The translations under genes were made by a program, and so were the position numbers. The notes below the pieces were generated by a model that was not told the origin of the DNA, made no database searches, and saw only the letters and a program-made list of their open reading frames with translations. DNA of 64,000 nucleotides from Chrysomallon squamiferum. Lineage: Eukaryota; Animalia; Mollusca. Below, one piece after another: positions 1-64,000 of this stretch (position 1 is its first letter; each line of letters opens with the position of its first letter). The stretch is taken from contig CM022673.1 of assembly GCA_012295275.1 (NCBI GenBank), positions 22,444,001 to 22,508,000 of the forward strand, in the 5' to 3' direction.

Positions 1-1497
1 AGAACAAAATGAGCTCAAACATTCTTGTTTTTATGCGGTAAAAAAGCTGCTTTGGGATTTATAAATATTCGTTGGTAGAAAAATATCGCATAAGTTTGCG
101 AGAGAAAGAAGATGATGTCAAATGCAGATGTTTTTACTATTATTACAGAGCACTGATACAGAAAACATTACCCGTGAACCCAATTTCGTGCAAAATGTGT
201 TTTCATGTCATAACCATTATTCAACAATCATTTGGAAATTTCTGATGGTGTCGGCATTATGGGCAGGCAAAATCAATAGTACGTTTTAAGCCACGTTGTT
301 CAACAAATGCGTATAAGCGCTGTCGACCATCCGATTTATCACATTAACGCTCGTCATGCATTCGTGCGAGCAATTATCCAAGTCCGTGTGCATATTTCGA
401 TTTAATAGAATTAGTTGGCTGCTCGGATTCATCTTCACTTGTAGAATATTTCCATTGGATAAGTGAAAAAAGTACGTGAAAGAGAACGAATTGAAGAATT
501 ACTTTTGTTTGTTGAAAAGATTTTTGAATATCTATTAACGGACGATTTTTGTATGCTTCACTTTTTTACTTTTTTCTTGGAGTTATTGGTTAATGTGGTT
601 ACGCTAGAAAAAAGCTTAAAAGTTGTTGAGAAAATCAGTTTTCACGTGTGAGGAGAAGAAAAAACTGCGGTGCTAACCAAATTTGTTCTAAGTATTGTCT
701 GATTTTAGTCTGGATTTGGGACTGGAATTTTTTTTATTATTATGATTTATTTTATTTTTGAAGACGATTAGTTACTTGAAAAATTATGAAGATTATTGTC
801 AAATATATTTTACATGAAAAATTTCAAGATTTGTCTTCGACTCGAACACGAGTCTAAAGTATTACTTATAACTATTTTGTGGTTTTCATTCAAGGAAAAC
901 GAGGTTACGTCGAAGTTAGATTCTAGGATTCTTGATAATTACTTAGGAACATAATGTAATTGTAGCTTGTTTTATTTCTTACTAAGAAGTGTAGGACAAA
1001 CTCGAAAAATCAAAGTGACTATCAACAAGTGTAAAGCAAAAATATAAAAGAAACAACATCAAGTAAACACGCAAACAAAAATCAAATGCAGAACTAAAAC
1101 AAAAATATTTTTCCTTAATGATCCATGTTTATAGAGAAAGTTGGCGGGATGATATTTTCCCCACCACTGTAGAGGTTTAACAGTTTTCTCATTTATTTTA
1201 CTTCCTTAGACATTTCTACCACGCGGCTGTTCTTCGATAAATTCTCAGACTATTTATTTTTAGCCCTGTGTAGCTGATGGTCTCGACTAATCTAACATTA
1301 ATCTGGTAACACTAGGAGTTAAATGCTAGTTTAAAACTGAATATTTGGTTGATGTGGTATTAATAACAGTATGCAGAGTCATCAGACATCTCCATATCTT
1401 GTGTTTTCTGTACACAGAAATTACTTCTCGCCTCGACACCTTCTTCACCTGTGATGTAAGTCGTTTATAGTTCGAATTTAAAAGTAAGATCTGAAGT

Positions 1498-1500
<3 letters not shown>

Positions 1501-1587
<87 letters not shown>

Positions 1588-1700
1588 GTGTGTGTATATT
1601 TATGATAAAATAATCAAGAACTTTTTTTGTCTTTCTATATATTATAGGCAGTGTTGTTGGAACATTTATACATTATTTGTTTTAAAAGATCACAGCAGAC
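1501..1700 (+). repeat. (CT)n microsatellite followed by a ~110-bp dispersed repeat also present at about 8800-8922
   Basis: TGTATATTT.TGATAAAATAATC.AGAACTTTT...TATAGGCA...TTGTTGGAACA...TTATTTGTTTTAAAAGAT.ACAGCA follows a CT tract at both sites. Confidence 0.75.
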
Positions 1701-1712
1701 TATTTTAGAATA

Positions 1713-1743
<31 letters not shown>

Positions 1744-2149
1744 TTTTTTAATTTATCATTCTTTTGACAAAACAGCGCAAAAAGAGAAAAGAAATATTTT
1801 TGGATGACGTCATATGATGTGAATGGCAGATGGTCGGATTACAGGGTTTGACACTAAGCTGAATATTATTGTATGTTAATATTGTACGAATTATTGTTAA
1901 GTGAATAGTACGGCCACCTGTACAAATGCTAAAATCTATTCTAGTTTATTTTTAAATTTTAAATTTTATTTATTAATAATGTTGTTTCTTTTGTACATAT
2001 ATAACGCATAGGTACATACGTAAGTATATATACATACATACATACATACATACATACATACACACATACATACCTACATACATACATACATAAACACACA
2101 CCTACACATACATATCATTTTACGTCTCTCTAAAACTCTTAATTACCTA

Positions 2150-2180
<31 letters not shown>

Positions 2181-4278
2181 GTTGTTGTTGTTGTTGTTAT
2201 TGTTGTTGATTGTTGTTGATGTTATTGTCAATCGCCCATGTTTATTTACTTTTTTTATATAAACATTTAACACAAAATTAATCATTATTTTAATCATTTT
2301 ATTTTAAAATAATTGTACAACGCACTGATGCAGAGATAGTTTTTTTTTCATTCATTCTCTCTCTATCACTTCGTCTGTCTCTCTATCTGTCTATCTATCC
2401 AACCATTTATCTTTCTTTCTTTCTTTCTCTGAGCACAAAGCATGTTTTTCACTTAATAATTGTTTTGTATTTGCTCTTGGCTTTCTGTGTGCAATAATTT
2501 TGATATAGGCAATATGCACGTGATAATGCCCAATACTTGATTAAGCAAAATGAGTATATGTCTACAAAAAATAACTCCTTTTTGTTCACGTTTTCTGTTT
2601 ATCCACTTAACTAACGTCTATGCTGGACAGAATTATCAATGATAAATGAAACTTATGACACATGGCACTGGAAATAGTTTCTTGAATTGCTGGCAAATTG
2701 ACCATAGGTCGTAGATCATTATTTTCGATATTAGTGCAGTAGACGTCTTAAAGCATCAAACGAAAAACAACATTGATTTTGACTACGGCGATTTTATACA
2801 CTGTAAGGCACTCTATTATAGGAGCTGAAAGGAGTCTTCGATATAAATTTACATAAAAGGAGCTAGAAGGAAGGAGCCGTCAGTTCAAATATATATAAAT
2901 ATTTGTTTTACTTCAAGACGATGTGTATTTATTTTGTTTTGTCATAATAGAAGTTATTGTAGTACATATTTAAACAAAGAAACCACATTTTGGTTGTTGT
3001 TGATGGTAATGGTGTTGATGGTTTTCGGGGTTCTTCTGGGAGTGGTTTGTAGTTGTTGCTGTGATTTTGGTTTTTAATGTAGAAATTTCCCAACAGAAAA
3101 CTGATATGAAGTGAAGAATTATAAGTAATCAATAATAATTATGAAGGAAGAAAAAAAAATCACTTAGCGCTATGAAATATAAATATATAAATAATAAAAA
3201 GTATTTAAGTAACACTTCACAATTTTATTATTTTTTATTTTACTTTTTTATTTCCTCACGAATGTAGAAATATACTCTCATTTTATGTTATAGATTCTTT
3301 GTTTCTCCAAATATTTGATATCATTCACAAGGCCAAAATGCAGTTTAAAATTTAATAATAATAACATAAATAAAAATGTTTCTGTTTTAGTAAGCAATTG
3401 TCTCTTTGATTTCGTTATCATTTGAAAATCGAAGTTCAAGATAAATAGTTTTTTGTATGATCCGAAATAACCATAAAAAGAAAGACCGAACCACGTATGT
3501 TTATGATGAGGGAAAAGTTAAAATGTTGCTAAATTATTTCAGATGTTAGTTTTAGGTTTTTATTCGATAGGCTCTATGCTTATTGTAAATAAGAGGTTTA
3601 TGTTTCTCCACATGGTACAACATTCTGTAGACAGTATTAACTGTTCTGTATGTGTATTACATGGGTGGCATTACATCAATCGTCCTTTACTTTCTTATTT
3701 CTACATATACTAAATTATAATATTTTAAGTAGATTCCACTTCAACGAAAGGTCTCCTGAAGTAGAATTATAGGTAATTATACATTTATTAGTGTTTTTAA
3801 TTGATTGGAGTTTCCTGTGGGGGACCTACAGTTTAGGGGCCCTGAAGTTTGAACTGTTACGGGGGCTTAGCAAGCAGGAACGAGATCTAGATAACTACTG
3901 TCATCTTTTTTCATGGGCTTGTTCCGTGAAGGATCACCATTAATTATTTTTAAGTTTAACCACAGCATCTCATATTTAAATGTTTGAAGTAATGAGAACT
4001 AAATTGGCTTTTGAAGCTTCATTAGTTTCATAATAAATCAGTAGTGACCTATTATCATATGTAACGAATAAAATACAATAAAATATTTCAATGCCGCCAT
4101 TTTACCCCTTTATGTAGTTGGAGTCGTGACATACATGATTTCTTTTGTTGTTATGCTTCGTTTTAATTAAAATATAATACACTCTTTTCTTGTTCGATTG
4201 TTTTCCTTTTTGTGCACTGATTTCTGATTCATCTTTTTTCTCTTACTTTTACTCTCCTATAATATATTCTGTATTTTT

Positions 4279-4376
<98 letters not shown>

Positions 4377-5515
4377 CATTTACTCCATTTCTTCATCAGC
4401 TTCATTTTTTACGTCCCTAACAACGAGAGATGTAGATTCTGTGGTTCCTGTAATCAGTGTCTGAACTGGTTATTTGAACAGAAGGGTTCCAATCACCACA
4501 ACAGTCACGTAATTTATTCTTTAGGAAACATATATTCTCTGTTTGGATCTTTCCAGTGATTTGTGTTAAGAGAAATTGGCCTTTGTGATGCGCAAATATT
4601 GACCCTACTAACCATGACAAAATCTTATAGCTTCACGTGGCTGATAATAACCATCATGTCCGTTACTCGGGACCTTTTCGAAATACAAAGGAATTTTTTT
4701 TTCTTTCATAACCTCTTCTTAATTATTCTTTTGTTAGTAAATATATAAAAAATAAACTTCGCTTCTAATTTTATTTAATTACCTATTTTAATTAGCAGCA
4801 ATATATTTTACAAGCACATTCCCGTAGACAGGAACTTCAGCAACATGTCATGGGTCACTGGCTGGAACGGGAAAGAGTCCAGCTGGCCGACTGAAGGTTA
4901 GGCATGTGACTATGTTACAAATTTAAAAATATGTTATTGATCTTCCCACACATAACTATTATGTCTGTAGTAAGCGCTTGAAACACATATGCAGAAAGGT
5001 GAAATTGTTTTGACATTTTCTTTACATCATCAATTGTTTATTTTCCTTTCTTCTCTTCTCCCGTGGGCTTTCCATCTCACGCGTTATGTATAACGTTGTG
5101 TTAAAACCAGCCTGCTTAAAAGTGTTTCTGTCCGAGTATTGGACTTATTCAAACTTTTACCATGAGCTAACAGATCCATCCATATATTTAACCAAACGTA
5201 ATTGCTCTTTTGCCATTCAAATATTTGCCATCATGATCGCCAATGATTTGCCGTGTGGTGAGAAAATTAAGTCATTCTCGACTTGGGAATACAAACTGAT
5301 TGTGGTGAGCGTATATCATTTAGTGAGATGTTGATACAAACATTTGTGTTAATATGTAAACTCGACAGTCTGTTAACAATCAGTATTATACATCAAAATC
5401 AGTTAGAATGTTTCTCGAAATTAATATTACATATCGATACTGGGCTGTATTTATTGGTGGCTGAGGGTTTAATAATATTATTACTATTGTTATTGTTGTT
5501 GTTGCTGTTGTTGTT

Positions 5516-5558
<43 letters not shown>

Positions 5559-7770
5559 TGACGACAATGATGATAATGATAATAATTCAGTATAATAATA
5601 ATGTAACAACCATAGCTTAAATGGATGAAAGTAATAACTGCTATAGAATATCGCCATTCAGAGACACATTTTCCGCCCAACTTTAATTGCACATCTCTAA
5701 TGAATATTGATAACAAATATCTTTTAATTGCTAATTTGTATATTCTTTGTTTTTTGCTTTTTGTTGGTTCCTGTCTATGATAAAATATATTGCTGTTAAT
5801 TAAAATAGGTAATTAAATAACATTACCATATTTACTTTTCATACATTTACTTATATACATACACTCATGTATATATTCACACATATAAAAACAGTTTTTG
5901 TTTTGCTGCTGCTATTGTTGCTATTTTGTTGTAAGTAGAGATAGTGGTGTTTTTGTTGTCGTCGTTGTTTTTCTTTTTCTTCTTCTTACTTTTATTATTA
6001 TTATTTTTATTTTTATTTGTTGTTGTCGGGGGATTTGCTGGATTAGTGGTTTTCACAAAGGACGTCATTGGTATATAATAGAGATACGACGACAGCCTAG
6101 AAAAACTACTCGAAAATAATTCTGTAATTATCTTTATTATTAAAGCCTCCTTATAAGTAAGTATAATAAGTAAATTATATAAGGTAAATCTAGTTCTTTT
6201 AAAATAATATACCTGAGTGCAGGTCGTTCGATTTACACACTATTTCGAAAAATGTCTTTAGCGTCTCGAATACACGAATTCTGGAAATGAAGAGTAATAC
6301 AAAGATATTTTACACAGACAGGCACACACATAGATGGATAATCTGTTTTAATTTGTTTACCGAAGGTCTGTTAGATAAATATATTTAATATGTATAAGAA
6401 TCGAATATCATTTGTAATATATAATGGAGCAAACGTTATATCGAATGTTAGGAGAAAATACTTAGAATCTTTCACATAAATAACTCTATGTCTCTAATAC
6501 AGAGTTGTGGTACATTATTACTCACACATTTAAATGATGTGTAAACGCCGATTCAAAACATAAAAGTCCTCAAGATTAATCTATAACATGGGAACACCTA
6601 AAATTAATTCAGAAACATTAATCTACATACATTACACTTCCTCACAACATGGCACGAATCTAACGATATTATCACCTACAACATGCCACATCTCGACAAC
6701 TCCACATTAAATACACATCTCCCACTTCTCCGTGCTTTCTGATGAATCGCGCGTGTTGCTCGAACGTTTTCGGAGTGTGAGTCTAATTAACCAGCCCGTA
6801 AATCAAAAAGCTTTCTTCGAGCATTGAGTTTTCGCTGTGGCTTTTCAGTTATCACAACATCAGTGTAGATCTTGTTCTGAAAGACAGCTTGGTAGAGGTA
6901 TCTTCATTATGGTGCAGCATCAGTGAGTGTGTTATTATACGGCGAAATCATGATAAAGAAATATGTTTTCTAGCGATGGTTTGGCTGCTCAGTGAGTAAA
7001 TGAAATATTCTGTTACCTCTACAGTTGGAACTCTCTGACATTATTACATTCTCACTGTTACCAGAGTCAACACATTCAAACTGATATACATGAATGGGAT
7101 GGGGATAAAAAAAAAAAAAAAAAATAACAACATGCATCCCGAACTCTGAAAGTAGCTTGCAATATGTATTTCAAGCCTAAAGAATATAGATAAATGACGA
7201 AATAAAGGACAGATGAAAGAAAGGTGAAAAAAATCAGCATTAAAACAAAATAATAAGAAAAACAAAATTAATGCAAAGTATTTAATAATAGCAGTAATAA
7301 GTTATAACCAGAACCTATTGTTTTCACAAACACAGATTTATTAATACGGCTAATTTGAGAGCTGGTTATTTTAGATGGATTACTCAGAAATGTAATATTC
7401 AAATAGTTATTGTAAATTACAGCTTGTCACTATTCTTTTATTTAAAGATGTACAATCTTTGTGTTAGCTTAAAATACAATAGTTGTAATGTGTGATATAA
7501 AGTATATATATACCTATTTGGTATAAACCATATATTTCACCAACGAATATGTGAATATTAACCAACTATTCTTTTTTTTATATTTTATTTTATTATTATT
7601 ATTAAATAAAACTTAGAAGTGGAACGAATAAATTCGTAATAACATTTTGAAAATTATCAAAGTCATATTTTAAAATGTACAAATTATAAATAACTGAAAA
7701 TATATTTATTGGTTTTTAATACACTCACACATAATATCAGCGATGAATTTTCGATTTATTTGTTTTTGTT

Positions 7771-7809
<39 letters not shown>

Positions 7810-8171
7810 TTGTTTTATTTATTTTTTTTTTATTTTATTTTATTTTATTTTATTTTATTTTATTTTATTTTATTTTTTTTAAACATTATTTAATACAGTG
7901 AAATCGATCAATGGTTGTCATTTATTAAATAATATTTCGTTTTTTATTTTGGTTTTCATTTGTTCCTTTCAAAATAATTAACTAATTTATGCAAAGGTTA
8001 ATTTCTTTGATAAAAGCAGTTTGTTTGTACGTTTTCTTTGGGATTTATTTATTTATTTTAATGAGATAAAAGTCTTTTCATATATTTATTTTTTTCTCCT
8101 TATTTTGTTATTAAATACTGAGTGGCTTATGTTTCTCAGTTTATGCCTGTAAACATTCTAAACATTCTAAA

Positions 8172-8482
<311 letters not shown>

Positions 8483-10018
8483 AGTCTTGATCATCATTGC
8501 TTCTATCAAATAAATCAGCTGTAAACAGTGAAAACGGAAATTTGAAATATCTCGCGTTATCGGCAATAAAAAAAGAATTGGCAACGTTCACTCAAACTGA
8601 AAGCATTTACACTGCAGCCGAAAACACGTAAGATGTTTTTAACACAAATGAAATCGATTAGTAAGAAGTTTCTGTTGGGAACTTGATCTAAATAAATTAA
8701 AGGCTGTGTAATATATCTATATAGACCTCCATTTTACTAACATACACACTTGAAATTTTTGTTTTGCAAATTCTTGTAAAAATTATTATTAGCATTCGTC
8801 TCTCTCTCTCTCTCTCGCTCTCGCTCTGTATATTTGTGATAAAATAATCTAGAACTTTTGTGGTGTTTCTATAGGCACTCTTGTTGGAACACATATATTA
8901 TTTGTTTTAAAAGATGACAGCATATTTTTTTTATTTATGATGTTATAATACGTTTTTGTTTTCACGTGTGTGTGTATTGGGAGAGTGGGTATAAAGTGAA
9001 AAAGTAAAAAAAGTGAAAAAACCCCAGGTTTTATGACATATTAAAATGATTTATTTATCAAAAGCTGTGGTATGTGTTTTTATGACTATGGAAAGATACA
9101 GTGAAAAGATTATTTTTGACCACCTGAAAAATACTGTGGGTTTCACAGCGAGAGAAAAGAGATAGAAAAGAAACATCAAGGATCGTCCATACTTTCATTT
9201 TCCTTAAATATGTTCGGGCATAGTTTAAAAATCAAAAGATATTTTGTGATAAATGAAGATATTCAAGAACATTAACATCATTCATTTTCTAGGATACTAA
9301 ACTGATCACTGACCAAATACAATTACCAAATAAAATTCACAGAAAACGAAAAGCAGAACTGTTAGGAAGGAAGGAGAAGACAACCTGTCGTTGTGCACGT
9401 GTCGTCTATCACAACTACACTTTCATCATAACGAATTCTTTCTTATAGTCGAGTTTCGAATATTCCTCTTGTTTGTTTTTTTTGCTGAGGGGAACTTTTT
9501 TCTCTTACTTTTCTCCAGTGGTCAATGGACGATAATTCAACTCCAGCTTAAAATGTGAGCCATTAACACAGAGGCGCCACTATTACATTACAGACAATTA
9601 GCTATAAGCCTCTAAAAGGCAATTCTGCCAGAGGCAGGCTTTAAGCTTGTTGCGACAGAACTAGTCCCAAATAGAGGGCATTCTCGAAAATGAAAAACAC
9701 TTGTATCCAGCAATCAAAAAATCTTTTCTCGGGGAGAAACAACGTAAATTGCTTTAGAGCCTAACTCCGTGCATCGTTGAATGTACAAAAATTAGATTTC
9801 TTGTGAGATTCAGAAGTTAAAAAAACAACTTGGGAACGAAATGCTCGTGACTTCCGTAAGTTTGAGGATCCTCGCTAAAATCCTGCACTGGACCGTAGAT
9901 GAAATATGACAATAAAAATGTAATGTGAAAATAAAAAAAAAAATAAAATAAAAAAAGTAAAGTAAAATAAATTTAAAAAAATAAAAGTAAAGAAATTAAT
10001 AAATATATCAATAAATAT

Positions 10019-10054
<36 letters not shown>

Positions 10055-11224
10055 TAAAAATACAATAAATTAATAAAAAAATAAACTGTCAAAAATTCTG
10101 AAAGCGAGAAAAAAGCTATTATTCATTATTTCCAAATTACCGACTATTACACGTTGCATTTCGAGTCCTTTTTCTATGTTCAGTTTATGTCGTTCTTGAA
10201 TCTTAAATGAAGTTTCGAAATGTAAAATGTGATGAAAGTTAATCAGTTAGGAAACGAACATTATGTTAACAGAATAAACTGATTTATAGTATTTTGGCTG
10301 CATCACCTTTCACTAACATCAAATTCACTTTTATCCCCAACAGAAAGGACATTATGTCACAATGGTATTTTTGTCACAGTTGTTTTCAAAGATTCTAAGA
10401 TACTAATATGAATCGTGATGTTCAGATTATCGAAATAAGTGATAAACAATTTTGACATAGATATATAAAATATATATGAACTTTGAAAATATTTTAAATT
10501 AGTTTTATAGATGGCCCATTTTTATATATATCTGTTGAAAGTACATATTATTTCTCAATTCTAACAATGTTCTTTTTTCCTTTCCTTTCAAAATTCGGAC
10601 TTTAATTCTTAACTGTTAAATGTGCATTATATGATCTTTTTATCTCCACGTCTGTGATGTGCCCATAGCGACTAGTTAACGCTTTTAACACGACCATAAT
10701 CGTTTTTAGCAAGGGCTTTGTTCTTTTTGTTCTTTACAGTATCTGTATTAATAATTATAGAACAAGGATGTTTTCCAAGTGTAATTCGCCTTAGAGAGGA
10801 AACTTGATACAGCCTTTACGTTTAAAATTCATTACGAGATTTTCCAACTAACAACTGATATTATTTTTGAATTATCCAGACCCGAATTGAAATCGTCATC
10901 TGTTACCGAGACTAAGTGACCCGGAAGGGCTAGAAACTTTGACTGTACTGATAAAATTAAGCATGAGATTCCACGTGAGAGACTAAGCTGCTGAATTCAC
11001 GCTTCACTGGGCACATTGGCTCTCTGATATGATGGAGTGAGCGGCGTGTTGACAGCAGCGTGCATGACTTCACCGTTTAAAGATAACACCGACTGCAACT
11101 GCAATACATCTTCATCATGTCTGACATGCTACATGCAGAGATATTGACGACCAGTCTGTACCATCCCATTGCTTAATGAATTTTCTTTGATTTTGATTTT
11201 GATTGATTGATTGATTTTTTTAAA

Positions 11225-11260
<36 letters not shown>

Positions 11261-11881
11261 GATTTTTTTTTTTTTTTTTTTTTTTTTACTCTTAAAACTT
11301 GTACTCCGTAGCGGATTATCGCAATACTAAATTTAATATACTTTCGATTTTTATAATACCGGATATTATCTTCGATTGTTTACATAATTATTATAAACAA
11401 AAATAATTATTATTTTAAATGTATAGGAAAAAGAGAGTAGACGTCATACATAATTTTATACATATATGTATCCATTCATCTGTTGTGGATCCACCTTCAT
11501 GCTAACTGCCCATCATTCGATAGCATATAAAGAGGCCTAGATATTTTCTTGAATTCACCATTAGTGCTGTTGGAATGTATTATTCAGTACATGTGGCAGT
11601 TTCAATGACTAGCCGTGAAGGAATCATCAGTTCATATATTTCAAATCGTTATCTGATTATTCATTCATTCTCACCGGCATACAAATCAATGATTGATCTA
11701 ATGTCTAATTCTCCAACATTTGCATTTCGGTTATCCTAAAAGAATTTGAACAGATACAATATTTGTCTGTACATGACTGCAGGATATGCAATACTATAGC
11801 TTTTGATACTGTATTTATTTGTTTCTTATAATTAATTTACTTTTATTATTTATTTATTTATTTCTTCTTCTTCTTCTTCTT

Positions 11882-11912
<31 letters not shown>

Positions 11913-11966
11913 TTATTATTATTAGTCATCTGTTATTGCAGGAAACTGTCAGACAGCTCAGGCAGA

Positions 11967-12054
11967 ATGAAGGAAGAGGACAGATCAACTAATCTCCGTC
12001 ACACGAAAACCACGCCATTTTGTATTTACGTCATCGTGTTCTTTTCTCTGATTG
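11967..12054 (+). CDS. nAChR exon: N-terminus / signal peptide (MKEEDRSTNLRHTKTTPFCIYVIVFFSLI)
   Basis: Acceptor TTGCAG ends at 11941. Hydrophobic stretch, then phase-1 donor G|GTGAGT that joins 12513 in frame. Confidence 0.8.
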
Positions 12055-12159
12055 GTGAGTTCCTATCTATTATATGATTCATTAATTCATACAAATATTT
12101 TTTATATATAAATTTATATGATTTTGTTATATTTTTAAAATTATTGTTATAAAATTACG

Positions 12160-12213
<54 letters not shown>

Positions 12214-12369
12214 TTTATTATCATTATTTTCTGTACATCTCTCTCTCCTCAGTAAACGTTAAAATTCTCTTTATAATTAATTTAACTTCTGTGAAATGCT
12301 GATTTGTTTGTTTATATATATATATTTATATATTCTTATTTATTATTCTTTCTTTTTAATATAAAATTT

Positions 12370-12458
<89 letters not shown>

Positions 12459-12821
12459 TTATCCCAGTTCATCCGCGCTATATGTTAAATAAATTAATTA
12501 ATCTCTATATAGCGGGTACCACAGCTGTTGACAACGATGCACAGTATCGGTTGGTCCGGGATCTTTTGAAACCATATGACAAAAGAGTCCGGCCAGCTCT
12601 AAACTTTTCCGAGTCTCTGAACGTCACATTCGGTGTAGCGTTAGCGCAAATTATTGACGTTGTGAGTATTTTCTATTTTATAAACATTGTTTGTCTGTTT
12701 TCCAAGTAACAAACACATGATATCATTTATTTCATTTTAATATATTTTATTTTAGTTCATTTCATTATTATGATCGATGATTATGAATTATTATTAATCA
12801 ATAAATTTTTAAATATATTGA

Positions 12822-12867
<46 letters not shown>

Positions 12868-14565
12868 TTACTCATGCTTTTTTTACTCATTAATATACCG
12901 TATAAATTTCGGAAGGATATTTGCTGCAGTTAGTAGCTAATGGTTTGGAACACACGAATTCTTGCAGCCTATTTAGAAAACTAAATATCCTCTTTGAAGT
13001 GAAATTTGGAAATCTTTGAGCCCGAGTTTATAATGATATTTTAATAGCTATTAATTAAATCGTTAAGATCGCTATATGCTAGTAAACAGCTTAGATTCTA
13101 TAGCACAGTTTCCTCTTATATTAACTGATAATATGATGTCTATCATAGTTATAAGCAGTATACTGTTATTTATTTTGTAGTGTAATCAGCTGAATGTAGT
13201 ATGTTCTAATAATAATTATATCACGTAAAGGCAGTTCCAAGGGCATACAGTCTGTGAAACCCTGATGTTTTTGCTTTATTAATAACAAAATTTCATCAGT
13301 GTGAGTTATATAAACTATAGTTATGATAACATATGTTACAGTTTTTAACCTATGAGTTTCCTAAGTCAGTACAGGTAGTTTCATATGAATTAACATATTT
13401 ACTGTTTCAACAAATGTAATTTCATCAATTTTATTTCCACTATAACAACTGAACTATGTAAACGCATATCCTAGTATATTAGACATAATACCATATTTTA
13501 TTACAAACGATTACTTCAGCTGCATTTTTTAAATATATTAGTTACTCGAAGTGTATCAGCATTATCGTGAAGTACCGGTATTTCTGTTTCATTATTATTG
13601 TGAAGTACCTTTATTTCGATATTAATACGTCTATTTCAGTTGGAATCAGTTGCTCTGCTATTACTGAACAGGATATGTGTTTGTCTTATAACTGTATATT
13701 TGCTTTAGAATCGTAAACATGTATAAAAAGGTAGAATTTCGGTGTTGTTATAAATTATAACCCACCTGCGTAGTTCCAGTTTTATCTGATAAAATGTGAT
13801 GAATGTAACTGAATACCATTCCTGAATGTTAAACTAAAGCACGCGAATGCTGGGCTTTTCTTGCATGTTTCAATGGATTTGATACTTCAATCAACTTACA
13901 CTGGTAGACAAGTTAAGTAAAACTGGCGACGTTGTAATTCCAGTCGGGGCTGAGCAATTCGGACGGAATCACGCGAATAGGAAATCAGTCAGTTAGGTTT
14001 CCATTCACTACTTGAGCGAGTAGAGGGGTAGTGATAAAATTCTGTGTTTAAGCACGCCACTTTAATTGCGAACGTCTCCTGTTTACGACTATCGTAATTG
14101 TTCATCATTTGCCGTGGTTGATATCCGTATATCACGAACAGTCGATTTATCCGGATTGATATGTCATGTGACCGTAACCTGATTTTCTTTTTTCTTTTTC
14201 GTGTTTTTCGTTTCGCTGAATTTGCAATACACGTATAATCATGGAAAATGCACATGCTCGTACACAAACGTATAGTTTAAGACATACCTCTACTAACACA
14301 TTTACGTATACATATCCACAAACTCAGACAAACAAACACGCGCACGCACGCACATTAGGGATATCCAGGAATTTAGAGAATAATTAAAAACTGTTAGGAA
14401 TTCACAAGTAGCTGAATGATAAGTTTCGCGTGTCGATTTGATTTATGAGATCGTGAGTTTGATTTGGCCATTAATTCATTTTTAGAACACCTCAGATTTC
14501 TACATGCTTTTAACAAAGCTGTCTTCAAATTTTACTTTCTAAAATAATATTATTAATATTTAATA

Positions 14566-14607
<42 letters not shown>

Positions 14608-17600
14608 GCAACAGCAACAACAAGAATAATAATTAATCAGTTAATTAATATTCATTAAGAATTTAAAGGTTTCTTGAAAATCTATAAAAGTTCTTAAAAA
14701 TAATGTTAGAATTTTAAATATATCACAAAGAATGCAGATAAAGTTCAAGAAAAATGCAGGATTTAAAGTTAGAATTTTATAAAAAAAAAAAAAAAAAAAA
14801 AAGAAAAGGAAAAAAACGTCCACTTCCTCCGAAAAGAAAAGGAAACTTTTAATAATTAAAACAACGCATTTATTCATTTATTTATTTACATACTTACTAA
14901 AAATAACCAGAAAAAAGTCTGTAATTTTGAGAAATATTTTCTAAATTTATTTTTTATATTTGTTTTTGTTTTCTATTTTCAGGATGAAAAAAATCAAATT
15001 ATTACAACCAACTGCTGGTTAAATCAAGTAAGTTTTCTTTTTCTTTAATTCTTAATTATATATTTTGTTATTTTAATAACAATAAGAACAATATTATTAT
15101 TACTGTATTGTTATTGATATCGTATATTTAATTACCTCTGTTACAATTGTTATTGTCACCAACGTGGATCTGAACACAGCATTCCAAACATTCATTACGG
15201 TTCATTTTATATCTGGTAGGATGTTAACTGTATAACAAGGCAATTCAGCGTAATGCATGGTTGCCAATGTTTCCTGTTTATCACACACGTAAAGCTTGAT
15301 AACGTGGTCTATAAAGATTTTCAAGTTTCCGAACACTGAATATCGTTACTTAATAGATATAAAAAATTAATAACTCACGAAGGATCAAAGAAAAACCAGT
15401 TGAACATTTACTGTAGAGAAATAACTTTATGTCATATTAAAGCAAACTTTAGAAAAATCAATGTTTCCCCCCCAAAAAAAAAATACTAGCCAAAGAGTTA
15501 TTTATTATCTTAGAAAACTGATTCAGTAAAACGAAATAGTATGTGGATATGTATGTATGTATATTTGTATGTATATATCTATATCAGTATCTATCTATCT
15601 ATCTGTGTGTGAATATGTTTGGGTGTGTATGTGTGCGTGTGTATGTGTTTATGTGTATTTATTATGTATGCATTTGTCCGGATGTGAATGGATTGATGGA
15701 TGGATGGATGGTTGCATGTTCGTAAGTATGAATGATTGACTGATTGATTGATTTCTTGCCATAGAATTCGGTTTTTAGTCATCAAAAGATATATATATTT
15801 GTCAATGTTTTCGCATGTGTAAGTTGTTTTTTCATGTAAGCATCTGTCAGTTTTTATAGATTCTCACACTTTCTTGAATTAATACATTATCACTTGTTAT
15901 CTGTTTATTATACGCAGGGTTGGATAGATCCGAAGTTGCGCTGGGAACCTAAGAAATACGGAAATATAACCGTAGTTAGAATACCGTTCAAGGAAATCTG
16001 GCTGCCCGATATTGTTCTTTACAATACGTAATATATTTTTATACATCCTTATTGCTTTATCAGCATTGACACTCATGATAAATAGATATATAGATAGATA
16101 AATAAACAAACAAACAAACAAAATAAATAAATAAACACTTATTTAAAATAAAATAAAATTATCGGTATCCCAACAAGATATAATTATCTATGAAAAATAT
16201 TATTTTGAACATAGTTCATTCATTTTTTATTCAGCTTTGGACGTCAGTAAAATAAAGCAACATTTTTCTTATACAAACTTACAATCCTTATTTGTGCGTG
16301 GACTGTCATTATACAATTGTTTTCACATGTCAACATCCAGTCATTCCATTGTGAATGACTGTCAGTATAAAACTCGTGCTTCACACGTTATAAATTTTTC
16401 TGTGAGCACGTATCAAGAAGTTGCTTTGTCTTTGCCAATAAGTTTGATATAAAATTATATAAAAGAGACGCTTCCAAAAATAAAATTGCTATGTATATTT
16501 GTAAGTGGAATGAAAGAAAAAAGATTTTAAAAAATAAAAGAAAGAAAAATGAAAAAGAATGCATGACTGATTGACTGATTGCCCGACTGATCAACTGACT
16601 GACTGACTGACTGACTGACTGATTGATTGATTTATTGATTGGTTGATTTCTCGTTATTACAGTGTCTAGCTTGTTATTTAGAATAATTTTACTTATGTTT
16701 AATTATATATGTCTGTATATTTGTAAGTGGAATGAAAGAAAAAAGATTTTAAAAAATAAAAGAAAGAAAAATGAAAAAGAATGCACGAGACAAAAAACCC
16801 CACATGTTAACAACACGATAAGAAGATAAATAAATAAATAAAAGACTACAAAAAAAAAATATATATATATAAATAAATAAATAATAATAATAATAAAATA
16901 AAATAAAAAGAAAAGTGAGAAAATATAGCTTAAGTTCAAAATATTTTAAATTTGTGTTGATTGGCGCTTGAAGTTATTTTGTGCATATTCCAAATATGGA
17001 AAATAAAGAACTATAAATACAGAGAAAATCCTTTATACTTTATGTAAGCTTTTTCACTGTCGTACAGAGCTGAAGTAACCAGCCCGGATTTCACCAGCGT
17101 CAGCACCAACGTAATCGTCACCCACGACGGCAATGTCACGTGGTTGTCCATGGTAATTTTCAAGAGTTCCTGTTCTATCGACGTTCAGTATTTCCCGTTT
17201 GATGAACAGAACTGTTCCATGTCATTCTCATCGTGGACGTACGACGCCTACCAAGTTAACATCCTCAACGTCGGCACTGAGGGCGACATCTCCAACTACA
17301 TGAACAGCACTGAGTGGAATTTGGTCAAATTTGTACAAGAGCGACAAGTAAATATATCTTGAACAATTTCTTTATATAACTATATTTATCTGCCTTCTCT
17401 GTGTCCCTTTCTGTCTGCTTTCTGTTTATCAGCCCTTATCAATATCTGCCTATTTGTCTGTCTGTCTGTCTATATAGCTTACCTGTTTTGTCTATTTACT
17501 ATCTCTATTTGGTGTTTTTTTTCTGACTGTCATTTTTCTTATGCCTATATTTCACCTGTCCCTTTCTTTCCGTGGCTATCAAACTCGTATATTGTTATTA

Positions 17601-20600
17601 TTACAATTATATTTTCCTTTTCATGTAACGTAAATTAAATTTTAAATTTTAATTTATTTTTTCAGATTTGCTATGAGCCGAGAAAAGAGTTATTCACGTG
17701 GTTTTCATTTTTATTATTATTTTAATTTCAATGTTGTTTTTTGGGGGGTTTTTTTCGTGTTTCGGGAAATGTTTAAACAGTACTAAACATTTCACAAAAT
17801 ACAGTTAGGATTGTGCTAGTGATCATATTCCTATACTAACTGTATAATTCAAATTTAACATGTTGCCGATCTCTAGCCAATGTCGCTAAAGCGCATACAA
17901 AGTAAATTATATATAAAATAATATTGAATTAGTAACTATATCGGACGGGATTTATTTCTGACATTATTATTATTATTTGTTTTTCATGTTAAATTTGAAA
18001 TAACAATAATAATAACAATACTACTACTAATAATAAAATATATACAGTGGGGTACCCTATAACGAATATAACCGGTTCCAGAACCTCGTTCGTTCTTTAT
18101 AGGGTCCAGTGAAATACATGTTATAACGGGTAATCGATCCTGACCCCCAAATACCCCCCTCTTAAAATACAATATAATATAATATAATACACTAGTAAAA
18201 TAAGTTTTTAAATGTACATTTAATCTCCAGAAATGAAGAGTATCATTAATACTGTATCTTACCTTGCTGTTGCTGAGCTTGCAGGAGAGGAGGCAGAAGA
18301 GGTGGGAGGAGATAATTTCTGAGAAGAGGTGACAGGAAAGGAGTGATCCTTAGAGCCCACTTTGGTGATTGTCCCAGTTCGTCCGTTGGAGGTTTTTTAC
18401 ATTAGGAATCCAGGGTTGACTGCTTCAACCTGGATTTCGGGATCTTTCAAAATTAGGCCGTCAGTTTCATAAAAAATATTAAAGCCCGTTTCTACAGCAC
18501 CATCATCAGGATGATATTCCTTAACAATTTTGAAAAGTTTATTCCAGCACCAGAACATATCTTTCAATTCTAGGGCTGGTATCACATGTCTTTGCTCCTT
18601 GTCCCCTACCTCCCCTGACTCCTCAGAAATATTCTTCTGTGCTCGTTATGGGAACCTTGTTTCGTTATGGAGATTCATAGGTAAAACGTTTCGTTATAAC
18701 GATATTCGTAGTACAATCCGTTCGTTATAGGGTACTCCACGTACAATAAATAAATATATTCTTGCAGTTAGTTTATGTGCATGATGGTATTTTCATTAAT
18801 ATCAAATTTATCTTTATTCCAGGTTTCTGAAAAGAGATTTTCCAATGAAGAAAAATTATATAATTTAGATCGTTTGATTTTTTGTTTCTTTGGTTGTTTC
18901 AAAAATTCAATATTATTATCGGCGAATGGGTGAATATGCTGATTATTTGGAGATTGTTAGCCTGAAGTATTTATATATTTATTATTATCAATTTATGACA
19001 GCAGTTTTCAGTATTATTGTATTTTAACAGTATTTATTGAATTTATTTATTTTACTTTATTTTATACTTCACCTTACGTTACTTTACTTTATTTTACTTT
19101 ACATTACTTTACGTAACTTTGTTGTATTTTACTTTATTTTATACTTCATCTTACGTTACATTACTTTATTTTACTTTACGTAACTTTATTGTATTATACT
19201 TTATTTTATACTTCATCTTACAATTACATTACTTTATATTACTTTACGTAACTTTATTGTATTATACTTTATTTTATACTTCATCTTTCAATTACATTAC
19301 TTTATGTTACTTTACGTTATGTTACTTTATTATTCTTTATTTTATTCTACTTGTTTTATGGTGTTTTATATTATTTTGCTTTTGCATTACTGTATTTAGT
19401 TTTTATATATTTTTTATTAACTTTGTTGGTTTTTAATATTTCATTCACTGACAGTCTGTATTAGATTCTTGGCCAGATTATATATATATATATATATATA
19501 TACATTCTAAATTTTTATCAGTTAATTTGTAAAACATGAGGAGCGCTCTAAGAAAAAAATTCTGTGTTAAAAAAAAAAAATCTTTTTTTTTTTTTTTTTT
19601 ATTGTTGTTATTAAAGATAAATAAATAAATAAATATATTTGTTAAAATAAAGACGGAATATGGTACTATTATTATTATTATTTCTATTAGACATTGTTTT
19701 AAGAAAAAATTCCTTGCCTATATTAAATTTTGTTTTGAAAGATAATAAACACAATAATAATAAAAAATAAATAAATAAACAAACAAAATAAACCAAAGAA
19801 TTGCAAATTTAATAAAATCAAAACATTTTTAACTGGAGATCAAAATGATGTTAAAGTTAAATTATAGCTTTAAGAAAAGCAATAAATTCTCTGTTTTAAT
19901 TGCAGGTTGTAGTTTTCAGCTGTTGTCCAGAACCTTACATCTTCATAACTTACTACATCGCCATCAAGCGAAGACCTTTGTTTTATTTATTTAACATGGT
20001 TATGCCCTGTATCCTTATCTCCATGGTCGCTCTCCTCGGATTCTACATGCCCTCTGACTCTGGGGAGAAAATATCCATGGGAATCACCACACTATTGTCC
20101 ATGACCGTCTTTCTAATGATGGTGGTCGAGCAGATGCCACCATCCTCGGATGATCTTCCGATCGTCGGTATGTCCGTCCATATATCCAGCATGGCGTACG
20201 AGGCACGACTGCTGTTATAGCCACCTGGTTGCTCGTGTTTTGCTTTTTATGCATTTAGTAAAATTTTATTTGTTTATATATTTATATACTGTTTTCCGTC
20301 TTTCTTCGCCATTTCAAAAACATTGTACATCAAAACTAAATATATTTTGTTAGTATTATAAAGCGAATCAGAATATGAAAATAAAATTATAAAATTATAA
20401 ATTAATTACATTTTATACCAAATTGAATAAACTATGCCGCAACATAAAATAAATAAATAAATATATAAAAATTAAAACAAAAATATTTTTATATCTTTAT
20501 AACAAATTTAATTACATTCATGCCGTTATAAAAGCTCAATACTCCTAAGCAAGATATATCACTTTGATGTGCAATGTACACCAAAGCTTCATTACACTGT

Positions 20601-23298
20601 ATATTTACTCCAATAACCAGACAAACATTCGAAGAAACAAGAATGGAAAACATAATAGCATCGTGTTAACTAAAGAAACTAAGCCAATAATGCCCATCTT
20701 TGTTTGTTAGGTTGTAATATTCAGCTGCTGTCCTCAGCCTTACATCTTCATCAACTACTACATCCTCATCAAGAGGCGTCCTCTCTTCTACATGTTTAAT
20801 CTCGTCGTGCCTTGTCTGTTGATCAGTCTGGTTTCTCTTCTCGGATTCTACATGCCTTCTGACTCGGGCGAGAAAATATCCATGGGAATCACTACTCTGT
20901 TGTCCTTGACCGTCTTCCTTATGATAGTTGCTGACATGCTCCCGCCTACGTCTGACGTCTTGCCGCTTATTGGTGGGTACCTATATACTGACCTGCCTAA
21001 AGATGTAATTTCCAACAGAAATATATTCCTCTTAAAACATTAAGTACTAGCTTGTAGATGACGACTGACAAAATAAACTCTTTTGATAGAACTCAATCTT
21101 TTATAAGGTTTGAATTTTAACAAAGATATTTTCTATGTTAATAATCATAATGATGCAAATGTGTCATCTAACAAAGGCAAAAAATAAACTGCTGATCATT
21201 TTCGTGATCTTTTAATTTTTTGATTTAAATTTTCCTTTCTCAAAAAAAAAAAAAAAATGGTTAAGAATATTAAGATTGTTGCTGATCTCTCTTGTTGGTC
21301 TTATTACAATGTGAAGACTTAGACTTTCTAATATAATGACAGTTAGCTAACACAACATAACCATAGTGTATAAAACTTTTGATTTAACACGAAAAATGTG
21401 CAAATCGTTATCATCCTAATAGTGGTCCTGTCAAACAAAGATTTCATATTCTACACCAATTCGGTCAAATAGATTTTTTAAAGTTCAGGATGTCAATTTG
21501 AAGAGAAACAAGACTAATGTTCAGATAATTGTGGTATTCCGAAAGTAAGCTTTCGAACACAGAGTTTTACATATATGTAAATTTGCACTACTGCAATTGT
21601 ACTACAAGTTATTCTACTGTCCATGTGTTAATATAATGAGGTAGAGCTTTCACTCACTTTCTGTAAACTCGTGGAAAAACCTATTCTGCAGTTTTAAGTT
21701 GCTAAGCAGAACCTTTACAACATAATTTACTGCTTTATCGCACTGTCACTATATTTTCCTCAAACATAATGATTATCTCTTCTCGATCATGTGGCGTATT
21801 CATAGTTCAAAATCCTTGTCATCTACATGTTAGTTTGAAAAATAATCTGACGTACAAAGCATGAAACATTGTTTTCTATTACTTGCTTTCTCGTTCTGTA
21901 ATACACAGCACTTTATAATTCCTATAGAGAACATCGTAAAATGTTTGATATTTGAAATTAGAATAAAAAATGTCGGTTAGATTGATTTTTTTTTTTTTTG
22001 ATTTTTTTATTTGGCTGTGAGCTTTTCGTTTTTAACATTTGTTGTGGCATTTAGCTAATAATATGTAAAACTTTCTGTGATAGCTGCATGTAAGTAGATT
22101 GAGTTTTATTAACAAAGACCTACCATTACCGTAGATTTTCCCTTCGGTGTTAAATCAAATCCTAATAAGAATCTTACAGATTTTTTTCAAAATATTAACA
22201 CATGTATTTAAAATTTCACGCTCTTATATTAGATATTTTATCGAATAAATAATTTGTTAACTTTTAACTCGCCCACTTAGTCACTTGTATCATTCGATAC
22301 AGCGGAAGTAAAACAAAGTACTAGACGATAACTAAATAATTATTCATTGATATTTATATCAGAATTCTTTCATAAACTACTGTGATTTTACAGAATTTAG
22401 TATGTCGACAAATAGCTTTTTAAATCTAACGTGAATTATATCATATATTAATGTTACGAAGCTCAAAATTGATGAGTGCTATTTTACAGGGTTGTACTAT
22501 GGAATAACCATTGTCGTGGTGTCCTCGGCGACAGCGATGACGGTGCTAACACTGAACATACACCATAAAGGACAACGCGGACAGGAGATACCTAGTATTG
22601 TGAGGACTATATTTTTCGATGTGGTTGCAAAAATCCTTTTCATTAAAGTTGATTCTAAGGCCGAGGCCCCGGAACGAGGAATGGTAAGATCATTTTACCG
22701 AAGAATTCTTCAGATTTTTGTTTTATTCGTTTATTTTGTTTCATTTTTCATAATCATTTAAACTGCACATTTTATTACAGCTCATAAACCTATTACTGCA
22801 AATTAATTTTATATTACCCTTTCAACTGTTCTTCAGTCTTAATTTTGTATTATTATTACTTATTTTCAGATTTAACTGTTTTTAAAAGACTTTACATATA
22901 CAAACATTAATTAAGAAAAAGTATGTTTATTGTTACAGCAACCCATCCCTCAGACTGACTACTACATGAAATATGAAAGTGAGAAATTAACAGAAAATGG
23001 CGGCTTATCTCCTCGATTCACCAGAAAAGTTCCTACTGCAAGCGGGACACCCTCTCACACTGACAACACGGAGAGACAGTTCATGCGCGTGTTACAGAAA
23101 GTTTATCAGACAATTGAGAAAAACGAAATGCGTCTGGCGGACCAGGATCGTAGAGACCACATCAAGTATGAATGGCAGCAGCTCGCCCTTATTCTCGACC
23201 GGGTTCTTCTAATTGTGTTTTTGATGGTTACTACCTGCGTGACACTCGGCATCTTTCTTCCGTCTCCGCATTCCACAGCATTCGGGGCAAGTTACTAA
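11967..23298 (+). CDS. Nicotinic acetylcholine receptor alpha subunit (Cys-loop cation channel, alpha7/alpha9-like), about 495 aa, with a mutually exclusive duplicated exon
   Basis: Exons bounded by AG/GT with matching phases: 11967-12054, 12513-12661, 14983-15027, 15918-16027, 17068-17347, [19906-20167 OR 20711-20972], 22490-22683, 22939-23298, totalling 1488 nt. Motifs: signal peptide, DEKNQIITTNCWL (loop D), IWLPDIVLYN (loop A), Cys-loop CSIDVQYFPFDEQNC, SWTYD (loop B), vicinal CC in loop C, GEKIS before TM2, and TM4 after EWQQLALILDR. Confidence 0.95.
12513..12661 (+). CDS. nAChR exon: start of ligand-binding domain (AQYRLVRDLLKPYDKRVRP...AQIIDV)
   Basis: Typical nAChR N-terminal helix and YDxxxRP motif. 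AG at 12511-12512; GTGAGT at 12662. Confidence 0.92.
14983..15027 (+). CDS. nAChR 45-nt exon (DEKNQIITTNCWLNQ, loop D)
   Basis: Characteristic 45-nt nAChR exon with a polypyrimidine-CAG acceptor and a GTAAGT donor. Not in the ORF track. Confidence 0.93.
15918..16027 (+). CDS. nAChR 110-nt exon (GWIDPKLRWEP...IWLPDIVLYN, loop A)
   Basis: Translated by hand. CAG acceptor, GTAATA donor, phase 0 to 2. Confidence 0.93.
16492..16785 (+). repeat. 72-bp direct duplication (16492-16563 and 16714-16785) in an nAChR intron
   Basis: TGTATATTTGTAAGTGGAATGAAAG...AAAAGAATGCA appears twice, identical by eye. Confidence 0.9.
17068..17347 (+). CDS. nAChR exon carrying the Cys-loop and loop B
   Basis: SSCSIDVQYFPFDEQNCSMSFSSWTYD...EWNLV; phase 2 to 0. 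Confidence 0.95.
18045..18741 (-). mobile_element. Non-autonomous Tigger/pogo-type (Tc1-mariner superfamily) DNA transposon in an nAChR intron
   Basis: TIRs CAGTGGGGTACCCTATAACGAA ... TTCGTTATAGGGTACTCCAC-G with flanking TA and internal TTCGTTAT sub-repeats. The minus-strand remnant LKDMFWCWNKLFKIVKEYHPD resembles Tigger transposase C-termini (from recall). Confidence 0.8.
19050..19350 (+). repeat. Degenerate tandem minisatellite (about 60-70-bp units built from TTTTA/TTACG pentamers)
   Basis: Recurrent TTTATTTTATACTTCATCTTAC...TTACTTTACGTAACTTT. Confidence 0.75.
19906..20167 (+). CDS. nAChR alternative exon A (loop C, TM1, TM2, M2-M3 loop)
   Basis: 262 nt, TGCAG acceptor, GTATGT donor. Encodes VVVFSCCPEPY...GEKISMGITTLLSMTVFLMMVVEQMPPSSDDLPIV. 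Confidence 0.93.
20711..20972 (+). CDS. nAChR alternative exon B, paralogue of exon A
   Basis: 262 nt, TTAG acceptor, GTGGGT donor. Encodes VVIFSCCPQPY...GEKISMGITTLLSLTVFLMIVADMLPPTSDVLPLI, open throughout. Confidence 0.92.
22490..22683 (+). CDS. nAChR exon: TM3 and start of intracellular loop
   Basis: GLYYGITIVVVSSATAMTVLTLNIHH; its phase-1 start fits either exon A or exon B. Confidence 0.93.
22939..23298 (+). CDS. nAChR terminal exon: MA helix, TM4 and stop
   Basis: EWQQLALILDRVLLIVFLMVTTCVTLGIF followed by TAA. Confidence 0.92.
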   Translation, partial: QPIPQTDYYMKYESEKLTENGGLSPRFTRKVPTASGTPSHTDNTERQFMRVLQKVYQTIEKNEMRLADQDRRDHIKYEWQQLALILDRVLLIVFLMVTTCVTLGIFLPSPHSTAFGASY

Positions 23299-25117
23299 TA
23301 TGTCTGTTTATACTTTTACCAGTAATACTTCCATTGTGATTGCTGAGGAACATCTAAGTTTCTTGTAGACGACCAAGAACTTGTGAACCAGTTTTCAAGA
23401 CCAACGAATATATGTCTAATTTACACTGTTGGAAATCAGTTAAAAGATATAAGGCTATTGACGTTATTGGTTGACATTTGTTTTTGGTTTGTTTCTTTTC
23501 CCGGGTGTCGTTCTACACAGAGAGTTTAAAACACGTAACACTGGTAAATGATTTGACGCACAAATATGGATAATAGCATTTTGTTAAATCTGTGGTCTTG
23601 ACATTTTTTTGGTGTGATATATTTATCATGAAAATTGAAAGATGAGGTTGAATCTAACTTAATAAATGATTGTTGTGAAATGAAGTTTCAATGCGATTTG
23701 TTTGGATACCTGATTACACGACATTGTTAGCACGAAACGAACTTATCCATTTCATTCATCCAGAAAACCTTCACTTTTTTTATAGATGTCAACACTGTAT
23801 ATCATGTGTCTTTTCACATAATTAGACTGTGTCGCACGATTAGACTGGACAAATATAAGACATTTCGGGTTTTTAAACTGTTTTGTACGGATGAAATAAA
23901 GTATCAACGACATTTCTTGATTTGGAAATGCATAATACATAGCGAAAAAATTAAATTACTATTTATTTTTTATGAACTGAGGAATTTGCTCTTTGGACTG
24001 CACTTGTGTTCATGTTTTCTTTCAAGTTTTAGAAATTACAGCATATATATATTTTTTATTTTTTTTATTGGAGAAATGATGTTTGTATTGTAATGTTTAT
24101 ACTTGCATTGCAGTGATATGAATTCTATTATCGGAATATACTGCAGCCATCAGTGGGGTTTTTTTTTTCAAACGTAACGCAAACAATGTGCTTGGTTATC
24201 TTCACATCATTATAAAGCAGAGAACTGCGTTGTTTTATTTCAATCACCCTGCAAACATTTGTACAGTTCCCTTTTAAAATTTGATAGAAAAAAATTAATT
24301 AGTTTTCGCTGCAGTCGTTTGTACAGATATCAGTTTTTCTGCAGTAATTTTGAAACGTTTTCTTTGTATAATAGACAAATGATGTACTTTATCTACTTGG
24401 ATAATTTTTTTCGGAGGTTTTTTGAAGGAGGTTTTCTGGGGCAGGTTTTCTTAATTAGTTTTTTGTTAGGTTAGTATATAAAGTTTTATCCAACATGTTT
24501 ACTATCAGCCATTTTCTTTTATTTATTTGATTTGGCTTCCTTCAAGTTTATGATAATTATTTTCTTTGTCCAGCGTTTTTTTTTTTTTTTTTTTTTCGTT
24601 GTCCCGTAATAATATTTGTTGTCACTTTCCGTGTTTGTTGTTGATGTTAAATGACGTTCGGGCTAGGAAATGTCATCATAACTGGATTAAACGCTAGCAT
24701 TTAGAACTGCATAAGGAATATCGACTAGTTTAAACCACAGACCGGATATTGTTTTACCTTTTGCATGCCTTCTCCTGCTGGCCAGTATTTCATTACAAAA
24801 TATTAACTTTTTTACTATAATTTCATTTTGTATTCAGATTTGTTTTCCATAATATGAATGTCTTCTTTTAATTTTGTGTGTACAGATTTTACCTACTGAG
24901 GTTTGATGAGTATTGCGCCTCAAAAATGACGGTTTCACATAGCTCTAACTTTTCAGATTGATACTAAAAATGTAAATGATTGCTTACCTTACATAAAAAT
25001 CTAGTTTAATTCAGTTTTAATGCGCTCTTTTTCTTTCCGTCTTTATCTTTCTCTATTTTTTACCAACCTCCGTGTATATCTATCTACCTGTTAGGCTGTC
25101 TACCGCTTTATCTTCTG

Positions 25118-25154
<37 letters not shown>

Positions 25155-28100
25155 TGTTAATATTGTTTCGCAATCTCACTGTTACGTTTTCTCCCGTACC
25201 CGTTTAAATGTGTTGGCCAGTTTATTTATATTCAGAATTGTGTTTAAAGTCGATCATTCGGGTAAGATCCGTCCTACACCGTGTGATATGATTAACACTT
25301 TCTAAAACACCTTTAGTTTCAAAATAGCTTTTATGTTAATACCGTCTTATTTATTTCCAAGCTTATACTAAAACCATGTTAAATAAAAGAAATATATATT
25401 AAAAAATAATAATAATGATAGATGATTAAAGAAAAAATGTCTTTTAGATATCTTCTGAGTAAACGATTTGATTGTTATCTCATTATTCCGTTATTAACGT
25501 GGAATATATTAATATTGTTATTGAATATGTAATATATATATCACAATGTTTTAAAATAAATAAATTGTAGATTATGATTTAATGTGGTTGTTTTTATTTG
25601 TTTGTTTGACTTTTTTCTTCTGTTATTTAAATATTTTCGACAGTGTTTTATAATCTTCACTGTATAATATCTGAGGTAGGCCTATACATGACACTTATTT
25701 TCTAAAACAAATAACAGAACTAAAGATAAGTAATTCTTTGAAATAGTTCACAAAATATATTATCATGTGCTATTCCAAAATAAAGTTTATGTTTTATAGT
25801 AATTGACTATATCAAAACCTTTTATGGTCCTAAAATAAAATTTATATATTTCAAAAGTATTTTCAATGTTATCAGTGTTCTTTAAATTTTTTGTTATTTT
25901 GTATGTCTGATGCAGGTAACATATACTTATCTTTGTACTACATGATTTATGCTGAACATTTTGGTTCTCTTTTTAAAAAATTATTTATTCTGTCTGCAGC
26001 TGCTTTTAATTTTACAAACTGGCCAAATAAAGATATGATATGACGTGTATATATTTGTTTTAATAGAAATGTGTTATTTCTTGTTCCATTCAAATGACTC
26101 CTTGGATACCTAAAAATCAGTTTAATGTTAAGTATGTATGAGTTTATGTGTGCATGTGTTTATGTGGTTATATGTCCAGTAATAGTGATTATAATAAAGA
26201 AATCAAAATTGTAAATATTTAAAATATAACAGTGGTATTACTGTTCTCTTTCTAACTGTTCATTGAAAGTATAAATAAAACCAATTCGAATCATAAAAAA
26301 AAAGTTAGAATTTATGATGTTCATGGAAACACTGAAAGGTAATTGTTGGGTTCTCCCGGATACCACACGGCGAACGTAAGACTACTTCCGTCTAGCCATC
26401 TCCAAGTCCCAATATTCTAGACCAATAAAAAACGAGTAGTCTCGGTAAGCTGAAAAGCGTAAAGTTAAATTGCCATTGAACAAGGTGAGTCCAGTCTGTG
26501 CATACGTGCGCATGTTTTGATTTGATAGAATCAAGGATGAAACCAAAATACCAGCTTTGTCTGGGAAAAAAGTCGTGGTAATTTTTTCGATCTTATTACT
26601 GACAGAAAAGGATAAATAAATCTTTATGAACAACATGAATTTACAATTCTGTAGAGGCTTTGGAAAGACTTTGGAAATTAAGAATATATTTAAACTCTTT
26701 ATTATCTCAGTTGGCTCAAACCCAGAGCATTGGAATGGTAATTATGATTTAAGTGTGTGTTTTTTTTTTTTTATGTAACATAGATTTATAGAAGATAGCC
26801 AAGTATATTTCTGTTGGATATTTTATCGAGTTATTCTGAGGTAGTTACTTACACTTGAAAACTAACTAACAAACTAAGATAACATATTTTAATAATTGAA
26901 AGCTTAGTTAGAAAGTTAACGTGAGCAACTGGACTTAATTAGAATAGTATTATCTCTCAATGCTATTTGCCTTTGTATTTTATCGTGAGAATCTTACGAT
27001 TAAATTACATGTTACCATTGATGGTTAACTAATGTAAAATATAAAACAATTACCCATATTCAATACTTGTTTGCGTTATTATTCTGTAGTGGATACAGAC
27101 TAGTCATTTAGTAGTTTAAGCTGCCTCTTTAACACCTTGTCACGTGACGCTATTATAGTCTGCTAACCTTGAGCCGGGAGAAGTCAACTTTGAGGTTTTA
27201 ATATAGTCAGACGAGTCACCGTGACAGATACAAAGAAGCAGTCTGCATACTTCCAGTTTATCTTTTATTTGTTTTGTTTTTATTCTTATGTTGTGTATTC
27301 TTATGAAAAATAAATCGATAGTAGGGGTTGTTTTCTGTTGATGAGAAGATTATTCAAATATTTTCAGTTCAGTTTGCTGCTAACAAACACATTACTAGTC
27401 GACACACCTGCAATCATAATTTGCCCGCATAACTGATAATCGCTTAGAGCGAATAGCATTTAATTGTCGAACCTTATCACTGGCATTTTTATTAAGTCTG
27501 AATTACATAACTATACATAAAAGATGCTTACTTCTTGAAAATAGCTCGATTTTTATGTAAAGATTTTTCCAGTAGAAAAGAAACACTGTAACATTCAAGT
27601 ATGCCGAATAGTCACCTAACATTATTATTTTGTGGTCGAAGGGAGAGAAAAACGAACGAAAACCATATCTGAAGAAATCATGAAGAACCAATGAAATAAT
27701 GTCCCTTCTTGGAATTTTAAAACGATGGTTTAGCCTCATAAATAGAGCTTAATAAACAAAATGCTTACTATTTAATCGAATAGAATAAAATTTATATCTT
27801 TTTTTTATTTTTTCCAAGAAGTTTAGTATCAAACTATTCCAGTAAGAATAAAATGAAGACATAAATGATAAAATGACTATATTGTTTGTAGTTAATGAAG
27901 TGGTCTTTGGGTTTGTCGCTGTGTGCGCGCGTGAGAATCAAAGATGAAAGACGGATTCGAATCCAGAATCCTATCTCCTTGAAGCTGACACAGCAATGTG
28001 GAAGATTCGAACACACACACCACAGAACCGTCGGAAGATGAATTCTTCTTTTCTTCTTCTTCTTATTATTAATTTTTCAAGCGCAACATCCTGCCAAATT

Positions 28101-28365
28101 TTCTAGAAATTCTTTCTTTTCTTTTCTTTACTTATTTAATATTTAAATATTTATTTTCTTTTTTATGATTGTTTCTTTTTTTTCTGTTTCAGTTGCAATG
28201 ACCAAATATTTACACTAACACTATCGGAATGACAAAATTTCTGTTCTGGTAATCATTTTTTTGTTTTGTTTTACTTTCCTTTGTCTGCGGTAACTGCTTG
28301 AAGCTACTGGCTATAGTGCGGAGGGCTGATTCGTACGGAATGGATATAAACTACTGTTGTTGTTG

Positions 28366-28406
<41 letters not shown>

Positions 28407-28539
28407 GGCAGTAGTAGTAACAGAAGTAAAATTTATTGTCTGCGTATTATTAATGTGCTAGAGTTCAAATCTTATCTGTCATATTTTGTTTTCATGCTGT
28501 GGGTAAATGTTAGAGTTACTGCCCTTTATTTTGAACATT

Positions 28540-31500
28540 ATGGCACTTGGAATAACTCGACGTGGTATTATAACTTTTGGAATTGGTCTGTTGTTTGGTT
28601 TTGCTGTAACGTATATGCTTGCATTTACTCTGCGTTACAGAACTTCGCATGAAATTCTTTACTCAAGTGGTTTTATACCTAAAAGTCCGCACAGTCACGG
28701 AGAAATGGATCAGTTTCGAGGCCCGGACGTATCGGTCCAATGGGCAGACGAACATTCACATTTGCATGCAGGTGAAGTTGACGACACTGACACTGATTTT
28801 AATAAGGAGATTTTTACTATTTGATAGAAAAACATTATGAACTTACCTCATTAATGATACATATCATAAAACATTTCAAGTAAATTTCTTAAAGATAACA
28901 TGACATTGTCACTGACAATTAGATATGAATGTTTATATATGGCTTACTTTTAACAAATTTGCATACGTGTAAATTTTGACATTTTTGTTGAATACTAAAA
29001 ATAATAAATAAATACTAAAAAGACCAACAAAACAAATTTAAAAAAGTAACGTACAATTAAAACATTATTTATTCTGTGCATACAGTAAATTAACATGACA
29101 AAATACACTTGAAAAATTAACCATGAGGTTTATGCTATCAGTTCCATGTCCTTTTAAATAATAAAAACATTTAGTACTTGAAAGTTCCACGAGTAAAATG
29201 TCAAAGATATGTAACCAACAATATTTGTATTAATAATCACTTGAGCCTTACTCTGTTTACTATAACTAAGGTATAGTGTTTGTAATGGTTAGATATTTTA
29301 AAATAATATTCTTTTATTTAAAATAGAGGAGTCCAGTGAGGTTGCTGTTGAATTAGCTAAACGGGTTAGAGTTTTATGCTGGGTAATGACCAGTCCCAGT
29401 AATCATGAGTCAAAAGCAAAACACATCAAAGTGACATGGGGAAAACGATGTAACATCCTTATTTTCATGAGCTCTGAGGCTGATCCAAATCTTCCTGCTG
29501 TTAAACTACAGGTAATTTAATATTTAACATCAGAAAGTAATATGCTTTACACAATTTATTTAAAAGATATTACAACCAATATTATAATTCAATCAAAATT
29601 TCCCAGTTATTTCATTATTTTTTGTTTTAATTATAGGTTCTTAGAAAAATAACAGTGACAGTTGTAGTCAGGTGTTTGTGATTTGGTGTTACATACACAC
29701 TGATCCAAGTATTATTCGAATTGGTTGTTAAGACTCCTTAATATGAATGATTATAAAACCAGTTATCTTCAGTACTTTGAATTCTGTACATAATAACTAC
29801 ATGACATGTTCTAAAAACTTACAGTTGACAGATGATGACAGACATTATGTATGTTTTCTGAATGTTAATTACTTTGATATCAAAGCTTTTTGCTCATGTT
29901 TTGTTTTTAAAAATATTCTTGATGGAAATATATTATGTAATGAAATAATATTACATTATGTCGTTAGTTATATTTAAATTTAGAACAGCTGCTGAAAATA
30001 AATGACTGATGTATTCTTTCATGCACTGTTTTATGTCCCTGACTTTAACTTTCATCTCATTATAAAATCTGATAGCTCTGTAAAAATTGGCAGACCTGTA
30101 ATATATTTTAAAAATAAGACTAAATTTAAAAATAAAAAATTGTCATTTATACTTAAATATACTTTTATCATGAGCAGGGAAAAATTAAAATTAAGCAAAA
30201 CTTTAAAAATAATTTTAATTTGAAAACTACAAAGAACACAACAAACCAACTCTTTTTATTTCCACAATCATATTGCACAGTTGCCACCATGTCTCAGACT
30301 CCAGAAACAGTTAACACTTATGGTGAGACATACATAAAGGTGAAAAAGTGAGTAAACAAAATTGTTGAGCAAAATGTTCTTTGTTCTAGTGTTTGTTTGA
30401 GGGCAAAACATTATTGTCTCTCCTACTTAATCTTAATCAAAAACATTTTGAAAACACTATAAAAATCTTAGTTTCATATTTAACTATTCTGAAATATCTT
30501 CATTATATAGATGCATTTTTTAAATATTTATTTGAAATTTTGTTCAGGTCAGTGAAGGTCGAGATAATTTATGGGCAAAAACGAAAGCTGCTTTTAAATA
30601 CGTTTATAAACATCACTTTAAAGATGCTGATTGGTTTTTCAAAGCAGATGATGACACTTACACTATTGTTGAAAACATGAGGTACTTTTTAAGTGACAAG
30701 GATTCCAGATCTCCCATTTATTTTGGGAGAAGATTTAAACCCTATGTTACACAAGGATACATGAGTGGTGGTGCTGGCTATGTTTTGAGTCGTGAAGCTC
30801 TTGAACGTTTTATTACCAAAGCTGCTGATGATGATTCAAAATGTCGAGCAGACAATGGAGGAGCAGAAGACCTTGAAATGGGGAAATGTTTACAGAATGT
30901 TGGGGTAGTGGCAGGAGATTCACGAGATGAACTTGGCAGAGAACGCTTTCATCCTTTTGTTCCAGAACATCATCTCATTCCAGGCATCTTGCCAAAAGAT
31001 ATGTGGTACTTCAGTTACAATTTTTACCCTGCTAAACAGGTTTGAACATTTTTACTTTTTTATGCATTTATTTAAATAAATTTAAATGTAATTTTGTTAG
31101 GTTAAAATATATAAATTCAGGTTAGAATGTTTCTATAATTTAAAAAAAAATTACTTTAAACAAAATGTTGATATTTTTACCAGTTCAAAACAGCCGTGTA
31201 GGTGGATTTAGATCACATAAAATGTAGAAGAATTTGAAATAATTTTGTATTAAATGTTTTTTTATCTTTTATTCTGTCAAAAATGTAGGAAAATGTGACA
31301 TCTGTAAGTTCCAAATATTTAATGATATGGATTGAAAAACCAGTCAGATTAATTCTGAAAAGTAGATTATGACATTAATAATTAAGAAATATTTATAAGA
31401 AATACATGCTAATTCAAATTATTTTCTGTAAGTTGGCTTATTTATTTATTTTTGTTTATATATTTATTTTTAATTAATATTTAAAACAGAATGCAGCATG

Positions 31501-33166
31501 TAAATGTGCAGAATAAATTAAAAGTGAGTCTTGCTAAGTATGGCATCAATTTCATTTCAGAGCTTTTAATTACAGTTAGCTTTTTAATTTTAATTTTGAA
31601 ATGCTTAATTTTTTTCTTTAATTTTTTAATTTTTGTTACATTACTAAAGCAGGATTTAATTTTGCTCTTAAACATAAATTAATTGTTTGATAAAACCAAA
31701 TTAGCTGTATTTCCTTTCTTCTTCTTTTTTTTAAACTAATAAAAAAAGTTTAAAAAATAAAAAAGTAAATAGTTGACTGATAAGAATGTACTTTAAAAAT
31801 AAATCCTGCTTCAGTTTAAGCATTTATTTTCTAATGGTTTATTTTTGTTTGAATTATTATTATTGATTTTAATTTTTACAATTTGTTATGAATTTAGTTG
31901 CAGTATTTGTTGTTTTTCTTAAAATGAGTAATTAAAATGTTGATATGAACATTAATGTATATGTGCATTGTTAGCACTGTTTTAATAAAATTCAGTAGTA
32001 TATAAATACATTGCTGTTTCAAAAGCTCTTCTGATTATCTATAGAAATTTTTTTGCTTCTTAAGGGTATTTATCAACCTCAAATAGATGTTGGTTTGGTC
32101 TTAATGTGTTTCAATTTAGGTCTTTGTTTTATTTTTATTTTTATTTTTATTATCATGGTTTTATCAGTTCTGATTTAGATAAAAAATAAATATAATTATG
32201 TTGTTAATAAATATCTGTTTATTTGCTTTCACAAAGAATAAACATTACAGCTTAAAGAATAATATCTGAGTTAGGAGTTAATTTTAAAAATATACAGCCT
32301 TCTGAACCACAAATTTGTAGAATCATATAGAAATTAAACTGAATGTTTTACCACAAACTGAATATGGTTTAATCCTCAATTTTAAATTTCTAATCTTTTT
32401 TTTTTTATTTGTTGTTGGTGTTGTTGTTGAAACTAACAGTTTAAAGAAATAAATAAAAAATACTGGTATGTAATGTGTGATTTGGAATTTTTTTCAGACT
32501 ATTTAATTTTTAAATGTTATTACTTTTATACAGTAGGTTAAATATATATAAAAAAAGGAAAGTTTTACTAAAATTTTCTTTGATTTGTATTTGAATAAAT
32601 ATGTTTATTGATACAAGGTTTAATTTCAGGGTCCAGAATGTTGTAGTGATTATGCCATAACATTCCACTATGTTGCTCCAAATCTTATGTATGTATTGGA
32701 CTACATGATATACCATCTTAAACCATACGGCATTCATGTAAAACAGGTCAGTTTTCTTGTTGTTGTTGTTGTTGTTCTTCTTCTTGTTCTTCTTCTTCTT
32801 ATTAATATTATTATTATTATTATGATATTGTTGCTATTATTGTTTGTTTTGAAACAAATATTCAGTTGGCATTAGTTGAGATATTTTAAATTTTCTGGTA
32901 TAAGAGCATTTTAGGTTGTTCTTGTGTTGTTGTTGTTGGGGTTTTTTTTAATTTTTTTTATTAATTACTATAGAATTGTGACATATTTACACATTTACTT
33001 TCAGCAATGTCCTAGCACAAAATATAAAAAAATCACAGAAGTTAATCAAGAAACAAAAGTTGTCAAAGTGGTAGAAGAAAAGGAGAAACACCTAATTGAA
33101 AGTAATACAATTACTGAAACAAATCAAAATGAGAAGAAACAAAGTACACAAACTCAGAAAAGTTAA
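28540..33166 (+). CDS. C1GALT1: Glycoprotein-N-acetylgalactosamine 3-beta-galactosyltransferase 1 (core 1 T-synthase, GT31), about 395 aa
   Basis: Exons 28540-28771, 29327-29511, 30548-31039, 32630-32746, 33005-33166 (1188 nt, phases consistent). N-terminal TM anchor; motifs [36 protein letters not shown] (DxD), [34 protein letters not shown]. Confidence 0.95.
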
Positions 33167-33326
33167 CACTGATTTGACCTATTTAAAAAACAATTTTAAA
33201 AATGACATTTGGAAGAGCTATTAATATTTAAAAAATAGAATTGGAGCTTTTTTATGTGTGTATGTTTTATCTTCTTCATTTTTAAAAAATATTTCTTAAT
33301 ATATTTCACATCTTAATATTAATCCA

Positions 33327-33362
<36 letters not shown>

Positions 33363-35330
33363 TTTTATATTAAAATTTACAGAATAAAGGAAACTAATGG
33401 TAATATTTGTTTTAAATTCAATAAGACAGCTGTGACTGCCTTAAACCAAAATGAATGTTTTAATTAAAATGTTTGATTTAAATAAATATAATAATCAGTG
33501 TTTTAACATTATGTGTGAAATAATCTCTTAGGATAAGTATTTTTTTATTCAGAATCAAGTCTTAAATGATCCAAAGAATGATTTTTTTCTTAATCTAGTC
33601 ACATGGGAGATTAGATCTATCTATATATATATATATCTGGTTCTGGTTTCCTAGTCATGTCAAAATAAATCCATTTTTACAGGCCATGCATACGTGATTT
33701 CCAACATTATCATAATTTGTTTTGGGTTGCCGTTTCTTTTTATTTTCATAAATTATTCACATTTAGTACATAACTAATATATGCACTAACATACACAGTA
33801 TGAAATATTTTCATTGATTTTCATTGTGTTGTAGACTGATTAGTGTGTTTAGAAAATTTGGACCTTTGCACAGACATACTTTGTGATTTTGTATTAGAAT
33901 TCTACAGATACTGTTATTTAAAAATGAGAAATTTATATCCACAGAAAGAATATTAGATACTTAACTTATTTTTATTTATCTCAAAGGTAGAGCTGTTTTT
34001 AAATGTTGATTTTTATGATTTGTATTGAATATTCAATAAGTAATTTGTGTATTAGAATGGTACCAAATCAAGATAAGTAAAATATTTTAAAATATTAATA
34101 CTGTCACACAAGTTAAAAATAATAAAATGATGCACAGACACTGAGAACATGTTTTAAATGAGTTGTCTAGAAACAATGAAATATGTTCGTTTGTATATAT
34201 CACATGTATATTTTTAATAATATTTATTATAATGACCAAGAGTACATTTGATTGTTTTTTCCAGGTGTTTATTTGTTATGTGTAATTTTTTTAACTTGTT
34301 AAAACAAACACTAGATAATATGGTAAAAATTAAAGAAGTGAAGCCATCAATGAGCAACAGTCATGAAAAAATGACTTGAATATTGCTTGGTACTCACATA
34401 TAACTGTTATAATGTGTATGTTAGATGTTTTTATTGTTTTCCTAGTAAATGAATTGAGTTTTAGCCCTGCCTTGAAAAAATCTTCATCAGGCTAACCCTG
34501 TTAGGTAATGAAGAATAAAGCCACATGAGTTCAGTGCAAAACATGGCCAATATTGCAGAAAGTACTATCAATGCCTTACAAGTAACAACAACAATGAACA
34601 GTGGTAAACAACAGTGATGCACCAAAATAAAATAACAGATGTTGGAATACTTTGTGAATTTCTAAATGTTTGGCCTATAGTACAGTGTGGAACCAATTTG
34701 TTAATCATACAATGCATCAAATTAAAAAACTAAATAAATAGAAAATAACATGTTACTGTTCAAAATGTGACTCAGTAAAAGGAGTAGCTTTTTATCCAAT
34801 CTTCACTCTTTTGATCCAAAGACCATCGGTCATATCCTGACTCAAAGTGATATTCTATGTGTCTTGCATGTCAGAATTAACTAATACATTGTATAATGCT
34901 TCTTTATCAGATGAAGTAATATTTAAACATGCTGACAAACTAAAATAGCTGCAAGAGACCATTAAAAATGGCTGTTTGCAGAAAAATTGCCAAAAATAGG
35001 AATTAATTTATAGACCAAATGGAAATAATCTATAAGGCATCATGGGCAGTGAACCAGATTTTTTTCACTGAGCAGTTTAGAAAAAAACAATGATAAATTA
35101 ACAGTTATAATTTTTTAAATGACAATCAAATATAGCAATATGTTTTTCCATTCAGTTAAAAAAATATGCCTTGATTGTTGTCAGTGAATGTTAGCAATGA
35201 ATTGTTTCTATATTCCTTTTTATTTTATAATTTTATATTAACCATAAGGTAGTAATGGATTTTGTGATGTAAATGAGCACAAACAAGCAAGATTAAAAGG
35301 AAACATTTTATAGCCAATAAAAGTTTCTTC

Positions 35331-35362
<32 letters not shown>

Positions 35363-36728
35363 GTTATCAGAAAATTTTGATAAATATTAGATTTTTTAAA
35401 TTTTCATCTTTTTTTTAATTATTGTTTTTAAGAGAACTGGTAAATTAATAAATGAAAAAGTTATGTTAAAAAATTAATCAAAATTAAAATTTATTTTGAA
35501 GTAGAGATTATTCATCAACCGTTTCTAAAACATAGTTAATTTTTATTTGATTCATTCAGCTTTGCATGTCATACAAAACTTTATACTTAGCACTAGTTCA
35601 ATTCTAGACATATACTATCTCATATTAATGATAAATTATAATTTATTATTTAAATACCATCACATCATACCAAAGCCTGTTTTTTTTAATATTATATATC
35701 TACATGCATCTGTGTGTGTGTGTGTGTGTGTGTATACATACATACATACATACATACATACATACATACATACATACATACAACCTATACATATATGTAT
35801 ATATATATATGCCTAGCAAATCTTGTATTTTGTAACCAAAATTGTTTTTTTATATAATATATTCTTTTTTAATTTTTATAAATTTTATTTGGTAAGAATT
35901 ATCCAGAACTACTGTAATTTATATGCAAATTAGTGCAAACTTTTACAGTAATTGTCAAAATAAAGTAAATGAATCTGATTATCTTTTCCATCAAATATAT
36001 TTTATAGTGGTTTTTTGTGGTTATGGGAGATATTTTAATATATTTATATATACACTGTGAAACTAAAGTAGTAATATAAATATATTTTAAAACAAATTGC
36101 TGATTATTTCTTTTCTTTTATTTTTTTTCACATATATATCTCACTGTTGTTAATGTTCTGTATAAACATGTTTCGATATTTTAATAAACTCAAGTATTTT
36201 ATTAATGCCATGTAGGAGATAACAGAGTGTGTCATTTTGTTGGTAAAATGTTTATTGTTGCAACTGTTATTACACATTTAGTTCCTAGAAAGGTTTTAAA
36301 AATTCAGTTTCTATAAAGAAATTTTCATTGACTGCATGTTGTCTTCAACCACGGAAATAAACAGACTGATCAAATTCTCTCAGAGTATAGAACATTTCCA
36401 CGTCTTCAGCTATATGTTCTATAGCATGCATTCCTTGTCGTTAGACAGATTATTAATACTTTATGTATTAAGCATTGTGTTGAAAATGGATCAATGTTTA
36501 AAATTAAATTTAAAAAGAAAAAAAAGAGAAAAAAAAAGAAAAGGAAAAAAAAAGTCCAGTTTATTTATGAATATCGTTTGGGGAATAGCAATTGCTATTG
36601 ACAGTTTATGCAAATATTAAAACACCACACCTTGTGTATTCTGGAAGTGGGCAGTTGTTAGTGTGTGGAGGGATGTCGATAATGATTGTGTCTTTAAGTA
36701 TCAGAATAATCAGACAATAAGTACCTAT

Positions 36729-37080
36729 ACATTTACATGCAGATGAAGTTGATGACACTGACACTGATTTTATTAAGTAGATATTTATTTTGTCGACTTC
36801 AGTGTTACTACTATTAGATAGAAAAATATGAACTTACCTCAATATCATGAAACATTTAAAGTAACTTATATGGTACATAAACTATGATAAATTTCATAAA
36901 GATAACATGACATTGTCACTGACAATTAGATATCAGTGTATATGTGATTTGCTTTTAACAAATTTGCGTACGTGTATATTTTGAAAATTTTGTTGAATAA
37001 TAAAAATAATAAAATACTAAAAAGACCTAACAACTTATTAATTTTAAAATTAAATTTAAAAAAGAAACGTACAAATAAAA
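36729..37080 (+). pseudogene. Decayed duplicate of the C1GALT1 first coding exon end plus intron 1 start (source 28758-29062)
   Basis: Collinear blocks such as GACACTGACACTGATTTT, ATGAACTTACCTCA and AAAGATAACATGACATTGTCACTGACAATTAGATAT are shared. The donor GCAG|GT has become GCAG-AT. Confidence 0.85.
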
Positions 37081-37427
37081 TAAAGAACTATTTTACAATT
37101 CATTTACAATCACCTTCTAACATAATATATTTTAATGGATTATTACGTTTTAAGTTTGTATAATGAGTCTTGTAAGTATTTTCGTTCTAAATGAAACACG
37201 TGATCGTTTTCAGTTTAACTGTCAGAATATCTATTTTGTAATTCCAGTTAGTTTAATGTTTGTTAACATATATCTTACATTACAAATATATTTTCGTTAT
37301 GAGATAGCTAGTTTCATTCAATGGAATATAACTTTTTTCACTAAGCTGTCCTCTGTCTCTAATTAAAATACTGTCAAACAGTACGAGTTTCCTTGAACTG
37401 TATTTCGAGTACTGCAGCAGACTTAGC

Positions 37428-38487
37428 TCACAGACAAAGTAAATGTAAGCTGTAAAGCAAGTTCCACTTCCCGTTCCTCTTCAATTCGTCTTCGTGCTGT
37501 CTGCGAGCACAGTAGATTCTGAACTTCTCTTTTTCGATACCTACAAGTTTCTGCCACTGCTGACGGTTCCTTTTGCACCCATCGTACATGGGTTTCAGAC
37601 GGGTATCATATTTGGTGAAGAGTGAATAAAGTGGTAGACATACAGCATCGAAGAAACCAACCTGCAACTGTGGCATTTCGTCTTTCTTCGTTCTATCCAT
37701 TAGGGCTATAGGTTTTAGTCCCAGCTGACTCAATTCTAGGTCGCCTTGCTCGTAAAACTCCTTGGACACCAACATTGCCGTCCTGAAAGTGACTTTCCAA
37801 GATTTGCACATACCTGCTAGATCACATGCTGTCATCATCATTGCTTTCAAAAGATTCTTTGCCCTCAATTCCATGAAATTGGTGTTAGTGTTTAGCAACT
37901 CTGGAAAAGACGAAGATGGAAAAAAAAAAAAATGGAGAATTGTGACGAAGATATATTTGGTTCAGAGGTTTTACGATTAATATTCACAGCAATAAAATAT
38001 TAAGACAGTTCTAACCAAACCTATCCTGTTAGTTTTGTTGTATCCCTTCGGAACTTAAAAAGGTATGTGATGCTTTTATTATTTATGGTCAACTTTCATT
38101 ACACTACACTGCATCTTTTTAAAAAAAAATCACCTAGCCTCCTAGATGCCTTCCCGGTTTTTGACCAAGCAGTACAGTTCCAATGAGTTCTTCAATTTTT
38201 GGAAAGCAGGATGCGTTTACGTCATTGAATTCCAGGTACCCATTAAGTTAGCAGGTTATAGGCATCCTAAAATGAAAATAAACTGATTTTAATTCTTGAA
38301 AGCTTTTTATGCTTTCTTGAATTCGTGTTTATTGCCTACGTAATATGAATCCAAAACACAGAGCGCGATAGTTTATTAAAGTTTTTAATTTTTAATTATT
38401 GAGAAAGAGAGGTGAATATGCAGTATATTTAACCATTTAAGGTTGAAATATATATATATATATATTTACACACACATACAAACATAC

Positions 38488-38556
<69 letters not shown>

Positions 38557-38590
38557 AACACACATATATATGTATGTATGTATGTGTATA

Positions 38591-38647
<57 letters not shown>

Positions 38648-39235
38648 TTCGACTTTAAACACATTTACAGTATTAAGAAAACGAGAAAATCCAAATATTA
38701 TACGGACTGGACTGGACATTTAAATTTAAGATATTATTCTCTCTTGCGCCAAGGTTGAATCTTTCATTAATATTTATTTTGCCTTCATTTATTTTGTACT
38801 TTTTACTGTCCTTTAGAAACTTTCTTTTTTTTTTTTTCTTTTTTTTCAGGAAATTTTGTAAGTCTCTAAAACATATTTATTGATATAATAAAATATAACG
38901 TGAAACGTCTTGCTGCTAACGGTTTTAGCAGCTGTTATCTGAGTCGTTCTCTCTAACACATTCAAATATTACATAAATTATTCTTTAAGAAACATTTGGT
39001 TATATTCTATTTTACTTATTGCTGTTATTAATTATATTAACTGAATAGTGCATTAAATTTAAAATCAGTTTATTTTCTTGTACTGAAAACCTTAGTACAC
39101 GTAGGTCTTCTGGATTAACATAATAGGTGGAATGAGTATATATTCATTTTATTCAATTTATTTAAGTATATACTCAAAACATACAGCTGACGAATCCCCG
39201 TTACTGTCTTGTTAGTCTATTTCTACTTTTCAAGA

Positions 39236-39309
<74 letters not shown>

Positions 39310-41360
39310 GTTTTTGTGTGCCAAGTGTTACCTTCGAAATCTTTCCTCTTTTGAAAGTACATGGCAAGATCCGTGGCCAGAATTGTGTGTTCAATATAGC
39401 CCAGCGCAGTCCTATATTCTTCCGAACTGAGGGAGGAAAATATATTATTTCCTAAACTGTTGAGAATCATCACGCACTGGTCAAAATGATGATGTTCTAA
39501 TACTGACGTAGTGTACAAATTTGACAGGGAGGATTCAATTTCAATCTGAAAAGCATTGTTTGTTCCTCTGTGGTCAAGATCGTGGCATAGACAAGCAACG
39601 ATTAAGCAGAACATCTCGAGATCATCAAACAACTTGTTAAGACCGCCAGTGTAAAGCATGGCGAAGCAAGCCTGGCTCACGTTGAACGCATGCCGCCAAT
39701 TGTGATAGGCTACTGGACGGTAGTTTTTTTTCACACTCATTATCCACCGACATAGAACTTCGTAAGGTATGGTGAATATCTCAAGGATGTCCATTTCCAG
39801 AAACATTCTAATGGTGACCTTGGCTAGCATGAAATCGTCTAGCAGCAAATCATCGAAATCAAATGAGTAGATTGCCAACTCTTTTGATTTCGGAATCTCT
39901 GCATTGAGTAGGCTTTCCGTTTCCTCCGGCTGTGCTGTAGCATGATATGAGAGCGCATCAAAGGCAAGCTTTTGCATAGCCGTCAACCTGCAGACATGCT
40001 GATACAAAGCACAGTACTGAAGTCCAAGGCCGATATAGACCGAAAATGCTTCCATTATATTTTCATCGCGAGTATCAAAGTCCATTTCTGAAATTTTGTT
40101 CAGCTGTTGTGTGACGCCCATTACATGACCTCTACTATCGAAAATAGGCATGCACAGAACATTCTTTGCTAAAAATTCTTGACTACCATCTATATCAATT
40201 CCTCTATCACAGTCCAGTTCAGTACATGATATATTGACGATCTCCTTTGAAACAACCACTTCTTTTGCCACTCTCATACAAGGACATTGCGATAGATCAG
40301 TGGAACTCAAAGACTTCACTTCGTAAGATGTATTTACATGACAAAGAACAAAAATACGTGAGAACAGTACTTCCTCGACATCATGATATTCCTTCATACT
40401 TTCAAATTCTCCGAAAAATTCGCTTCCTTCGAATGTCTCTTCGAAATGCTCCGTCAAATAGACTTTCAATCTCTCGCACAGTGTTATCTTTGGAACGTCC
40501 ATCATGATTTTCTTTACCAGCTCTTCTTTGTCTCTCTGCTCAGTAAAAATATTTCGAGCCAAGTTTAAAAGTAAATTCTTTCGCTGGTTTTCCCTAACTG
40601 ACATGTCAAAAAGCAGAGCATTTTTCAGTTCTATACCACAGAATATCAAGTAGCGACTAAAAAGGGCTTCATCTCGTTCATCGAACTCGTGCGGTGGTCC
40701 GGAGTGCTTGTTAATAATCTGAGCTACGCCAATACACTCGCCAGTGTAATCCAAAATAGGCATGCAAAGAATACTGTGTGTACGATATCCCGTTTTGTTG
40801 TCCATATCTTTACAAAATCTCGAATCGTCATATGCTTCCGAAATGTTGATAGTTGTTTTGTTTGCAGCTACGGTTCCAGCTATTCCAGTTCCAAAAGGAA
40901 CTTTTACTCCACTTTCTTCTGTAGTGAGAGATTCTTCGAAAGTTGAAGTTCGAGTAACATTCAGTTTTAAATAGAGGTATTTCTCTTCGTTTGTACCTCT
41001 CGTCAGAAAAAGACTACTCCGGTCACTGTCGGTAAGAATACTCACATTATGCAACAGTTTATAGCAAACCACGTCGAAATCAAGATCACTTCCTAGATCT
41101 TTTACTAGCTCGACAAACATATCAGTCTCATTCATTTGTTGAACCTTTTGTTTAGTTACTTTCCAGTTTCCTTCCAGGTGTTCAGAATGACACGAAAATA
41201 GGTCTTCGTGTATTTTGTGGACTCCTAACTGCCGAATCCTTTTCTCTGATAAATGGTCCAAATAATGAGCGACAAAATCTGTATCATTGTCAAGCCATTC
41301 TACTATGTCTTCATCGTCGAAATCTGATTCTTCAACATCATTTGAGGTTTCCTTCAACAT
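37428..41360 (-). CDS. GAF-GAF class I cyclic-nucleotide phosphodiesterase (PDE5/6/11-like), copy A, about 833 aa, 2 exons
   Basis: Exon 1 is 41360-39332 (donor G|GTAACA); exon 2 is 37900-37428 (TTTTCCAG acceptor). Two GAF domains (NK...FD..DE), [41 protein letters not shown], and the invariant Gln in LQVGFFD. Confidence 0.93.
38447..38647. repeat. Compound (TA)n/(TACA)n/(TGTA)n microsatellite with rough inverted symmetry in the PDE-A intron
   Basis: Read directly; TACA runs on the left mirror TGTA runs on the right. Confidence 0.9.
39239..39305. repeat. (CT)n microsatellite just inside the PDE-A intron
   Basis: Read directly; it explains the ERERER tail of the 719-aa ORF. Confidence 0.95.
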
Positions 41361-41687
41361 TTTAACGTAATACTTTCGTGCTTTTTAAAAAATGTATTTA
41401 TTTATTTTTTATCGTGAACCGGCTAAATTTTACTGTAATATATTTTGTTTATCTTATTTCCTTTATTTCCCCAGGCTATCGAGTTTATATTTACAGCATC
41501 TGTTATTTCGTTCATCTGAATTTTATTTTTACCGAGCAAATTATCATTTGACTAAGCACAGCATCGTCCTTATGGCTAAATTATAATTACAAAATAATAT
41601 TTGAAAAATTACATACAATAAGTCCTAAATTATTTAAACTGATTACAATACTACCATATACAAATCATAAATGCAACTGAAAATACG

Positions 41688-41717
41688 TGACGTCAACGTA
41701 AAAAGTGCCTGACGTAA
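41688..41717. promoter_or_regulatory. Paired CRE sites (TGACGTCA + TGACGTAA) upstream of PDE copy A
   Basis: Full CRE palindrome at 41688-41695 and a variant at 41710-41717, about 330 bp 5' of the ATG. Confidence 0.55.
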
Positions 41718-42132
41718 AGAAAATAAAAATGTGTAAACTACAAATTACATCCAAACATACCTTTGTTAATAATAATTAAGTGAAAGTAATTGTTAAATTT
41801 TTCACTTATAAAATTTTATAAAACCGACTTCTGATTCACCACTATCTTCTATCTGTAAGGACATTTCTCATGTTACAATTTCGGAATGAAAGCTGCAAAT
41901 TCGATCTTGGATGCTGTTAAAGATTACGGCTAACGACCTTATATGAACTAAAATGTTTTAATACTTAATAATAAAATGTTAAAATTGGCGGATAAATATT
42001 AGAGTTTTATCTTTTTGGCACCAACAGACGTCTACCCTGAGCCCTTGTTAAACCGCAGCTCTGCAGTAATAATAAGTATTGATATGACTCATTAGTGCCA
42101 AAATGTTCTAACCCATGTCAATCATTTAACTA

Positions 42133-42184
<52 letters not shown>

Positions 42185-42443
42185 CAACCTAAATACAAAG
42201 AAAAAATGAATCCATAGGATATAAAGATATATATATTTCATCAATATTTGTACCACCAGTCTTAAATGGTGAATATTTTATAATTTCTTTTTAGACATAA
42301 CACAAAATAAATATTATACAGGATATTCAAAAAGAATGACATTAATTGTATTATGTCCTTTTTGTGCTCTTATTGTTTCATTTCACTTTTAAATTTTGAT
42401 TCCAAACACTTTCAAGGATTAAATGTAAATCAAGTGATAAAAT

Positions 42444-43127
42444 TTAGGGCGGGTGAGTTGGTGAAGAATTATCCGTTGACGATGAAGTCAAAGGCGTCGT
42501 GACATGAGACGAAGTCGTGCCATGAGACGAAGTCGTCAGTTGACTCATAGGGGACGAACCCAACGGCGTCAACCGGGGCGGCTCTTCGAGTTCAAAAACC
42601 TTGGCATTCTCAATGTCTGCTAACGTCTTCCATTCCATGCCGTTGTTTTTGCAACCAGTGAGCAGTGGTTCAAGCCGAGGCTCGAACTTAGCAAAGCATT
42701 CGTACAACGGCATGCAGACAATATCAAAAAAACCCATTTGCAGCTTAGGAAGTTCGTTCCTCTTATTGCGATCCATCATCACTGTTGGGTCCACACCGAG
42801 TTTCGTTCGCTCAAGATCGCCCTGCTCAAAGAATTCACTAGCCACGAGCTTGGCCGTTCTGAACTGGACTTTCCAAGGCTTGTATGTAGCGGAGAGGTCG
42901 CAAGCTGTCATTATCATGGACGTCAAAAGGTCTTTTCTAGCTGGAGTATTAAATTTTCTATCCGATTCCTTACAGGCTTCTACACAAATAATAAACAGAT
43001 TTTATCAGCTTATTCTGAAGAATTTTTAATTTATTACTTAATTAATTATTTTATTTTATTTTATTTTATTTCATTTCATTATAATAATAATAATAATATG
43101 AAGAAAAAAAAAAACACACACACACAA

Positions 43128-43174
<47 letters not shown>

Positions 43175-45291
43175 TAAAAAATAATCTGTTATAAAGACTA
43201 ATTAATTAAAAACAAAAAATATGCACCTATAAACTCAGCCTTCTTGGAGAAATAGACAACAAGGTCTGTAGATAAAATGGCATGTTCAATGCAGATTAGA
43301 GCCTTTCGATAGTCTTTTGAAGTAAGGCAGCCAAATATATTGTTGCCTTCACTGTTCAGTATCATTATGCACTGGTTAAAATGATGATGTTCCATTACAG
43401 ATGTGCTGTATAGAGTAGCAAGAGGAGACTCCACTTTCACCTGGTATGCATTATTTGTCCCTCTGTGGTCAAGATCATGGCAGAGGCATGCAACAACTAA
43501 GGAGAATATTTCCAGATCATTATACATTCTGTCCATTTTCCCAGTGTAGAGCATTGAGAACATACTCTGACACACGTTGAACGCATGGCGCCAGTTGTGA
43601 TATATTACAGGTCGATAGTTCTTTTTAACACTGAGGACCCATCGACACATAACCTCATAAGGAACTTTGAATTTCTTTAAAATGCCGGCATCTATAATCA
43701 TTCGAATACTTGCCTTGGCTAACTCAAAATCGTCCATGTTGATGTCGTCCATTTCAAATGAATACAATTGCCAATGTTGTGCTTTGGGAATATCTGATTT
43801 GACCAGAGCCGCCGTTTCATCTGGTTGTGCTGTGGCATGATACGAAAGAACTTCAAGAGAAACTTTTTGTTTTGCCATCAATTTACAGACGTGTTCGTAC
43901 ATTGTGCAGTTATGAATTCCAAGACCAGTGAAAATTGAAAAGGCCTCGATAAGTTTTTCGTCACTTTTATCGAAAAAATCCTTACCAATTTTATTCTTCT
44001 GTTGCGTGACACCTATAATTTGCCCCTTGCTATTAAATATTGGCATTGTCAAAACACATTTCATTTTCAACTCATTCTCATCCATACTGGCTGTACCATA
44101 CCTAGACCTCACTTCAAGTCCAGTCAGGTTTATGGCTTTTTTGGAAACAACTACATCTTTCGCTACTTTCGCGCTCATAGACTGTGTTAGGGCCGAACCG
44201 ATCAATGTTGTAATGGTGTTACCCTCTTTGATGTTTATGTCGTAGGCAGTGGAAAATACAACCTCTTTGTCAGACTTATAGTCTTTGATTTTAATATTTT
44301 CATTATCCGCATTGCTTTCAAGCGACTCGGCAAAGTTTTGTAACAGATATACTCTAGATCTTTCGCAATTTGATATCTTTTGAACATCTATCATAATCTT
44401 CTCAATCAGTTTAGATAGATTCGTTTGCTCAGTGAAAATGTTCCGAGCTAAATTCAGCAGTATTTGATTCCGACGAAATTCATTGACGGACATTTCGAAC
44501 AACTGTGCATTTGTTAGTCCAATTCCGCAGAACATTAAGTAGCGTTCGAAAAGATCGATGTCTTTTTGGGTGAATGCTGTAGAATCATCGCATTTGTTCA
44601 TTATATTGGCGACAGCAATACATTCACCATCCTTATCCAAAATAGGCATACACAGCAGATTCTGAGTATGGTAACCAGTTTTTAGATCTATTTCTTTGTT
44701 GAATCTAGAGTCCTTGTAGGCGTCTGGTACATTAATATATTTCTTTGTTTCAGCAACCGTTCCTATTATCCCTTTTCCAAAAGGTATTCGAATTTCGTTT
44801 TTTTCAGTGGAAAGATTTTCTTCTAATGAAGTTGTTCTCGAGACATCAAACAACTTTGAAACTAAATACTTGTTTTGGCCTGAACCTCTGACTAAAAACA
44901 GACTACAGCGGTCACTTTTAGTAAGAATACAAACATTACGTAAAATTTTGTGACATAATATATCCACGTGCAGTTCTGCTGCAATATCTTTAACTAGGCC
45001 CATAAATAATTCAGTTTCGTCTGTTTCCATCAAGATATGTGAAGGAACTGGGCTCAATTCTCTCTGCTGGTTGACAACTCTTTCCAACAGAGCTCCGCTG
45101 GTTGAAAGACTAAGCGAAAGCCGTGCTCTTTCGTATCGTGCAACACCGAGTTGGTCTAACAGTTCCCGCGAAGCAGTTCTGAGGTAACTGGCCAAAAAAT
45201 CTGGGTGATTATCCAACCATTTTTTCTTCTGAGATTCATTCATTGACTTCATCGCCTTATTTATCCACATCTTCAATAACAGTTCTTTCAT
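42444..45291 (-). CDS. GAF-GAF class I cyclic-nucleotide phosphodiesterase (PDE5/6/11-like), copy B, about 850-866 aa, 2 exons
   Basis: Exon 1 ends at 43227 (G|GTGCAT); exon 2 is 42979-42444. The start ATG is uncertain (45291, 45270, 45252 or 45243). N-terminal WLDNHPDF motif, SKLFDV in [39 protein letters not shown]. Confidence 0.93.
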
Positions 45292-45323
45292 TGCAATTAA
45301 AAAGAAAATTAAGAAACAAAATG

Positions 45324-45347
45324 TGACGTCATAGTAATATGACGTAC
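45324..45347. promoter_or_regulatory. Paired CRE sites (TGACGTCA + TGACGTAC) upstream of PDE copy B
   Basis: Full palindrome at 45324-45331 and a variant at 45340-45347, immediately 5' of the candidate ATGs. Confidence 0.55.
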
Positions 45348-47633
45348 AAAAATCGGTTTTGGCGAACATAAATGATAATGTTATCCCAAGGTAAGTCAAA
45401 TCTAGAAAATTATGGTTGAAAAAAAAAAAAAAAAAAAAAATATATAAAAAGTCTTCTTAGCTTACATCAAAAATCTAGAATCAGAGCCACGGTTTACATT
45501 ACATATCTATTTTGTTATCTTCCGGTGAATCTTTTCTTTTATAAAAGTTTATGTCCACATTTAGTTAACACACAGTGACACAACATCGTGCAGTAATATG
45601 TATCACACCACCACGGATATCGGTTATGTCCGAACAAATTTAGTGATACATTCTTTTACTAATGCATACAATTTTAATTATGGAAATTGAAGACACTACG
45701 CATCTATACCCGCTAAATAAAATATACCTTAATTCATAAGCAGCTAGGTTTCATTTGATTTTATTGTTTTTTCAGTATGATAACATCAGAGATGACAGTG
45801 GTTAAGCTTGTGCATTTAAGATGTAATACTAAATGTTAACTGAATATTTAGAAATACATTATATATCTATTTATCTTCAGTGTCACTTATTAGCAATTAA
45901 GCTTATTTTTGATATTCATAATGATGTTCTTTTAATGAATATATTTTTACTTTCATATATTTTAAAAATGCTAAGGTACTGCTTTTCCTTGGGATTGAAA
46001 AAAGAAGAATTTAAAAACAAATACTGTTGTGATCATCACGGTCTTTGTATCCAGTTTTCTTCAAAGATAATACAACAGCAATAATAAAATGAAAAGGCCA
46101 AGAAGAAAAAGAAAATGAATATTTATTTATAAAAAGTGTATTTATAAAAAAATTAAAAGAAAGACAAAAATATGTTTAATGACATCCCAGCATGTATCAC
46201 ATTGCCTTTAGGTGGAAGTTACAGCTTGCAGTTGAATAAATTATTTGTGCAGACATCATTAAACACATTTTGTAGGTATGGTTAGAGTTCTACAAATATC
46301 AAAAAGTAAAACATTTATAGATGTTTTGCTTACCCACATAGATATTTACTTACGTAAAGTACTGGCATTTTGACTGAATTGCAACAGTATGCATTGCATG
46401 ATTGGAATGTTGCAGTAGTTGCTGTTTATATGTACCAAAATGGAGATGTAATACAGAAATGAATAAATGTTCTATGTAAATCTTTGTATGTCTCAATTTG
46501 GAAAACAGTTTGTTAACAATCATAAAATTACATGAAAAAATGTGGTCATAGTCATAAAAATTAAGGTTGTGAGAAATACGGAAAGGCTCATTTTTATTTC
46601 ATTTTATTAAAATAAAATCTAAGTAAAGACTGCATTATTTCTGATTTTATACAAACAGATGTTAGCATATCTATAACAAAACTTATTTATCAGTGATGCA
46701 ATTGAAACTGATATACATGCATATTTTTTTTTGTTGAAACATTAGCTTACATCTAAGACCTTTTTCTGTTAACTGTTACAGGAAATCTTAAGGGAATGAT
46801 CACAAGAGATATTTCATTAATAACAGAAGCAGTAAAATGAACACCAGACTGCAAAAATAATTATGAAAATTACACTAACTTAATAATTTATTTAAATAAA
46901 TGTTAGCATCATTTTAAAAAGATCTTTTCCAGCCTTGGTAAATATATTTTCAATAAACTGACACTTTATGGGTCAATGGGTTGACTTGGTACTACAAATA
47001 TTTATTTTCCTGGTACATTTGAAAATCTGTTGAGGAATGGCCACCTCTTCTTACTGTGTAAGAGTTTTGTGTAATGAAAAACAAAGAGGTTTGTACTTGT
47101 AGCCACTTTTACAACACAGTTCACCAAAATCTACTTTGTTAACTGTGTACCTAGTTCTGGATGGCACTGTCAGAAATCTCACATAAGTAAGCTGGTATTT
47201 TCACTCCTGTTACATTTAAAAGTTCTGACATTTTTAACTGAATTTTTGTTTGTCAGTCATACATGTGTTTATTTTCTTGTACAGAAGACTGAATCTTATA
47301 TTCATTTTGCCTTTGTTTTTGTTTTTTTTGTCTATAAAACTGAATCTATATTTCCTTGTTACTGAAATAATCTTCAGCAAACTGTGTATCAGTCATGTTA
47401 TTTTCACAAACCAGGAATCAATATTTTTAAGGAAATTCCTGTAATGGACAGTTACAAAGAATGAAGGATGTATTGACGTGTTCTATTTTACTGACTGCAT
47501 CATAACTATCTGATCTGACTATTTCTTTGGCCTTTTTTGTTGTTGTTGTAATACAAATAATTATATTTTAAAAATAAATAGTTATTTTATATTTGCTTTT
47601 ATATATGTATGTATGTATGTATATGTATGTATG

Positions 47634-47667
<34 letters not shown>

Positions 47668-48186
47668 TGTATGTATGTATGTTATTGTTATTGTTATTGT
47701 TGTTGTTGTTTTTATGCTTTATAATATACTGTTATAAAATTCCAGTTTCTATATTGGTAAACTGACAAATACAGGTAGATACTAAATAAAAGTCTGGCAA
47801 TTCAGATTTGAGCTGGGATGCTGTTAAACACCTTTTTTGCCTTTCTTTATCAGTTCACAAAACGATGTGTTCTACAAAAGTAATTAAAATTAAAGAGAGA
47901 TATATTACATCATTATAAATGCTTTCCTTCACAGAGACATGCAATGTAACACCAATATTTGTGAAACATTTTAATGAACATTAAATGATTCTAATGCTAA
48001 AAAGTTTTTTAAAAAATCTTTATAAAGTAGCAGACATTGTAATATATATATATATATGAGTACATTAGTGTATAAAGAAAGCATGATGCAATATATTATT
48101 TTTTTGATTTGTTGTATCAACAGCATGTTAAAGAGGTAAATAAATAATCTTCAGCTATCTTTTTCCAGGTACCATGCAGCTAGATT

Positions 48187-51100
48187 TCATATTATCTGTA
48201 AAAAGAAAATATTTATTAAACAATCACAATGTTATTTGGTTTGTAACTGTTAATTTGAAAACAAAATAAAAGAATGAGTACTATTTCATCGATGCAATTA
48301 TAAAAATATTATTAAAACTATATTTGACATTATATAACAATGGCTACCTTCTCATTATCTGAATCCATGCAGATAACAGAGAAAAACTGATATGATGGGC
48401 TACATGGGATCTTCATGTGCAATTTATTTACATCAAAGAATGAAGCCACAGATTGTTGGTGGTACTTACTGGAGGCAGTGGAGAAATCACAGCTCTCAGT
48501 GAGAATCTAACACAGCCAATGTCCTCTGTAAACTTTGCAATATCATCAACTTTAAAAAGTGGACTCTTATATCGGTTTAGTGTGACAACATGAACAGACA
48601 TGTCATTACAGTAGTCATAAGTCAACTGGGCTCTATAATAACCAAAATAAACACCAATCTGATCACCATTCCTCACTCTGATCCTTTCTTCAGGTGCAAC
48701 AGACATCGACAACACCTGCAGTCCACCTGCAATTCTGCGAAAGGTATTTTCTCCAACAAGTTCAAAACTGAAAGTGAATACATTAGCTTTATTAAAATTT
48801 TTTATTATTTTTTTATTTTTTATCAGAAATACTGCATGTTATGTATCAGTGAAACTTATTTTTAAAAAAAATTTTAATCTCAAATTATAATGATTTTCAA
48901 GGTTAAAGAAGACAAAAATACTGCTTACTGATTTGCACCAAGATCTTCCACTGGCCTCCATACTTGAAATGAAAGAGTTCCAGCTCCCCTGGTGAAGAAT
49001 TCCCATCTTATTACTTCTCCATTTCTCTCAATAAAAAAGTCATCACTATCTCCAGTGTAATAGTGAAATCTTTTACCAACATGTTTCCTCAGAATAAGAT
49101 CCACATTGTTATTTGGTCTAGTGGTGTCATCAATATCTGAATGATAGCATTAATAATGATAATAATAAATTAATGAAGACAAAACCTTTTAATAAATATT
49201 TACATACCTTTACATATTTCAACAATCTACCAGATCACATTCTTATTTTTAGCTGTAGCCTAGCTATACTAGTAATTTTCATGGAAGCAGAAAAGGGCAT
49301 GGCTCTATGGAATAGTACTTGCCTGAAACATTGTTTGGTTACAGGAACATCACTCCTGAAAATATGTACTGTCCTGTTTATATCCTATTCTAGCCTGTGC
49401 TCCAGTTACTGATATTTGCATTCCTGCTTTTGCAAAGTATTTGTGCTATTCATGCCTCTTGATATCAGTAAATAAAAATAAATGGAACTATGTATCTCAA
49501 GCTTTATCAAAAATAAAAACATTCTTACCAAGACACACTAGAGGTTTTCCAGTGAACAACCCACAGAAGATACACGCTCGGATTGCATTACCAGAGATTC
49601 GCACATAGCCGTCAATGCAAGCATGTGTGAAAGTATCCCCCCGAGTAAACCCATCTCCTTTTGTCATTGTCTCAACAAATGTTGTATTCAGTGATGTCTT
49701 TGGTAGAGCACAATGACTGTCTGCAACAACAGTTGTATTAACACTAAAACTTAAAACATGTCTTAGTTATAACATTGTATAATAAACATAAAATAATTTC
49801 CTAAATTAAATGTTTGATGTTTTTAATTTAGAAACTTAATATTTGTTACAGGTTAAAGGTTTTTCTTACTGTACAACAAAACTTTCATAAAATGATAATT
49901 TTCATTTTATGTACAGTTCTATAGAATGATTACACTGGTTATTTGAAGTCTTTTAAAACAAAAATGGCATTATGAAATAAAAAGAAAGAAAACTATTTGT
50001 ATAGCAAATTATTTTAATTGATGAGAACCCACCACTTTCTGTGTCACAGAAGCCACAAGTAAAATGACATTCATGTTTTGCAAAGTCAGGAAAATCAAAG
50101 CAGAATGTTGGCCTCACTCGGAGCAGATCTTGACATGTACGCCTTCTGTCCTTGCACATGCTTGGTTCTTGCAAAAAATATTATAATCTCTTTTAATCAT
50201 TGTTATAATATAATACACTTTTCAGATAAACTTAAATTAAAGCCATCTTATTTCACAAAACCTAGCTTCATCTGACATTTAAGTATTTAACAAGCATGAG
50301 CTTCCTAGAGAAATACATTTAAATAATGAAGACATAAATATTAAAATTCATTTCATGGCAAAAATAAATTTAAATGTTAGATTTATAGTTTTTAGATGAA
50401 ATAATGTTTCCCCTAACTTGTAGATTACCTGTGTGAAACCTATGTATTTTTTGTTGTTGTTAAAACTGTGTGGCATTAAATTACTTTGAAAAATATCTGA
50501 AACCTACCATCAAGTCGGTACTGACAAACAAAGCGATGTTTCTCATACCAAAAACATTTAACATCATTCCACTTTTTGTCAGCCATTATTATTGCACAGT
50601 CTTCATTTTTATAATCATTAGGCTGTCCTGTAAGATAATGATGATTAAAGTTAAAATATTAAAAAATTAAAAAAGATTTTATAATCTCAACTTAAGTTTA
50701 ATAAATATCTACATTATTAGTATCTGTGATAAAAGATTGCTAACTTTATAATTTAAATAAAATAATCTATCTCAAGATAATTTTGATTAAACATTGTTGT
50801 AAAAATAAAATAGTGATTAAAAAACAGAGTGGATGAAGTGGGTGAAGTAATGGATGGATGTTTGAGTCTTGCCTCTTTTCCAGTTTTTATATATAAGTTT
50901 CTTGCCATCAGGATACACCCAGTTACCCTCTTCTTCTCTGTCAGTTGCTGCATGCCAAATAGTCTTTCCTTGTTCCCTTGAAATAACATATATGTAGCAA
51001 ATATATGTTAAAAAAACACACAGATATTTAAAAAATATGAATACTATGAATGTTTTTACTCATAAAAAGCAACGTATATTCTGGTATCTAAATTTAAAAT

Positions 51101-54100
51101 GTTCTTTTTTATTAATACATTTTGAGTATGAGAAGTAAATACCTCAAATTAGTCACAAAATCTTCTTCTCCTTCTGTTCTTGTCAATGCAATAGTTCCTC
51201 CATAGGATCTGCAAGTCAGAGTAGCTTCTGAATAGTGTCGCCTCTGATCAAAGTATTTATAGCAGTACCCATCACGAAAAGCCCATCCCAAAGCACATGC
51301 TGATAAGATAAAAAGTCCAACAGAAAATATGAAACATCGTCCAAAATCAGTAAATATAATGAAATATAAAACAATGAATACTAGAATTAAGTATATTCTA
51401 AAGACCAATATGTTTTTCAAATTTATTAAATTTAAAATGAAACCACTTAACAAGGATGAACATTAAAATATCTAAATACTTATTAAAGTTTAAATACTGA
51501 GTTAATATTCCATTTAATGTTAATTTTCTTTTGTAAATGTGCAGAAAAACAAAAAAATTAAGAATTATATTTTCTTATATTTTGGAATTTCTTAGAACCT
51601 CTCAGACAAAACTATTAAGTAGTATTCTTCCTAAAAAGATTTAAAATTTTGTATTAAGTACCTCCACAGATATAAGGCCCAACTGACCACCTCCCACTGG
51701 TCAGACATTGTGCTGATGTCACTCTTCTGCTGGTCAGACACATTAATTTGACAACTTCGCCCACACTATATGATTTCTTTCTGTTATCTGACACTATATT
51801 GGCATCTTTTACATGATCTGGACTTGTACATTCAACTTCATTATCTGTAATAAATCAAATGTAAATTTTAAAATACTTGATTAAAACAAGATAATAAAAA
51901 AGGAGTTAATAAGAATAAGACAATAAATTTTATTATTTTTGTTAATGATGACAGTAACTGTGATAACAGAGTTTAACATGACTGAATGGTGATAAAACAA
52001 TAATATTGTCATAACAATTAGTTAATGTTTTTTAATACACTGACAAAACCAGTAAATGAAAGTAAAGTGATGTGTGGAAGATGGATAAACAGACATTTGG
52101 ACTTACAAACTATGGGATGTTCTACTGGTGGTAAGAATTTAGCACATGTCTTGGCACACTGAGACAACACAGTGTACACATTAAGAGAACAGAATCCAGC
52201 TTTCTTTAATTCTTCACAGTTGTCTACCTTGTCAAACAGACGTTCTGTTTTGGGTTTTTTAAACATAAATGAACAAAATTTATATACCATCCATTTTAAT
52301 ATAATACAATATAATCAGGTGGTAAATAATAATAAATATTTGAATGTGCTAGTTGATTTTAAAGATATACATGAATGTATTTTGAATGAGTAATTAAGAT
52401 AATTAAAATATTCAGTAAGTGTCAATTAGTCATAAATGCACAAACAATTTTTACCTGTGAGACAAACATCACAATAGTCTCTCACACAGTCTGCTCGTCT
52501 TATGTAACACCATGGACCAAACCCATTTCCAGGGTTACGACAATAATTATAATCTAACCCTGAAAACACGTCACTAGAGGAAACGAAATAATTTGTTGGA
52601 TTAATCAAGATTTTCAAAAACAAAACAAAAATTGTACAAACTCAAATTAAATAATAATTTTTTTTTCAAAAACCAAGTAATAATAACTGAATACAGTGCA
52701 CAAAACATGAAATCATCTCTCTGTATCTTAATTCAAAAAACTTGTTTTTGTTTTTTACTGTTTATATTTATGGAGTCTGATGTGATAAAGTAAGAGTACC
52801 TTGTTTTAAAAGCATGGTGTTTACACATAGTAACATCAGACCATGGAAGACAAGGCTCCATGCTGCGTGTGAAGTTGACTCTTCCTCGGTATGTAGTACC
52901 ATGATCCCGCACACTGTAACACATCTCATTAGCTGAAAGAAGATTATCAAATATTTTGTAATCTACCAATTACTTCTAACTTCAACATAATTTCATCTAC
53001 TGCTTGTTCATTTTAATCTGAATAATTCCTGACACCATCTATTTGACAAAACTGAATAGTTGAAACAACACAACAACAAGAAAAACTCCACACAAACAGT
53101 TAATTTACAATTTTTAAAAAGCATTTTAGTTTTATTTTTTTATTAGAGAATAATTGTGTTGATGAACTGAACTTACGAAATATAACTTTAAAAGTTGCCT
53201 TGAAACCAGGTTTCTGCACTTCCATGCTTGTTCTTAATGTCAGTTTAATCATGTTAAAAACACTGTGGATGCTGCCTTGAAATCCATCTCCACAATAACT
53301 GCAAGTATAGATTTTATTAGATTTAATTTTCAAGATAGATCTACAAACCACCAGTTCTCTGTGACTCATAACAATACATAATATCAGCTAGATTAGGACA
53401 GAACAATTCAAATTAGACTAATAAATAAAATGATTTGTTTAGCAAATATTAATTATAAAAAAAATAAAAAATTATGATGTGAGACTTACAAAGCACCAGG
53501 TTGTCCAATCTTGACATGGCCTATTTCAAGAGAATCTTTGCACTTGCCATTTGATTCTTCCAGACTGAAACTGTCAAAATCCATAACAATTGTGGTGTTT
53601 GGAGGAGACTGAAAATATAATTAAGAACAAGTCTTGCCATCTCACAGGATTTTATGTTAATAACATTAACTTAATTTTCAGCATTGTTTGATTTAGATAT
53701 AATTATCTCTTATTACTTGAAAATTTAAATTATTGTTAACAAAGTACAGGTCAAAAAGTTGTCAACAGTTGCATACAGTAACATTTTTGCCCACCATTTT
53801 AAATGTATATTAGAAATACTTTACAATTAGTTTACCTTGATAAGCCAGTAACATCTCAAGTCATTGGAGTACTGTTTTGGAAAATTTGGTGATCTTAGAG
53901 TCATCATTGGCTCATCTCGAGTAAGTTGAAGGATGCCACCACATTCTGAAACAAGAGAAACATTTTACTATTTTCACCTTATTACCTTTTTTTCTTTTCA
54001 GTGATAAAAGAACAAAAACAAAAAATATAATCCAATTTGATATATAAAATATTCATTATCTTTGTTTGCACAACAGAATGGTAGTAAACAAAAGGAAATA

Positions 54101-56886
54101 ATAATTTTAATTGTTTACAATTTTTTATACCAGCATATAAGATTTATTCATGCATTCAACTATTTTAAGAATTTGTTATATACAGTAATACTTACTAGAT
54201 TTATATGGTCTGTAGTAACAGAATGGAACATACACTATAGTTCTAAACCACTGTCTTGCCTGTGGATGTACCCCATGAAAAGTCTGGGTATTTTTTGTTC
54301 TTGGTAGTGTTCTTAAATAAAATTCTTCTTTTGTCCCATACATTCCTAATAAAATGTTAAAAAAAAAAAGTCACTCAATCACTATTTTTATACTTTCTAT
54401 GAAATGCCAGTACTTTTTGATATGTAATTATGCAGTTATATTTAAAAAATATGTACTGTGGTTATCATCTAAGGAAGAACTGTTTTATTTAATGGTGTAA
54501 TTGATACTGTTTTAAATTACAGCTACATCATACCACACATGGTTATAGTTAAGGACCATAGTAATAATTTAATACTGTTCTATTTTGAACAAAGTATTTC
54601 TTATAATGTACATATTACATACCATACAATCATCAGCATATGCTGCTGTGAGAAATGGTAACATGGGATAACCAATCATACTCCTAGCCAATAACCTATC
54701 ATTAATTTACACCCTTCTCCAGCAGAAATCATAATGATATATCTGTTTTTAGATGTTTTAGTTTGCTGTATGTTTCTTGAAACTAACAAAATATGGAGTG
54801 AGAATGTCATGAGTGAAATATAAAATTAATTTAGAAACCTGAGCATTATTGAATTCATCAAAATATAATTCTAAGATCAAAGGCCTTTTCTTTTAAAGTA
54901 TACCTTTAACATGCTGACATGTTCTGTACTCTTTCTGATAAAAAAACAAAGTAAATGGAATCTCATTTGGTAATTCCATTTCATCTTCCAGAAAGCCTGA
55001 ATTTTTACAGCAGAACTGAAATAATGGGTTTTGCCCAAATTTTCCATCTGGTGTTGTTCCACTTGTAAATGAATCTTTGGGCTCAGGAGGCATTCGACCA
55101 AAAAACTGAAGACTGCCTTCTTCAAAACCTTATGCAGGAAAAAAAAATGTCATAACTTTTTGTAATAACCTTTTATCCTTGTATTCTTATTTTTATTAGT
55201 GTTGTCAAGATAATCCAAAACAAGTGACCAGGTTAATGCTTCAGTATTTTAAACTTTTAAAAAATTAATTTCTAGTTTTTATCTAATGAAATGAACAAAA
55301 GGTCGAAATATATTTACATTCACTATTGATAATAATAAAGTGTGACACAGATAAAACAATATCATCACACAAAGACAAATTTCATGCACTATGCATCCTT
55401 TGGGGTTTTCTGTTATTGTTAATGGTGTTATCAAAGGTTGATGTCTTCAAAAATAAACAGTTACATGTTAAATTTAAAAAATGTAACAATTTTTATAGTT
55501 TTATGTATCTGTATGAATGTAATTCTGATGTTATAAGAAATTAATACCTTCTACAACTGACCTTCAGGACACATTCCTCCTTTTCTCAGAATGCAATAAT
55601 TTCCTCGTGGCCAGTCCTTCTTTGAATCACTTGTGTGTGGGTCATCACTTGTCCTCACACAGAAACCATATGTGTTGCCATTTCTAGAAAACTCAGACTT
55701 GAGGTGAACATTGGGTGCTTTCCACCTTTTCCAGGTTTTGGGAAACCAGTGAGACACTGTACCAAACTGAAACCCATCTGGACATCCTTCATCTGAGGCC
55801 AGCAAGGCATATGTTCCTCTAGGCCAGTTTTTTATTATTTTTGCTAGAAAAAAACTGATTTCTTTAGCTACAAAACTAAAATAAATTTGTAGTTTTGTCT
55901 AAGTCTCATACTTTCACTCTTAAATGTTTTAATAAATAAAAAATAATTGTGCTGGGTGTGTTATTTTATTTATTTTTTTCATTACTATTAATATGTAAAA
56001 TGAAGCCAACATGCATCTTTAGTTTCAGAATAGCACTATTTTACAGATTCATAATAATTTATTCTTTATTAATAGAATTTTTTAAGGCTTTCAGGATAAT
56101 TTGACTTCTGAACAACAATGCTGTTAAAAACTGCCAATAACAAATCAGCTAGTTACGAATAGCTGAAAATGAAGGATTCTTTTTATAGATCTAGTTTCTT
56201 ACGTTGCCTGATAACTGTTGAGCAGCCAGTTGCTGGATCCAAGCCCTCTGGACACATGCATGAGCATTTGCCATTGATTACAGAAACATAACCATCATTA
56301 ACACAGTGTTTTTTAAATTCTGTACAATACAAACCTGCAATAAAATATATTTTTATAGCAAACCAATAAACAACAACAATGGTAGCAGGATATCAAATAG
56401 CTGTATTGAAGAACAATGTAAAAGAGATTTTGATTGAAAATAGTTATGGAATACTGGTATCAAACCATTTATCCGGCAAGCTTGGGATGGTAGGTGCTCC
56501 AGATTTCTGGATTTGTTGGATTTCTAGATACATACTAAATACCTACTTCTATTTCAGTCCATTAAAAATGTTAAGTTGTCTGTATAGAATATGATCTATA
56601 ATAAATAGGATGAAAATTAAAGAAAGAAAAGAAAGAACATAATTTTGTTTAAATGATATCTGTACCAATTAATACACTTCTTAAAACAATTAAATTTCTT
56701 ACAGTATCATGTATACTATATCAGATGAAAATTAAATAAAGAAAAATAAAGAACATTATTTAATTTGACAGGTATAATGACTTCTATGAGAGATTTGCCT
56801 CTACAGAGCAAAAGTCTCACTTAAACCTGTGTATGTCACGGAAATGACTAATTTAAAAGTAGTCCCTTAATAATAACAATAGTAAC

Positions 56887-56940
<54 letters not shown>

Positions 56941-57199
56941 TTGCTGATTTCCTGAATTTTCGGGATTTATGGAAGCTGGATAAATGGTGTAAATTAAAAT
57001 ATTTTCTTTTTTTAAGAGAGATGTAATTTTTTTTGACTGAAAAATCTCACCTCTACAGTTATAGGTGTCAACAATTTCATGAAACATGTAAAAGTTTGAT
57101 TCTGCAACTAAAGATAATTCGTGAAAAAGCATAGCCTGGGTATCTCCTCGCCATCTGCGAAAACCCTAAATGATAAATAAATAATAATTAAAATATGTC

Positions 57200-57230
<31 letters not shown>

Positions 57231-60200
57231 TTGAATATCTAACCATAGCAGTGTTTCAATAACCAGTTTTTCAAAAACTGAATACCTGGCCATGATCGTG
57301 TGTCTCATGCACACAACTTGAAGAAACAAGCTGTATTACTGTCCTGGAGTTGGAACTGAGTTATTATTTTCAGACAGCGAGTTAGGGCTAACTTAGTTTT
57401 TGAAAAATGCATTGTTGAGAAATTCTTAACACCAGGTGAATATGCACATATATAAAAATATTAATTAAAAGAGAAAAAGATAACTGAATCTTCTTCCACA
57501 AAATTCAAATATTTTTGAAGCCAAACTGCAGCTTTCAAAAGTAATATTTCAGATATATCTAAAGTGCAGGACACAGATTAATTTATAGACATCTCTCAAG
57601 AAATCTCTGAGTTTACTTACCCACATTTTAAAATGCATTGGAGAGGATAAGTCATAACCATATACCACATAATCTTCTGGATCAGTTCGGTAATACCATT
57701 TAATTGCTCCTATAAAATAAATTGAAACCAAATTTTGACATGTTCATTTTGTTATTTTCTTAGATTAATAAAATTATAATAATTGTATTTACATCTACTT
57801 ATATTTCTACTAATTAGAAGGTAAAAATTATACATATAAATGTTAATAAAAAACAATACATTGTGACAAAGTTAGCTTTGATTCACCTACTATCTATAAT
57901 GTTCCTGTAGTTGATGCGATTCCATCCTGACCTAAGAGGGTTTCTATGTTCATGCATCAGACCAAGTGCATGACCCAGTTCATGAAGACATGAAGACTAG
58001 GGACAATAAAAATACATTATGTTAAAACAAACTTAAGGAATGAATATGCTTGTGAACTAAAAACAAAGTAGCTTAGTAATATATTTTAATTTTATAACTA
58101 AATGTTATTTGTAGAAAAAAAGTCTATTATACAGAGTTTCTTTTTTTTATGTGAGGTTTATTTTACTTTTTATTTACTGGTATATGTGCAGTTTAGATTA
58201 GGACCTCTGACATAATTATTCTGAAGTACTCAGATGAACAATTTACATTATTACCATATTTTGTATCATTTTTAAAATCAATTTCTCTAAGAATAGAATA
58301 TATATTCTTTGCTTTACTTTCAAGTTAAAATATACTTCATCCATAAATTATTTCTGGAATTAGCCATATTAACAAATTCTGGGATTGGAGTGTGTAATAT
58401 TATTATTATAAATTGTATACTGTAAAAAGTTTACTCTTTGGCAGCAGGAAATTGGTTGCTGTACACGAATATTTCCTATATGAGACCAACATCTGTAAAA
58501 TAAAGATTTGTAAGAGTTAAATATATTTTTATACATATTTTTAACAATCTAGAATTGAAATTATATTAACAGTAAATTGCTGTGAATAGTGTTTGTCTTT
58601 GCAGGTTACATTTAAATAATAATATGGAAACATATTAAATAAAACTTTCATTCTTTTTTTTGAACACAAAAATTAATTTACTCACCCTCTTGTTTGTCTG
58701 AAGAAAAGTCTGCCATCATGACTGAGACCATATTTTTCTCTGGTAGCCTCATCCCATGGTACAAAGCGAACACAAGTAAATTTTTCATATCTTGCCATGG
58801 CTGCTTCTATTGCAATTTTCCCATCAGGATCTTATTTTCAAAAGTGAAAATAAATGTAAAACATTGTTTTCAGAAAAATAAAACCAAAATAATAAAGGAG
58901 AAATAAACAAAATGTCATTGTATATGTATAATTTTAGAATTTACCTATGAATTAAATTACAGAAGACTCAAGTATAAATTACTCACCATATGTTTTAATA
59001 ATCTCAAATGGAACAAGTCCTTTCTCCCAATGTTTTTTAGCATTTCTAACAATGAAACGCTTGCTTCGTCTGTGGTGTGGGGTATTAAAAATTATATCCT
59101 GAAAATACAGAACACAACTTCTGCTGCAGATATAAAAAGGTAGGAGATATTACAATTGTCTTTAGTAGAAATGTAGATAGTGCAAGCATCCTATTAAGTA
59201 TGGCTCCAGGCATCATGCTTTGATAATAGCTGAAAAATTACCAGACTAAAATGCCAATCAATATTTATTTATTGTCTCTTAACATCTAGTTTTGATTAAT
59301 AACTATCTACCTACCTACCTACATACCTAACTTATCCACCTACCTATCTATCTACATACATACACATACACATATAAAAATGTGGAAAAATTGTAATACC
59401 TTAACATTAGTTTTTGGTATGTCTTCTATCTCTTCCTCATCTTCATCAAGATCTTCAGTATCAACAGGTTCACTCAGTGTAATCTCCACATCCTCATCAT
59501 CAGTTAGTTCATCATCCACATCATCATCAGTTATCTCATGAACTTCTGTCTGCATGGCTCTGTTTTTATCCTCCAGTTCCTCAATATCTATGTGTGCACT
59601 GCCAGATATACTGCTCACCAGTTTCTCTATGTCTGATCCCAGAGCTTGTATCTTGTCAAACACTCGCTGCTTCTGCTTCTCTTTTTCCAGTCTTTCTCGT
59701 GCCTTCTTGTCAAGCTCACCTTTGTCTAGTTCTATTTCATCTGGTGTGTCTTTGCTGTCTGTGGCAATCTGAAAAGGTGTAATAGTCAATTTCAAAACTG
59801 ATTATGAAAATTATTTAATCACAGGAACTATAGAAAACTGTAATTTTAATATTTATAATGAAAACACTTTAATTTTTTTTTTTTTTTTTTTATAAAACAT
59901 AATTTTTTTTTATATGTATGTATGTATTGGACTAACAATGTATTTTGTAAAGGGTAATTTACATGGAAATCAATAAGATCTTGATCTGGAGCAGGTTCTG
60001 GTGCATCAGGACGCAGTTTTCTGAATTCAGCAATCTTTTCTTGTCTGTCAAGTTCGAGGTCTTCTCGATATACTTGTGTTTCCATGGCCATTCTGTGGAC
60101 ATTTAGGGGAACCTAATAAATAATCATATAAAACCATTTTTTTAGAACATCAAAATTTGCTTTTTATCTTTCTCTACTTTCATTAAAATTATTAATAAAT

Positions 60201-60650
60201 ATTATAATTTGAAGCAGATTTAAAATTTTTGAAAAAAGGCAATGACACCACTGTGGTTTGTGTGTGCTATATCTTAACTTGCTCATACATTACCTTGATT
60301 GGAAGATATTCTAGTGGAACTCCTTTGTGTGTTACTATTTCAATAACATCTAAATTATCAAGAACCATCTCATCAAGTTCCTCATCATCTGTGTCTGCCT
60401 GTCGCTTGATTCGTTTTAATTGTGTATTCTGAAATATTAGCAGTGCTATAACTTTATATATCTATTTATCGATCAATGACAGAAATTAATATTTGATTAA
60501 TTTATTATACAGATTATTTTGTGAATTAATATAAAAATCAAATAAGAATTAAAAAAAAAAAAATATCAAAATGTAAAAACAATTATTTCTTACATAGTCA
60601 CTTTCACTGCATAATGTTGTCACCATAAGCACAAGAATGACAAGCCTCAT
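48187..60650 (-). CDS. Secreted mosaic astacin-family (M12A-like) metalloprotease: SP-acidic prodomain-astacin-EGF-ApeC-CUB-kringle-ShKT-like-CCP-CTL-ShKT-CCP-unnamed domain, about 1423 aa
   Basis: 29 coding exons, phases consistent, total 4272 nt: 60650-60594, 60428-60294, 60112-59963, 59768-59400, 59098-58987, 58830-58686, 58492-58435, 57996-57891, 57709-57621, 57165-57051, 56334-56203, 55843-55562, 55128-54904, 54345-54196, 53945-53836, 53608-53490, 53298-53177, 52932-52800, 52573-52455, 52244-52107, 51844-51662, 51299-51143, 50976-50873, 50627-50508, 50167-50033, 49720-49529, 49136-48929, 48767-48470, 48195-48187. Confidence 0.88.
49529..52244 (-). CDS. ShKT-like, CCP/Sushi, C-type lectin, ShKT and CCP exons of the mosaic protease
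   Basis: CAKTC (4-Cys ShKT-like); C..P...GEVVKLMC...C...GRWS...C (CCP); CALGW...CY...C...GQPND..EDC...WNDVKC...FVCQ (CTL); CKD...C...C...CHFTCGFC (ShKT); C.LP...C..GY...C...FTG.P..C (CCP). Confidence 0.85.
52455..53945 (-). CDS. CUB and kringle domain exons of the mosaic protease
   Basis: CUB: CGG...SPNFPKQY...CYWLI...FSLE...C.DSLEI...YCG...GFKATF. Kringle: CY...G.TYRG...CLPW...NYCRNPG....PWCY...YCDV. Confidence 0.88.
54196..55843 (-). CDS. Apextrin C-terminal (ApeC) domain exons of the mosaic protease
   Basis: WPRGTYAL..GCPDG...FC...WPRGNYCI..GGMCPEGF...PDG...FCC..G...LP...PF...CQ.V.G...CYY matches the ApeC cysteine pattern. Confidence 0.8.
57051..59098 (-). CDS. Astacin catalytic-domain exons of the mosaic protease
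   Basis: RRSKR furin site, then W.KG.VPF, TCVRF, GCWSHIG, HELGHALGLMHEH (HExxHxxGxxH zinc motif) and Met-turn YDLSSPMHF. Confidence 0.9.
57254..57420. mobile_element. Possible ~165-bp MITE in a protease intron
   Basis: Imperfect ~27-bp terminal inverted repeats with core TTTTTCAAAAACT / AGTTTTTGAAAAA. Confidence 0.35.
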
Positions 60651-61014
60651 CCTGAAATTTTAAACTGATAAATATTTTACTTGTAATTTAATATGATTTT
60701 ATCTTCACTAACAATACTATTATATTCTGTTTTTATTTATTAAATATAACTTATCCTTTTAATCAATCATATTAATATTCATTCTAAAACAGATTTCTTT
60801 TTCTTTCATTAATTTTTTTTTAATTATGTCAGAGGTCCTGAAATTTTTTTTTTTTTTTTAAAAACAAAGTTAAAAATAATGTTGAAAATTATTTCAAGTA
60901 ATTGTAAATAATGTTAATATTCACTTATTGAATAATAAAATATATTTAAATTATTTGATTTTAGTGAATGGATCTATCAAATGCAGGAGTTTAATGTAAA
61001 CAATTAGTGAAAAA

Positions 61015-61056
<42 letters not shown>

Positions 61057-61590
61057 TTTTATTTTTATTTTTTTTTTTTGAAAAGAAAGAAAAAGAAAAA
61101 TGGTGTCTCAAAACTATTAGAAGAATGGAGAATTAATACCAATCGATACCAAAAGAATTATGGGTAATCAGTTATCTGTATTTTACAAAATGGTATACTA
61201 TTTACATGGATAGGAGAGAAAGAAATAATAAAAAAAAAAATTAAAAATTAAAAATTAAAAAATAAAATTAATAATAAAAAAAGTAGAAGAAAAGAACAGT
61301 AAAAAATAAAAAATTAAAATGGCGTGTTTACTACATCGTGCAAGATGTTCACGAACGGGCACTGATCAAAACTATAAAAGCTAGTAATCTGCTACCATCA
61401 TTTCATTTTTTACTTTCCATACATTTATGCCAGCTAGTCCTGCAGTAACGACAGTTAATGTGCACATAAATATTGTTGGAAAATTGTGTAGAAATAGAAC
61501 TATTCATAAAAAATTGAAAAATAGTTTCGTCAGTTGACATTGTTCCAATTTACCTTTAGTCTTCGGCAACCGTTAATTCGTGTGACTTAC

Positions 61591-61765
61591 CTGAGAGTCG
61601 CAAATGAGTTGTCATCTGACAAGATAAAGCTGTTCGACCGTTTGTCAACATTTAGTCTATTAAATATAATGCCACTTACAGTTAAGATATTCAATAAATT
61701 ATTTATTCTTATGGCGTTTTATTTTGAAGATTTGACGTCATTTCGACAGAATTTATATGACGTCA
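61591..61765 (-). promoter_or_regulatory. Probable promoter and non-coding first exon of the mosaic protease, with two perfect CREs
   Basis: Minus-strand donor CAG|GTAAGT at 61591, TATA-like TATATTTAA near 61660-61668, and TGACGTCA at 61733-61740 and 61758-61765. Confidence 0.55.
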
Positions 61766-62234
61766 TGGGTACTGCTTGTACATTAAATAAAATGGCAGAA
61801 TTGTGATAAAGATGAAGTTTATTCAAAATAAAAAGTAATTAAATTTAAAAATTGATTCACTGATGTGCTGGGTTTTTTTTTTTTAATCCTTTTTTATTTC
61901 TCTCTTAATAAAGAGAAGAAAAACGCAAAAGCAATTACTGAATGAAGGTGTTCTTTACCATTTGACATTTATCAGTACTGCACACAATAGACAATAGTAA
62001 AATTATAAAGAGCATCCCCTCCCCAAGTCCAACGCTGTCCTTGACACTATAGTCTAATGATTTGCTGTCTTTTAACTATTAAATGCTAAAATATTATCTT
62101 TTTCAAGGAACCACGAATCAATTGTGCTGGGTCTCTACCCATCTTGCGGAAAAAATGTTTGTGAGCGATTACCACAGCTAGTGTAGAAAACGGATGGCCT
62201 TCACTATTAAAAATGGGAAGTGAGGAGGTATCTG

Positions 62235-62271
<37 letters not shown>

Positions 62272-62364
62272 ATAGTTTGACGAATTTTGAGATAAAGATG
62301 CTTATATATAATTTAGATTTTTTTATTTGCATTTATTTATTATTATTATTTATTTCATTATATA

Positions 62365-63642
62365 GGGTAAGGTGGGGTATTTCTGGCCCCCCAAGGTATA
62401 TTATGACTTACAGCAACGCTACTGTTCTGTCCAGGCTTCTGGAACTTTGTTGATATAAATAGAACCTTACTATCTCTCATTAGAACATGGATAAAAGTAA
62501 TCAGCCATTTACACATGGAGTATAGTGGCCATGAAAGTAGTGAAAACAAGGTTGTAAAAAGGTGCATTTTGAGGTTTCAGAAGCGAGTGTTATTTTTTAA
62601 TTCTTTAGACATATGATTAGTGATAACTTAAACATAAAATCAATTATTAAGTTCAGCAGAAGAAAATTGATTAATATATGGTAATTAGGTAAGGAGTGTA
62701 TGTTTTATTTTACTTGGCCCCCATGGATGGGGTAAATCTGGCCCCCACATCTGGTAGCCAAAATCAATAATTTTGGGATTGATATAGTCCGTTCTGAGTT
62801 TTATTTAAGCTTTTTGAAACAATTGAAAGTCCACGGTCCATCTGGTGGGTCATGTCATCAAATTCCAAATAAAATGAAGAGGATGAAATATGCCAAGGCA
62901 CTGACAGAAGATGAAAGTGTCATGAGGTATGAAGAAGAGTTGGCAGAGAAGAAGAGAAAGGAGGAAGAAAAGGCAGAGAGATAGCAAAGGTGAGAGAAGC
63001 AAAAAATTAACCAAAAAAAATAACCAGAAGAAGATACCAAAGGCAAAACAGCAGCTCAGTTTGAATGCTATAGCAGAACTGGTGGATGCAGTCATAGAAA
63101 ATGTTGGTCGTGACTAGCCTGAACTAGAAGACAGAAATATACAAGAAAAATGTGAACTCTGTTGCAGAATTGATAATAGTATGATCATAGGATGTGATGG
63201 GAACCTAAATTAGTATTGTCTTGATCCTTGCACAAACCTCGAAATCCCAGGACTTTAAAATTATATTCTTGTGTGATATCTGTCAAGGAGTTTAGTTTAT
63301 TCAAGTTTTGAATCTGACTTGTATAATGATTAGCACTAATTATTATCAATAGTAAACAATGATTACATAGCAATAATCAGTACAACAAATTTGCGGACCA
63401 AAGTACATCATGGATGTGGGGGCCAGATTTACCCCAAATCGTGGGGGCAAATCTGGCCCCTGAAAACACTTTATAACCTGGTTCCCATTTCAAAAGTACA
63501 AGCACTATGCATATAGTTTTTGTCTGTTTTTAAGCAGAAATACATATACTACACATTATTCACTCCAGTTTATTTACTTTTGTCTTTGAAGCTGTAGATG
63601 AGGTTGAATGGAAAAGGGGGCCAGAATGACCCCACCTTACCC
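62365..63642 (+). mobile_element. Internally deleted pogo-like DNA transposon with a degenerate C-terminal PHD finger
   Basis: 27-bp TIRs GGGTAAGGTGGGGT(AT/CA)TTCTGGCCCCC in TA-rich flanks. Subterminal GGGG(T/C)AAATCTGGCCCC repeats near 62730, 63418 (inverted) and 63443. Stop-riddled AKALTEDE..EELAEKKRKEEEK and C..C....IGCD...C...LCDIC remnants at about 62890-63290. Confidence 0.82.
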
Positions 63643-64000
63643 TTATATATATATTCATCAAACTAATTCAAAATTAAGAAAATGAAACATTCACATTTTT
63701 TTTATATTTATTTGCTCTTGCATAAGCACATTTAGTCTGGCACTGATCACATTGTATTGCAATAAAATAGTTTACACTGGTTTTTTTTTTTTTTTTTTAA
63801 TTATAACCAATTTCTACTTAACAAACATTTCTTGAAAACATTATTACCAAAACAACATTTATTGCACATTTAGGTAAATACAGGTAAATTAAATAAAGTA
63901 AAGCTGATTACTATAAAAATAATAAAGAAAAAACTTGTTTTTGCTGTTTAATTTCATCATTTTATTATTATTATTATCATTATTATTATCATTATTATTA

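Follow-up and report, generated by a model that had tools for sequence, protein, structure and literature searches.

The closest described system is exon 8a/b/c of the insect alpha6 nicotinic acetylcholine receptor (nAChR) gene. This gene has mutually exclusive exons 3a/b and 8a/b/c, which arose by duplication more than about 300 million years ago (PMC1919356), and exon 8 changes the second transmembrane segment, TM2 (PMC2064938). Further insect cases are exon 4/4' of alpha4, exons 3 and 6 of RDL and exon 3 of GluCl (PMC2064938), and a review notes, citing Copley 2004, that tandem exon duplication recurs in ion channels (PMC3342872). For molluscs, a survey of nAChR diversity stresses retroposition and gene duplication, and the string 'splic' occurs once in it, in a reference (PMC6896357); both 'splic' and 'isoform' are absent from the 2026 MolluscaGenes preprint (PMC13174522). 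No description of the snail exon pair presented below was found in the open-access literature searched.

The window, that is, the whole 64,000-nt stretch of DNA analysed here, carries on its plus strand an nAChR alpha gene in which one exon is present in two adjacent versions, A and B. The coding exons are as follows, with matches given as identical residues relative to the orthologue of the vent snail Gigantopelta aegis unless another sequence is named:

11967..12054, plus strand: candidate first coding exon (signal peptide) with putative boundaries; the G. aegis N-terminus matches weakly at 12006-12053 (E=0.009), start placed from the ORF translation
12513..12661, plus strand: exon for the N-terminal helix of the extracellular domain; AG/GT, 149 nt; 44/48
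14983..15027, plus strand: 45-nt exon, loop D region; AG/GTAAGT
15918..16027, plus strand: exon, loop A region; AG/GT, 110 nt; 34/35
17068..17347, plus strand: exon for the Cys-loop and loop B, whose phase-0 end is the upstream donor of the cassette; PF02931; 87/93
19906..20167, plus strand: alternative exon A, encoding loop C, beta10, M1, M2 and the M2-M3 loop; 82/87 to G. aegis X1 (XP_041365680.1) and 77/87 to the genomic fragment P0243
20711..20972, plus strand: alternative exon B, with the same span as exon A; 83/87 to G. aegis X2 (XP_041365681.1-684.1)
22490..22683, plus strand: exon for M3 and the start of the intracellular loop, the common downstream acceptor; AG/GT, 194 nt; 56/64
22939..23298, plus strand: last coding exon, M4 and stop; 105/117

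From 12513-12661 through 22939-23298, each exon of the model is preceded by AG and all except the last are followed by GT.

The G. aegis protein 'ligand-gated ion channel 4-like' is the orthologue of this gene: 428-429 of 465 residues (92%) are identical between the window protein and the matching isoform, which marks the window species as closely related to G. aegis but distinct from it. The best full match to exon B is the G. aegis protein 'isoform X2' (95%), whose cluster also holds an isoform X1 of equal length. PF02931 and PF02932 score above cut-off in the orthologue and in the window exons, and among PDB entries alpha7 matches best (E about 1e-26). The gene thus has the ligand-binding domain and the four-helix transmembrane domain of an nAChR alpha subunit, including the vicinal cysteines of loop C, which occur as FSCC in both A and B. 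The GEK motif before M2, whose -1' glutamate is a sequence mark of cation selectivity, is found in all four exons of the window and G. aegis. The canonical YxCC tyrosine of loop C is absent: FxCC is found in both exons (19915-19926 and 20720-20731) and in 27/27 comparison sequences. As FxCC is common to the whole clade, it is not an A/B difference. In alpha7, a Tyr-to-Phe change in loop C is reported to make acetylcholine affinity fall tenfold (PMC2064938); to judge from FxCC, the whole molluscan clade may have a lower acetylcholine affinity or another agonist.

A quick full-length tree of 44 rows, built without bootstrap, places the gene in a pan-molluscan group of 31 rows (SH-aLRT 99), with the window and G. 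aegis sequences together (99) and Haliotis adjoining them (93). Because vertebrate alpha9/10 sequences are not among its rows, the alpha9/10 label used here follows database names (alpha-10-like or lgc-4-like). Other genes lie in the same window. Two tandem GAF and phosphodiesterase genes (37431-45456, minus strand, Pfam) have unusually long exons, with open frames of 727 and 752 aa. A Fringe-like/galactosyltransferase gene (28507-33163, plus strand) is presumably similar to core 1 beta-1,3-galactosyltransferase. A multi-exon gene at about 48400-57300 on the minus strand has what we take, by the look of the translations, to be apextrin-, CUB-, kringle-, C-type lectin- and ShK-like domains.

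Exon A and exon B each measure 262 nt, are preceded by AG and followed by GT (donor GTATGT in A, GTGGGT in B), run from phase 0 to phase 1, and have 67/87 residues and 192/262 nt in common. An earlier note on this DNA, which had reported two intact exons with these positions, splice sites, phases and residue identity, was accurate in each respect. Adjacent, homologous and equal in length and phase, the two are tandem exons, and they align to residues 187-270 of the alpha7 nAChR, which comprise loop C, M1, M2 and the end of the M2-M3 loop. The duplicated stretch consists of the exon and ~15 nt, the flanking introns having only AT-rich matches in common. A tblastx comparison of seven exon stretches with the window (the 45-nt exon 3 and the candidate first exon lay outside this set) gave a second copy for A/B only, which agrees with the earlier description of the other exons as single-copy. 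Codon by codon, 38 of the 87 are the same in both copies, 29 show synonymous and 20 non-synonymous differences (dN 0.17, dS 1.36). The resulting dN/dS of about 0.125 places both copies, judged by their codons, under purifying selection, and the decaying copy that had been considered in the earlier note was not found. The intron 5' of exon A also contains an AT-rich degenerate tandem repeat (19012-19435) with a 68-nt unit made of 5-nt subunits.

The reading frame allows exactly one of the two exons in a productive mRNA, as previously proposed. With A alone or B alone, the frame stays open for 465 residues to the natural stop. Inclusion of both leads to a premature stop within B, 367 nt upstream of the last junction, and omission of both leads to a premature stop in the next exon, 176 nt upstream of that junction. 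Under the usual 50-55-nt rule, both of these forms would be targets of nonsense-mediated decay. A single copy thus gives the full frame and the other two combinations do not, which is the behaviour of tandem mutually exclusive exons.

The same pair is present in G. aegis. Its X1 and X2 proteins are automated RefSeq models, annotated as isoforms of one gene; RefSeq alternative models generally rest on transcript evidence. Both proteins are 497 aa long. Their 17 differences fall within residues 226-310, and the exon itself corresponds to residues 224-310. X1 is the counterpart of A and X2 that of B (82/87 and 83/87, respectively), and the remainder of the protein is identical at 346/378 residues between the species. 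The annotation of both versions as isoforms in this second species supports the claim of a mutually exclusive tandem cassette kept by selection. An assembly chimera of two paralogues, the artefact that the earlier note had envisaged, is excluded because the same exon pair occurs there. The exon pair is a genuine, conserved feature that RefSeq already contains implicitly.

An exon-only tree (31 rows) pairs window A with the A version of G. aegis (100/98) and window B with its B version (99/94), and a clade of window A and window B is rejected (p-AU 0.0005). This topology, obtained from the exon sequences, establishes that the duplication is older than the split of the window species from G. aegis. 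As a yardstick only, the estimated split between the two sequenced peltospirid snails dates to ~66 million years ago (PMC7736800). Relative to Haliotis, an A+B clade set against the other molluscs is neither shown nor rejected by this 87-column tree (p-AU 0.138). A short-fragment search added P0243, a genomic fragment that starts at the exon start and runs into intron at the exon end. It matches window A at 77/87 and G. aegis A at 78/87 residues and has 12/13 of the A-diagnostic residues and 0/13 of those of B; by these residues, an A-type exon is present in a third genome. The grouping of A with A and B with B across species, together with this third exon, indicates that the pair is old and conserved. 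Among 336 proteins scored, none apart from P0243 and the two G. aegis isoforms exceeded 8/13 for the A or the B type. The 30 protein clusters covered were compared in selected pairs, each cluster showing part of its members, and a second version of the cassette exon was not found in the Haliotis or Patella isoform pairs.

Over the window species and G. aegis, the A/B differences comprise 13 fixed positions, two that differ in both species with other residues, five specific to the window and two specific to G. aegis. The fixed set consists of one V/I before loop C, five positions within M1 or at its start, and seven in 19'-32'. The 19'-32' block has 7/13 of the fixed differences and 23% of the orthologue variability (P about 0.0015), and the first 27 residues (loop C and beta10), the most variable part among orthologues, have 1/13 and half of the variability among the 27 comparison sequences (P about 0.001); the null is weighted by orthologue variability, and both P values are indicative only, as the segments were picked post hoc and the 27 sequences are related and include some within-species paralogues. 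The A/B residue differences listed in the earlier note are correct for the window species, and several end there. The loop C E/Q and the 11' M/L are found in the window species only: G. aegis has CCPEPY in both isoforms and M at 11' in both. The 17' M/I is absent from G. aegis, which has I in both isoforms, and P0243 has M like window A.

All four exons have the same residues at positions -2', -1', 0', 2', 6', 9', 13' and 16' and an acidic residue at 20', so both isoforms should be cation channels with the same gate. Most of the fixed changes are conservative, and many are present in single-version orthologues (20' is E in 14/27 and D in 13/27; 22' is L in 6/27). Three residues were seen in none of the 27 comparison sequences: V at 19' and I at 31' of A, and S at exon position 42 of B. 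The fixed M/L difference at 22' is the alpha7 change M260L. In alpha7, M260L alters allosteric activation and leaves acetylcholine desensitisation unchanged (PMC4548482), and it turns some type II modulators into agonists (PMC4548482, PMC5767682). Such behaviour favours a slight change in the energetics of gating or in allosteric sensitivity, not a new pharmacology, and, since acetylcholine desensitisation is unaffected in alpha7, the A/B effect may be small. Synonymous differences between A and B amount to 8/23 near the 5' end vs 21/41 elsewhere; partial gene conversion at the 5' end could be an alternative cause of the likeness near loop C.

We consider it probable, on this comparative evidence, that A and B are an old tandem duplicate in an alpha9/10-like nAChR gene, likely spliced either-or, which keep the same binding loops, selectivity filter and gate and are predicted to differ in gating or allosteric tuning via M1 and the M2-M3 region. 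The cell would select A or B; exclusivity at the protein level would follow from the frame, and nonsense-mediated decay would clear transcripts with both or neither. Both isoforms would be cation channels with like agonist recognition and would differ modestly in opening efficacy, in lipid or ligand modulation, or in assembly. The M2-M3 loop couples binding to opening, and different gating of the isoforms is plausible. Splicing might equally be either-or between channels that are functionally near-equivalent, the pair being kept by its use in particular cells or stages, or because the frameshifting forms with both or neither throttle expression. Such equivalence would suit the mainly conservative nature of the changes, which stay inside the orthologue range, the identity of the pore-facing residues and the unaltered acetylcholine desensitisation of alpha7 M260L; against it are the 13 fixed differences, with their clustering in the gating region, and the three residues unseen among the 27 comparison sequences, and we regard it as unlikely.

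The coupling mechanism of the earlier note, in which the cassette swaps the agonist-binding loop C together with the pore so that both ligand binding and gating differ between the isoforms, is supported in part. The exon does reach from loop C to the M2-M3 loop, and its conserved changes affect M1, upper M2 and the M2-M3 loop, a region also swapped by insect alpha6 exon 8 (PMC2064938). Placing the weight on loop C is not supported: the E/Q of the window species has no parallel in G. aegis, whose loop C cores are identical in both isoforms, the region is depleted of fixed differences, and its single fixed V/I, just before loop C, lies at a position with 13 different residues among 27 orthologues. 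A joint swap of binding and gating is accordingly a poor candidate, with a small chance of being correct. Least credible of all is that one copy is silent or decaying or that the pair is an assembly or annotation artefact. The weaker donor of exon B (GTGGGT) would fit a silent copy, but both copies are 94-95% conserved in a second species, where they are modelled as isoforms of one gene, and their dN/dS is low; moreover, one public run of unstated kind, which may be the source, contains 96% of the sampled words of the window. RNA runs were absent from the runs listed as containing the window, which weighs neither way.

How exclusion would be imposed during splicing was also considered. Steric exclusion received no support, the intron between A and B being 543 nt long and its closest branch-like motif lying 235 nt away from the A donor, and neither did U12 incompatibility, both donors being GT and U2-type. 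For competing RNA pairing, one of 12 long-range duplex scans scored better than each of 20 shuffles, but the margin of 0.4 kcal is unconvincing after 12 tests; local RNA folds gave z from -1.5 to +0.7, none significant, and the inverted repeats are mostly AT-rich. One candidate element adjoins exon A:

20168..20227, plus strand: GC-rich stretch directly 3' of the A donor, candidate splicing-control element; 53% GC; folding z -0.3 to -1.5, not significant

Its GC content is attained by 2/149 intronic 60-nt windows, itself counted. Elsewhere in the gene family, isoforms that differ in length by one residue, Q, at the start of the last exon occur in Patella (P0019/P0128), Bradybaena (P0034/P0190) and another gastropod (P0024/P0193), which suggests a conserved tandem acceptor.

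Genomic fragments bear on the origin of the cassette. In abalone-, bivalve- and cephalopod-type genomic ORFs, as well as in locus L001, the coding sequence is unbroken from the Cys-loop exon to the end of the M2-M3 loop. L001 is one of two loci to which 595 pattern matches were reduced in a metagenome scan of 38/64 parts; it has one long exon of bivalve type, a second copy being absent from its 5,976 nt, and the other, L002, is a distant relative. Caenogastropod-type fragments (P0143, P0244, P0245, P0246 and members) have a boundary before loop C as in the window. On the simplest reading of these fragments, an intron appeared before loop C during gastropod evolution and defined a 262-nt unit that was duplicated later in the Gigantopelta lineage. 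The proposed order would be an ancestral long exon from the Cys-loop to the M2-M3 loop, gain of the intron, formation of the unit and its duplication. As the caenogastropod-type intron is at the same spot, the unit is likely older than its duplication.

Partial duplication had been entertained as the source of the upstream intron, given the abalone, bivalve and cephalopod fragments without it, and was set aside since single-version caenogastropod-type fragments have the same boundary. The position of the intron (17348-19905), shared with caenogastropod-type and absent from abalone-, bivalve- and cephalopod-type sequences, is a possible character for deep gastropod phylogeny. Two whole-gene receptor copies each are found in Nucella (P0007/P0013), Babylonia (P0142/P0349) and Bradybaena (P0034/P0041); the Gigantopelta lineage duplicated one exon instead.

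The M3 exon of this gene is varied in another gastropod. RefSeq isoforms X1 and X2 of the Biomphalaria glabrata orthologue (P0037, P0145, P0038 set) differ at 24 positions, all in the exon equivalent to window 22490-22683, and a B. pfeifferi model has both M3-exon versions in tandem, so that this gene has another either-or exon, independent of the first. A broader proposal, which we advance tentatively and consider somewhat doubtful, is that vent snails possess a one-exon switch that would hold the agonist site and selectivity filter constant, swap M1, upper M2 and the M2-M3 loop and give two gating modes, the Biomphalaria M3 exon having been gained independently. If true, the gene would be a hot spot of convergent splice tuning of nicotinic gating and a natural two-state experiment on binding-to-gating coupling.

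A direct counterpart of the cassette is the G. aegis X1/X2 pair itself, from an orthologous gene with the same two exon versions, although it belongs to another species, its protein is 92% identical and five of the window A/B differences are missing from it. A further parallel is found in alpha7/acr-16-like models of the barnacle Amphibalanus amphitrite (XP_043210121-125; P0001, P0225-P0228), in which the loop C-M1 unit is doubled and followed by three alternative M2 units, together covering the span of the snail cassette. Unlike the snail gene, the barnacle gene belongs to a different subfamily and has two adjacent duplicated units, and each of the five models links the two loop C units to one another in frame. 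The barnacle units are probably mutually exclusive exons that annotation has partly mis-joined; no description of them was found in the literature searched. The insect alpha4, RDL and GluCl cases use the same genomic device to change extracellular loops, whereas the snail cassette changes the transmembrane coupling region. As the device is well known and the isoforms are already in RefSeq, the surprise is less. The snail gene is valuable as a natural source of two subunits that are the same apart from ~13-15 long-conserved positions in the coupling region, and it would allow a clean test of what the M2-M3 loop and M1 contribute to the tuning of gating.

With insect alpha6 exon 8a/8b/8c the snail pair has in common tandem-duplicated either-or exons in a nicotinic alpha gene, placed in the TM2 region, old and conserved; effects on the channel have been proposed there (PMC1919356, PMC2064938). 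The snail gene is alpha9/10-like, not alpha6/7, and an independent origin is very likely. Its exon is longer, with 87 residues including loop C, beta10 and M1, and occurs in two copies, not three. The outer-ring acid is kept as E or D in both snail versions, whereas insect exon 8c replaces a conserved glutamate. Homology of the two systems is contradicted by the start of the cassette before loop C and by single-version orthologues across molluscs. By all appearances of sequence and gene structure, the snail cassette works like alpha6 exon 8 and is not homologous to it, being in another subfamily, longer and lineage-limited. The convergent exon-duplication pattern of insect nAChRs is thereby extended to a molluscan alpha9/10-like subunit.
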